Assembly: GCA_003990765.1 (NCBI GenBank)
Contig: RBNJ01000026.1
Coordinates: forward strand, 1 to 50,752
From: Jimgerdemannia flammicorona
Taxonomy: Eukaryota
Direction: 5' to 3'
DNA: 50,752 nucleotides
In this document: positions 1 through 50,752 of the stretch, in pieces
How the letters are laid out: each line of letters begins with the position of its first letter
Numbering within the stretch: the first letter of the stretch is position 1
Made by a program: the position numbers and the translations under genes
The notes under the pieces: model-generated
What the model was told of the DNA's origin: nothing
The model's database searches: none
The model's input: the letters and a program-made list of their open reading frames with translations, nothing else

Positions 1-498
1 AAAAAAAAAAAAAAAAAAAAAAAAAAGAGATCAAAACTTCTATAGATCTAGTAATACAATAGCAGAAAATGTTTTAATAAATATTATAGAAGAAATAAAA
101 AGAAGAAATCTCTAGATTCACTCTCTCTATATAGATGCAGATGCAAAAGCTTTCAAAAAAGCTAAAGAAATTTAAGAAATTCTTTTTAATGATGAAACAA
201 TACTCAGTACTTATGATTTTACTTACAAAAAGAAAATTTATACTTGCTAAATATGGAAAAAACTTGACTTTAGCTAAGTTTGCTAAACTAATTATCAGAA
301 ATTATACTCAATGTATAATGGTGAAAATTCAATAGAAAGGAGACAAATCTAATCTACAGAGACTGCTAGAAAATCTAGAATATCATATCTTCTATGATAA
401 TTATAAGAACTGTACTAATAGATATCTTTATCAATTTAGAGATATTATTCTTATAACAATATCACTATTTTAAGCAATGGATAATTTATATAATATAT

Positions 499-1997
499 TG
501 TAACAGTGACTCCAGAATGATGACATCAGCACAGGAGATAGCCTTTCCTTGCAAGCCACCAGATTGAAGCACAAGAAGATCATATTGCATATGAGATGAG
601 TAATGATGACCAACTGTAAGTCATTGTGACTACAGTACAAGTATCCTGAAGAATATAAAAGAAGGATCAAGGAACTGCAGTAGCAGCAACCAACAAGAAC
701 CACCAATCTCAAAATAGCTCAAAGACTTACCACAAACAAAATGTCTGCTGTCTGCCAAACCTTAAGGTCAAGAAATCACCTAGATATCTCAGTCGAGAAA
801 AGGATATTCCAAGACATCAGAAGAGCTATGGGGACCCACTCAAGAAGGACTCCTAGTGTCAATCTGGGTACTGCAGACCCTTATCACTTTATTCTCTACT
901 ACCATAAGATGGAAACAAGGATCACCATTGCTACCAAATGCCTCCAAATATGGCAGGAGTATGAAATAGGAAACCTCCTCTGCCAGGAGTTTCCACAGGC
1001 CAGCACCCAAGAGCTACAAGATACCACTCTCATGGATATACATAAAACAAGGACAGCTAAGAAGATCCATCAAATCTTCAGATATACACCATGATTGATC
1101 CCCAACTTGGAGTATGTTAGAGTCTCAGACTTCAGAGACCTATCATCCCACCATATAAATGCACTAGAAGCCAGGGTGGCTACAGAAGCCCAGTCCACTA
1201 TCACTCTCAACAGTGAAGAAGTAGAAGACTTCTAGCATCCTATCCTCCAGGACAACCCAGACCAATTCCTGTAAGGATTGATCTCAGTATTCCAAGGTCT
1301 AAGCATTCAGGTTAGACCTCCCCAAGACCCCACATTTGTTCCCTATTTTGTGAAAGAGAACCTCATAGACTGGAGAGCTCCAGATCTTGTTCCCAATTTC
1401 CCTGCCGAACATGATGATGTCATCAGCGATGATGTCATCCCGCATGATATATGCAAAATGCGTGACCTACATGATAAGTTCGCGGATCTCATCTCCTTCA
1501 GTGATGATGATGATGAGGATGAAGCTTTCATGGTCCTGAACTTTCTGCTCTAAGTTCTCATATAATACTGGATAATGGCAGCACTGGTATTCTGAGATAA
1601 TGCGAAATTGTTCCAGCACTGGTATTTTGATGTAAAACTAAATAATGCCAGCATCCTGAACCTGTATAACTATCAGTGCCAGCCCTGGAACTTAGTAGTT
1701 TTAGTTATTGGAATTTATATTTAGCTTTATATCTTAGCAACCATTGAATTATATTTTGTATAAATATCCCTCTTATTTTCTCTAAAATAAAGTAAGTTCT
1801 TCTCAGTACAATATACCTACTTTCTTGCAAGCAATCTAAGAGATAACAAGACAGTTAAAGATAAGAAGTTTGAGGACTATAAGACCTTGGGAAGGCACTC
1901 CAATAAGAACTTGCTTATAACAACTTGAGTTAGTCTAAGAGATATACCTTGAAGAGAATCTGGTATATTTGAAGGACTCAGCGACCACTACATGACA
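499..1997 (+). mobile_element. Solo LTR of Gypsy family B (~1.5 kb)
   Basis: Starts TGTAACAGTGAC and ends CATGACA. Colinear with the LTRs at 18546-25973 (interrupted) and 31653-33224. Contains TATAAATA and AATAAA at ~1759-1790. No gag-pol adjacent. Confidence 0.88.
741..1553 (+). pseudogene. Decayed accessory ORF inside the U3 part of the family-B LTR (unknown protein)
   Basis: ORFs 741-1094 and 1278-1553 are in one frame. The three intervening stops are TGA (TAG in the other copies), TAG (TGG in the 18546 copy) and TAA (CAG in the 31653 copy). The same peptide is recognisable in all three LTR copies. Confidence 0.7.
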
Positions 1998-2495
1998 GTG
2001 TATATAAAAATAAAATATTAGGCCAGAAAGCAAAGACTCGTTTCGTTTATGACTACCATTATCAGAATAAACTTGTAAATAACAAGACCTTCTTTTTAAT
2101 TGAATCGATTGCCAGATTAAAAATAAACTGTGTAGCGACATTGCCAATAATACATTATGTTGCTAATGTCATCGAAATGAATATGCAATCTAGTATGTCA
2201 TAGTTCCGTTTTCTTCCATTATCACATAATACTGATATGCTACCTATACCCGAGTTGCTTGTCACTCTAATGCCAATCAGTGCATTACCGTTGATGAGCG
2301 ATAATACAATCCATCATTCTCTAAGTGACAATGAATTTTTGAGTAGGCTATCAATGTTGTTATCTTTACATTGATATCATATGTTCACGAAGAGGTAGCA
2401 GTGGCACAGCGCAGTATAACTGACTCAGCTCAATCTCTTACACTAATACATTATCAATACTTGATTACATACTGTACATTAAAATATATACATAT

Positions 2496-3468
2496 TGTAA
2501 CATACCCGGCTCAATGGAGGCAAATTACAAGGTTGGGGGTTGATGTAGTTTGGCTTAAGCCCCCAGTTACTTTGTAAAATGTTCTATAATTCCTGAGGTC
2601 CTTGGTGTTTAGTGGTATAATAGTCAAATCCTGAATCGGCGGGCTTCTGGGAAATAACTCAGATGGCGCGGATTCTTGGCAAGTTATGTCAAAGACTGAC
2701 TTCGTTTGCGCAGGGTTACATCGTAGACTGGCTCTACTGCGAAGTTGCATCAGATAGACTGGCTTGTGGTAAGATTCCTATAGGGCTCTCTGGGAATGGT
2801 GGATTCTTCTCTTGGCAAAGTTACGTCAAGACTGACTCTGTTTGCACAGAGTTATGTCAGATGGACTGACTCCACTGCGAAGTTGTGTCAGAAGACTGGC
2901 TTTGTAACAAGATGGCGGACTTTCTGGGAATTAACTTGGATTCTCTTCAGGCTTATCTGGCAAACAAACCAAAATGTAGCGGCTTATTCCTTAAGTGGTG
3001 GATTTCTCTTCAAAAGGCAGCAAAGTTCTTCACTCAAACTTTGGTGGCAAATCTTCAAGCTTTGTATCAGAAAGTGGACCAGAGTGGGGAAAAGAGAACC
3101 AATGCTCACAATCTTTAGTGGCTTCTTTGGTTTGTATTTCAACTTTTTGGACTGAGGTTTATTTACTCTTATCTCTGAGGTATTTTATACAGTTGTGGTT
3201 GCTACCTGGTTACTATGTGGCTAATTATAGATGACTATTTAGAGCAAGTGTTCCTGGACTGGTATGGTGTTCCTGGACTGGTATGGTATTCCTGGAGTTC
3301 CTAGACTGGTATGGTATACTGGTTCAGAAACAGGTAAATATACTGTTTTTTGTATTTCTAGCTAATTATATAGGTTGGCACAGTAAAGCAGTCTTGGTTG
3401 CCTAGTGCACTAGATATGGTATATAGCTAATTTAAAATTTCAGTAGTATAGTTCTACTGTCTATTACA
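2496..3468 (-). mobile_element. Solo LTR related to Gypsy family A, inverted
   Basis: 2496-2620 is the reverse complement of the 3' end of LTR A (AAAGTAACTGGGGGCT...CATTGAGC...TGTTACA), with further matches around 3020-3175. Flanked on both sides by ATAT (2492-2495, 3469-3472). Confidence 0.8.
3248..3320. repeat. Short tandem repeat (~19-bp unit TGTTCCTGGACTGGTATGG) inside the solo LTR
   Basis: About three imperfect copies visible directly. Confidence 0.8.
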
Positions 3469-3559
3469 ATATTAATTGTTCTATATACCTATATAAGAAG
3501 TGAACTATGAAATTAAGCTAGTTTCTAATGCAATACTATCTAAGAAATATATATATCAA

Positions 3560-3935
3560 ATATTACTCCTCAAAATTAAAACAATTAAGAGAACTACTTA
3601 TATAACAAGTTATATAGCCTAGTAGTTTCTTTAACTTTTCAGTTCTCTTTATTAAGAAGAAGGATAGTACTCTGCAAATATATATTGACTATTATATACT
3701 CAAAAAGTCTATAGTTAAGAACTGATACCTCTTACTACTGATTAATTAGATTTTAATATCTTAATAATATAAAGTATTTTATCAAGATTGATCTTATTTC
3801 TGAGTATTACTAAATTCAAATTAAGCCAGAAAATATTTCTAAGATAATTATTACAATTACTTTTAATCTTTACTAATTTCTATCCTATTTTTTAATCTTA
3901 TTAATATAATTATAATTTTTTAAACTCTTATAAAT
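3560..3935 (+). pseudogene. Highly degraded Gypsy reverse transcriptase fragment
   Basis: Translates to VLFIKKKDSTLQIYIDY (cf. PVLFVKKKDGTLRMCIDY) and FIKIDLISEY..IQIKPENI.K (cf. FSKIDLxSGYxQIxIxPEDIxK). Confidence 0.65.
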
Positions 3936-4272
3936 TATTGAAATTTTCATTATTATATATCTCAATTATATATAGCTTATACATATATAACTATGTCATT
4001 ATCATTGAGCTATATTACTCAATATATATAAAATATGAGTAATCAATAAACAATGCTGCTGCTCTACTCCTACTCTATATTTCTAACCAAGGATATAATA
4101 AGAGTTATAAGTGATATTTTATTATATTTATCAATAATTATATATATAAGATATATATATTTCTTATCAATAAAAAGTAAAGCTTTAGATAAATTCAAAG
4201 AGTTCTAAGTAATTACAGAGAATGAAACAGAATATATAATATATGCTATATACTTAGATAATTAATATATAT

Positions 4273-5402
4273 TATAATAAACCAAGATGTGCTGCCCAAA
4301 TTATATCTTAGCTAGATGACATGAACACATGGTATAGTAACCAGTAACCATTGCTGTAGAAACTATATAAATAGCCAGACTACCAGATAAGATATATCTG
4401 TATAGGACCTGTATACCTGTACAGGACCTGTACACCTATACAGAACCTGCACAATCTGCTATAAGTAGCAAATCTATAGGTAGCAACATAGCAACCAGAT
4501 AGCAACCAACTTGAATAAATTACTCCAGAGACAAGAGTGAATAAACCTCAGTCCAAAAGTTGAATACAAACCAAAGTAAAAGTCGATTGTCTGATACACT
4601 TAGGAGAAATGCCTAACAAAAGTCACTTGATCCAGGAAGGATTGCAACACTTAGGAGATACACCTGCCAACAAGCCACTACTAAGAAGTTGTGAGCTTGG
4701 TTATCTTCTCTTCCACTCCAGTCCACTTTCTGATACAAAGCTGATTTTGCTACCCAAGTTCAAGGAAGAACTTTGCTACCATTTTCCAATTGAAGCCATC
4801 GATTCAGGAAGAATCTGTGCCATCCAAGTTAATTCTTAGTTAAGCTACCATTTTCAAGAAGTTTGCTAATTCAGAAAGAATTTGCATCATCTGCCATTTC
4901 CAAGTTATCTGCTACCAAAATCATTTTGTTACTCCCAGTGAGCTCGAGTTATTAGGATATCCACTACTAGTATTATTTCAGTAATAAGAACCCATGCCAT
5001 ACAATTCCCAGTAAGCCAAATCGAGTTATCTGCCAAATTATCAGAATGTCCCACATAAGGAATCTGCTCATGCTACACAGGATCATCATGCAGATATTGT
5101 TATGCTACACAGAGATCGTCATACAGAGATTGTATACTTTTGGAGATCATCATACTATATATGAAATTCTACCAATTCTCAGTTAACCCAAGAAGGAAAC
5201 CCATTCACATACATACAAATCGCTGCTATACCCAAGAACTCATCCCAAAAAGGAAACTGCTCACACAGTATCCAGATCTTGACTATTGTATCCTAAATAC
5301 CAAGAATATTTTCTTACTTTTTAACAAAGTAACTGGGGGCTCAAGCCAAACTACATCAACCTCCAATCTTATAATTTGCCTCTATTGAGCTGGCATGTTA
5401 CA
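4273..5402 (+). repeat. 5' LTR of Gypsy A
   Basis: Colinear with 12937-14090. Ends TGTTACA; start mutated to TATAATA (TGTGACA in the 3' copy). Confidence 0.92.
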
Positions 5403-5404
5403 TT

Positions 5405-5421
5405 TGGGGACTCAACTGAGA
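5405..5421 (+). promoter_or_regulatory. Primer binding site, probably tRNA-Pro type
   Basis: TGGGGACTCAACTGAGA lies 2 nt after the LTR. It differs from a TGGGGGCTCG.CCGGGA tRNA-Pro-type PBS mostly by G->A/C->T transitions. Confidence 0.6.
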
Positions 5422-5948
5422 AGATTTTATAATTGATATGACTTTTCAGCTCACAAGAACCCACAGTCAAGCTGGATACATTTGATACAATACCAACCTC
5501 TATCACTACAGGAGAACTAGTTATCACCAGCATCTAGACAGGAAGAGAAGTAATTACATCAAGACTTGCCAATTACCCAGCATCAGAAGGTTCCCAACCA
5601 GAAGCCAGTACAGTCCAAAACCCCCAATTAAATCAACCAGATAATACAGACAGCCCTGCTAGAAATTTTGAGGAACTTGCACAAGAACTAGAAGATCTTA
5701 TCATATGAACCCGAGACTTTACTGCCAGATGCCCCATACCAGTCTCACTAATCTCACCAATAGAATCTTTACCACAACCCCTTGCAGAATTGGAAGCAGC
5801 TCCTATAAGAATACCTAGGCTTATTCTACTTCATCCAAGGTCCAGAACACCATCCTCAAGATACCCAAGCACCCACATCTCCAGTGACAGTTCAGAAAGT
5901 AAATCAGAATCTGAATCTGAACCCAAACCAGAATCAGAAAAAGTGACA

Positions 5949-7020
5949 ATGAAATGGCCACCTTATTGCCAACCTTTGCAGGATACCCAGAGGAAGACCC
6001 CAGAGAATTCCTTGATGTAATTAAAGGAATCGCAGCCTTGAGGAATCTCTCAGATGAAAGAAAAATCACCATCTACAAGGCTCAGCTCAGGGAACCAGCC
6101 TGAGGAATTTTCCACCGAACAGCAAACAACCCAGATTCAGAACTGGCAAGACAGCTATAAGCAGCAATGTCTTATGAGCTAGAATATGAGACCACGGTCC
6201 ACTGGCTCATCAAAAAATATGCAGGAAATGAAACCCGCCACAAGGCTCAAGAATCCATCATGGGGATGAAGATGAATCTTGGAGAATCACCCAGAGCCTT
6301 CTTCACAAGAATCCAGAAGAGAATGCATGCTGCTAGTTTCAATGCCACCAACCAGGACATCACAGGTCCAATGATCTTTATGAATGGAATTCCCCCAAAC
6401 ATTCCCCAGCATGTCTGCACCCTAGATATCAGAAGGTCTGAAGAGCAAGTAGATGTAGCCCAAGGATTCTTTGATGTCAGACAAGAAACTACCTGGAGTG
6501 ATCATGATAGGAAAGAAGAGAAAGAAGACATCCTGGTCAAAGCCCTACAAGGACTCCTTCAAGGACAAGAAAGATCTGAAGAAAGAAGGCTAGCCAAAGA
6601 AGGAAAGAAGGACAGAAGTGAAATCTAAGACCTCAGCTTCAAGTTGGACTGATTGGTTGGATAGATTGAAAAACTCACTATACACGAAAACCAAAGCTAC
6701 CAAGACAATAGAGAATACTCACCACAGAGGAGCCAAGGCTATCCACCTAGAGATAACAGGAGTTATCAGCAAGAAGAGAGAAGATACCCTGTCCAAGACA
6801 GAGCTCAAGTTCAATGCTTCTACTGTGGACAATTTGGACACTATGCCACTGAATGTGACAACAAAAGAAGTGATTGAAGGGACTCAGAACTACCAAACTG
6901 AAGGAATGACACTCAGTACAAGAAGACTGAAGCCCATCCTGTGGAATATTTTGAGGAAGCAAGCAACAGTGAAGACTATAGTAACCTAGACTTGTACCCT
7001 ACCAAGGTCACCTCTTGAAA
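5949..7020 (+). pseudogene. gag: gag of Gypsy A (capsid-like region plus CCHC zinc knuckle)
   Basis: PTFAGYPEEDPREFL motif, ORF 6167-6628, and QCFYCGQFGHYATEC at ~6810-6856. Stops and frameshifts present. Confidence 0.8.
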
Positions 7021-7459
7021 AACAGTTTACCCAGCAGAGAAAAGGAAGAGACCTGTGGGAAGGCCATCCAGAAATATCAGCAGAAGAATCATTTAAGAAG
7101 AAGACAAAGAACATGAAGAGGAACAGGTAGAAACACCTCCTTGAACTCCCTCACCTTTTGTTCCTAAGACAAATGAGTTACCACCAGAGGATGAAGAAAT
7201 GGAACAAGAAGAACAGGAACCTGTTGCCCCAAAGCCCAAGAAAAAGTACACCCCAAAGGTCATGCCTAGAGACATCTACAATGAAGCCTGGCAGAAGATC
7301 CAAGAGGCCAAGATGGAAGTTCTCCTCCTGCAGTTCTTGCAATTGCCACCAGCTGGAGTCTGAAACAAATTACTGAGAACCACCAGGTCTAGCACTGGCC
7401 AAATCCCAATCCCACAGCAAGAACCAGTTCCCATCTCTGTTCAAGCAGCTGAAAGACAT

Positions 7460-10400
7460 GTCAGCACCTACCTATATGGAGATATTGGAGGACAAAAAGT
7501 GAAGATCCTCATAGACACAGGAGCAGCTGTCTGTGTCATTGCCAAATGATTTCTAGACACCCTCCAATGGCCCATTGATGGACCATCCAACCTCAGCATC
7601 ATAGTAGCAGATGGAGCCCGAACTCAACCCCTTGGAGAAGTACAAAATATTACCATCTCCCTTGGACACATTCAGTTCTCCATCTCCAAAGCTATTGTTA
7701 CCAAAGCTATCACCTATGACATGATTCTTAGCACCAACTGGATGAAGGAAATAAATGCAGTTGTTGATATTGGCCAACAAGTACTCAAGTTTGACTACTG
7801 AGGCAAGAAGTACAGAGTTAAGGTGACAAGCTATGAGCAATCGAAGAAGAAAAAGGTCACTATTCAGAAAGAATATGCCAGCAGTGAGGAGTCTACTACA
7901 GAAGAGGAAGAAGAATCTGAAGATGGAAATGATCCCAGACTTAATCCCTGAATTAATCTGGTGAATGACAGACCAGAAGACAATGTGTGGCCTAAAAACA
8001 TCATCCCCATCACCATTGGAGCCATTGCAGGAGAAGCCAAAGGATGCCCTACCTGCCTCAAGAGACACAAGTGTCCTGAGCACTCCTCCAAGATTATGGA
8101 AACAAGGAAATCACCTGACACAGCCTGCCCAGAATGCAGAAGGAAGAAGAAGAAATACAGATATATTCCAGAAACACCTGCAACTGAAGCTGCAGAAGTA
8201 CAAGCAATTTGGAGTCAAGAATCATCCAAGGAAGAAGAAACTTCTGATCAAGAAGTCCCCGAACTCATTCCTTGGGATGATCCTAGATAGACACCACCTG
8301 AAGATGATGACCCTTGGAATACAGAAGAAGGACCCAGTATAATTACCATTATCCCCAAGAAAGAAACTCACCAAGAAAGGCTTTTTAGCTAGGAAGATGT
8401 CCACACCAAATGGTCTTCCACTCTCCCCAAGACTACTGCTATCAGTGCCATTTACTAGACCAACAGGAAAGACAGAGACCCCAGAGACCAGAACTCCCAA
8501 ATATACTTGTACAGTCAACTACTTTCCAAGAAATTACCACCAAGCTGCAAAGCCAATTCAGGGGACAAGACTTCTTCACCTGAATAGAAATATATCTCTT
8601 ATCTACTCTTCCACCCACCTATGATCAAGATGGGTACCATTTCCCAAGACAACAAGAAATCAATAACTGGGAACATTATTTCCAAGCAATGAGATATTAT
8701 AACCATGAAAGACACCCAGACTGCTGAGACTGCAGACATCAGAAGATTCATCTCAGTCATGATGTTGTAGTCTATACCTTGAAGAGAGGAGATAACCAAA
8801 GTTAGATCTGAAAAAGCCAGATCTGAAAAAGCCAGACCAAAAAGCCAAAAAGAAGGACCCTCAAGATCTATAATTTAGATGAAGACATCCTAGCTCTCAT
8901 CAGATATGCAATCCACCAAGGATGGGTAGAAGATGTCATCAACTTTATGGAAGCCCTTGACCCTACAGGAAGAAGGGGAATCAACTATCTCCAAGATCCT
9001 TCTACTGGAGCCAGATGGCCTCACCTCAACCTTAGAGCTTGGAGGCTCTCTGCTAGTAGAGCCTTAGCCTTAGGAAAGCCTGAACTCAGCAAGGATATCA
9101 CCCAGTATGCCCTGCTCCACCCCAAGGCCAAACCCCTGACCAAAGCCCACCCAGAGGATGTAGGATATGATCTTCACAGTCTGGAGGATGAATCTATCAA
9201 GCCTGGAAAAACCTTCATGATCAGAACCTGATTAGCCATGTAGCTACCCCAAGGAGCTTACATCCAACTGACCTCAAGGTCTGGACTTGCCAGACAAGGA
9301 ATAACTATGGAAGGAGGAACTATTGATCCAAGATATATAGGTGAAATCAAGGTCATCCTATACAACAGCAGTGCAGAATGTCATGAAATCATTAGAGGAC
9401 AGAAGATTGCCCAAACAGTCTTCATGAAAGTCAAGACCCCACAGTTACAAGAAGTCTCTGAACTAACTGAAGGAATAAGACAAGCCAAGGGATTTGGAAG
9501 TTCAGATAGGAAGGAAGTACACCTCCTTCAAGTCAACCACCTCAAGAGGAACATTCCCCAGCAAGTGTACTGGCAACCAGTCAGACTGTACAAGAATCTT
9601 ATCCTGGAGCCCAGAGAACAAACAACCTTCGAAATCTTTGCACCACCCGACCCCAGAAACCTTTTCTTTGAACCCAAGAAAGATATTCCCCATCTGGATA
9701 TTCCCTGACAAGATGAACCCAGTACACTCCCAAGCAACCAACCAAAGTTGGGAGACCATCATCTTGCCAAAAGGAACCATCATAGGACATCTGGTGCCTT
9801 TTCTCAACCGAACTCATAGAGAAGTTTATGAACTAAACCTATTGGGAAACAGCAAAAGGTCCCAGAAGAAAGGAAAGGCCCCTCTGCAATCCAGGAGACA
9901 ATGAAGCCTTCCACCAACATTGGAGAAGAATTGACACCTCAACAATAACAACAACTAGTAGAACTTCTCAACAAATATCAAGATATCTTCACCACTGATT
10001 ATGGCAATCTGCCATACAATCCATCATATCACCACAGCATAAATACAAGAAATACAACACCCATCCAGCAGAAACCCTATAGAATACCCCATCACTTGAA
10101 AACATTCGAAAAGGAGCACATCCAAGAACTCTTAGACAATAGAGTCATCTGACCCTCTACTAGCCCTTGGGCTAGCCCTATACTTATTATACCAAAGAAA
10201 GAAAGATGGAGACTTTGTGTGGATTACAGGAAACTCAATTCAGTTACTGAGAAAGATGCTTATCCTTTGTCCAGAATTGATGACCTTTTGGACCAGTTAC
10301 AAGATGCTAGATACTTCAGCAGTATGGACCTCTTCACAGGATTCCATGAAATCCCCATGGACCCCAAAGACATTCAAAAGACAGCCTTCCTTGCCCTAGG

Positions 10401-12375
10401 AAAACTGTTTGAATATATCTGAATGCCATTTGGACTTTGCAATGTACCCCCCCCCTTCCAGAGGATGATGAATTCAGTCTATGCTCTTCTGATCCACTAC
10501 TGTCTGATTGTATATATGGATGATTCCAATATCTATTCAGTGAATTTCAAAGAACACCTGCACCACCTAGAGGAATTCTTCAAGCTCACCTATAAGAATC
10601 ACTTGAGATTGAATGCAAAGAAATGCTACTTTGGGAAACAGAAGCTTGAATTCCTGGGATTCATAGTTTCAAAAGAAGGAACTTATACAGACTCAAAGAA
10701 AACTGAGAAGATCAACAATTGGTCAGTACCCAAGACCCCAAAGGAAACACTATCATTTCTGATGCTAGTATTCTACTACAGAAGATTTATCAAGAATTTT
10801 GCCCAAATTTCTGCCCCAATCTGAATCCTTCTCAAGAAAGGAGTACTATTCAAATGGACAGAATCATAAGAAAAAGCCTTTAAAAAACTCAAGAACAACA
10901 TGACTACAGCACTAATCCTTATACACCCCAATCTATAGAAGCCATTCATCTTATATACAGATGCTTCCAAAGGTGGCCTAGGAGCAGTTCTAGCCCAAAA
11001 AGGACCCAACCAACAGCACCATGTGATAGCTTATACAAGCAGAGCTACCAATCAGCAGCAGATGAACTATAGTAGCACCAAACTGAAATACCTTGCAGTC
11101 ATATGAGCGGTCACCCTGTTCAAGCATTATCTCATTGGAAAAAGGTTCACTCTGATCACAGACCATACAGCTCTCAAATAGTTATTCAACTATAAGGAAC
11201 CAATCAGAATTCTAGCCCAATGGATTCTTATTCTTCAGGATTACAAAATCACTATCATCTACAAAGCAGGGAAAGCCCACAACAATGTTTGATATACTTT
11301 CCCACCAACCCTAATGAATCAGAAGAAGGGTGTCCTGAGGAACTATACCCTAAAGAAAGCTCCTCAGACCATCAAGGTACAAGAAGATCTTATCTGAAAA
11401 CAATATCAGAAAGCCCATCAAGGACAGGTGAATGTAGAAGAGAAGCTACAAACAACATACTAACATTGGCCCAACCTTAGAATACAAGTCTGGGATATAT
11501 GTACTCAAGAAATGTGACACCTGCCAGAAGTACCAAGGAAGGAAGAACTATCAAGCACCATTACAACCAATTGCACCACCAGATAACATCTTTCAGAGAT
11601 GGGGAATAGATGTAATTGGACCTCTACCTGTTATATCAAGAAGAAACAAATATATCCTTGTATTTGTAGAACATCTGACCAAGTGGCCTGAGGCTTTCCC
11701 AATGGAAATCATAGATGCCCTAACCATTGTAGGCCTTCTCCATGGACTCACACTCAGATATGGACCCCTAGAAGAACTCATCTCTGACCGAGGCACAGAA
11801 TTTATCAATAATATAATCATAAGTTATGCTCGAATTCACAAGATACATCTCAAATGGACTACATCATACTACTCCCAGACCAATGGCATGACAGAAAGGA
11901 TGAACTAGACCATCAAGAAAGAACTTGCCCAAGTCAATTATACTAATTGGGACCTCTGCTTATCTGAGATCCTATGGGAAATTCAGAACACCCCTGCTGC
12001 CTCAACTAAACAAAAGCCATTTGAAATAATATTTGCTAAGAAAACAAGAACTACTGACCATGAGAACCTTGGAGATCTTCTCAAGAAGGCAGAACAGTTA
12101 CATAATCAGGCCCGAGATCAGATTATCAAAGTCTAAGAAAGATAAAAGAAGTACTACAACCAAAGATAAAAGGATCAGGAGATCAATATTGGAGATCAAG
12201 TAGTAGTTTGGAGAAGCATGATTGAAACAAATTTTGCCACCAAACTGGAACCCAAATGGGAAGGACCTTATCTTATACATAACATCAGAGAAACCAGCAT
12301 CTATTTAAGAAGCATGGATGGATGAACCCTCAGAACACCAGTATACATCAATTGCCTCAAGATATACCTTTCCCC
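7460..12375 (+). pseudogene. pol: pol of Gypsy A: aspartic protease, Cys-rich insert, dUTPase, RT, RNase H, integrase
   Basis: ILIDTGAAVCVI (~7505), CVDYRKLN/DAYPL, YMDD (~10513), LYTDAS.GGLGAVLAQ, ITDHTAL, WGIDVIGPLP, LISDRGTEF, QTNGMTERMN, W.GPY. Numerous premature stops. Confidence 0.92.
9110..9510 (+). pseudogene. dut: dUTPase domain in Gypsy A pol
   Basis: Motifs VGYDL, SRSGLA, GGTIDPRYIGEI, KIAQ and RQAKGFGSS, i.e. the five trimeric dUTPase motifs in order. Confidence 0.9.
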
Positions 12376-12379
12376 ATAT

Positions 12380-12890
12380 CATGAATCAGAGAGTTGACAA
12401 CTGCCTTCAAACTCTTGTTCTTAGCTCATTTCAATCACTGCCAGTTCCCCTACCCCAATTCCAAGAAGTCAATGGGAATACTCTCCAAAAGATCCAGATT
12501 CACCAAGAGAATCTTTTCCTGGCCAGATGGTTGCTACAGGTCCACCAACTCCAGGCCCATTATGCTATTGGAGAACAATTGCAGAACCTCTCAGTCCTGG
12601 AACAAACATACATCAGAAACACTACAGGACTATCAAGAAGAAATGCCACTGCTGCAGACAGGCTGTACACCCTTTATAAGCGAAACCCTATAGCTCTGAA
12701 ACAAGCATAATTTTCCTAGTATGATACACAAGGAATGAACCTAGCCACCTATCTGAGCATCATCTATGCTGTTGAAATCCTATTCCCAGAGGAAGAAGAA
12801 GAACCCTTGGAATGGAGCAACCATGGTACAGATGATGAAGATGATGAAACTGATATTGATGCAGAAGATGCTTATCCACACTGAGATGAT
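12380..12890 (+). pseudogene. Accessory ORF between pol and the 3' LTR of Gypsy A (unknown protein)
   Basis: MNQRVDNCLQ...HYAIGEQL...TAADRLYTLYKRNP (ORF 12318-12710), followed by an acidic tail. Not env-like (no signal or TM segment seen). Confidence 0.6.
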
Positions 12891-12936
12891 GACTAAAGGA
12901 CAGTCTGAGGACAGACCATCCTTTAGTGGGGACTGA

Positions 12937-14090
12937 TGTGACAAACCAAGATGTACCACCCAAATTATACCTTAGCTAGATGATGTGAACAATTAGCCAG
13001 ATGATGTAAATATACAGCATAGTAACCAGTAACTATTGCTATGGAAACTGTATAAATAGCCAGACTACCAGATAAGGTATATCTGTATAGGACCTGCACA
13101 CCTGTACAGAACCTACACACCTGTACAGGACCTGCACAATCTGCCATAAGTAGCAAATCTATAGTTAGCTATATATATAGCAACCAGATAGCAACCAACT
13201 TGTATAACTTATCTCAGAGATAAGAGTGAATAAACCTCAGTCTGAAAGTTGAATACAAACCAAAGCAAAAGTCAATTGTCTGATATACTTAGGAGAAACA
13301 CCTGCCAAAAACCACTTGATCCAGGAAGGATTGCAATACTTAGGAGATATGCCTGCCAACAAGCCACTGCTAAGAAGTTGTGAGCTTGGTTCTCTTCTCT
13401 TTCACTCTGGTCTACTTTCTGATATAAAGCTGATTTTGCCACCCAAGTTCAAGGAAGAACTTCACTGCCATTTTCCAGTTGAAGCCATCAATTCAGGAAG
13501 AATCTGTACCATCCAAGTTAATTCTCAGTTAAGCTGTCATTTTTAAGAAGTTCACCAATTCAGGAAGAATCCACATCATCCACCATTTTTAAGTTATCTA
13601 CCACCAAAATCATTTGTTACTCCCAGTGAGCCCAAGTTATTAGGATATCTGCCACCAGTATTATTTCAGTAATAAGAACTATACCATATAATTCCCAGTG
13701 AGCCAAATCGAGTTATCCGTCAAATTATCAGAATGTCCTGCATAAGGAATCCACTCATACTATACAGGATCGTCATATGGAGATCATCACACTACACAGA
13801 GATCATCACACAGAGATTGCATACTTTTGGAGATTGTTGTACTACATATGAAATTCTACCAATTCCCAGTTGACCCAAGAAGGAAACCCATTCACACACA
13901 TACAAATTGCTACTACACCTATGAACCCATCCCAAAAAGAAAACTGCTTGCACAGTATCCAGATTTTGACTATTGTACCACTAAACACCAAGAACATTTT
14001 ATTGCTTTTTAACAAAGTAACTGGGGGCTCAAGCTAAACTACATCAACCTCCAACCTTATAATTTGCCTCCATTGAGCTGGTATATTATA
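12937..14090 (+). repeat. 3' LTR of Gypsy A
   Basis: Starts TGTGACAAACC after the PPT-like AGTGGGGACTGA (12925-12936). End mutated to TATTATA. Confidence 0.92.
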
Positions 14091-17000
14091 ATATATCTTG
14101 AGCATTAAGTAAGAAATCTGACAATAATAATAAGTTTTCCAGAGATAATAATCTTACTTCTGAGGAGTTATAGAGTAGAATGAAGCCATATATATATATA
14201 TATTCAGATATAATATATATATTCTTATAAGTTTAAGTCAAAAGTCAGCAAGTATATATTTTTTAAGTATTCTAGCAAGATATACTAACTCTGGAATCTA
14301 CATAAATATTATATAGTAATCTTGTATAATATATAGTTTAACAAAAAAAGAAAATCAGAAACCCTGTATAGATATATCTATTAGAACTTCTACTTTAATA
14401 TTTTAACAAATATAATATCTAGTACTAATCTCTCTGATAAAGTAAAATTATTTTTAATTACTATATATACCTAAGCCAGAGTTATCTGAGCTAAGGATAA
14501 TGAGATTAAAAATAATAAGACCAATAATAATAAGGGGTCTTCTATGAAAAGTAAATAAAAGTACTCTAATATTCACTAAGAAACTCATACTAATTTAAGG
14601 AGTTATTGAGATATATCTATAATATCTTGATATAAAGATTATATAAACTATACTGAGATATATGAATGCATGTTTATTGCAACTTCTGATAAGTCAAATA
14701 TATATAATAAAGCAATAACTTTCTCTAATGATAAGAAATAGAAATAAGCTATAAATGAAGAGTTTAATTTACTTATTGAAAATGACATATAGGATCTGAT
14801 ATCTCTTTTGAGCAATTGACAAGTCATAGGATTATAATGAATATATAAGATCAAGTACAAGAATGATAGAAGTATATATAGAACAATATAAAGTATACTT
14901 TATTACTAAAAGTTATTTGCAAGATTATAGTATTAACTATGATGAGATATTTTTACCTTATCTTGCTGAGAATACTTCTTATAATCAGTACTATATACAA
15001 TCTGAAATTTATCAGATAGATATAAAGATAGCTTTTCTTAATAGTAATATAGATATAAAGCTATATATTTGCTAGCTATAAGGATATGAGTAGAATAATG
15101 ACCTTATATATAAACTATATAAATAATCATATAGCATCAAATAAGCAGTCTGTTTATAAAATAGAAAAATTAATAAATATCACCTTGACAATAGTTATAC
15201 ATATTGTAAAGTAGATAACTTTATATATATTCAATACTATACCAATAGAGTAGCTTTTATCAGCATTTGGATTGATAATATAATTAAAAAAAACTCTGTA
15301 TAAGAAATTTAAGATAACTAATATAGGTGATGTATCCTTTTCTTGAGGATATTTATTATATATAATAGGAGCATATATACTATATACCTCTTATAGATAG
15401 CTTATATTCAAGTTATCTTAGAACAATTTAGTATAAATGAATGTAAGCCATCAATACTCCTATAGATACATTCTTAAAGTTAAAGAAGCCCAAGATAAAT
15501 AATAATAACAATAATATTCTCTATTTACAAGTAGTCAGTTCTCGCATATATCATATATCAGAAATGATATCTAATATTTTATATACTATAAATAAGATAA
15601 TACAATACTCATCATACTATAATAATTTGTATTAGAGTACTATTAAGAGGATTTTCAGATATATTAAAGGAATAATATACTATATACTCATTCTCAGTAA
15701 ATTGAGAGAGAGCAATAGTAATAATATAACTATCTAGTGAGTATGTATAATGCTAATTAGATTAGAGACTTAGATGATTGCTAATCTGTAACTAGATACT
15801 TCTTTTAGTTAAATAATAAAGAAGTATTTTTATAGTAAATATATAAGCAGTCCTCTATGGTAACTTCTTTTATTTAGGCTAAATATTAAGTTCTTTTTAT
15901 TATAATAAAGAAAGTCATTTGGCTATACTAATTATTAAAGGAGCTAGGCTTTAATCAGAAATAAAACCCTATACTTATATATCTATCAGAATAACCAATC
16001 TATAATTACTATGATAAAGAACTCTATATATTACTCCAGAATAAAGCATATTGATATATAGTACTATTATATAAGAGATTATATGGAGAATGAGACTATA
16101 TGCTTAAAATATATCTCTATAGAGTATACAATTACAGATTCACTCACCAAAACCCTTCTAGATCCTAAATTCTAGCAATGTACTAAAGAAATAGATCCTA
16201 TGGCAAACTATAAACTAGCAATAGATAATAATAGATAATTATGAAATATTTTATAATAAAAACAAAGCAGAAAAATAATACAATATATCTCTCTACACCT
16301 CTCTCTCTTTAAGCATTATATTGCACTATTCTTTCTTTTTTTTTCTTCTATATTTAAAATTTTCTAACATTAAGATCTATCTATATCTTTTATTTTTACT
16401 ATAGTTTCTTATGTTTTAAGTATAAATAGATAGTATTCTTTTAGTATATTTATAGTTATTTAGCAGTTATTATTTAATTATACTGTATTCTTATATTTAA
16501 TATCTAGCTATAATATTTGAACCCTATGCTTCTCCTAAAATAAAGTTGCATCATGAGAAGTCACTTAAATCCAACTCATAGACATTAGAACTATAGTAAA
16601 GAGAAAAACCATGATTGAAGTTCAATGTATGTATATTTGGAAGAAAAAAGAAGATATAAGAAGAGTAGATATAATAAGCAAAACTGGCTCAGGACTAACA
16701 GTACATAAAACAAAATTGAGAAGTACAAAAGATGGGAGAGAGAGAGGTAGCAAAAATAAGTATATGTACTTAGCATATATGTAAAGTATATGTATGAAAT
16801 ACTTGAGTAAAAATCAGATATAAAGTAGAAATATATATTAGATAGTATGATAGAGAGATATTTTCTAGCTAATACAAAAGTGAGCATATTGGCACCAAAG
16901 ACTTACACTATACCAAAACTCTTACATTATCTATATAGTATCCAAAACATTTCTACAACTATTGACCTGTGATTTCTAATGAAACCTCTCATTATATTTA

Positions 17001-17209
17001 TATTCTACTTATATTATATATTATACTTATTGAGTAGAAGTGTAAAAATTCCCATTATTGATATCTTAATAATATAGCTTATATACATATATAACTATAT
17101 CTTCTTTGAATTATATCACTTGATATATAAATATATACTATCTAAAATAATAAATAATACTCTATTCTCTCTTTCTTCAATATCTATTCTACTAAGTTAT
17201 AATATATAT

Positions 17210-18080
17210 TTTAAAGTAGTTGATGTAGACTGAAGTCCTCAAGGTTCATCTATCTATACTTTTTATATAAATACTAGTTTCTCTGATATTGTATATAAGA
17301 TAAGATTCTTCTCATTTGGGCTCCAATTTAGTAGTAAAGTTGAATTTAATCATACTTCTTTAAATAAGAACTTAATTACTAATATTAATCTTCAATTCTT
17401 CTTTTTCTGATCATAATACTTCTTTATCTTTTCTGGGCCTTGATTATCCAAGCTGAAGCTTGATTATATAATTATTCTGTCTTTTTGAGAAGATCTCTAA
17501 GGTTCTTATAATTAGTAGTTCTGATTTTTCTTAACAAATACCATCTCAAATAGCTTTTATTTAGTAGAGATAATAGGTGTGTTCTGAATTTCCCATAGGA
17601 TCTCAAGTAAGCAGAGGTTGGTTTATTTATTCTATTATATTATTAGTTTAAAGATAGTATAATATAGTTTATTTCAAATAGATCTTAAAAACTCAAGTAT
17701 AACTTGTAATTATATTATTAATAAATTCTGTATCTCAATTAGAGATAAGTTCTTCTGAGAGTCTATATCTGAATATAAGATCATAAAAAAGACCAATAAT
17801 GATCAAGATATCAGTAATTTCTATTAGGAAAGCTTTAGGCTATTTGGTTAGATATTTTACAAATACTAAGATATATTTATATAATTGACAGAGGTTTGAT
17901 AATATCTACTCTCTATCTTTGAAAGATATAGACTAGTAGTATAATTGGTAGTAGTAGTACTTGATAGTTCTTCTTTCTTTAATACTTCTAATAGGTATCA
18001 TATTTCTTAAGTATATCTCTGATCTGTATTCTAAGATTGAGTTAGTATTGGTTTATTATTTATAGCTTTTTCTTCTATAT
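17210..18080 (-). pseudogene. Degraded integrase/3' pol fragment of a family-A-like Gypsy, inverted
   Basis: Reverse complement aligns by eye with ~11440-12350 (e.g. AAATTGGAGCCCAAATGAGAAG vs AAACTGGAACCCAAATGGGAAG; AACCTCTGCTTACTTGAGATCCTATGGGAAATTCAGAACAC). Confidence 0.8.
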
Positions 18081-19739
18081 TTAGGGGTTGTCTAAAGTAT
18101 CAATAATTATAACTCAGCAGTACTTAAATTATTTTTAGATTGGCTATATGAACTTCTAGTTTATTATTGAATTAAAGTATATATAAAAACTATATAATAA
18201 TAAAATATAACTATATAAAAATAAAATATAGCTAATAAGTCAATCTAGTATCAAAAATTATTAATATTTATATTAAATACTAAATTTAATATAACTGTCA
18301 AGAGGTTTAAGAAACCCTCAGCTTGTATTATATCATTAGTTTCTTCAGCTCTCTAATACTAATCTCTTAGTTACTCTAATATCTCATTAAATTGTAAATG
18401 ATATCTACCTGCTTCTCTTTCAGCTTCTTTCTGAACTGATAGTACTTCTACTACTTATTGACTCTAGTAAACTTCAAATCTACTCTCAGCAAAAAGTTGC
18501 TGAAATACTATCCAACAGGCTGATGTAAGTAACTGATTTCTATACTGTAATAGTGATTTCAGAATAATGATATCAGCATAGGAGACAGCCTTTCCTTACA
18601 AGCCACCAGATCAGAGTATAGGAAGATTATATGGTATGACTCATCCAGGCTACAAGATGAGCAATAATGATCAATCATGAGTCATTGTGACTATGAGACA
18701 GATATCTCAAGAAATATAAAAGAAGAATCAAGAAACCACAGTAGCAGTAATCCAAACAAAGCTTGTAGAAATAGTTCTAAAGACTTACTACAAACAAAAT
18801 GCCTGCTACTCACTAAACCTCAAGGTCCAGGAACCACTAAGACCTCTCAGTCTAGGAAAGGATACTTCAAGACATCAGAAGAGCTATGGAGATCTATACA
18901 AGAAGGACTCCTAGTATTAACCTGGGTACTGGTGACACTTACCATTATATTCTCTACTGCTATGAAATAGAAACAAGGATCACTATTGCTACTAAATGTC
19001 TCTGGATATGGTGGAAGTATGAAATAGGAAACCTTCTTTACCAGGAGTTCTCTCAGGCCAGTCCCCAGGAGATTCAAGATATCACTCTCATGGATATATA
19101 TAAAATAAGAACAGTAAAGAGGATTTATCAGGTCTTCTAGCATGTATTATAGTTGATCCCCAACTTGGAGTATACTAGGATCTCAGACTTCAAGAAACTA
19201 TCTACTTACTGCACCAATATACTAGAGGTCATGGTGACCACAGAGACTCAGGCTACTATTACCCTTAATAGTGATGAAGTAGAAGACTTCTGGTATCCTA
19301 TCCTTCAGGACAACCTAGATCAATTCATATAAAGATTGATCTCAGTATTCCAAGGCCCTAGTATCCAGATTAGACCTCCCCAAGACCCCACATTTGTTCC
19401 TTATTTTGTAGAAGAGAATGTCATAGATTAGAGAGCCCCTACTATAGCTGAATGTGATGACATATATGAACTGCATGACATATGTAATGAGACAGATGAA
19501 ATGTTTGTAGACCTCATCTCTTTTGAAGATATCCTATCTCTGATCTCTGGCCTTGATAGTAACAAAGATGAAGCCCCCATAGTCCTGAACTTTCTACTCT
19601 AAGTTCTTAGTAACACCAGATTCTATCTGCATCCTTTTTCTATATAACTGTTATTCTTCTTTATAGTTACTTGGACTTTACCATTTATTACTATTCTATA
19701 AAATAAGTTTATAATATTACCTCCCACTATCTGATTCTT

Positions 19740-22700
19740 ATGTGAGAACCTCCCCCTGCATCATTAACAACAAAGTTACCTTCACACCTATTACTCCCAC
19801 CCTACCCCCACTCTGCCCACAAATCTTCTCTACCAAGTGATGCCATTGCCCACCCTGTAATCTCCAACCAAGCCATCAGTCTGTCAGAGTGTCTTCCATT
19901 AGTCTATGCTAGTGCAGCAGCTGATCCCCCAGGCTCAATCACCTCCCTTCTTCAAAAACAAGCAACCAGTGACCTGCCAACCCCACTCAAATTGCCAAAG
20001 TCCAACCCAATGTGAGCCACTCCTTTCCCACCCTCTCCACCAGTCTATCCCTCAAGTCCTCCCACCAGTCCTACATATGTACCATTTCCCCTATATGCTA
20101 CTCCCAAACAATCTCCAACAACCCTCCAAAAGTCACTAAGTACCTCATACTCTCCTAGCCAATGTTTAGGTGTCTGTATATATCTCCCAACCTGCCCTAC
20201 ATTATAGCACTCCTCACAGTCAAAACAACCCCCCATGACAAGGTGGCCTGAACAAAAGTTGAGCATGACATTTCTCCTCAATATGCACCACCAGATCACC
20301 CAGTACTTCAGTGGCATCTACCTCCGCACCTCAGCACTCTATGCCCAAATACCATGCCAGTCTTACTTCTCACCAATCCCCACCCCCTGCCATCTGCTAG
20401 GCCACAGATTCTGGCCTGGTCCTCATTGGCAGTCTATCTCATCACCAATGTCAAACTCGATTAAGGGCATGCCTCTCAGCAATACACAATCCCATCTCCA
20501 CATTACCAGGTCCCAAGCCTCATCTCCTTCATTTCCTCACCAACATATTTCAATACAGTGTACCCTCTCTACTACTCCCCACCAGAATCCTTTGTAATGT
20601 AGTTGGGCAATGTTCTGAAGTCCAACCAATGATAGGAAATCTCCTATTGAGCCTCTTGGTGAAGACCTCAACTCCCAAACTTTCTGCAAGAGCAGAACCC
20701 AACTGCCTCCTCTCAGCTCCATTACTCTCTTCATCCACCATACTCTCAGGCAATGTAGCCTCTTCAGGAAGTCAACCAGTCCAAGACCTCCTCTTTCCAC
20801 TGGTAAGGACAAGACCTCCCAACTGATCTGACTCCTCCTTCCAGCCCAGATCCACCCTTTGGTCAGCTTCAATAGTCTCTTTACCACCCAGGCTGGGAAA
20901 TCCAAATGATAAGCCAGATACCACAACTTTGGCAGCCAATAGACATTCAGAACTGATACACACCCCACCAGAGACAAGTGGCAACCTCCCCAGCTCCACA
21001 GGGCCTCCCCCAGACTCCTATTCACTGTTCCCACCAGAGTCTGGAAAGTGCTGATCTATATACTGACAAATAAATACCCAAGTACCACACTACCTCACCA
21101 GCAGGGACAATCATTCCAATAATGTCTCCCCCTACCAGGCCATTACCTAATACCATTGTCTCATACTTATACTAATTGAGTTTGGCCTCTGAGTTCATCT
21201 CATACCACTCCACTGTCTTCTTGAGCTCTTCAACATCAGTAATAGATCCCCGACTAACCACCATGGCATCTGCAAAGGCCCCAACTTTCCACCCAATTCC
21301 ATAGATATTGAGCCCTTCTATCTTCCTCTGAATTCTGTCCATTAGGGGTTCCAGTGAAAGAGTATACAGAATGGGGGTCAGTGGGTCCCCCTGCAGAACA
21401 CCCCTTCTCAGGGGAAATGGTACCCCTCTATACCCATTACAAATAAGTGCAGCCCTACTCCCTTCTAACAGGCTGACTATCACTAACCGGAACTAGTGTA
21501 GAACTCCAATTCTGTCCAATACTTTTGCTAGCCAGACTCACCTCACCCAGTCATAAACCTTCTCCTGATCTAAGAACACCAGTCTCCTATCTAGTCCACA
21601 AGCTCGTGCCCCTTTGATAATACCATGCACTCAGGCCATGCCATCTCTAATGAGCCAGCTGCCTACAAAGCCCCTCTGCTCAATACTCAAAACTTGCTGG
21701 GCCACCTTCTGTAGCCTCATGACTACCATCTTTGTGACCAATTTTCTGTCCATATCCAGCAGCATGATCAGCCGCCAGTTCTTCCAGTCCTCTCTCCTTC
21801 CTTTGTTCTTATAAAGCAGTAATACCAGCCCCAGATCCTGCTCCCCCACTCATCTCCCTGTCTGTAGGATAAAGTCACACAGTGCTGTCATCTCACCTAG
21901 TACTCTGGGAACTCCCACCATTTTCTTCCAGAAGTTCCAGGGCAGACCATCCTTCCCAGGTACAGTGCCCAGCATTGTCACCACAAGAACCTGGTAAATC
22001 TCTTCTTCTTGAACTGGCAGCACCAAGTCCTCCAGCCCATCCACTTGTGGGAGGTGCCAATCCTCCAATATCTGATCAATAGCATTAGGGTCAGCTCCAC
22101 CCTCCTCCTCACTCCACAATCCACTCTACCACTCCTTAAGCAATCCAAGAATGTCTTGTACACTATGTACTAGTATACCCTTATAGTCAATCACCCCCTC
22201 CTATCGTTACTGTATCCTTCTCACCTAAAGGGCCCTTGTGAGGTACTTTGAGGGCCTCTCCCCTTCCTCCAAATTCTGCCAACAAAGCTGTGCCACTAAG
22301 CTCTGTACTCTGGCCTCCTCCTCTTCCCATAGCATCTGTTGCAATTCTTCAACTTCCAATTTAGCCCTCCTCAACCTCCAGTCCTCACCTCCCACTGATG
22401 TTACAAGGCCTGCCCAGTCCTTTAAGAGTCAAGATAGCCTACCAGTAGCCCATCTCACCCATCACCTCCTCTGCTTCTCTACCTCCCTACCAATCTCACT
22501 CCAGTAGGCCCTTGTCCTCTCTTTCAACCTCATCTACTAAATACCAACAGGGGTACCTTTCTGTCTCCAGCTTGTCACCCTTAGTTGTATATCTTCAGCC
22601 CACTCATCCCACTGTCTCCCATCATCTAATAAAGAGACATTGAGGTGTCAATGTCCAGGCCTATTCCTACTTCCCCTGAAATGTCCTCATCCTAACAACT

Positions 22701-23385
22701 CTCAATAATCTGACCATGGACACCATTCTATCTCCAGTGACTTCTAGACATCCAAGCCCCAGCAGCTAGCAGTCAAAATCCAGTCAATCCTTGTCCCCAG
22801 ACCCCCTGCCCAATGTGTGTACACTCTCCTATCTCTCTAGCATTTCCTATCTACATCTACCAGAGCACTAAGTCTTTCCACTTCCTCCCATGCCACCAGC
22901 CCTCCACTCCTAGTCTCAGCTCCCCAGCCACCATCTGTTCTATCCAATCATGCATCCTGGACTATGTTGAAATCTCTATCAAGCATATTCACTCTAGCTT
23001 CTGCAAGAACCCCACTCTCCTGAAGACTCTGCACCTAATCTACAAATTCACCCTGCACAGCGGGGCAATAACAGGAGCCCACCATGACCAGCTCCCAACC
23101 CATATATATCCATTCTCCCCAGACCAGTCTATCTCCCCAGCTCCTCACATCCCATATCTCCCCTCTGCCTTTCCAGACCAGAATTCCCACCTTGCCCTTC
23201 CAGACTGCCTCTCCTCCCCATTCCTTCATCCAATCTAGTCTATCCAAATCATCTTCACACTGGACATCCTGCAATAGAAAGAGATCAGCATCCAATCCCT
23301 TCAGCCAAGTAAAAATGTTCCTATGTCAAAGAGTACTCCTCAGCCCATTTACGTTCAAAGAAAAAATGTTGGTTATACTATTCAT
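19740..23385 (-). pseudogene. LINE ORF2: APE endonuclease, reverse transcriptase, C-terminal Cys/His finger
   Basis: MNSITNIFSLNVNGLR, LFLLQDV, RIDWIL, PGKDGLP, NWRLIMLLD.D.K, GVLQGDPLTP, AFADAMVV, YLG, LPVERGGLGL, CFDC...H. Disrupted by stops. Confidence 0.9.
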
Positions 23386-23416
23386 AGTGAAATATGGTGT
23401 GTTATCTCATCCAACC

Positions 23417-25264
23417 CTACTGCTCCATGTTCCTCACTTCCTGCACTAAGTCTAGATTATATTCCACAGTCACCGCCTCCTCCTCAGTCCTCTGAGCCTC
23501 CAATCCAGCCAACAGCTCATTCATCTCTCTATCTGCCTTCTCCTCGAACTCTTCCCAGTACTCTAGGCAGGCCTCCTGCCAGAGCTGCAAACCATGATGC
23601 TTGGTCCAGCAGTATTCAGCCCTCTCGCCAGCAACACCTGCCAATTCTGCCTCTCACTCCTCATCCACCTCATACCCTTCCTCCTCCAAATAAACAGCAA
23701 GAATTTCTGCCTTCAATACCAACACCACTCCATCCCCCTGCAGGATCCTCACCCAATACTCATCACTCATAACCCTCAAGTCCACCTCCCCCAACTCATC
23801 AGCCATCAGGTTATTCATCATCTGATACATCCAAAGTAAGTTTCCTACCTCCTTCCCTCCAGAAGTCACTGGCCTCCCTCCATCCAGCATTGTGGTGTCA
23901 GCTCTGGCACTTGCAGACTCATCCCATGCCTCAGAGACATCCACTAGTTCCTCCTCCCTGGCTGCTACCCCTTGTCTCCTGTCCACTACCTCTGGAACTC
24001 CAAATTGAACTTGCTGGGCCCCCCACATAAGCACATCCTCCTCCATCCTTCATCAGGAAGCCGGACCACATCTGATAAGTGGGGTTGGGGTAGGTGAGGC
24101 TTCCCCATCCTCCTCCCAGACCTCCAACATACCATCAGCATAGAGGTCATTGCCCACCACCTCCTTGTCCTCTCCAGTCTCCTTCTCAGTGCCCCCACCA
24201 CTCTCACCTGCCCAGACACTCACTTTAGCATCTGCTATCTCCACCATTCCACCTGCATTCTTCTGTGACCTCCTCTCCAGCTTTGCCAGCAGCTCCTTCT
24301 GTCTCTTGCACCCCTGAGCCCTTTCTCACTATCTCTTGTCTACTCAGATCTGCTTCCCATCCACTACCTCCAGGCATGTGGACTCCACAAATACCTTTCA
24401 AGCCTTTGCCCTCCACTTCACCATGCCACCCAGCTCTTCCAGCACTTCCAACAAGTCCTCTTCCTCCTCCTCACTCCCCTTCACCCTTGTCACCTTGCAC
24501 AAGATTGCCCTCCAGACTATTACTGAAGGCCAGTCTCTCACCTTTCTGGTAGCTTCCTTCTCTGCCAGCCAAATCCTCACATCAACATCTCTAGTCCAGA
24601 GTGAGGTCCCTTTCCATACTCTAAAGCTGATGTCTACCACATCACCATACTCTGTCATAACCTCTTCAACTCTCCTTCTTGTCTCCACTGCTGTTACTGT
24701 AGATACCCCTTTCACCAACAGTTGTACCACCCTGGGATTCCACCTCAGACAGTGCATCATCAGAACACACACCTCCCCAACTGTCAATCCCACCTTCAGT
24801 GCCTCCTCCAACAGCTCAGCCTCCTCAAATCCCACCTCTACTCCCTCCAAACCCTTCAGAAACTTTATGGATACTGCTCCAGCCATCTGTTTAGTGATGA
24901 GACCCAGTACCATTTTTGCCATCACTACTAGGCCCCAGAAGCATAGAGTAACTACAAATGCCAAGATCAACTTCTTGAGTAATGGAGCCACTGCCAGGCC
25001 CATCACACCATCAGCCAAATCCTCTGATCTTCCAAGCCCCTGCCACTCAGTCCCACCATTGGTAGTTACATCTGGATTTTTTTCCAGATTGGCAGTCCCA
25101 TCTCCATCAGCTGTCATGCTCCCCCCAGCCACTATACCCCCAGCTCCACTGCCCCCACCACCAAGGGCTACTCCTCCCTGTACTGCTGTCTTCCCCACCT
25201 CCTTGCCTCTCCTCAGCCATCCCTCCAGCCCAGACACCTACTGTCTCCCCTTTACCATTTCCAT
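23417..25264 (-). pseudogene. LINE ORF1 (gag-like, fragmented)
   Basis: Long purine-rich ORF pieces (24398-25237, 23654-24046, 23417-23644) directly upstream of ORF2 and inside the TSD-bounded element. Confidence 0.65.
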
Positions 25265-27401
25265 GAAGCTCACCCTTCCAGACCCTGGTTCTCTACCACT
25301 GCCTCCTCCTCTACCACATCCTCCTGCCAGCAGTTCCCTCATACCTCCCCCCAGCCCAGGGCCTTGCCCCACCTGCTGCCAGTCAAACTTGCTTGGGCCA
25401 CCCTATCTAGTATGTACCTCAGATTGCTGGTCAGTCACTATGTTGCTAGTTACTTTCTCCAATAAACAGTGTTGTAAATGCTTTCCAAAGATTGTATAAC
25501 CTGAATGATACTGGAAAGAGCCATGCTGTATAACTGTTATTCTTCTGGCATTCTGATCTTGTATAACTCAAAATTCTTCTGGTATTCTTTTTCTATATCA
25601 TCAAAATTCTACTGGCATTCTAAACTTATACAATTACTTATACAGACAACTATAGTTTTCTATGTTCCAGTATTTTATTTGGTTATTGGAATTTATATTT
25701 AGCTTTATAACTTAGCAACCATTAAATTATTTTGTATAAATACCCCTCTTATTTCCTTTGAAATAAAGTTAGTTCTAGTTTACTTACTCTCAATTCCATG
25801 CAAGCAATCTAAAAGATAATAAGATAGTTTAAAGATAAGAAGTTTGAGGACTATAAGATCTTGGAAAGGTACTCCAATAAGAACTTGCTTATAACAAACT
25901 TGAGGTTAGTCTAAGAGATATATCTTGGAGAGAATCTGATATATTTGAAGAACTCAGCAACCACTATGTGACAACTTAGTATCTATTGGCTGGTGATTTA
26001 AGATGAATCCCTCACTTTCAAGCTAAAAAACAAACAACCACCACAATAACTACTCTGACTACAAGAGTCACCCCTGCAAGAATTCAAGACAAGATGGAAA
26101 TGTGTCTCTCTACATTCTATAGATAAGAGTCAATCCTGATCTTTATTAAAGACTTTGAACAATTTGCTACTATATGAGCCCTTGGCATAGATGCACAATT
26201 GGCCCTTCTATCTGTTAGTCTCAGAGGATCTACCAGAGACAAGTTCAATATAGCCATCATTGCTGATACTAGTGTAGCCAAACTGGTCAACATAAAGACC
26301 TTTCTCAGAACTACATACTATATTGAAGAGATCAAGCAAGCTCTCAAAGATTAACTCAATACTATCTGCCAGGGACTCAGTAAAGATTCCAACTCATTCT
26401 ACACTTGAATCTGCTACCAGATTGTCTTGGCTAACTATGATGATCACCTCAAGAATCAAATAGCTGATTCAACCTTTCTTAAAAGAGTTCATCCTGAAAT
26501 TGTCCTAGCAATCTGATCTATCCCAGCTGCTCTGATCCTTGATCAGAAAGTGATCTTTTTATAGAGATATTGGACTGCCAGACACCCTGCTGAATACTTA
26601 ATAAAGAAAATAACTAGCATCAAGAGAGAGCCATCAAAGTCAACCAGTATCATATCTGCCACAGTTGTAAACAGACAACTATTCCCACCTATTCCTGAGG
26701 TAGCCAAAGCTGACCTAGTAGAGGAACTCACCAAGCAGTTTACTGAGATAACTATATACCTTAGTGATATTGTTAGAGAAGTCTGAAGTACCAATAGGAG
26801 ACCAGTACAGAGATTTGCAGTTGTTACAGAAGAATGCAATATCACATACTTCAGATGTAGAGAAGAAGACCACTATACAAAGAGTTGTATGACTGAAATA
26901 AGATACAAAGTCCAACCAAGCAATGCTACCAGAACTAGAGAACAAACCAATACAGTAGTCATTGAGGAGATTAGTGACACTGATGATGAAGAATACTAAA
27001 AAGAGTCTGAATTCTACTCTGTTACTGAAGATGCCAGAACCTGGTCCAGCCCTATGATATGAAGAGCAACTGCAAGCCAGTTGGAAGACCAAAGAAGACT
27101 CTAGCTGTCATTATTCAAAGCAAGACCCAATCTGAGGAGATTGATCAATATATGGAGCTAGATGAAGCTGCTCACCAAATTATTGAAGATACTACTTCAG
27201 TCTCAGGAGAAAGTAAAAGCAAGAAAGAACAGAAGCTATGTAAGACTAAGATCTTATAAGGATCTCAAGGAATAGAAGGTCAATACTACTTTTGGACAAC
27301 TAGCTAAAGTCCCTGCCTTTAGACAGTAGTTGAGAGTAGGACTTACAACTACTACTAAGAATCAAGAGTATAAGATTGTAGAAGCTCACAATGCACAAAA
27401 A

Positions 27402-27456
27402 GAATCTGAAGACTCAGGTGAAAAATCTGAAGACTCAGGTGAAAAATCTGAAGACT
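27402..27456. repeat. 21-bp tandem duplication (AATCTGAAGACTCAGGTGAAA x2.5) in Gypsy B gag-pro linker
   Basis: Directly visible; unit length is a multiple of 3. Confidence 0.85.
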
Positions 27457-28214
27457 AGTACAAGATATCAACCTATACTCCATATTAGATTGAAGATTAT
27501 ATCTTTGATACTATCATTGATATTGGTGCTGGAGGATATCTCATGAGCAAGAAGACAATTGACTGCCTAGGCTAGGATATTGAAGAGTCTACCAAGATGA
27601 TCTATATTACAACAGATGATATATGAACTACCCCCCTAGACAAGATCCAAGAAGTTCTCATCAAGATTAAAGAAGCTACTATCCAGTAGATATGATTGTT
27701 ACAAGTACTACTAACTATGATATTCTCACTGGCAACCAATGGCTTCATAAGATCAAGACTGTTATTGATCTTAATGTCTAGAAGATATAGATCAACTATA
27801 GAGGAAGAAAGGTATGAGTCTCTATCAATATCCATAAAGAAGTACTACTAGACATGGAGAAAGGAGATGAGGAAGACACAGAAGTCTTCATGCACTTGGT
27901 ATATAAGAACAAAAGCAAGACACCCAAGCTCACAGATGAGCAGTAGTATAACAAGATCATCAATAACTATGCCCCTCAAGGAAGATACCCCCATGGTACT
28001 AAGATGTACTGCTCCAAACACCTGAATGACTACTAGTCCTATATTAGTGAAGTCAGGAAAATCCACCAATAAAAGTATAAGCAAGAAGCTGCTGAAGCAA
28101 AGAAGAAAGCCAAAGAAGATGATCAGCCCCCAGAGCTTCAAGCTGATAGTAATTATAAGGAGAAATAAGAACCAGACATCACTCTCAAGATCAAGAAGTT
28201 TTACTCTGAAGCCA

Positions 28215-28605
28215 AGATTCTAGAATACAAGACTGAAGAAGCCATAGGAATGGACCTTGCTAGTATTCAAGATACTACTCTTGAACCACAGACCACCACT
28301 CTACTTAGCACTAGAATTGGAGTCAAGTTATCAGAGAACTATACCAGAATTATCAAGACCAGAAGCAGTCTGGCCAAAAGTAAAATCTTAGTTGAAGGAG
28401 GAGTAATTGACTCTGATTACACTGGTGAGATCTTTGTCATAGTTAGGAATCACAACCCCACCACCCCATTCAAAGTCAAGAAGCATGATAGGATTGGTCA
28501 GATGCTGATCTACAAAATCAAGAAGCCTAAGATCACTGAAGCCATTAAACTCATCAAGATCAAGAGAGGAGAACAAGGCTTTAGATCTACTGGAAGAAGA
28601 GCCTA
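28215..28605 (+). pseudogene. dut: dUTPase domain in Gypsy B pol
   Basis: AIGMDL, TRSSLA, GGVIDSDYTGEI, RIGQ and RGEQGFRSTG motifs in ORF 28250-28855. Confidence 0.92.
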
Positions 28606-31600
28606 TACTGCTACCAAGATTACTGAACTTGAGCATAAGAAAGATAAGAACCAGAACAAGTACACATATACCATTGGAGAAAACTTTCCCCTAGAAGAAC
28701 AACTTCTCAAGATCCTGTACCAGAATGAAGAAGTACTTATCACAGACTTCAGAGACATCCACAATCAAGAACCCAAGTACTACTATAAAGTTGACACTAG
28801 TAATACCAAGCCCATCTACCAGAAAGCCAGACCTATACCATCTGCCTATAGATAATGGCTGTAAGCAGAACTCAAGGAAATGAAAGAAGCTAGAATCATC
28901 AAGCAAGCTATCAGCTCCTGGACTTCACTCAATATCCTCACCTCAAAGAAAGGAAGCAAGTCTAGAAAGTTTGCCCCAAGACTCTGTATTAATTACAGGA
29001 AGCTCAATACAATCACCAAGAAGGATAGGCAGCTCTTGCCAAATATTCAAGAAATTCTTACCACCCTTAGAAGCAAAGCCAAATACTATACTACCTTGGA
29101 TCTGTTCTCAAGCTTTCACCAGATTGGTCTCACTCAAGATGCCAGTGAGAAATCAGCCTTCATCACATCTGATGCCACCTATGTCTACTTGTGAATACTA
29201 TTTGAAATGTGCAATGCACCAGCAGGTTTTCAGTGAATTATGAGAATTATGAACAGAGTTTTCAGCAATGAGATTGGAAAATGGCTCTTTGTCTGTGATC
29301 ATCTTCAGTAATATATAGAAACATATCAACTATATACAGCTAGCTCTCAAGAAGCTCAAGGAATATAGCCTCTACAACAAACTCAAGAAATGTAAGTTTA
29401 CAGCTCAGGAAATCGCCTACCTAGGACACCTCATCAACCAGACTGGAATTCATATGGACCTCATAAAGATTGAGGCTGTTGTAGTCTACCCAAGACCCAG
29501 AACAACTACAGAAGTCTATGCCTTCCTTGAACTGGCCTCCTACTACAGAAAATTCATTAAAGGATACTCCAACATCACAGCACCTATCTACAAGCTACTG
29601 AAGAAAGAAACCAAATTCAAATAGATCAAGGAATGTCAAGAAACCTTCAATAAACTCAAGATCAGATTGACCCAAGTACTTATCCTCAGAAGACCAAGAG
29701 TTCATCCTGCAGACAGATACAAGTACTATAGGACTTAGAGCAGTCCTAGCTCAGAAGAAAGATAGACATAAATATGTCATCTTCTATGCAAGTTGAGATA
29801 TCTATAGAGCAGAACAGAACTACAAGTCATGCAAGCTCAAATGCTTAGTAGTAGTTTAGGCAGTAGACAATTTCCACTACTACCTAGCTGAGAAATACTT
29901 CACTATTCAAACAGACCATTCTGCCCTCACCTGGCTATTCTACACTCTGAACCCTAAAGGAATATATACCAGATAGATCTACAGGCTGTAAGAGTATAAC
30001 TATACTGTCAAGTACTGCTCAGGAAGAACCAATGCCAATATTGATACACTCTCAAGGATACTCCAAAATACCTCCATTAAGACTATTCAACATGAATAAG
30101 GAGTTACACTATAGATTAATCAGCTACCTCAGGCAGCAGAAGATGTCCAACCACCTCGAACTCTGGACTATCACTATTATTAACCAGACTTGGAAATAAT
30201 TTGAACTAGACAACACTATATTCAGAAAAGGAGAAAAGCTCATAATACTCAAATATAAGAAGTATCAAGTAATGAAGGAAGTATATGAACAAGAACACCT
30301 AGGAGGAACCAACATATATAATAAAGCAAGAAGAACTATATAGTGGCCCAAGATAGAAGAAGACCTGTGCCAATTTGTCAAAGGGTATGATAAGTGCTAA
30401 AAATAGAAATAAGATCAATAAGACCAGGTATCTGGGTCATCAAGAATTGAGCCTATCCCCTTCCACCACATTATAATAGATATTATTGGACTGCTACCAG
30501 TGACATTATCAGGAAACCACTATATTATAGTTATTATAGACCTCTTTACCAAATAGATAGAAGCAGGAGTACTACAAGAAGCCAATGCTCTCTCTATAGC
30601 TAACTTCCTGTACTGAGAAATCATCTGCCTCTATAAGACACTAAGGCAAATCACTACAGACTATAGCACAGAATTTGTCAATAGATTTCATGAGATAATG
30701 TATCAGAAATACAAGATTCAGCACATCAAGACCACCACATACCACCCTCAAGGAAATAGACAGATAGAGAGAACCAATAAGACCCTCAAGAACATTTTGG
30801 TGAAGATCTCAGATACATATGACAATTGGGATAACTATCTTCCAACCACCCTCTCTGTTCTATAAGATATATGATCACAGAGTACACACTTTACTCCAAG
30901 AGAACTGCTTTTTGGAGAAAAAGATTCTGATGGAACCTCAGCCACAAATCTAGATCTAACATGGAGACAGGTTGACTCAGAAATCCAGAGACTACACCAA
31001 ATCAAAAAGAAGGCTGAAGATTATATCTTCAAGTCACAAGTACTGATAAGGAAGAATGCAGAGAAGAATCACAAGACTCTAGAACCCATTCAAATCAGAG
31101 AAAAGGTTCTACTGTATCAAAATATAGTAGAAGCCTCATAGTTATGAAAACTGGAGCCTAAATGGAAAGGACTCTTCTATATGTAAGATATTAAGAAAAC
31201 TACCTTCTGGCTTAAAAAACTCTCAGGGACTATACTGTCTACTAAGGTACACAGGAACAGACTCAAGAAGTACTATGAACTTATATAAGAGAAGCAAAAT
31301 ATGATGACCACCCATGAGGTTCTAGTCTGTGAATCATAACAGCATATTTCATAACCAGTAGGCAATCTGTCTGGACTATTCTCTAAGGGATATGGTATCA
31401 GTAACTACTCATCTGTGAGACTTTTAAAGCCAGAGGAGTTCAAACCATCAACTGATTGGTCAAGATCAGAATCAGGCCCTTGCTCTATATGAAGGAAGCA
31501 ACTCTTTACCATTATGTCAAAATATATAAAGAAGATACTAGCCCATAAATACCACTTTTTGACCCCCTGTTAGAGGTTATGAGATCAGCAAATTTTTCAG

Positions 31601-31652
31601 GACTGGACCAATGAATAAGAATGTTCAAGAAGATCCTTATTCAGAAGAAAGA

Positions 31653-33224
31653 TATAACAGTGACCTCAGAATAATGACATTAGCACAGAAGACAGCCTTT
31701 TCTTACAAGTCACCAGATTGGAGTATAGAAAGATCATATAGCATAACTCATCTGAGCTACAAGATGAGCGATGATGACTAACCATAAGTCATTGTGACCA
31801 TAAGACAGATATCTCAAGAAATATAAAAGAAGAATCAAGGAACTACAGTAGTAGCAATCCAAACAAAGCTCACAGAAATAGTTCTAAAGACTTACTATAA
31901 ACAAAATGCCTACTACTTACCAAACCTCAAGATTCAGAAACCACTAAGGCCCCTCAGTCCAGGAAAGAATATTTTAAGACATCAAAAGAGCCATAGGAAC
32001 CCACACAAGAAGGACTCCTAGCATCAATCTGGATACTAGTGACCCTTACTATTATATTCTCTACTGCTGTAAAATGGAAACAAAGATCACTATTGCTACT
32101 AAATATCTCTGAATATGGCAGGAGTATGAAATAAGAAATCTCCTCTATCAGGAGTTCCCTCAGGTCAGTCTCCAGGAGATTCAAGATACTACCCCCATAG
32201 ATATATATAAAATAAAGACAGCAAAGAAGATTCATCAGATCTTCTGGCATATACCATAGTCAATTCCCAACTTGGAGTATACTAAGATCTCAGACTTCAA
32301 GGAACTGTCTGTCCACCACACCAATATACTAGAGGTCATAGTGATCACAGAGGCTCAGTCTACTATCACTCTCAATAGTGATGAAGTAGAAGACTTCTGA
32401 TATCCCATCTTCCAGGACAACCCAGATCAATTTATGCAGGGATTGATCTCAGTTTTCTAAGGCCCCAGTATCTAGGTTAGACCTCTCTAAGACTCTATAT
32501 TTGTTCCTTATTTTGTGAAAGAGAATGTCATAGATTAGAGAGCCCTTGCTGTTACCAAATATGATGACATTATTGATGATGACATTATCCCATACAATAT
32601 ATGCAAACCATGCAACATATGCAATAAGATGGATGAAATATTCACAGACCTCATCTCCTTTGAAGATATCCTATCTCTGACCTCTGGTCTTGATAGTGAT
32701 GAAGATGAAGCCTCCATGGTTCTGAACTTTCTGCTCTAAGTTCTTAGTAATACTAGATTCTACCTATCCTTTTCCTGTGTAACTATTATTCTTCTGGCAT
32801 TCTGATCTTGCATAACTCGAAATTCTTCTGGTATCTTTTTTCTATACTACTGAAATTCTACTGATATCCTAAACTTGTGCAATTACTTATACAGACAACT
32901 GTAGTTTTTTGTATTCTAGTATTTTATTTAGTTATTGGAATTTATATTTAGTTTTATAACTTAGCAACTATTAAATTATATTTTGTATAAATACCCCTTT
33001 TATTTCCTTTAAAATAAAGTCAGTTCCAGTTTACTTACTCTCAATTCCATATAAGCAATCTAAGAGATAATAAGACAGTTTAAAGATAAGAAGTTTGAGA
33101 ACTATAAGACATTGAGAAGGTACTTTAATAAGAACTTACTTATAACAAACTTGAGATTAGTCTTAGAGATACACCTTGAAGAGAATCTGACATATTTGAA
33201 GAACTCAGTGATTACTACATGATA
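31653..33224 (+). repeat. 3' LTR of Gypsy B
   Basis: Follows purine tract AGAAGAAAGA. Colinear with 499-1997. Termini mutated (TATAACAG...CATGATA). Confidence 0.9.
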
Positions 33225-36200
33225 ATATATATATTCATAGAAAATATAATGATAAAGAACCAAATAGCAAGTAAAGAAATAATAGTAACACTCTATAGTA
33301 GTAATACCAGATAGTGCCTTATCCTTTTCCAATCTTAATATTACAGCAAGAACTTTATTACTAATTAATTTTTGTATTAGATATAGAAACTTATAGATTT
33401 TCTTCAGTATATTTTCAGAAATATCAGCAAGAGAGATTCTACTAGTGCAGAAGGTAAATGCAGTCTTTTTAGAGTTAGCATGCCTTTTGCTATCAATATT
33501 AAATATTTTATAGACAGCTCCTAAAGATAAAATAAAAAAAATTGAAATTAGATATGCATTGAGTTAAAAATTTCAAATAGATATTTGTCATTATATCTTG
33601 ATGAAAAATCATCCAATTTTGATGATATAAAGCCCTGAATAATAGCATTTTTGAAAATATTATAGCTTCAAAATCAGATGACATTTTAGTGAGATATATC
33701 TGAATTATGTATATTTATATGTAATAATCTCTAAATTTTTAAATAACTTACTAATTAGTCTATAGGTTACTGAAGTTACTGACTTTAGTTTACTATGATA
33801 AGACTCAAGTATATTTATAGATATTACTTAGATCAATAATAGTGAGTATTGTCTAGCCCCTAGTATCTACTTCTTGATATTTTTCTGATAATTTCTACTG
33901 ATATACTAACTAATTGCTAGAACAGTATAAGTGTTAATTGTCTCTTGAATTACTATATCACAACTAATTTTATTCTCTTATATATTATAAAGATTATTTT
34001 TATATAAGTTGATGGATGATAAATCTTCTTTATTCAGGTATAGAGAGTATATACTATATAGAGAATAATATTACATTTCTGTTCTCTACCAGAAAGTCTA
34101 GAAAATACCATTGAGATACTATTCATTCAATACTGTTCTGATTAAAGAGCATATATTGAGACTACCATCTTAAAGCTATATAATGAATCAACTTAAGTCC
34201 TATTAAAACTGTTCTACTATCTTTAGTACTAATAAAAATATAGTCATGACATCCCAACATTCAATACTATCTCAAATATATAATGTGAATAAGTGATATT
34301 TTCATATGTATTAAATCAATAAGAGTCAGCCAGCCATATTTAGTCAACTTGTCTAATTGTCCTAGTTAAGTAAAACTGAAGCCTTACTTTATCAATTCTT
34401 TCATTAATATTGATATTGGTATTGATATTAATATTGATATTAATATTGATAGTAATGATAATGATATTGATTTAGATGTACATAAGATAAAATTGGTCTA
34501 CTTGATATTACTGAGTTTTCAAATACTCAATCAACTACTAAATATTACTTGTAATGTCATTTTTGTCATAGAGATGGGAGGTCAGAGGTATATGAATCTT
34601 TTGTTGAATATTTGCAACTTCTTTTTTTTCTAAATATTTAATACTAGATTCTTTACCAAAATTCTCAGTAGCTAATTTCTTAATAATAGTTATAATAGTA
34701 GAAGAATGATAGAATTTTTATACTTCTCCAGCTATTAAGATCTTGATTATATCTGAGTATTTTAACATATTACTCTCTATAAGTATATATATAAGTATAG
34801 TTAAGTGTATTCTGATATCATTCAATTTAAACTATAGATGTTATAGCCAAGTGAGTGATTTTGATTTTTGCAGAACACTGGTCTGGCTATCTTGTGGTAC
34901 TTGTTATTCAGAACTTCTTCTTTTTTTATACTTGATTTTATATGTTTTTTTATATGGTAATTATAAGTAGTTTAGCTATTACTACTCTTTGGTTCACCAG
35001 AACTCCAAACAGACTATATATTTAATATATATAACTATTGTTCTTTGAGTTCTTTACTGAAAATTTCAAATGGTTATTCTATATTAAAAAAAGTAATTTT
35101 GAAACTCTTGGGCCATTTTGATTAGTATAATAATATATATAAATAAGTTTGTAAGATATTTTAGATGTGAAGTATTTTATATAGTTATGATTATTAGTTA
35201 GTTACTATCTGACTAATTATAAAATATACAGTAAGACTAATTTAGAAAGTTATAATAGATATTTCTTCAAAGTACAAGTGTTCTTTCAAAATATAGATAT
35301 ATATTCTAGATTTATAAATTTTGTCCTAATTTAGTATATTAGCTATTTATATAGTAGTGGTATAAGAGATAATATGAGGTAACTATATTGGATATTTTAT
35401 ATATCATCTAGATATACTATAACATTTTCTCATTACAATTGATATATTTATCTCAAATCTCTCACTTTACTATCCACTGTGATGGTTAATCTGAATTAGT
35501 AATATAAATCAGAGAAATTAGACATTTGATTGCAGTACTTAAATCTAATTCCCAATATAGTATAGTCTTATAAATAGCAGTCATTTCACAAATGTTAAAA
35601 TTTCACAAATATCAAGAATTCATAGATATTAAATCTTGACAATCATTGAGATTTTACAGATATCAAGGATTTATACTTATAAAAAGTAACTTATAATATG
35701 GTTATAACTTAGCCACCTTATAGCTAGCAAACTTATATAAATAACCCAGTATCTTAAAGTAAATAAATCTTAGATTGAAATAGTTCAAAATAAAGAAAAA
35801 GCCAAGAAACTAGTAAGCCTATAGACAGATATACTTCAAACTCACTTCTCTATACTCTGAAGATACTATAAGAGTCAGAATAAGTTAAGTTTTCAAAATA
35901 TAGAAATCTGCCATACTTCTGAGATTAGGCATCCACTATATTATACTACTAATATTAAAATGAGTTTTGAAGTTCTATAAGTTTGAATAACTTACTTATA
36001 GAATTTAAAAGAGAATTAAATTACTAACTACTAAATATTTTATAGATAGATTACTATTGTAAAGTATATTTATAAGTTATTTAAGAATAATAAAATCACT
36101 CTATTATATCTTAGATATATAACTCTAATAGATTTATACTTATATAAATAAATTATTAGATAAGTAAAATCTCTAATATAAGAGTTTGAATAGATATCTT

Positions 36201-37205
36201 AGAGATAAGATTATCTATTTAAGAGAAAGTTGTAATAGTTAATTTAAATTAAGAATAAGAATTAGAAAATAAATATTTAATTATAATATCTAAATCTGAT
36301 TCTCAAATTTAGTATAATATTATAGTTAACAGTTAAAGTTTGTAAACCTTATAGATTGAGAAAAAACTTATATATATATTTTATAAATAACTTATTATAA
36401 AAAAAAGAAGTCATACTTAACTATTATATATATAGCTAGCAAAACCTATATAAATATCTCTAATATTTAGAGTAAATAAACCTTAATCAAAATATTTCAA
36501 AAGTAAAAAACTAGTAAGTCTGTAAACAGATATATGTACTTTTATTTCACCCTTGCTGAAGATCAAAGAAGTTAAGAAGATAAAAATAAAATAAAATAAA
36601 ATAAAGAAATTTATAATATTTCTCAGATTAAGCATCCACTATATTATAGTATAATTTTAAGTTATGTAGATATTTTATATTAATAAAATTATATATCTAT
36701 TTAAAGAATAAATTCTTCAAACTAATTAGATTTTCTCAAGATAGATAATTTAGTTAATTAAATCTTAAGTTCTCAAAATACTTATTTCTGAGTATTTATC
36801 TATTCAAATTTAGTATTCTTTCTGAATAGTTTATATATATTTAAAAAAAAAGACTGATATAATTTTTTTTTTTTTTCAGTAATTAGTAGAAATAGTTGAG
36901 ATAGTTTTAAAGTTATATACTATTTCTTTATTAATTTATCTAACTATATTTTCTTTATACTGTTAATCACTATTAGTAATAAATCTTACTTATTATAATT
37001 CAGTCTCTAATAGTATTACTTACTAAGTAGTACAGTTTAACTATATTAGTTTAGTCTGATTTATAAATATCTTAGTCTTATATTTATTAGTTAGTTTTAT
37101 CTTTAAGACTATTACTTAATAAACATAATGATCTTATTTTTATTAGTATCAGCTTTACTCTTATTAACTTACTACTGTTAAATTATTATTAGTAATAATC
37201 TTATT
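33225..37205. other. Extremely AT-rich, CpG-free degenerate repeat relics (unassigned)
   Basis: Composition like the decayed TEs upstream. No credible ORFs. Contains a degenerate ~230-bp direct repeat (~35720-35955, ~36430-36655). Confidence 0.55.
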
Positions 37206-37254
37206 CTTCTGTGCCTCAGTGCAACATACCCTTGGCAATTCAATCGAAACACTT

Positions 37255-37980
37255 AATGTGGTCGTGCAATCTAACAGTAGTCTTAACCTCAAGGATGACA
37301 TCACCTTCATATGCGACTTAACCATCATCTGCACTGATGGCGTCGAGCTTGAAGGTGTGTTCGATCGTTTTCGTGGGTTTATCCATATTAATTCATGACA
37401 TAGATACTAAACGTGCTCGTCTTCAAGGTAATGCTATATGTAAACATGCAAGGGTGCATCTTCCAGCGAGTTGTTCTCAACGACATCAACTCTGCTGTTC
37501 CTACTAACACCGAAGCGATCGATGACACCACCATCATCATCGCGATGGGCATCTACCGCACAGCGAGCTTCCTTCTCCTCCCAAAGCTCATGGCAATGCT
37601 GCTGGAGTGCGCCCAGACATTTCCGACTTTGGCGTCTCACTTCTATGCTGAGATCTTCAAGCCCTTTTATGCTCGAAAGCTTGCGTAAGAGATTTGACAG
37701 ATTTCTCCGAAGAAACCATCCAGCTGTTCTTCACTGCACCACCTTCGCCACTCCTGAACACTGGCTCTGGGCGATGTTGTGGAGCGTGATGATGTTGCCA
37801 GTATGGTTACGGGATACGAGATGTGTGGGCATATCACCTTAAGACCTTCACGGAGGTGGTCGACGGGTTTGTGGAGACGTACTCGCACTACATGGCATTG
37901 TCACCAGCTATGCGAATGGGACGTAGTTGTCGAGTCGAGTCAGCTCATCAGCGTAATCGGATTTATGAGCGAGTAGTTCA
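37255..37980 (+). pseudogene. Decayed BTB/POZ-domain gene, paralog of 38985-39470
   Basis: VQSNSSLNLKDDI, ICTDGVEL, VFKVMLYVNMQ, IYRTASFLLLPKL. Several deletions relative to the downstream paralog. Confidence 0.7.
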
Positions 37981-38533
37981 CTGGCTTCGAATTCCTACAT
38001 GAACACTGCGGGATCAGTGGAGATTCCAGTCTTGGGGGAACAATTATCGGGCCAAGAAAGACTCGCGACTATGGCATCATTCTTCGGAATGGTGATGCAG
38101 TGACTTTGCAACTGGATAAAGCCAACCATACTTGCGCCCTTTCTATCAATGAGATTAACTACGGAATCGCATGTACTGACCTTCCGAGAATGTGTACCCT
38201 GCCGTGACTTATCCAAGTATCGGATTTAATTTTGCCTCTCCTCTTCTTTGTGTCTTTATTCGTTTCTTAGCTGAGCGTGTATTTTATTTTTCAGGCGACT
38301 GTTAGAAAGCTATCATATTTATATTTGTGTTTCCATCTTTCCAACATATATATATATGATTTCATTCTCAATTACCTTTCGCAATTTGGTTGTTCTAAAA
38401 ATACTAGAGACGTTCTGTGGAATGGCAGACATTCCACATTCGTTTGTCCGTGTTCGCTCGTCCCTTCACGCATTCTTGTCCAGTCCATCCAGTCTACGTT
38501 CGTTCATACAGTTAACATCCAGTTAACGTTTAC

Positions 38534-38606
38534 TTGTCCAGTCGATGTTTGCTTGTCCAGTCGATGTTTGCTTGTCTAGTTGATGTTTGCTCGTCTAGTC
38601 CATGTT
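38534..38606. repeat. 19-bp tandem repeat (TGTCCAGTCGATGTTTGCT, ~3.5 copies)
   Basis: Directly visible. Confidence 0.85.
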
Positions 38607-38984
38607 CTTCCGTCCAGTCAACCTTTTATTTTGTTAAATGAGCCATTACGTGGCCCGCCTGCATCCTGTTGTATAGTTAAAACTTGTATTCATATAGCTT
38701 GTGCAGATAATATGATAAATGCAGCTTAGTTTGAGTTTCGTTTTAGTTGGCTCGAAGTACGCCTTTTCAATCTCTTCCGGTATTTTGTGTGGGCGTTTCC
38801 TTGAAGGTGTGATCTGTGTATGTCGGTGAAGACTGAAATCAGCAACTTACGCCAAAGAGATACAGGCGCTCAAGAGATTTGCCCTGAAAGAGACCCACTG
38901 CGTTCTGCAATTTCCGTTTATTTCAAGCTGTGCCACAGTTTAACGTATCTGTGAATCAACTCAAATCAAACACTAAACATAGTC

Positions 38985-39470
38985 GTGCAATCCAACAGTG
39001 GTCTTAACCTCAAGGATGATATCGGCTCCATATGGACAGATTCAGCCTACCACGACGTAACTATCGCCTGCGCTGATGGCGTCGAGCTTGGAGCTTGCCG
39101 TGCCATGCTGGCTGCAAGGCGTGTTCACAATTTTTATAGATCTATCTCATTAATTCATCTCATATGGTCCCAAAGATGCCCCGTCTTAAGGCAATGCTGT
39201 ACGGAAACATGCAAGAGAGCCTCCCAACAAGCCGTCCTCCACCATACCAACTCTGCAGCGCTCACTGTCGTCCTCGGCTTCATTTACACCGAGTCGATCG
39301 ATGAAACCACCATCACCATAGCGGTGGATATCTATCGTTTCCTTCTCCTCCCAAGGCTCACGGAAATGGTACTGGATAGCGCACCCAAGACATTTCCGAC
39401 TTTGGCGTCTCCTCGTCTCTCCTCAACGAGGCCGCCGCTGGAAGGTAGCAAGGACCTCTACCAGTCCACG
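38985..39470 (+). pseudogene. BTB/POZ-domain gene, probably pseudogenised and 3'-truncated
   Basis: LKDDIGSIWTDSAYHDVTIACADGVELGACRAMLAAR, a probable intron at ~39119-39175, then CPV-KAMLYGNMQES (needs a frameshift) and NSAALTVVLGFIYTE: a typical BTB pattern. No clear ATG. Similarity ends at ~39470. Confidence 0.72.
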
Positions 39471-39661
39471 TTCTCTCGTCCAGTACACATTTCAAACAAA
39501 AACAAAGTCTCGTTGATAACATCGAGATGTCTCGACGAGACCGGGATAGAATGAGACGAGAGAAGTCCTGTCTCGTCCCGTTTCGTACGGAGCACCACAT
39601 CAGTCCAAAGGTTGTGAGCTCTGGATAATGCTATATTCGTCACTCACTATGTTGATGCATG

Positions 39662-39682
39662 ACACACACACACACACACACA
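39662..39682. repeat. (AC)n microsatellite
   Basis: Directly visible. Confidence 0.9.
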
Positions 39683-40464
39683 AAAGAGGTGTCTTTACCC
39701 AATCATTCTGCCGTGACGCAAAAAAATATATACATCAAGAAACAAATCAATGAAAAGAACCCTATTCTTTACTGATATCTCGATTTCATAACCCTTATTG
39801 TCAAAAGCGTGAGCCAAAGATTCGTTTTACTCAAAAAAAAAATAAGGACTAAACTTACAAATATAAATCGCATGCTCAACGAAGCCTAAAGAGAAGAGAG
39901 AAATAAGGATTTGACGGAAAATTACTGAAATTATGAATTGCAAAGGATACCGTTTTCTATATTCGCGCACCAGCTGGTCAATGGCATGAGCCACCCATCT
40001 ATTAATTACATGCCTAATGGCTTCGACATTTTCTTAAAAAACAAAAAAAAAAAAAAAAAAAAAAACAGTCCTTTTCAAGAGTTGAACCCTAGCGGGAATA
40101 ATCTATATCAATATCAACAACCAAACACCGTTTTGCTACTTCACACTACATCCCGAAAGGTCCCGCCGTGACATTCCACGAGGCGTGGCTCTACCAAGAA
40201 GTAGACTGCCGGGGAGATTTCGGTGTCTCCTGGTCAGTACTTGCTGGCTGGGCTTAATTCGCCTGAAGCATGGTATACAAGGCTGAACGCCCCAGCCTAG
40301 GATGGCGCCCTCAGGTTATTTAATACACTATCGCTCAATATGCATTGGACCTCTTTCAATTAAGTAGGGGGGGGGTTTTTTTAATTCGTCATTCCCTTCC
40401 TGCCTCTTAGTTGATGACTTTTCGCGAGTCTTTTGGGCCTTCGACTGATTTATTTGAGCTTTTA

Positions 40465-40510
40465 AGCCAGCTGACGAGCCCCTTGAGCAAGGGCGAAACC
40501 GGGCTTGATG
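40465..40510 (+). ncRNA. Degenerate type I hammerhead-ribozyme-like motif
   Basis: CTGACGA (40471-40477), stem II GCCC/GGGC, GAAA, palindromic CCGG. The cleavage triplet reads GGC rather than GUC and stem I is weak. Confidence 0.4.
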
Positions 40511-41290
40511 TCGAAGTACTGCAAGATCGCGGACTACTTCGACTTTCTGTATACGGCGGTGCCCCACAAGCTTCGTTATATTCACGAGGTGGGGAATTCC
40601 TTTCAGTCATGGCGTTCGAGTTCGAATGGCGATGCAATATTCAGAAAAATAAATATCTGAGAAAGTTAGGACACACGGACAAACCGATACTTGAACCGGT
40701 GCACGCGCTACCCGAAAATAATGGCGATGCATCGTTCAAATAAAACAAAGATCAGAAGAATGTGGGGCCATACGCTCATACAAGCGACAACTATTTCTAA
40801 CGGGAAATAAGTCTAAACAGGGCACTATAAGTAGCGTTCCCTGTGGTGAATAATGGTCATTCGATGTGGTGCTCCGAACAGGACGAAGTTTTGCGCATAT
40901 CATTCGACGCGCTCTTTTTTGACATTGGTCACCATTCAACCTTTCCGTGATTGTCCGTAAGCAGGAATTTGTGGACGTTACACTTTCACCTCAACTCACG
41001 TGTGAGCATCAACCTTCCCATATACAAACTGTTTATACTCCTTCCATTCAGAGGTACAATTCCAACAAAACCGAAAACATACCGGCCCATTCTATATCTG
41101 CATCCAGTCAATGTGAGTGTAGCATCAAAATTCGTACTTTTACTTGCAATTTTCACCACGTTGATGCCTTGTTAATACCAACAATCAGTACATACTTTTA
41201 AGATGGCTCTCATTGCCCATACTATTATATACAAGATATAAATTTATATAATTTTTATTTAACTCTGACAATAATGTGACCTGGGTAGCA

Positions 41291-44200
41291 TCATTCTCGA
41301 TGCTTTCCTTTATTCCTAAATTTTCTGAATATCCTCCTAATTGGAATACGGAAAATTTTCAGAAACCTGCGCTTTGATGGGGTTTGAGTAGAGGAGTGGG
41401 CCTGCTCATCTGAAGGGGTTATAGAATGATAGTTGAATTCGGAATGGGATGGTAGATTGGACGTGGTAAGATCTTGTTCCACACCAACGACGTTGATAGG
41501 CTCCGCCATGATTTCACCAACCATAGCAGGGTTTATAGGGAGGTTGGCGGGTTCAGAATGGAACGGCGGATTGGATGTGGTGAGATCTGGATCTAAATCG
41601 ACGACTGCGTTAGACTCAGTTTTGATTTCATCAACCATAGCAGGAGTTTTCTCAGGATATTCCGCAATATTCTTGCCATTTTCGTCTTTGGAGATTCTTT
41701 TAATCAACTCATCCTCTGTGTGATACTTGCTGATGGAGCCAGCAACGAACGTAAACCTAGAAATGCCGGAGGGAATCTCCTTTTGTATTTTCTCTAGATA
41801 TGCCACGGCTTCAGGGACGTCGTCTAGCCATTTTTCGCCAGCGATTTCTGTCTCCATAGCTTCAAGATCTTCCAACACCTCATCGATAGTCGGTCGCATT
41901 TCGGGGTTAAGATTCCAGCACCTCTTGTAGATGTCCGAATATTCGATCGGAGTGCCGGGGATGGGTTCCTCACGTAATCCAGGTGAGATCGCATCGGGCG
42001 GACGCATTGCATTTCCACGAGGGCAGAATCTTGCGGTAAGCTGCCACAAAAGTGTTCCGAGGCAATATATATCGGATTTCTTCGTGCATGGTGAGCGTGT
42101 AAATGCTTCAGGTGGAAGGTATTCAATGCGGCCATAGGATTGGCCGCCGTATTTTCTGAAGTGTTGTACCGTGTTGCTAATGCCGACGTCAATAATCATG
42201 GGGTTGTCGTTCGCTGTACCGAATAATACAATGTTTCCTGGGTGCAAGTCATTATGGATCAAATCAGCTGTATGAACCACTTGCAGCCTGCAGGTGATTT
42301 CTAGCGCAAGCCGCCATACGTTTGACCATGATTTTGGCGGAGACTTAGTGAGTAGATTTGCAAGGTCACCACCGGCAGCATATTCCATCACCAAAATATA
42401 ACCGCCATTATCATTCTTTGATAATCCAATAACTGTTGGTGTTGCTACTCTACGAGAATTGCTGCAGAGTTGAAGATAGACATTGAGTAATATCTGTATA
42501 AGAATTAGAAAAATGGAATCCAACCCAAGTTAGTAATGGAAAACAATATATCCTTAATTTCCACAGATACAAAAGAGTATATTGTAAACTGGAATCACCT
42601 CATTCCGGAGTTTATCTATTACATGATCATTTCCTTTCAGCTCCTTCAACGCAACAAATTTTTCTCCTTTCCGATTATCATTCACTTGAGCTTTGTATAC
42701 GATGCCAAATCCACCTTCGCCTAACTTTTCAATCTGTGTAAACTCACAATAAGGAATCCAAGTCATGCAAGGTGCGAGTTCGGCGATTTGAAGCATTGTT
42801 AGGTACTCCAGGAGTTTCTCATCATCACTGGAGAAGCCAGTCTTGAATTTTGACATAACTTTGATGTCAGAATTTTTGATTACTTCAATAATTTGAACAA
42901 GATGCAATTTGCTTGAGGCTGTTTCATGAAATCCAGCCAGCATTCGAAGGTCATGAGTCGAGTATTTTGTCCAAGTGGTAAACGACAGTTCGTACAGTTT
43001 TTACATACCATTGAGATTGTATTTCGACTTTGCCAAATACGCGTTCCGTTCCTGAAACGTATTAATAACACGCAATGTTTCGTCCCCAATGCGATTGTCT
43101 GATGAACAGTGGAAACACGCATGGGGTGAGCTGATATCCATTATGTAGCTGCAAACAGCAGTTCATACATACCTTGTAGATTCAGCGTGGTCACGGTCAT
43201 GTTCTGCTTCAGCGACTCGGCCAGTGCGCGTGCTCCCTCGTCGCCGATTCCGTTGTCTGAATATGAACAAAGGATGAATAAGCACACAACACACAGATGG
43301 TGAGCTGGTACCCATCACGCAGCTCAAAATACCTCGGAGATTCAGCGTAGTCACGGTGGTGTTCTGCTTCAGAGACTCGGCCAGTGAACGTGCTCCCTCG
43401 TCACCGATTCCGTTGTCTGAAGGTGAAGAGAGCAAGTACGCATGATTGGTGAGCTGGTATCCAACATGCAGTTGCAAACAGCAGTTCACAAAGTTCAAAC
43501 ATACAATCGAGATTCAGCGTGGTCACGGTCGTGTTCTGCTTCAGAGACGCGGCCAGTGCGCGTGATCCCTCCTTGCCGATTCCGTTGCCTGAAGATGAGC
43601 AGATGATAGATTACCAAACAATCTCCAGTGGTGAGCTAGTACACATCATATAGCTGCAAAAAAAAGTTCAGAGTTCAAACATACGTTGGAGATTCAGCGT
43701 GGTCATGGTCATGTTCTGCTTTAGAGACTCGGCCAGTGCGCGTGATCCCTCCTTACCGATTTCGTTCTCTGAAGATGGACAGAGGATGAATCAGCCAACA
43801 CGTATGGGTGGTGAGCTACCCATCACGTAGCTGCAAACAGCAGTTCACACGATCCAAACATACTTTCAAGATTCAACGTGGTCACAGACGTATTCTGCTT
43901 CAGAGACGCAGCCAGTGCGCGTGCTCCCTCGAGGCCGATTCTGTTGTCTGACGATGAACAGAGAATGCATGAGCAAATGGAGTAAGTATATACCCATCAC
44001 GCAGCTCGAAGTCTTGTTCCGCTTGAAAGCCTTGTCTATGTCAATTATCATCTCGACGCCTTTAAACTCATTCCTTGAAAAATGCATAAATACGCACATC
44101 GGATCACCTACATTCAAAAAGTCACCGACATACCTTCGACGTTCAGCTGCGTAAGTGCCGTGTTTTGTTTCAGAGACTCAGCCAGAACACGGGCACCCTC

Positions 44201-47200
44201 ATCGCCGATGCTATTCACTAAAAAATGCACAAATACACATAGGTCAGCTAGATCGAATCACCCGCATTTAAATAGTCACACACTGATTTCCGACATACTT
44301 TCGAGATTCAGCTGGGTAAGCGTCATGTTCTGCTTCAGAGACTCGGCCAGAGCATGAGCACCCTCAGCGCCGACTTTATTATCTAAATGAACATACACGG
44401 GTTAGCTGGATCAAATCACCCACATTCAAACAGCCACACACTGACTTCCGGCATACCTCCGAGATTCAGCTGGGTAAGGGTCGTGTTCTGCTTCAGAAAC
44501 TCCGCCAGAGCACGAGCACCATCAGCGCCGATAGAGTTCCCTGAAAAATACACAAATACGCACAAGTCAGCTGGATTGAATCACTCATATTCAAACATTG
44601 ATTTCTGACTGACTGTAGAGATCCAGCTGAGTAAGGGTCGTGTTCTGCTTCAGTGAAGCGGCCAGTGCGCGTGCTCCCTCGAGGCCGATTCTGTTGTCTG
44701 ACGGCGAACAGAGGATGGGTGAGCAAACACACACAGGTGGTGAGCAGGTCCATCACGCAGCTTAAACATACCATAGAGATTCAGCGTGGTCACGGTCGTG
44801 TTTTTCTCCAGAGACTCGGCCAATGCTTGTGCTCCCTCGTGGCCGATTCGGTTGTCTGAAGGTAAGCAGAACATGGATAAGCAAACACGCATGGCCGATG
44901 AGCTGGTACCCATCACGTAGCTGCAAACAGCAGTTCACACAGTTCAAACATACGTTGGAGATACAGCGTGGTGTCGGTCGTGTTCTGCTTCAGAGACTCG
45001 GCCAGTACGCGTGCTCCCTCGTCGCCTATTTCGTTATCTGAAAATGAAGAGAGAATGGATGAGCAAACACGCGCGACCCATCCCATAACTGCAGACAACG
45101 GTTTTCGTAATTTCGACATACCCCTGATATTTGGTTTAGTCAAAGTCTTGTTCCTCTTCAAAGCTTTATCTACTATCTCGCCGCCTTTAAACACATCCCC
45201 TGAAAAATGCACAAATACGCATAAGTCAGCTGAATCGAATCACCCACATTCAAACAGTCACCAGACATACTTTTGAAATTCAGCTGGGTAAGGGTCATGT
45301 TCTGCTTCAGAGACTCGGCTAGAACACGGGCACCCTCATCGCCGATTTGGTTTTCTAAATGAGTACGCACAGATCAGCTGGATCGAATCACCCACATTCA
45401 AACAGTCACATACTGTTTCCGACATACCTTCGAGATTCAGCTGGCTAAGGGTCGTGTTCTGCTTCAGAGACTCGGCCAGAACACGGGCACCCTCAGTGCC
45501 GATTTTGTTACCTAAACGAATACGCGCAGGTCAATTGGATTGAATCACCCTAAACAGCGCACACTGATTTCCGACATACCGTAGAGATTCAGCTGGGTAA
45601 GGGTCGTGTTCTGCTTCAGAAACTCCGCCAGAGCACGAGCACCCTTAGCGCCGATTTTGTTCCCTGAAATTCACAAATACGCACAGATCAGATCAACCAA
45701 ATCACCCACATTCAAACAGCCTAACACTAATTTCCGACATACTTTTGAGATTTAGCTGGGTAAGCGTCGTGTTCTGCTTCAGAGACTCGGCCAGGGCACG
45801 GACACCCTCATCACCGATGATATTCCCTGAAAAATATACAAATAGCACAGATCAGCTGTATCGAATCACCCACATTCAAAGTCACACATTGATTTTCGAC
45901 ATACCGTAGAGATCCAGCTGGATAAGGGTTGTGTTCTGCTTCAGAGACTCGGCCAGAGCACAGGCACCCTCAGCGCTGATTTCGTTATCTAAATTAATAC
46001 GTACAGGTTAACTGGATCGAATCACCCACATTGATACAGTTGCACACAAATTTCCGACATACCTCCGAGATTCAGCCGGGCAAGAGTCGTGTTCTGCTTC
46101 AGAGACTCGGCCAGAGCACGAGCACCCTCAGCGCCGATGCTATTCACTGAAAAATGCACAAATATGCACTAGTCAGCTGGATGGAATCACCCACATTCAA
46201 ACAGTTACACACTGATTTCCGACATACCGTAGAGATCCAACTGGGTAAGGGTTGTGTTCTGCTTCAGAGACTCAGCCAGAGCACGGGCACCCTCAGCACC
46301 GATACTATTCACTGAAAATGCACAAATATGCACTAGTCAGCTGGATCGAATCACACACATTCAAACAGTTAAACACTGATTTCCGATATACTGTAGAGAT
46401 CCAGCTGGATAAGGGTTGTGTTCTGCTTCAGAGACTCGGCCAGAGCACGGGCACCCTCAGCGCCGAATTCGTTTTCTAAATAAATACGCACAGGTTAGCT
46501 GGATCGGGTCACACATATTCAAACAGTTGCACACTAATTTCCGACATACTTCCGAGATTCAGCTGATTAAGGGTCGTGTTCTGCTTCAGAGACTCGGCCA
46601 GAGCACGGGCATCCTTAGCGCGGATGCCATTTCCTGAAAAATGCACAAATACGTATAGGTCAGCTGGATCGAGTCACCCACATTCAAATAGTCACACATT
46701 GAATTCCGACATACTGGAGAGATTCAGCTGGGTAAGGGTCGTATTCTGCTTTAGAGACTCGGCCAGAGCACAGGCACCCTCAGCGTCGATTTTATTATCT
46801 AAATGAATACACACGGGTCAGCTGGATCGAATCACCCTCATGAAAACAGAACAAACCGATTTCGGACATAATTACATTCGAGATTCAGCTGGGTAACGGT
46901 CGCGTTCAGCTCCAGAGCCTCGGCCAGAGCACGGGTACCCTCATTGCCAATTATGTTACCTATAATGAATATGCACACTTCAGCTGGATATATTCAAATA
47001 GTCCCACACTGATTTACGACATACATACCTCCGAGATTCAGCTGGGTAAGTGTCGTGTTCTGTTTCAGAGATTCGGCTAGAGCACGACCACCCTCAGAGC
47101 CAATGCTATTTCCTGAAAATTCACAAATACGCACAGATCAGTTGGATCAAAGCACCAACAACCAAATAGTCACACACTGATTTCCGACATACTGGAGAGA

Positions 47201-48206
47201 TTCAGCTGAGTAAGGGTTGCGTTCTGCTTCAGAGACTCGGCCAGAGCACGGGCACCCTCAGCGCGAATGTTATTCTCTAAAAAATGCACAAATACGCATA
47301 GGTCAGCTGGATCGAATTTACCCACATTCAAACAGCACACATCAATTTCCGACATACTTTCGAGGTTCAGCTGGGTAAGCGTCGTGTTCTGCTTCAGAGA
47401 CTCGGCCAGAGCACGAGTACCCTCGTCGCTGATGTCATTCCCTGAAAAATTCACAATACCCAAAGGTCAGCTGAATCAAATCATTGACATTCAAACAGCA
47501 CACATTGATTTACGACATACATTCGAGATTCAGCTGGGTAAGCGTCGTGTTCTGCTTCAGAGACTCTGCCAGAGCACGGGCACCCTCATTGCCAATTCCG
47601 TTATCTATAATGAATATGCACATGTCAGCTGGATGGAATCACCCACATTCAAACACTAATTTCAGACATACGGTAGAGATTCAACTGGGTAAGGGTCGTG
47701 TTCTGCTCCAGAGACTCGGCCAGAGCACCAGCACCGTCATCGCCAATGAAATTCCCTAAAAAAATTATAAATACGCACAAGTCAGCTGGACGGAATCACC
47801 CAAATAGTTATACACTGATCCCGATATACATATGAGATTCAGCTGGGTAAGGGTCGTGTTCTGCTTCAGAGACTCGGCCAGAGCACGGGCACACCTATCG
47901 CCGTAAAAATTTCCTGATAAAATGAACAAATACGCACAGATCAGCCAGATTGAATCATTCACATTCAAACAGTCACACACATACTTTTGAGATTCAGGTG
48001 TAAAAGGGTCGTGTTCTGCTTCAGAGACTCGGTCAACGCGAGTACACCGTTATTGTCAATACCCTCTCCTTAAGATAAACGGATGGATAAGTAAATAGGC
48101 ATAGATCGCCAGTTGAAACTCGTCAGACAGCTGCAATCAACAGTTCACTCAGTTCAAACATACCGGAGAGATCCAGCGTAGTCTGGGTCGTGAGAAGTGT
48201 TCGCAT
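41291..48206 (-). CDS. Cytosolic LRR (RNI/NLRC3-like) - tyrosine-kinase-like protein kinase, ~1389 aa, 34 coding exons
   Basis: Exon 1 is 48206-48164 (MRTLLTTQTTLDLS). Then 29 exons of exactly 84 nt, with upper bounds 48068, 47913, 47755, 47604, 47441, 47276, 47112, 46959, 46798, 46633, 46475, 46311, 46146, 45988, 45826, 45663, 45511, 45354, 45037, 44855, 44697, 44540, 44382, 44217, 43947, 43768, 43588, 43416, 43256. Cap-like exons at 45199-45122 and 43098-43009; kinase exons at 42918-42599 and 42493-41291. All introns are GT-AG and the spliced frame is open. Kinase motifs: GEGGFG, VALK, HNDLHPGN, DVG, YLPPE, SDIY.LG, RP. Confidence 0.88.
43173..48068 (-). repeat. Tandem exon-intron array (~155-180-bp units), one 28-aa LRR per unit
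   Basis: Consensus xNxIGxEGARALAESLKQNTTLTQLNLx. Introns are mutually homologous and fall into two families. Confidence 0.95.
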
Positions 48207-48701
48207 GTTTATGTCAGTGTCAAGTGCAAAGTGTCAATAAAGGTGTTTATTCCTAACCCTAATCACAATAAAGGTGGCTTGTCGTCGTCTGATAATCTTT
48301 GCCAAAAGCTTCCTCCTCTGCGCCAACCTACCTTTTGGCTCAAAATGCCCAGAAACATCAGCTTTTTTCTGTATGCTCGTCCGTAAGCGACCGGCATCCA
48401 CGGAGTCCTTACGACAATAAATATTGTGGGGTAGAACTGGTTTCCGAAATCACAGGTGATCGGTGAAGCTCAAGCATAGAACTGACAAATATGTTTCGCA
48501 ACGAAATTAACTGCGGCGGCAGAGTGGCGAATATGAAAATTAACTGCGCCCACAGAGTGACCCAATCTCTCCACTACACCCGAATAAGTGCATGCTTTCT
48601 ATACAAACGAATAATTTCGGTAAGTATGACACGTATCATGTTGTTTATAAAACCAGCACTTTATTTTGAATTATTTAAAAGAGATGCCATTTAATTGTTG
48701 T

Positions 48702-48721
48702 TATATATATATATATATATA
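48702..48721. repeat. (TA)n microsatellite
   Basis: Directly visible. Confidence 0.9.
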
Positions 48722-48985
48722 ATTTATTTTGAGTAGTCGTTTACAAGAATATATATTATGGGCGATGGATGATGAATTGAACTAATGACGGCTGAAGGCG
48801 GACTACATGAAGGCAGGTTCATGAGATTGTTTTGTAGGACATATATACAATAGCGATTTTTGACAAAATGGGTCTATTTTCTATTATACAGTTCGCCACC
48901 TTGATGACTTCTGATAACGTCACGCGACAATAGCTAAGCCCTCTCACCCATTCAAGACTTTGCGTTACATGCACCTGCGGAACAT

Positions 48986-49800
48986 GCGAAACTCTCCTAC
49001 CTCCTGAGTAAAGGCCACAGCAACGAGCAAATTCGTGCCTTCATAACCAAGAGCCTTCATGGTGAGCTCACTGTCCTTCCCCGCAACGGTTCACCTTCTA
49101 CAACCATGATCCAGAGCAATCATCGCCGCAGCCTTCTTCAACCTAAGACGACTCCGGCATGTCGGAGATCGTGGACATGACCACGTCGCTCCAGGAGCGC
49201 GAAGGCGCTATACCTGCTCTGCTCTACAGCGGGCACAAACGACTCTCCTTCTGTACGAAAATTTAGGCGACGCTCTGAACCTCAACTGTATCGACTACAA
49301 TGGCGCACTCCGCCCCACCTTGTCTCTTCGGAGAGCCACACGGCGGTGATGGAGTTCGACGCCATACGCGAGGGTCACGGCGAGGTCAAGCTGCTGAGAG
49401 AAGCCGGCGCACATTTTGCCAAGGGGGAGACCGAGGACACTGGGTGGAGCTGGTTACGCGCTGTTAACAATGGGGATATGCGCAGTTGATGATTGAGGCC
49501 GGTTGGGGTGTGAATTGGAAAGGCGGGCGACGAGCGGAGGGCTGCGCATGTGGCCGTGGCGGAGGAGGGTCGGTGTGCTGGAGGTGTTGCTGCGGCCCGA
49601 TGGGATAGATTTGGATGTGAGGAATAGGAGGGGAAGGAGGGCGCAGAATGAGTTGGAAGGGATGTTGGTGGCATTGGAGAGAGGCAGGAAGAAGGCGGAA
49701 GAGAGGGCCAAGGTGGGTGGTGGTGAGGGAGTGAAGGTGCCACCTAAGGAGATGGTAGAGATGTGTAGGAGCGATGGAGGTATTCGGCGTAATTTATTTT
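48986..49800 (+). pseudogene. Fragment of an L-asparaginase/ankyrin-repeat (ASPG-type) gene, frameshifted
   Basis: AKLSYLLSKGHSNEQIRAFITKSLHGELTV (asparaginase C-terminus), then ankyrin remnants LNCIDYNG..P.HL..SE.H, DAIREGHGEVKLLREAGAHF and AAHVAVAEERVGVLEVLL. N-terminal catalytic part is absent; multiple frameshifts. Confidence 0.75.
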
Positions 49801-50752
49801 GTGATAATGCGCTCATAAATCTTGTAAGCTATATCTTCCAACCTCACGGGAAAGAAGGGGGGGTGGTGGTATCTCATTCGAGCCTTCCTCTCACACTGTG
49901 GCAAATTTTTCTTTGTTACACCTCTGCCTCCGTCACCATGTCCGAACCCAAACTTCCAACCCGGAGCATGCCGAAATCAAAACCTGGGATGAACACAACC
50001 TTTAAACACTTTCGACACCCTGCTCTCGGATTGAAACCCAACCATATGTAGCCATCTTGCGTGATCAGGAGCCACTCGCATTATACTCGCCGACAATGTC
50101 CTCAGACCATCCGCTAGCTCCGCCTTAACACATGCGTGGTAACAGATACAGCCAGTGGGTTTAGTCAGACCACGTGGTGCGCTTAGCGGTGCGTATATAC
50201 CTGTCTAGTGATGCTTGAGGGGCCCATATCATATTGGTACGCTATTCGGGTTCTATTTGGCATTTTCTTGCACACCAGTTGAGATCGTGTACGTTGCTGG
50301 ACATTTTTATTTTATATAACAATCGTGAGAATGTAGTACCAGGGACATCTACGTCGTCACGGGGGGGAAACCTTCTCGGAGGTCAAGGGTTTCGTAGTTT
50401 CACTGTTTGGTGATTTACCAAAATACACCTGCAGCCTGCAGTGTCACCGGCTGTAATTACAATATTCACGTCCTCATATAATATAAATTGTTGGGGTATC
50501 TCGAGTGTAAATAGTTCAGCCAATAAAAACATACATAATAATATGCTTAACATTCGACCTCCTCTATTTTCGAAATAGAACAAAATATTCTGATTACACA
50601 TTTGTCGTCAGATAATCGTCGTTCTGCCAATTAGCAAACGAGCCAAAATCAGACTCACGACCCTAACGAACTCTACTCAATAAATCTATAATACATATAA
50701 CAAATAAATAAAAATGTTCATTCACCTCCCCCTCCTTCCTATTCCATCCAAA

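Follow-up and report, generated by a model that had tools for sequence, protein, structure and literature searches.

In the window, the whole stretch of 50,752 nucleotides of Jimgerdemannia flammicorona DNA that was analysed, the minus strand from 48206 to 41291 carries a real and intron-rich gene, probably an expressed one, in which a long array of LRR exons is joined directly to a kinase. As put forward in the original prediction, 29 symmetric exons of 84 nt encode one RI-type LRR each and are in frame with the kinase; this is now supported by an open model of 34 exons and by Pfam matches. The array expanded as units of exon plus intron were duplicated, both in tandem and as segments; its scaffold is under purifying selection and four codons per repeat are near saturation. 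We lean, by a modest degree, towards a gene whose LRR solenoid senses a ligand and controls the attached kinase, with surveillance as the likeliest context.

Gene model and transcripts

The spliced model has 4170 nt, that is 1389 codons plus stop, and contains no internal stop codon (Table 1). All 33 introns are GT..AG, and they are 67-105 nt long with the sole exception of a 186-nt intron that harbors a relic cassette. A search of the minus strand (41200..48300) for open 84-nt stretches preceded by AG and followed by GT returned 37 rows, comprising the 29 LRR exons with a common offset, four second frames of those exons and four chance rows. TRF reported arrays with periods of 158-180 nt and 76-78% matches. 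The cassette array is not a chance pattern.

Several features go beyond the original prediction: the 78-nt and 90-nt cassettes, the 80-nt relic, the half LRR in exon 1 and the order of the units, in which two intron/exon classes follow each other as A-block, spacer and B-block, the whole twice. The 78-nt exon has AG and GTATGT splice sites, and models stay open with or without it. None of the open models includes the relic, and the frame is broken if it is spliced in; therefore, it was placed inside the 186-nt intron and must be skipped. Upstream of exon 1 there is an in-frame stop nine codons before the ATG, and no AG is present between that stop and the ATG. A low-depth X2 contig extends past the start of exon 1, to 48214.

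Table 1 Features of the LRR-kinase gene, in coordinates of the window.
Feature	Position	Strand	Remarks
LRR-kinase coding region	41291..48206	-	ATG at 48206, stop at 41293-41291; 34 exons, 1389 aa plus stop
Exon 1, 43 nt, MRTLLTTQTTLDLS	48164..48206	-	ATG within apparent second half of an LRR cassette
29 cassette exons, 84 nt each, phase 1-1	43173..48068	-	introns between them 67-98 nt
Starts of 84-nt exons 1-15	48068, 47913, 47755, 47604, 47441, 47276, 47112, 46959, 46798, 46633, 46475, 46311, 46146, 45988, 45826	-	
Starts of 84-nt exons 16-29	45663, 45511, 45354, 45037, 44855, 44697, 44540, 44382, 44217, 43947, 43768, 43588, 43416, 43256	-	
Divergent cassette exon, 78 nt, DVFKGGEIVDKALKRNKTLTKPNIR, phase 1-1	45122..45199	-	spacer, A-type block to B-type block
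Relic of spacer cassette, 80 nt, fused to intron sequence	43994..44073	-	inside the 186-nt intron
Terminal LRR-like exon, 90 nt, NRIGDETLRVINTFQERNAYLAKSKYNLN, phase 1-1	43009..43098	-	array's C-terminal cap
Intron between the last two 84-nt exons, 76 nt	43257..43332	-	spliced out in public contigs X1 and X2
Kinase exon 1	42599..42918	-	61-residue juxtakinase linker, then GEGGFG G-loop, VALK, alpha-C Glu (LRNE)
Intron within the kinase domain, 105 nt, GT..AG	42494..42598	-	X1 contig piece ends at 42493
Kinase exon 2	41291..42493	-	HNDLHPGN, DVG, YLPPE, C-terminal extension, tail, stop

Evidence for splicing comes from X1 and X2, which are public assembled contigs, not reads, from two runs of two studies, and whose labelling as RNA is itself a guess. 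The joint 43256->43333 is present in X1 (depth 199) and in X2 (depth 12.4) and reads CT..AC on the plus strand, GT..AG on the gene strand. Contig pieces end exactly at the predicted exon edges 42493, 42599 and 42918 while the contigs run on for 121-125 letters: an X2 piece covers exactly 42599-42918, an X1 piece ends at 42918, and where an X1 piece stops at 42493 its contig continues for 121 letters. Contigs of both sets start at 41265, 26 nt beyond the stop. In the kinase part, X2 deviates from the window by five coding differences, three of which are synonymous. A joint 43009->42918, which would connect the terminal LRR exon with the kinase, was absent among the 15 joints listed of 62; support for the link between LRRs and kinase thus comes from the reading frame, the splice sites and the ends of the contig pieces. 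Four low-depth contigs retain introns (44511-44642, 46756-46961, 47697-47862 and 48064-48214), so unspliced RNA or DNA is present too.

The LRR cores are covered by 706 (X1) and 359 (X2) contigs at a likeness of at least 95%. Long joints that might indicate exon skipping (for example 44366->47520 in both runs, and 43548->47850) were rejected as such: they lack GT..AG ends, and their sides, 20-46 letters long, are often separated by extra letters, as in chimeras of paralogues or repeats in de Bruijn contigs. They probably derive from paralogues or repeats. Contig cover was low at the bin with the relic exon (43788-44119) and at 48436-48767; neither was counted as evidence.

The predicted protein and its relatives

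The product, about 1389 residues long, is predicted to be soluble and cytosolic, with a lineage-specific kinase of the Ser/Thr type and a disordered basic tail; some 31 tandem RI-type LRRs make up residues 1-883. That it has no signal peptide, TM helix or NACHT/NB-ARC domain had been proposed before and is borne out. In the whole predicted protein the highest Kyte-Doolittle mean over 19 residues is 1.04 and the N terminus is hydrophilic; since no window of 19 residues exceeds this value, neither a TM helix nor a signal peptide is seen. The coding sequence is made up of a 14-residue N terminus, the LRR cassettes, the 61-residue linker, the kinase and the tail only, leaving no NACHT or NB-ARC domain. 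Roc-COR is absent as well, the last LRR being separated from the G-loop by 61 residues, where Pfam finds the kinase alone, and the predicted protein is devoid of immune hallmarks such as NOD, TIR or a death fold. One plus-strand ORF upstream of the gene was scanned against Pfam and had no match. The surroundings of the gene are rich in retroelement remains.

Each of the 29 units of 84 nt corresponds to 28 codons, the split codon counted, which agrees with the 28-29 residues of RI-type LRRs. Pfam LRR_6 (PF13516) matched a read-through piece spanning two repeats (E = 7.2e-08; 32.4 bits, cut-off 23.4), and a second piece of the array remained under the cut-off with 20.3 bits. The closest solved chains are an RI-like protein (2.8e-11), LRRC34, DRC5, 5irm, NLRP and RNH1, with RanGAP also among them; 5irm, an LRR-bearing chain titled 'Uncharacterized protein', is presumably NOD2. 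By length, profile and nearest structures, the cassettes are of the RI-type LRR class. Because all of them are symmetric (phase 1-1), gain, loss, swap or skip of a cassette keeps the frame, which had been claimed before and follows from arithmetic.

The kinase was recognized as PK_Tyr_Ser-Thr by Pfam (E = 2e-22), and exon 2 of the kinase alone is over the cut-off for both PF07714 (80.2 bits) and PF00069 (70.9 bits). The catalytic K, E, D, N and D are all in place, in the motifs GEGGFG, VALK, LRNE, HND-LHPGN, DVG and PPE. The 'intact catalytic motifs' of the original prediction are thus correct for the catalytic residues but not for the motifs, which read HND, DVG and PPE instead of HRD, DFG and APE: the Arg of HRD is changed to Asn and the Phe of DFG to Val, and the Lys of the catalytic loop to His. 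With HND in place of HRD, the kinase is non-RD. For the TKL kinase of the original prediction, group signals are mixed. PF07714 scores above PF00069, and the closest solved chains are NEK2, TAK1, RIPK1, MLKs and ALK, of which TAK1, RIPK1 and the MLKs belong to the TKL group and ALK to TK, whereas NEK2 is outside TKL. The 3' part of kinase exon 2 encodes a family-specific C-terminal extension followed by a low-complexity tail of 193 residues with a basic end.

The closest relatives of the kinase are Endogone kinases with 50-58% identity (39% for P0186). The subfamily includes P0001, P0036 and P0186 from Endogone, which are named 'kinase-like domain-containing proteins', and P0035, P0037, P0038, P0184 and P0185 from Logan. 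In an alignment with nine homologues, these kinases have in common the juxtakinase linker, Hx[D/N]LHPGN, IID[V/I]G, YLPPE and the C-terminal extension; in contrast to the gene described here, none of them has LRRs. The catalytic Asp is lost in the homologues P0001, which has Asn at this position, and P0067. In P0001 the kinase is preceded by a caspase-like Peptidase_C14 domain, and partners among the 44 nearest kinase representatives are MLKL_N (2), Sel1 (4), Ras/Roc (1), TLDc (1), Ank (1) and C2 (1). Judged from these domain combinations the kinase family is modular, and the broader family has greatly expanded in Mucoromycota, where it has many architectures.

LRR_6 was found in none of the 44 representatives and in none of 25 longer homologues, and a kinase-anchored scan of metagenome contigs yielded 591 pattern matches of which none was confirmed. 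Among the sequences compared, the predicted LRR-kinase fusion is known from this gene alone. The LRR cassette is also found beside a MYND finger in the Jimgerdemannia protein P0028, and one-LRR-per-exon arrays of this cassette are present at four metagenome loci (L001-L004). Within about 2 kb beside these arrays no kinase or other Pfam domain was detected; the only match is a piece of a retroelement gag at L003. A protein cluster look-up gave no names for seven proteins.

Growth and divergence of the array

That the array expanded by duplication of exons together with their introns is evident from both. The 84-nt exons are 79-94% identical to their best partners and the introns 72-94% in 28 of the 31 units, the exceptions being the introns after the 78-nt exon (0.68) and the 90-nt exon (0.63) and the relic intron (0.45). 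Similarity matrices of exons and introns correlate with r = 0.73 (Mantel analysis). Since each cassette has 84 nt and phase 1-1, every change in copy number kept the frame. The best partners of the upstream and the downstream intron agree in one of 25 units, and the exon partner is that of an intron in nine of 25, with small differences in identity. Cassettes on the opposite strand were not found (three weak plus-strand matches among 347 HSPs), and the one relic cassette in an intron is in sense orientation.

Purifying selection on the LRR scaffold is seen in a pN of 0.12 versus a pS of 0.34 (pN/pS 0.35). Variation is concentrated at four sites where the beta-strand ends and in the loop behind it: the two final x residues of LxxLxLxx, the x that follows the Asn and a single residue of the loop. 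In 14 disjoint pairs of nearest units, the four variable codons (12 nt) differ at 97 of 168 sites (58%), the introns of the same pairs at 152 of 1016 (15%) and the scaffold third positions at 71 of 336. The variable codons have thus diverged nearly four times as much as the adjoining introns and about 2.7 times as much as scaffold third positions. At those x positions of LxxLxLxxNx that count as exposed a priori, dN and dS amount to 0.55 and 0.45, compared to 0.12 and 0.33 for the remaining positions.

The original prediction had proposed a diversified binding surface; between units, the high divergence of four codons agrees with it, but against their own dS the exposed sites reach a dN/dS of only about 1.2, and a column-wise control weakens the signal. 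In 21 A-type units the mean diversity per column is 0.205 in exons and introns alike, and the diversity is 0.50 in those 12 intron columns that vary most versus 0.575 for the 12 nucleotides of the variable codons; the seven B-type units have no excess diversity at these codons in this control. A Fisher test that set the variable codons against the introns (p ~2e-30) is not taken at face value because the four codons were picked after inspection of the data and columns of similar variability exist in the introns. The four variable residues are situated at the C-terminal rim of the beta-sheet face, the region of ligand contact in RI-type LRRs. The divergence of the rim codons would fit a diversified binding surface, a signal made weaker by the column-wise control.

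Related designs and possible functions

Vertebrate NLR/ribonuclease-inhibitor genes resemble the fungal gene in having RI-type LRRs on repeated symmetric exons and cytosolic products, and RNH1, NLRP and 5irm are among its closest sequences. Their exons encode two LRRs each (~171 nt), and the proteins have NACHT but no kinase. Plant non-RD LRR receptor kinases of the EFR/XA21 class also have a long LRR sensor, a non-RD kinase and hypervariable exposed positions. They are equipped with a signal peptide, extracellular 24-residue plant-type LRRs, a TM helix and an RLK/Pelle kinase; signal peptide, TM helix and plant-type repeats are all missing in the fungal LRR-kinase. ROCO/LRRK kinases have cytosolic LRRs and a kinase in one chain, but LRRK has Roc-COR in between. 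P0031 of Andalucia godoyi combines RI-type LRRs with a kinase, with 37% identity over the LRR piece, but there the kinase is N-terminal of the LRRs.

By analogy, the design recalls the brown-algal LRR-ROCO proteins, which have been proposed as candidate immune receptors (PMC3341825, PMC11378527). Their 'type I LRR exons' likewise encode one LRR per exon at constant length with the frame kept; the LRR face has some four positions that are hypervariable or selected, and there is no TM helix. Inactivated cassettes within introns of the algal genes may have a counterpart in the single sense-strand relic of the fungal gene. Repeat-per-exon shuffling in brown-algal LRR-ROCO genes had been rightly cited in the original prediction. 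The Ectocarpus ROCO exons, however, have 72 nt (24 aa, plant-specific-type LRR) and not 84 nt (28 aa, RI-type), the effector is Roc-COR instead of a kinase, and the organism is a stramenopile and not a fungus (PMC3341825). Cassettes on the non-coding strand are present at Ectocarpus loci and absent at the fungal gene, and the LRR-kinase genes of Ectocarpus showed no shuffled or inactivated LRR exons (PMC3341825).

In fungi the design is rare. Surveys report nearly no LRR receptors or LRR-kinases (PMC10197012, PMC2939053). The fungal LRR-plus-kinase proteins of Soanes and Talbot (2010) are encoded by four chytrid genes and by five intronless ascomycete genes resembling bacterial LRR-kinases; like the present protein they have LRRs, a kinase and no TM helix, but the Jimgerdemannia gene has 33 introns and a Mucoromycota-specific kinase (PMC2939053). 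A topical search of the literature found no Mucoromycota gene of such design, and it may be so far unpublished.

How could the protein work? The long LRR solenoid would bind a protein or another ligand along the variable C-terminal rim. This binding would control the attached kinase, either because autoinhibition is relieved or because molecules cluster, and the kinase would then signal; most likely, non-self or symbionts and endobacteria would be what is under surveillance. The start codon in a half-cassette, the single relic exon and the retroelement-rich neighbourhood count against this explanation.

A plainer reading, which we consider distinctly less probable yet the strongest competitor, takes the protein for an ordinary LRR-kinase that has a regulatory or scaffolding task and an endogenous partner, much like other cytosolic proteins with RI-type LRRs, and whose variable sites reflect relaxed constraint on surface residues after duplication. 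Many housekeeping proteins contain RI-type LRRs, the closest chains include the axonemal LRRC34 and DRC5 as well as RanGAP, and the kinase family has expanded into many architectures; a dN/dS of about 1 at exposed sites is what neutrality predicts, and intron columns may vary as much as the 'hypervariable' nucleotides. Drift should not exceed the neutral rate, however, as the four codons do relative to introns and scaffold third positions. Moreover, 31 recently duplicated repeats are unusual for a fixed endogenous interaction, and the family is narrow and fast evolving, with best homologues at no more than 50-58% identity.

More doubtful still is the reading of the original prediction, a diversifying intracellular immune receptor whose repertoire arises by ongoing exon shuffling among cassettes or paralogues and/or by alternative splicing into many isoforms. 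All 31 cassettes are symmetric, so that skips and swaps are frame-neutral, the rim codons are hypervariable, an intronic relic is also known from Ectocarpus ROCO loci (PMC3341825), and the analogous brown-algal LRR cassette genes have alternative splicing and four selected sites (PMC11378527). The numerous contigs on the LRR cores hint at many cassette-bearing transcripts, but the long-range joints with their short sides and extra letters look like chimeras. Likewise, the mismatched best partners could reflect recombination among units but may be noise, the differences in identity being small. The lack of an opposite-strand cassette, the equivocal column-wise control of selection and a protein devoid of immune hallmarks argue against this reading as well.

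Finally, a young, decaying or non-functional gene, a side effect of repeats expanding in a region rich in transposons that is transcribed but has no selected function, would account for the start codon in a truncated cassette, the frame-breaking relic, the nearby retroelement fragments and the lack of an annotated orthologue of this architecture among the 44 nearest representatives and 25 longer homologues, but is very improbable given GT..AG at all 33 introns, 4170 nt open over 34 exons, a scaffold pN/pS of 0.35, spliced contigs in two runs of two studies and catalytic residues that are intact, unlike those of P0001 and P0067.

We therefore keep to a ligand-sensing LRR solenoid that would control its kinase as the preferred reading. 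Non-RD kinases have been tied to innate immune signalling (PMC8463890). It is a bold and rather unlikely extension that fungi of the Endogonales type possess a family of NOD-less cytosolic LRR-kinase receptors whose binding surface is diversified one cassette at a time, as units are duplicated, exchanged unequally and perhaps skipped, with a lineage-specific non-RD kinase that is elsewhere wired to caspase-like or MLKL-like death modules; this would amount to an independent LRR-based recognition of non-self or symbionts.

Innate immunity of fungi is thought to be based on NLRs with WD40, TPR or ankyrin sensors, and most fungal NLRs have WD40 or TPR sensors (PMC10197012), as the original prediction had also stated. 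Here, a plant-associated and early-diverging fungus of the Mucoromycota has a long, recently expanded RI-type array, its rim residues near saturation, fused directly to a kinase. Should the protein be only a scaffold kinase, the gene would still be a clean example of the growth of a solenoid through symmetric exons. As a sensor, it would extend LRR-based recognition to fungi, a kingdom reported to be without LRR immune receptors, and repeat-per-exon diversification would have arisen in a third independent case, the other two being brown algae and vertebrate NLRs. With one kinase and one array, the gene would then offer a tractable entry to the sensing of partners, endobacteria and competitors by Mucoromycota.

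Anatomy of the LRR-kinase gene

When the minus strand over 41200-48300 was scanned for open-frame stretches of the form AG-(84 nt)-GT, 37 rows were obtained: 29 LRR exons at the same offset, four second frames of those exons and four chance matches. Assembly of the LRR-kinase model, one exon at a time, yielded a spliced coding sequence of 4170 nt, that is 1389 codons plus stop, with no internal stops. Every cassette (an exon encoding one LRR) is entered and left in phase 1 and is, therefore, neutral to the frame. All introns (33/33) are GT..AG and 67-105 nt long, with the single exception of one of 186 nt; the latter harbors a frame-breaking cassette relic, present in none of the open models examined. 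TRF describes the LRR array as periods of 158-180 nt with 76-78% matches, and no further cassette or kinase copies were found elsewhere in the 50,752-nt window. The scan and the open 1389-codon model confirm the original prediction of 29 exons of exactly 84 nt, all phase 1-1 and in frame with the kinase; its interpretation of this arrangement as a diversifying receptor is partly supported.

Features of the LRR-kinase gene and retroelement sets in the window
Feature	Position	Size	Strand	Basis or content
Exon 1	48206-48164	43 nt	minus	spliced model
LRR cassette exons		29 x exactly 84 nt	minus	AG/GT open-frame scan and model
Spacer cassette exon	45199-45122	78 nt	minus	spliced model
Relic cassette	44073-43994	80 nt	minus	inside 186-nt intron
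Terminal LRR-like exon	43098-43009	90 nt	minus	spliced model
Kinase exon 1	42918-42599		minus	spliced model
Kinase exon 2	42493-41291		minus	spliced model
Retroelement set 1	8827-12710		plus	dUTPase 9244-9708; reverse transcriptase 10423-10824; integrase core 11438-11908
Retroelement set 2	28169-29243		plus	dUTPase 28169-28855; reverse transcriptase 28865-29194

Pfam assigned a kinase N-lobe to kinase exon 1 and PK_Tyr_Ser-Thr (E 2e-22) as well as Pkinase to kinase exon 2. The kinase motifs read GEGGFG, VALK, LRNE, HNDLHPGN, DVG and YLPPE. The catalytic residues are thus in place, but the enzyme is non-RD and its versions of the DFG and APE motifs are unusual. The catalytic motifs had been taken as intact; the catalytic residues are indeed kept, but the HRD-, DFG- and APE-type motifs are altered to HND, DVG and PPE. 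The nearest solved chains are NEK2, TAK1, ALK, RIPK1 and MLKs, and membership in the TKL group is plausible, not settled. The LRRs follow the consensus x-N-x-I-G-x-E-G-A-R-A-L-A-E-S-L-K-Q-N-T-T-L-T-Q-L-N-L-x, and a read-through piece spanning two cassettes matches Pfam LRR_6 (E 7.2e-08). Their nearest solved chains are of the RI class: an RI-like protein, LRRC34, DRC5, 5irm (which we take to be NOD2), NLRPs and RNH1.

The mean hydropathy over 19 residues never exceeds 1.04 across the protein and the N terminus is hydrophilic; therefore, a soluble, intracellular protein is predicted. The stretch ahead of the first full LRR has only 14 residues, and that between the last LRR and the G-loop only 61, which leaves no space for NACHT or Roc-COR. 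These values agree with the earlier claim that signal peptide, TM helix and NACHT domain are lacking. The protein is not an NLR, a plant-type LRR-RLK or a ROCO protein.

Spliced transcripts of the 3' part

Two small public runs, X1 and X2, each from a different study, contain 39% and 29% of the sampled words of the gene, which is about the expectation from exons alone. Their assembled contigs were compared over 40800-50752; the status of the runs as RNA is a guess. In these runs, presumed to be RNA, spliced transcripts span the 3' part of the gene. A joint 43256->43333, with ends CT..AC, is found in both X1 and X2 and corresponds to removal of the 76-nt intron that separates the final two exons of 84 nt. 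Contig pieces stop exactly at 42493 (X1), 42599 and 42918 (X2) and 42918 (X1), with the contigs running on for 121-125 letters, and in both runs a contig starts at 41265, 26 nt beyond the stop codon. The joint, the piece ends and this start agree with the modelled splice sites and a 3' end near 41265. The joint from the last LRR exon to the kinase was absent among the joints listed, and introns are kept in four low-depth contigs. In the kinase half, X2 has five coding differences from the window, three synonymous and two nonsynonymous (linker and tail).

The LRR cores at 43124-48103 are matched by 706 (X1) and 359 (X2) contigs at a likeness of at least 95%, of which more than half fit two places. 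The high summed depth, which is no gauge of copy number, hints at many paralogous cassette transcripts, or a large family, in Jimgerdemannia flammicorona. Upstream of the gene, 48759-49994 also has contig cover in X1 and X2; here X2 shows several substitutions and indels relative to the window, including 22 letters inserted after 48974. This region, together with a 184-aa ORF at 49497-50051 (+) that has no Pfam match, may be a separate transcript.

Array evolution and variation at the rim

Identity to the best partner is 79-94% for the 84-nt exons and, in 28 of the 31 units (a cassette exon plus its intron), 72-94% for the introns; the three low values belong to the introns after the 78-nt exon (0.68) and the 90-nt exon (0.63) and to the relic intron (0.45). 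The similarity matrices of exons and introns are correlated (r = 0.73), and units have been copied as exon-plus-intron blocks. Type A units have an LTQLNL exon and an intron of ~80 nt, type B units a VTTLNL exon and a longer intron. Their order is an A-block (18), the 78-nt spacer, B (2), A-like (4), the relic spacer, B (5) and a terminal cap. The order A-spacer-B occurs twice, which suggests a segmental duplication inside the array. The best partner is seldom a neighbour, and the upstream and downstream introns of a unit share their best partner in only 1/25; this discordance may reflect exchange among units, or noise.

Amino-acid entropy is maximal at four positions: after LNL, at the split codon, after the conserved Asn and after IG. 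They correspond to the final x residues of LxxLxLxx plus the loop behind them, which in RI-type LRRs make up the ligand-contacting rim. Over all unit pairs, the scaffold bears the mark of purifying selection, with a pN of 0.12 and a pS of 0.34; for the four variable codons pN is 0.61 and pS 0.56. In 14 disjoint nearest-unit pairs, 58% of the 12 nt of the variable codons differ (97/168), compared to 15% of the introns (152/1016), 21% of scaffold third positions (71/336) and 14% of scaffold nucleotides (143/1008). With exposed positions set a priori, dN was 0.55 and dS 0.45, and the remaining positions gave 0.12 and 0.33. The rim codons are near saturation while the scaffold is conserved. Diversifying selection at the rim is suggested, not shown, because a column-wise intron control tempers the excess: diversity in the 12 intron columns that vary most is 0.50, versus 0.575 for the 12 chosen codon nucleotides. 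Mean diversity is equal in exons and introns (0.205, 21 A-type units), and the seven B-type units have no variable-codon excess over introns.

Relatives, setting and a possible role

At 50-58% identity, the kinase is closest to 'kinase-like domain-containing proteins' from Endogone sp. and to unnamed proteins of Logan assemblies, with which it shares the juxtakinase linker and a C-terminal extension; in a language-model atlas the kinase falls in Mucoromycota clusters. Among 1.84 billion representatives, HMMER matched 99 to the kinase at E <= 1e-30. LRR_6 is found in none of the best 44 of these 99; their domain partners include Sel1 (4), MLKL_N (2), Ras/Roc, TLDc, Ank and C2 (1 each), and many carry several kinase domains. 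One Endogone sp. protein of the same kinase subfamily (P0001, 719 aa) has a caspase-like Peptidase_C14 where the LRRs would be and is probably a pseudokinase, since Asn replaces the catalytic Asp (HSN).

In other proteins the cassette accompanies a MYND finger (P0028, Jimgerdemannia flammicorona) or TPRs (P0027, unnamed); in a more distant match, P0031 of Andalucia godoyi, it follows a kinase. A read-through translation (P0026) reveals a second array elsewhere with the same exon-intron rhythm, and four metagenome loci have one-LRR-per-exon arrays of the same kind, with no recognisable partner domain within ~2 kb. The fusion of LRR array and kinase is thus, so far, unique to the window.

Two nearby retroelement sets, each a dUTPase ORF followed by a reverse-transcriptase piece, with an integrase core in set 1, place the gene in transposon-rich DNA. 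A copia-type gag fragment (E 5.3e-06) adjoins the array of one metagenome locus (L003, 2-217, minus strand), and such arrays may generally be sited in transposon-rich DNA. Also in the window are a BTB/POZ ORF (E 1.5e-06) at 38955-39554 (+), separated by ~1.7 kb from the gene's 3' end, a 30-A run (40036-40065, 93% purity) ~1.2 kb downstream of that end, and a 393-aa frame at 24318-25499 (+), which had no Pfam match and shares its DNA with a 279-aa frame on the opposite strand at 24398-25237 (-).

The nearest known design is the brown-algal LRR-ROCO family. As stated earlier, the repeat-per-exon design is described there: excerpts of PMC3341825 and PMC11378527 report exons of 72 nt that each encode one LRR, relics within introns, four sites under selection and alternative splicing. 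LRR class, exon length and effector all differ from those found here. Ectocarpus LRR-kinase genes are described, in the excerpt of PMC3341825, as having no shuffled or inactivated LRR exons. Fungal LRR+kinase proteins are very few according to the excerpt of PMC2939053, with four in a chytrid and five ascomycete genes that are intronless and bacteria-like.

From sequence we infer that the LRR solenoid would bind a ligand along its rim and, when ligand-bound, would control the attached kinase. The setting may be one in which non-self or partners are recognised, because the kinase is non-RD, because caspase-like and MLKL_N modules are joined to its relatives and because the relatives of Jimgerdemannia flammicorona live with plants and endobacteria.

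Follow-up and report, generated by a model that had tools for sequence, protein, structure and literature searches.

Most animal NOD and NLRC genes encode one 28-residue leucine-rich repeat (LRR) of the RI type in each frame-preserving exon (Hoss et al. 2019, PMC6642158). According to that paper, the exon border of NOD, NLRC and NLRP genes occupies a constant place in the beta-sheet, and removal of an exon keeps both the reading frame and the fold. Brown-algal ROCO genes contain shuffled single-LRR exons of 72 nt in phase 2, whose repeats resemble the 'typical' LRR class (Zambounis et al. 2012, PMC3341825; Teng et al. 2024, PMC11378527). In fungi, the WD40, ANK and TPR repeats of NLR proteins show high internal conservation (HIC), recombine, and are under diversifying selection at a few positions, four in the case of WD repeats (Dyrka et al. 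2014, PMC4986451). That survey reports fungal NLRs without LRR motifs and proposes a role in non-self recognition. A survey of proteins that combine LRRs with kinases found them, within the fungi, only in one chytrid (4 genes) and in one small group of ascomycetes (5 genes), and surveys have reported that fungi are without LRR pattern-recognition receptors (PMC2939053). No description of fungal LRR exon arrays like the one presented here was found in the limited literature searched.

The window, a stretch of 50,752 nucleotides from Jimgerdemannia flammicorona, contains on its minus strand (to which all coordinates below refer) a gene whose coding region spans 41291..48206. Its 34 exons are separated by 33 GT-AG introns of 67 to 186 nt, and the resulting CDS of 4170 nt encodes 1389 amino acids, with a single stop that is the terminal one. 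We favor the reading, at a probability of roughly 0.7, that this expressed gene specifies a soluble protein of about 31 RI-type LRRs followed by a TKL-type protein kinase, and that its LRR array recombines and is under diversifying selection on a surface stripe that would control the kinase. Beyond the gene model, the minus strand between 41.3 and 48.2 kb has no further open frame of at least 60 aa. Retroelement remnants are present in the window.

Exon 1 (48164..48206) carries the ATG and half an LRR (ending in TTLDLS), and its last nucleotide is base 1 of a split codon. It is followed by an array of 29 LRR exons (43173..48068), all of 84 nt and phase 1-1. Scanning for AG, 84 nt and GT around an open phase-1 frame recovers exactly 29 exons from 48068 to 43173, in full agreement with the counts and coordinates of the initial annotation, and a regular expression for the core motif matches 25 times on the minus strand and never on the plus strand. 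Exons 1 to 10 start at 48068, 47913, 47755, 47604, 47441, 47276, 47112, 46959, 46798 and 46633; exons 11 to 20 start at 46475, 46311, 46146, 45988, 45826, 45663, 45511, 45354, 45037 and 44855; and exons 21 to 29 start at 44697, 44540, 44382, 44217, 43947, 43768, 43588, 43416 and 43256. All 29 end 83 nt below their start. For an exon starting at s, bases 2 and 3 of the split codon are s and s-1, x10 is s-5..s-7, x13 is s-14..s-16, x7 is s-80..s-82, and base 1 of the next split codon is s-83.

Two intron classes divide the array. LRR exons 1-18 (45271..48068) are associated with class-A introns of 67-81 nt (GTATGTCGGAAA … CAGCTGAC … YAG), whose 3' ends fall into two subtypes, …TTTTCAG and …ATTTAG/ATTATAG. 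An atypical repeat exon of 78 nt (45122..45199), which encodes 26 residues (DVFKGGEIVDKALKRNKTLTKPNIR) in phase 1-1, lies between LRR 18 and LRR 19; it has AG and GT on its sides and keeps the frame. LRR exons 19 and 20 belong to class B (…TTLNL, with longer introns, GTATGTTTGAAC…) and, together with the chimeric exon 21, occupy 44614..45037. Class A resumes in LRR exons 22-24 (44134..44540), and LRR exons 25-29 (43173..43947) are again of class B. The array is followed by a terminal divergent LRR exon (43009..43098; DNRIGDETLRVINTFQERNAYLAKSKYNLN), by an exon for the linker and kinase N-lobe (42599..42918), which contains the G-loop GEGGFG and the VALK lysine, and by an exon (41291..42493) for the kinase C-lobe, with HNDLHPGN, DVG and PPE, and for a C-terminal tail with a basic stretch at its end.

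The repeat consensus, LTQLNLxxNxIGxEGARALAESLKQNTT (28 residues, n=29), is that of an RI-type LRR. A read-through ORF within the array (47173-47466) matches LRR_6 (PF13516; E 7.2e-8, 32.4 bits against a cut-off of 23.4). The ORF at 41294-42529 matches PF07714 (E 2.1e-22, 80.1 bits; cut-off 23.1) and PF00069 (E 1.5e-19, 70.8 bits; cut-off 31.7), and the N-lobe exon matches PF07714 weakly, at E 6.4e-4 and 19.5 bits, which is under the 23.1-bit cut-off. The spliced translation contains GEGGFG, VALK, HNDLHPGN, DVG and PPE, which we take to be protein kinase catalytic motifs. Only about 65 residues separate the end of the last LRR (near residue 882) from the kinase G-loop (residue 949). LRR_6 and kinase families are the only Pfam families found on the gene's ORFs. 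The ATG leads straight into the LRRs and the kinase stands at the end, with no NACHT or NB-ARC domain; ROC and COR domains are likewise absent among the scanned ORFs of the gene. No membrane span is predicted by a Kyte-Doolittle hydropathy scan, because no 19-residue window reaches the threshold of 1.6 (maximum mean 1.04).

Like animal NOD and NLRC genes, this locus has one RI-type LRR per 84-nt exon with a fixed border, which in all 29 exons falls after base 1 of the x8 codon, although the likeness does not imply that the intron interrupts the matching residue. It differs from them in its 29 near-identical exons and conserved introns, in the absence of NACHT or NB-ARC, in having a C-terminal kinase as effector, and in its fungal host. 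With the brown-algal ROCO genes it shares one LRR per small exon, the exons being uniform in length and symmetric in phase, as well as exon duplication in tandem, inactive LRR exons in introns, and four apparently selected positions per repeat in a signalling protein, for which rapid evolution of binding specificity was proposed in the algae. The ROCO proteins are stramenopile ROC-COR GTPases, whereas the window gene is fungal, has 84-nt, phase 1, RI-type repeat exons and a kinase, and has its resolvable recombination breakpoints in exon cores. The HIC repeats of fungal NLRs resemble the array in being fungal, near-identical, tandem and recombining with a few selected positions, but they are not described as one per exon, and the window gene is without a NOD domain. 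The array also falls short of the HIC definition, which asks for repeats more than 85% identical along a stretch of at least 100 residues (PMC4986451): mean pairwise identity is 0.69 (range 0.46-0.89; that is, 69% with a maximum of 89%) and rises to 0.78 without the four variable positions. Plant-type LRR receptor kinases similarly couple an LRR recognition domain to a protein kinase. Judged by hydropathy, however, the signal peptide, extracellular LRRs and membrane span of the plant and oomycete type are not found here, and the LRRs are RI-type and intracellular, where those of the receptor kinases are of a plant-specific, extracellular kind. What is new relative to these precedents is the fungal host and the LRR-kinase architecture.

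The repeats combine a nearly invariant core with strong variation at a few sites, as the initial annotation had described. Five columns (three Leu and two Asn) are identical in all 29 exons, and entropy is at most 1.27 bits at 24 of the 28 positions. The four variable (HV) codons, at 2.4-3.1 bits, are x7, the last full codon (2.83 bits); x8, the split codon, which takes 10 different residues across the array; x10, or N+1 (3.07 bits); and x13, or N+4 (2.43 bits). Between repeats, amino-acid identity is 0.14 at these four positions, against 0.78 for the remaining 24. The phase-1 intron falls within the x8 codon of LxxLxLxxNxIGxxG, where the beta-strand ends. The variable residues do correspond to x positions of LxxLxLxxNxI. 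Their assignment to the ligand-facing side holds in part: the sites are x7, x8, x10 and x13, and x3 and x5, in the middle of the concave face, are conserved, the former as Q/T in 27 of 29 exons and the latter as N/D in 28.

This register derives from the model of a relative, P0003, and from published nomenclature (PMC4598782), and the surface on which the HV positions lie is assigned by register and model only. P0003 is 44% identical to the query ORF. Its model, which was folded without an alignment (overall pLDDT 53, 62-91 in the LRR part) and represents this relative and not the protein of the window, shows strand and helix alternating in register, with the strand at positions 3-7/8 and the helix from 12-13. 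Its closest structures are NOD2 (Foldseek, 1.2e-11) and RI proteins, including RI complexes. A second relative, P0001, contains a similar array, with read-through of three in-frame introns, and the same positions are variable in it.

Introns and synonymous sites of the array provide a neutral yardstick for this variation. Among 20 class-A units (190 pairs, all of them repeats from one array), p-distance is 0.577 at HV sites, 0.212 in introns, 0.216 at core third positions and 0.109 at core first and second positions, although the four codons were picked for being variable and the tests are biased upward for that reason. HV sites thus show about 2.7 times the divergence of intron and synonymous sites, and exceed introns in 187 of the 190 pairs, while core first and second positions change about half as often as introns. 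Substitutions were also counted by parsimony on a tree built without the HV columns, a single tree being an approximation since repeats recombine. Exon-plus-intron units give 7.42 steps per site at HV positions, 1.89 in introns and 2.04 at core third positions (Mann-Whitney p=1.9e-7). Junction-centred units give 6.08 HV against 1.91 intron steps per site in class A (p=1.7e-6) and 1.75 against 0.81 in class B (n=6 junctions, p=0.0024). At least 6 steps are needed by 9 of 12 HV columns and by 1 of 64 intron columns, and across these comparisons the four HV positions show 2.2-3.9 times the intron substitution count. The initial annotation had made its proposal depend on the variable sites exceeding synonymous and intron sites, and they do so (p-distance 0.58 versus 0.21-0.22; 6.1 versus 1.9 steps per site).

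Codon-based comparisons point the same way. Pooled Nei-Gojobori counts give pN 0.63 at HV codons; for the remaining 24 codons they give pS 0.34 and pN 0.12. Under codon likelihood the core has an omega of 0.43-0.46; at the HV codons a free omega is better than omega=1 by 11 log-likelihood units, a comparison usable only for its direction, since omega lies at the program bound of 50, tree length is 106, branches are saturated and the pre-selection of sites biases this test most. We read the excess as probable diversifying selection on that flank of the solenoid which is formed by the strand ends and ascending loops.

Alternatively, the four positions might be unconstrained and have drifted to saturation, while conversion and unequal crossing-over repeatedly reset the cores and introns around them. 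The equal similarity of cores and introns (0.216 and 0.212) is what concerted evolution would produce, chimeric exons testify to active recombination, and at 0.14 the HV identity is close to the value expected at random. Pooled synonymous differences are moreover raised at HV codons (pS 0.41-0.50 versus 0.27-0.34), as such drift also predicts. This account nevertheless struggles with the 4-nt patch just upstream of the intron, which takes 5-8 steps per site yet lies between a homogenised core and a homogenised intron, where a conversion tract would overwrite it. The objection applies equally to x10, which sits between invariant N and I codons. Both intron classes show the excess, and the free omega fits better than omega=1, subject to the ascertainment noted above. 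Unconstrained drift is therefore considered unlikely, and diversifying selection remains our preferred explanation for the four positions.

Several features record how the array changes. Tandem Repeats Finder reports a unit of about 165 nt in 17.0 copies (45264-47980), units of 158 nt and of 180 nt (2.8 copies) beyond that block, and a period of 487 in 5.6 copies, which is a higher-order period of three units. The 29 near-identical exons with conserved introns point to recent tandem growth. The 186-nt intron 24 (44133-43948) contains a decayed copy of the atypical exon (44003..44073), in which the acceptor CAG has become CAAG and which has a 9-nt insertion, deletions and in-frame stops. This region aligns with 45270-45038 in blocks of 80-89% identity, and its sequence marks it as a relic of a segmental duplication. 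Exon 21 (44697-44614) is a chimera: its 5' half is class B, with 2 differences from exon 25, and its 3' half is class A, with 4 differences from exon 11 and 14 from exon 25. Exons 12 and 21 are the two resolvable recombinant exons, and the breakpoints of both lie in the exon core and not in introns. Conserved exon-plus-intron units, a higher-order period, chimeric exons and a relic exon in an intron together match the duplication and shuffling of the Ectocarpus ROCO type. So do a few positively selected positions on a binding face, a match qualified by ascertainment, by saturation and by a face assigned from register only.

With breakpoints in the exon core, junction residues move as one cassette that spans the intron, and diversity is not driven by the split codon as such. 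The initial annotation had pointed to the split codon: reordering of exons, a mechanism extended here to alternative splicing, would create new split-codon residues, and exon order would be selected against the stops formed by T|GA, T|AG and T|AA. Because every exon measures 84 nt and is symmetric (phase 1-1), the frame survives any skip, and 16 of 30 single-exon skips give a residue unlike that of both parental junctions, with a stop in only 2 of 30. Alternative splicing of modular LRRs is reported for NLRP3 (PMC6642158) and for brown-algal ROCO genes (PMC11378527). The production of new residues by reordering is thus sound as arithmetic, but in exons 12 and 21, the two recombinants that can be resolved, the junction codons were inherited whole. 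The split codon is also just one of four variable codons, and the other three are whole codons. In class A, the junction flanks show weak co-inheritance with the intron (Mantel r=0.15, p=0.03; downstream flank r=0.11, p=0.11), and over all junctions the split between classes A and B dominates the Mantel result.

The claimed adjacency itself is real. The four T-ending exons (47830, 47521, 46876 and 43505) are followed by exons starting with GG, GG, AT and AC, which yield W, W, Y and Y, and they never adjoin any of the 8 exons among the 29 that start with GA, AG or AA. However, when the 30 internal exons are shuffled at random 200000 times, 28.1% of the resulting orders are equally free of stops (p=0.28), and any intact gene must be stop-free anyway, so selection on exon order is not upheld. 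Taken with the evidence on breakpoints, this makes a splice-junction origin of the diversity very unlikely. Contigs from two runs, X1 and X2, which are presumed to be RNA, include some that join exons lying far apart, for example 44366 with 47520 in both runs (among 15 of 61 joints listed). These joints were rejected as a test of exon order or skipping, because transcripts of paralogues or chimeras of the assembly graph would give the same ones. Contigs that fit two places number 376 of 701 in X1 and 229 of 350 in X2, and other contigs fit array cores on both sides but carry 11-12 differing letters right at the junction codons.

The same runs bear on whether the gene functions at all. Contigs of X1 and X2 precisely excise the introns 42494-42598, 42919-43008 and 43257-43332; 43009 is joined to 42918 in an X2 contig, 42599 is spliced to 42493 in both runs, and one X2 contig ends at 48214. 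Contigs unspliced across introns 0, 2, 7, 8 and 21 also occur. Intron 21 is unspliced in contigs of both runs, and its donor, GTCAGT, is unusual. Together with the decayed exon copy in intron 24 and the retroelement remnants in the window, this could suggest a decaying array whose variable sites represent early pseudogene decay. But the 34 exons, all with canonical splice sites, join into an open frame of 1389 codons, the core retains omega 0.43-0.46 with first and second positions changing at about half the intron rate, variation is limited to four register positions, the kinase catalytic motifs are kept, and spliced contigs exist. A pseudogene is accordingly highly improbable.

The nearest relatives of the kinase, P0044 and P0046, are 54-57% identical to it. 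No LRR family was detected at E <=0.001 in any of 12 scanned kinase relatives (10 picked among 150 listed, plus P0009 and P0010), some of whose gene models may be truncated, and the LRR-kinase architecture is thus so far without a second named species. A search with the linker and N-lobe ORF for longer relatives returned 400 candidates, none at E <=0.001.

In our preferred explanation, the array would be the receptor-like half of an LRR-kinase gene in a fungus of the Mucoromycota type. It would have grown as exon-plus-intron units were duplicated in tandem and recombined unequally, with at least one larger segmental duplication. Recombination would take place within the long, near-identical exon cores, so that the moving unit would comprise an exon end, the intron and the start of the next exon, and would carry all four variable residues of one structural repeat. 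The scaffold residues would be under purifying selection, whereas x7, x8, x10 and x13 would be under diversifying selection and would line up as an unbroken stripe that follows the rim of the concave side and the ascending lateral surface. This stripe is predicted to bind ligands and to regulate the kinase, and the excess variation would then reflect selection that favors novel binding specificities.

An invariant scaffold, four positions that change about three times faster than introns, and active recombination of repeats are marks of a fast-evolving recognition surface. A broader suggestion, which we offer tentatively and regard as somewhat doubtful, is that early-diverging fungi associated with plants or bacteria (Mucoromycota) possess a family of cytoplasmic LRR-kinase receptors whose recognition stripe is diversified as core recombination moves four-residue cassettes that span an intron. 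Such a system would have evolved in parallel to those of animal NOD/NLRC and brown-algal ROCO genes, which have the same design of one LRR per exon. If true, LRR-based innate recognition would exist in a kingdom reported to be without LRR pattern receptors. If confirmed, the fungus would represent a third independent lineage in which arrays with one LRR per exon diversify binding, and confirmation in more genomes would make the gene a candidate LRR-based receptor for fungal symbiosis or non-self sensing.

The LRR-kinase gene occupies the minus strand from 48206 to 41291, in a region of short exons that alternate regularly with short introns. A scan for AG, 84 nucleotides and GT in an open phase-1 frame finds exactly 29 exons of 84 nucleotides on this strand, from 48068 to 43173, the same count and coordinates as in the initial annotation, whose observation is confirmed overall. 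Searching with the core motif gives 25 matches on the minus strand and none on the plus strand, and Tandem Repeats Finder independently reports a unit of roughly 165 nucleotides in 17.0 copies. The same program detects an overlying period of 487 nucleotides, or three units (45198-47892; 5.6 copies, 78% matches), which is consistent with an approximate order in which two introns that end in TTTTCAG precede one that ends in ATTTAG, and the first bases of the next exon match. Every 84-nucleotide exon consists of two bases that close a split codon, 27 whole codons and one base that opens the next split codon. With the spliced consensus x-N-x-I-G-x-E-G-A-R-A-L-A-E-S-L-K-Q-N-T-T-L-T-Q-L-N-L-x, the unit is a 28-residue leucine-rich repeat (LRR) of the ribonuclease-inhibitor type.

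The complete gene model comprises 34 exons and 33 GT-AG introns of 67-186 nucleotides, with a 4170-nucleotide frame, a single terminal stop and 1389 residues. In addition to the 29 repeat exons, all on the minus strand, it includes a 43-nucleotide first exon with its ATG at 48206, an atypical 78-nucleotide repeat exon directly after LRR 18 (45199-45122), a divergent terminal repeat exon after LRR 29 (43098-43009) and two exons for a linker and protein kinase (42918-42599 and 42493-41291). In a read-through ORF from the array, Pfam detects LRR_6; in the last exon it detects PK_Tyr_Ser-Thr at 80.1 bits and Pkinase at 70.8 bits. The usual kinase catalytic motifs are readable in the spliced translation. 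No stretch of the protein is sufficiently hydrophobic for a membrane span. The gene lacks NACHT, NB-ARC and ROC-COR domains, so its product belongs to neither the NLR nor the ROCO class. Ribonuclease inhibitor has about 15 repeats, and the roughly 31 repeats of this type found here are far above the capacity of one horseshoe. The atypical unit, which has 26 residues, lacks the LxL core and lies between LRR 18 and LRR 19 (45122-45199), might therefore split the solenoid into two sub-domains.

Variation among the repeats is concentrated at four hypervariable positions around the splice junction. In the register L1-x-x-L4-x-L6-x7-x8-N9-x10-I11-G12-x13, these are positions 7, 8, 10 and 13. Amino-acid entropy is 3.07 bits at x10 (N+1), 2.83 bits at x7 (the last full codon) and 2.43 bits at x13 (N+4), the split codon (x8) takes ten different residues, and all other positions have at most 1.27 bits. 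Repeat-to-repeat identity is 0.14 at the four hypervariable positions, versus 0.78 at the other 24.

The introns of the locus, which are well conserved between units, provide a neutral yardstick. Among 20 class-A units (one of two intron-defined kinds), and with splice signals removed from introns, the mean p-distance is 0.577 for the 12 hypervariable nucleotides, 0.212 for introns, 0.216 for core third positions and 0.109 for first and second positions of the core. In 187 of 190 pairs, the distance is larger at hypervariable sites than in the intron. Because such pairs are not independent, parsimony steps were also counted on a tree made without the hypervariable columns. For exon-plus-intron units, this gives 7.42 steps per hypervariable site, compared with 1.89 per intron site and 2.04 per core third position (p=1.9e-7). 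When units are instead centered on the junction, such that each variable patch is compared with its own adjacent intron, the values are 6.08 versus 1.91 in class A (p=1.7e-6) and 1.75 versus 0.81 at six class-B junctions (p=0.0024). Six or more steps occur in 9 of 12 variable columns, versus 1 of 64 intron columns. Pooled Nei-Gojobori counts give a pN of 0.63 at the four hypervariable codons, and a pS of 0.34 and pN of 0.12 at the remaining codons. In a codon likelihood model, the core omega is 0.43-0.46, and a free omega for the four codons is better than omega=1 by 11 log units, although the estimate lies at the program bound and the sites were preselected, such that only its direction is meaningful. 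The hypervariable sites thus clearly vary beyond intron and synonymous sites, contrary to the result that the initial annotation had named as refuting it; its interpretation is supported in part. The main rival explanation, that these sites have neutrally escaped homogenization, appears unlikely. Diversifying selection on a stripe of four residues per repeat is the best explanation, with a probability of roughly 0.7.

The initial annotation placed the variable residues on the ligand-facing side of the solenoid, which is right in spirit but needs refinement. In the AlphaFold model of a Jimgerdemannia relative (LRR part pLDDT 62-91), which matches NOD2 and ribonuclease-inhibitor structures, the strand extends from position 3 to 7/8, and the helix begins at 12-13. 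The nomenclature of Matsushima et al. (PMC4598782) assigns positions 3-5 to the concave-face strand, with an ascending loop joining the end of the strand to the helix. Mapped by register onto this relative, the variable residues are thus predicted to lie along the concave-face rim and on the ascending lateral surface. Central concave positions are conserved, with Q or T at x3 in 27 of 29 repeats and N or D at x5 in 28 of 29.

Class-A introns (67-81 nucleotides) accompany units 1-17 and 21-23, and class-B introns (74-98 nucleotides) units 19-20 and 25-29. Within the longest intron (186 nucleotides; 43948-44133, minus strand, after exon 24) lies a degraded version of the atypical 78-nucleotide exon, with its acceptor mutated to CAAG, a 9-nucleotide insertion, deletions and in-frame stops. 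This copy is a relic of segmental duplication within the array and implies that a block of class-A intron, atypical exon and class-B units was duplicated. The first half of exon 21 has 2 differences from class-B exon 25; the second half has 14 differences from exon 25 but only 4 from class-A exon 11. The boundary of the duplication is visible inside exon 21. Exon 12 resembles exon 13 in its 5' part and exons 14 and 11 in its 3' part. In both resolvable cases (exons 12 and 21), the breakpoint is inside the long, near-identical exon core, and none is in an intron. The inherited module therefore spans the intron: x7 and the first base of the split codon, the intron, and then two bases, N, x10, I, G and x13. 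It unites the four variable residues that belong to a single structural repeat. In class A, the intron and its two flanks covary weakly (Mantel r=0.15, p=0.03), which agrees with such a module. The split codon is then one among four variable codons, and the intron happens to sit within the variable patch.

Selection on exon order to avoid stops, as also proposed initially, is unsupported. The four exons ending in T are indeed followed by exons starting with GG, GG, AT and AC, and 8 of 29 exons have GA, AG or AA as their first two bases. However, 28.1% of 200000 random orders of the 30 internal exons contain no stop, and an intact gene lacks stops anyway. Computed single skips create a stop in 2 of 30 cases and a new junction residue in 16 of 30, and forward skips create a stop in 16 of 465; with so few stops, exon skipping would be tolerated.

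Contigs from two public sequencing runs, neither recorded as RNA, contain part of the stretch. Joints from 42493 to 42599 and from 42918 to 43009, and one in both runs that skips 43257-43332 with CT..AC ends, coincide exactly with three introns of the gene model, which shows that the sampled material includes a spliced form. Other contigs cross introns 0, 2, 7, 8 and 21 unspliced, indicating that unspliced RNA or DNA is present too. Intron 21 (44541-44613, minus strand; 73 nucleotides), crossed in this way in both runs (44511-44642), has the donor GTCAGT versus GTATGT in most others, and its retention would introduce a stop a few codons further on. Array contigs are short, many of them can be placed at two positions (376 of 701 in run X1, 229 of 350 in X2), and they are not reliable for exon order. 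Several match array cores on both sides with 11-12 different letters between, which by our reading are in-frame codons for x7, x8, N and x10. Such contigs hint at paralogues that are expressed and diverge at these junction positions too.

The remainder of the window consists of AT-rich spacers, a BTB ORF and retroelement remnants. The BTB/POZ ORF (38955-39554, plus strand; E 1.8e-6) is just downstream of the kinase gene on the opposite strand. Plus-strand ORFs at 9244-12000 and 28169-28855, which encode dUTPase (two copies), reverse transcriptase (10423-10824) and integrase (11438-11908), are remnants of dUTPase-carrying retroelements. GC content in the segment 20000-26000 is 0.47-0.49, with a strongly negative GC skew (-0.41 to -0.49). 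Pfam matches none of the long ORFs present there on the two strands, and only two small tandem repeats were detected.

The nearest named relative of the LRR part is a Jimgerdemannia flammicorona protein, and the named relatives are from Mucoromycota. The kinase shares 48% identity with an Endogone protein and 33-36% with Rhizophagus kinases. Short introns, GTATGT donors and a CTGAC-like motif ahead of the acceptor, all present here, are a fungal pattern. One database "protein" from another organism (P0001, 201 aa) reads through a similarly built array, in which 28-residue LRRs alternate with 24 in-frame intron codons that are nearly identical among units; LRR exon arrays of such build can be misannotated as continuous ORFs. 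None of the 12 kinase relatives scanned (the ten closest, picked among 150 listed, plus P0009 and P0010) showed an LRR domain. The linker before the kinase (42599-42918; DDEKLLEYL, L, WIPYxEF and EKLGEGGFG, in that order) recurs in the closest unnamed kinase relatives, P0046 and P0044. Their N-terminal domains are other or none, suggesting a kinase family in which N-terminal sensor modules are exchanged.

Most human NOD and NLRC genes have one 28-residue LRR per exon, whose border has a constant position in the strand, and in animal NLR repeats the intron sits in the strand, as it does here in the variable patch (PMC6642158). Brown-algal ROCO genes duplicate and shuffle one-LRR exons, leave dead exons in introns and have four positively selected sites (PMC3341825, PMC11378527). 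Fungal NLRs carry no LRRs but have WD, ANK and TPR repeats of high similarity, in which a few sites are under diversifying selection (PMC4986451). A 2010 survey detected hardly any LRR receptors or LRR-kinases in fungi (PMC2939053). Our literature searches found no account of such LRR exon arrays in fungi. In view of the NOD/NLRC, ROCO and fungal NLR precedents, the mechanism is of a kind already known; what is new is the fungal host, the joining of ribonuclease-inhibitor-type LRRs to a TKL kinase, and recombination from core to core.

What the first reader, a model, noticed from the sequence alone, without database searches (positions are those of the whole stretch)
43864..45199. Recombination footprints: two exon-intron families interleaved, with a chimeric exon
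Seen: type A units have introns GTATGTCGGAAATCAGTGTG...GATCCAGCTGAC and exons with LTQLNL. Type B units have introns GTATGTTTGAAC...GCAGCTACGTGATGGG and exons with VTTLNL. The order along the gene is B, long A block, B, short A block, B. Exon 44697-44614 has a type B 5' half and a type A 3' half. That 5' half plus acceptor is identical over ~43 bp to exon 43947-43864. Both A blocks end in a related cap-like exon. Inference: blocks of repeats were imported from another array by crossover or gene conversion in the conserved LKQNT core.
Basis: partly seen in the sequence, partly recalled or inferred. Interest (0 to 1): 0.7.

Follow-up and report, generated by a model that had tools for sequence, protein, structure and literature searches.

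The report
Unequal crossover scar in fungal gene
A fungal gene that builds its leucine-rich-repeat domain from one small exon per repeat carries a real hybrid exon and a duplicated block left by an old unequal crossover, a known way of reshuffling repeat genes that is unusually easy to read here because two kinds of intron mark the breakpoints.

Summary
The minus-strand gene is an Endogonales-like LRR-kinase, mostly one 84-nt exon per repeat. Exon 44697-44614 is a true B/A hybrid (breakpoint about 44656-44636) and appears intact in an RNA contig of another individual, which argues against misassembly. START-A(n)-cap-B(m)-kinase is the family's standard plan, so the first 'B' and the long A block are not imports. 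The short A block, second cap and following B half are best read as a duplicate of the stretch just upstream. The two caps are sisters, the pre-cap introns share a private deletion, and the shared 37-nt exon half occurs only here in the genome. The copy later lost about 380 bp; cap 2 has a dead acceptor and is skipped in RNA. No donor array was found, though an unassembled sister paralogue cannot be excluded. Similar hybrids occur in at least nine other contigs, breaking in the exon core, the only long homology between A and B. The mechanism is known from brown algae, Tetrahymena and fungal NLR repeats. The scan noted this gene family before on other contigs. Real, tidy, moderately interesting.

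The parts
48164..48206 (-). Start exon (ATG at 48206, 43 nt, phase 1), followed by the family-wide B-like first intron
   Evidence: the start-intron motif has 29 matches in G000
47985..48068 (-). Exon 1, family-wide first LRR exon (B-like acceptor side, A-type 3' half)
45200..47913 (-). Long A block: exons 2-18 with A-type introns; the standard first LRR block of the family
45122..45199 (-). Cap 1, 78-nt irregular capping repeat with intact AG/GT
   Evidence: its use in RNA is not shown
44698..45037 (-). B exons 20-21 with B introns; intron 21 (44771-44698) is the short B type
44614..44697 (-). Hybrid exon 22: B 5' half, A 3' half; crossover between about 44656 and 44636
   Evidence: whole exon in RNA contig X2 record 8 with no other letters
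44541..44613 (-). Intron 22, A type, with a rare GTCAGT donor (1 of 488 typed introns); retained in RNA contigs, which gives a stop after residue 635
44075..44540 (-). Short A block, exons 23-25 and introns; in register with exons 16-18 (offset 1,120-1,140)
44009..44074 (-). Cap 2, dead copy of cap 1: acceptor CAA, 3' end and donor deleted
   Evidence: RNA contigs join the end of exon 25 to the shared exon 22/27 start
43948..44008 (-). Remnant of a short B intron (homologue of intron 21) fused to cap 2; marks a deletion of about 380 bp in the second copy
43864..43947 (-). B exon 27, which shares 43 identical nt (6 intron, 37 exon) with exon 22
43099..43768 (-). B exons 28-31 with B introns
   Evidence: joints 27-28, 28-29 and 30-31 in X1; 30-31 and 31-terminal in X1 and X2
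43009..43098 (-). Terminal capping exon, a distant homologue of the internal caps
41291..42918 (-). Kinase exons (42918-42599 and 42493-41291), Pfam PK_Tyr_Ser-Thr

Best explanation
The ancestral gene had the family plan START-A(n)-cap-B(m)-terminal-kinase. Two copies of this locus (sister chromatids or alleles) misaligned by seven repeat units. They crossed over in the invariant LAESLKQNT core between the third B exon and an A exon about three units before the cap. This made hybrid exon 22 and a tandem duplicate of about 1.1 kb (A3-cap-B2-B half). All exons are phase 1-1, so the frame survived. Later the second copy lost about 380 bp (cap end through two B exons) and its cap acceptor, so cap 2 is now spliced out, and A units went on turning over by conversion. 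A-B exchanges break in the exon core because only there do A and B share long identity. Shown: the hybrid exon, breakpoint interval, sister caps, private markers, dead and skipped cap 2, and recurrence in paralogues. Inferred: same-locus origin, order of events, and any effect on ligand binding.
For: The 37-nt exon 22/27 half has 2 matches in the genome at up to 1 mismatch, both here. The best non-self match of intron 25+cap 2 is intron 18+cap 1. Caps 1 and 2 are sisters, 89/83 among 18 rows and 93/80 among 23 rows, with C25 next at 100/99. The short pre-cap donor occurs only in introns 18 and 25 across 60 loci. Rare-allele ranking makes exon 16/23 5' halves mutual best of 317 and exon 22/27 5' halves mutual best of 222. 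A-B exact matches have a median of 14 nt in exons (2,701 of 3,000 centred at nt 30-59) against 7 nt (maximum 13) in introns. Of 412 introns typed at both ends, 410 are pure. C21875 shows a young example of the same event type, with cap+B3+half-exon duplicated at 761 of 771 nt. RNA contigs X1 and X2 join exon 25 to the shared acceptor, and X2 (4 SNPs in the kinase exon) holds exon 22 whole. All exons except cap 2 give a 1,389-codon open frame.
Against: The register is carried by few markers. In-register identity of the short block (83.8%) barely beats other offsets (up to 83.5%); introns 15/22 and 16/23 are only 78% alike and exons 18/25 79%. Exons 24 and 25 rank other units first. Raw similarity of the short block is higher to near-consensus paralogues (87-88%), though the end of the long block behaves the same way (88-90%). 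21 of 23 private 13-mers shared within the window come from the 43-nt stretch alone. The 3'-half trees place exon 22 with A (100/99, 100/100) but do not reject B (AU p=0.315 and 0.108). Cap sisterhood is not starred. Only 40 of 589 candidates were scored, and the assembly has 35,354 contigs.
Confidence: 0.68

Rival explanations
1. Ectopic crossover between two close sister paralogues: the 5' part (through exon 22's 5' half) came from one gene and A3-cap2-B5-kinase from the other, which has since been lost or is not assembled. This is the defensible form of the first reader's import idea.
For: The two copies differ by about 10-22%, which needs either an old duplication or already diverged parents. 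Exchange between genes is seen in the family: the A-cap block sits on two kinase modules whose compared parts are only 27% identical.
Against: No such donor among 12 cap-motif matches, 2 matches to the 37-mer or 60 loci examined. Private markers are shared only inside this gene.
Confidence: 0.2
2. A one-step template switch or long conversion tract: repair left the B exon in its core, copied A3-cap from the upstream block or a paralogue, and returned through a few bases of microhomology into intron 21. This re-copied the intron end and exon half, so no separate deletion is needed.
For: The cap 2/intron fusion lies at a TT(T/C)GA-like word present in both cap and short B intron (sequence). The exon 22/27 halves are 95% alike over nt 1-41. 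Capless B-A-B tracts exist in C17872, C12518, C18612 and C5312.
Against: The re-copied intron part is only 79% identical, as old as the rest. Cap 2 also lost its acceptor independently. The microhomology is at most 5 nt and one base differs.
Confidence: 0.08
3. Misassembly: the mosaic was stitched from different loci at the 43-nt repeat, or several tandem copies of exons 22-25 were collapsed to one.
For: Short-read style assembly of 35,354 contigs. X2 record 8 runs exon 25 into the whole of exon 22, as collapsed tandem copies would also give.
Against: Exon 22 is continuous across its breakpoint in RNA of a differing individual, and intron 22 is contiguous with exons 22 and 23 in two runs. The copies are too diverged to collapse with each other. 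The X2 path is reproduced as a graph loop through the shared 37 nt.
Confidence: 0.04

Closest known systems
Ectocarpus ROCO and LRR-kinase genes with one LRR per exon (Zambounis et al. 2012, PMC3341825; passages read)
   Same: One repeat per exon, inactivated repeat exons inside introns, and traceable intra- and intergenic recombination in the LRR domain; LRR-kinases with two exon types are described.
   Different: There the exons are 72 nt (24 aa), inverted exons occur, and type II LRR-kinase exons are reported not to shuffle. Here they are 84-nt phase-1 repeats with conserved introns of two kinds in fixed order, and breakpoints lie inside exons. No inverted exons were sought.
Tetrahymena 90-bp-exon LRR genes (Xiong et al. 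2019, PMC6564038; passages read)
   Same: Arrays of equal-length exons of one intron phase, a junction codon shared by two exons, unequal crossing over within and between genes, some fused to kinases.
   Different: 90 nt, phase 2, thousands of genes, with a linked retrotransposon. Here tens of genes, 84 nt, phase 1; a transposon link was not tested.
Podospora hnwd WD40 repeat arrays and fungal NLRs (Chevanne et al. 2010, PMC2873952, passages; Dyrka et al. 2014, PMC4986451, passages)
   Same: Fungal repeat domains that form chimeric units by unequal crossover and conversion.
   Different: WD/ANK/TPR repeats on NACHT or NB-ARC proteins; Dyrka et al. found no LRR motifs in fungal NLRs. This gene has LRRs and a kinase, no NOD domain was found, and it has an intron after every repeat.
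Ribonuclease-inhibitor-like 28-residue LRRs of animal NOD/NLRC proteins (recalled, not from a call)
   Same: 28-residue repeat of Pfam LRR_6 type (below the curated cut-off for single exons); one repeat per 84-nt exon is recalled for these genes.
   Different: No NACHT domain and a C-terminal kinase; a literature search for the exon layout returned nothing.

Membership tests
Unequal-crossover tandem duplication | Hybrid unit at the junction of the two copies | tested here: met
   22.3 bits against a maximum of 10.5 among 488 pure units; breakpoint at nt 41-62
Unequal-crossover tandem duplication | Head-to-tail copies whose nearest relatives are each other | tested here: met
   Caps, pre-cap introns, exon 16/23 and exon 22/27 halves
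Unequal-crossover tandem duplication | Uniform in-register similarity along the whole copy | tested here: inconclusive
   77-95% by part; interior A units not above background
Import from a pure type A array | Second block or cap groups with pure-A genes | tested here: not met
   AU p=0.0002 against cap 2 plus 6 pure-A caps; 3 further pure-A caps were not extracted
Import from a sister A-cap-B paralogue | A surviving donor closer than the window's own first copy | tested here: inconclusive
   None; assembly fragmented and searches partial
Exon-per-repeat LRR genes (Ectocarpus/Tetrahymena type) | Equal-length symmetric exons, one repeat each, spliced in RNA | tested here: met
Exon-per-repeat LRR genes (Ectocarpus/Tetrahymena type) | Variable repeat number and mosaics among paralogues | tested here: met
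Classical exon shuffling by intronic recombination | Breakpoints inside introns, whole exons moved | tested here: not met
   For A-B switches the breakpoints are in exons; 410 of 412 fully typed introns are pure. Some pre-cap introns do look A/B mixed.
Fungal NLR | NACHT or NB-ARC domain | tested here: not met
   Pfam on the C-terminal frames finds only kinase families; the rest of the frame is LRR exons
Somatically rearranged or immune receptor | Rearrangement within one individual, or a recognition function | not testable with these tools
   Only assembled contigs were available

The most novel reading that the evidence does not exclude
These Endogonales genes form a combinatorial receptor repertoire. 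The START-A(n)-cap block and the B(m)-terminal block are exchanged between different kinase modules and remixed through the exon core. The exon 22-25 segment, bounded by the 43-nt repeat, is still rearranging: it varies in copy number among nuclei or strains, or is back-spliced, as a literal reading of the exon 25-to-exon 22 RNA contig would imply.
Probability: 0.12. Interest if true: 0.72.

Novelty: new member of a known kind. Interest (0 to 1): 0.4.

Why it matters
LRR receptors were reported absent from fungal NLR repertoires (PMC4986451), so a recombining LRR-kinase family in an early-diverging fungus is worth knowing. Two full-text searches for such a family found no description: one search gave one paper on endobacteria (listing only) and none. 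Subscription papers and supplements were not seen. The two intron types act as built-in markers that place crossovers to about 20 nt and let events be counted across paralogues, which repeat arrays rarely allow. The mechanism itself is textbook, and no function is shown.

Tried and rejected
1) An intron-centred recombination module, with the variable residues at both sides of an intron inherited together. Not supported: among 201 A triples in 30 loci, only acceptor-side intron class and the next exon's start are linked (z 12-16). There is no linkage across the exon or across the intron. Among 58 B triples one across-exon pair was linked (z 3.7). The exon core is therefore not a special hot spot within a type.

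2) Post-cap intron as an A-gene/B-gene hybrid that would date the family's origin: inconclusive, since its 5' part scores alike against both.

3) The 43-nt identity as proof of recent conversion: within chance.

4) Raw nearest-neighbour identity: misleading, because near-consensus arrays attract everything.

5) AU tests on 3' halves did not reject B, in two tries.

6) A JGI metagenome scan with the 37-mer found 0 matches.

7) Parts without RNA cover, which prove nothing: cap 1 bins at about 0 in X1, the cap 2 bin at 0 in all three runs, exon 27 bins at 0 in X2. No exon 21-22 joint is among the 15 joints shown (17 hidden). The overhangs after exon 25 (37 nt in X1, 85 in X2) match simulated graphs without an exon 21-22 joint rather than the plain linear model (29 nt). 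This rests on a recalled k of 31, and graph cleaning could have pruned the edge. So continuity of the long A block with the 3' part in one mRNA is not shown.

8) X3 (share 0.05, depth 2, 19-nt side) was not counted as bridging.

9) Four in-frame AG..GT inclusions inside the cap 2 stretch are possible on paper but have no RNA support.

10) Homologue searches with the kinase returned no protein with an LRR family listed.

11) The script stopped before ranking exon 31's 3' half and the intron 26 remnant.
Full report
The gene. On the minus strand an ATG at 48206 opens a 43-nt exon. It is followed by 31 exon-like repeat units (48068-43173), a terminal exon and two kinase exons. The last kinase exon matches Pfam PK_Tyr_Ser-Thr (E 2e-22), and single repeat exons match LRR_6 weakly, below the cut-off. 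The nearest named kinase relatives are from Endogone and Jimgerdemannia. All exons except cap 2 give an open frame of 1,389 codons. Eight earlier scan notes describe one-repeat-per-exon LRR/kinase genes on other contigs of this genome; none came up for chimeric exons.

A and B exons differ at 8 diagnostic sites, five before nt 33 and three after nt 64, with a shared core between. Exon 22 (44697-44614) reads BBBBB|AAA and lies between a B and an A intron. A two-part model gains 22.3 bits, against at most 10.5 among 488 pure units, and places the switch at exon nt 41-62. In trees of 28 window units (exon 1 and both caps left out), its 5' half pairs with exon 27 (97/90) inside B and an A placement is rejected (p=0.0017). 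Its 3' half falls with A (100/99), but B is not rejected (p=0.315; 0.108 with the whole intron). Cap 2 is a ruin. Its acceptor reads CAA, and after 66 nt it is fused to the middle of a short B intron like intron 21.

The family plan. I fetched 59 stretches from contigs named by the searches; one search scored only 40 of 589 candidates. With the window they gave 617 parsed exons in 53 of 60 loci. The start-intron motif has 29 matches in the genome. The usual plan is START, a first exon with a B-like acceptor side, A(n), cap, B(m), terminal exon, kinase. Sixteen paralogues have a cap flanked by exons, and B follows in all of them. Only the second A3-cap-B needs explaining.

Where the second block came from. 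The 37-nt exon half shared by exons 22 and 27 has two matches in the genome, both here. Intron 25+cap 2 matches intron 18+cap 1 best. The caps are sisters (89/83; 93/80, which lacks 3 of 9 pure-A caps and the C12518 cap through failed extraction), with C25 next. A shortened pre-cap donor occurs only in introns 18 and 25. Exons 16 and 23 are mutual best matches among 317 5' halves and share a 60-nt run. These markers give offsets of 1,120-1,140 before cap 2 and 750 after it: a seven-unit duplicate that later lost about 380 bp. Against this, interior introns and exons 24-25 show no in-register signal. The copies differ by about 10-22%, so the event is old and partly overwritten. A crossover with a close sister gene now missing from the assembly would give the same picture.

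Pure-A genes exist but are not the donor. A second group runs A(n)-cap into a different tail. Its linker motif has 12 matches, 9 with LRR exons within 1.5 kb upstream. In the one examined (C406) the tail holds two kinase domains, and the part compared is 27% identical to this gene's kinase. Cap 2 is rejected from their clade (p=0.0002). B-like arrays without A, on the same kinase as here, also exist (C39, C495). Block-level exchange between genes has thus happened in the family, in a direction I could not root.

Recurrence and mechanism. Internal B-to-A hybrids were seen in C21875, C17872, C12518, C18612, C11000, C8976, C3352 and C5312. A-to-B hybrids without a cap were seen in C17872, C18612, C12518, C25820 and C5312. 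Several share ancestry; by eye there are about five and four independent events. Those scored break at nt 32-62. C21875 carries a young duplicate of cap-B3-half exon at 761 of 771 nt. The reason is homology: A and B exons share exact runs (median 14 nt) centred on the core, while their introns share a median of 7. 410 of 412 fully typed introns are pure. Within type A no such preference is seen. The most variable residues are the last one of the exon, the split junction codon and residue 2 (2.8-3.6 bits), so crossovers recombine variable positions without breaking the frame. That these residues bind ligand is inferred from general LRR structure (recalled).

RNA. Three runs were laid as contigs; for X1 and X2 'RNA' is the tool's guess, but their contigs join across GT-AG introns. 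X1 and X2 join exon 25 to the shared 37-nt start (sides 37 and 82 nt), which in the assembled order means cap 2 is skipped. X2 differs by 4 SNPs in the first kinase exon and holds exon 22 whole with no other letters. Both also hold an unspliced intron 22 (depth 88 against about 135-200 for spliced contigs in X1; 4 against about 10-12 in X2). Its GTCAGT donor is 1 of 488, and retention gives a stop after residue 635. X2's path from exon 25 into exon 22 can be a graph loop, a back-splice or a copy-number variant; contigs cannot tell these apart. Whether the long A block joins this 3' part in one mRNA is not shown.

Comparison and verdict. Exon-per-repeat LRR genes with intra- and intergenic recombination are described in Ectocarpus (PMC3341825, passages) and Tetrahymena (PMC6564038, passages). 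Chimeric repeat units made by unequal crossover are described in Podospora WD40 arrays (PMC2873952, passages). Fungal NLRs were reported to lack LRRs (PMC4986451, passages). Searches for this family in print listed no paper whose title or abstract start describes it; supplements and subscription papers were not seen. The finding is real and is explained by a known mechanism, in a family not found described. New member of a known kind, interest 0.4.

Noticed in passing
window about 48255-48240 (minus strand) and upstream of the ATG in paralogues: A TTAGGG/GGGTTAG telomere-like word lies upstream of the start exon in 17 of 22 loci checked, against a window background of 0.02-0.05 per 290 nt. The copies are paralogous, so not independent; possibly a promoter element.
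   Followed up: partly
L040:5900-9000 (C406) and the loci: A second gene group joins the same START-A(n)-cap block to a different, intron-rich tail with two kinase domains (checked in C406 only).
   Followed up: partly
window 44613-44541: Intron 22 has a rare GTCAGT donor and is retained in RNA contigs of two runs, which would give a truncated LRR-only product or a decay substrate.
   Followed up: partly
window 44217-44134 joined to 44697-44613: RNA contig X2 record 8 runs from exon 25 into the whole of exon 22: graph loop, back-splice or copy-number variant; unexplained.
   Followed up: partly
L023:1173-1260, L022:720-810, L025:1750-1830, L031, L053, L039: Many hybrid exons in paralogues are broken (stop, small deletion or dead donor), against 30 of 513 pure exons flagged. 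Several share one ancestor, so this was not tested.
   Followed up: no
L012, L023, L024, L027, L033 cap exons: Internal caps often have damaged splice sites or an alternative GTAAGT-like donor; the cap is a distant homologue of the terminal exon (z 2.4-6.6 against shuffles, though most caps score as well against B exons).
   Followed up: partly
L095 (C39), L096 (C495): More diverged B-like arrays on the same kinase, with several start-like introns inside the array.
   Followed up: no
L007 (C31396) and L026 (C1596): Two contigs match the query at the same coordinates with nearly the same scores: a possible allele pair or very recent duplicate. L007 was left out of the counts.
   Followed up: no
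window 20000-26000: Strong GC skew (-0.33 to -0.51) with raised GC; not examined.
   Followed up: no
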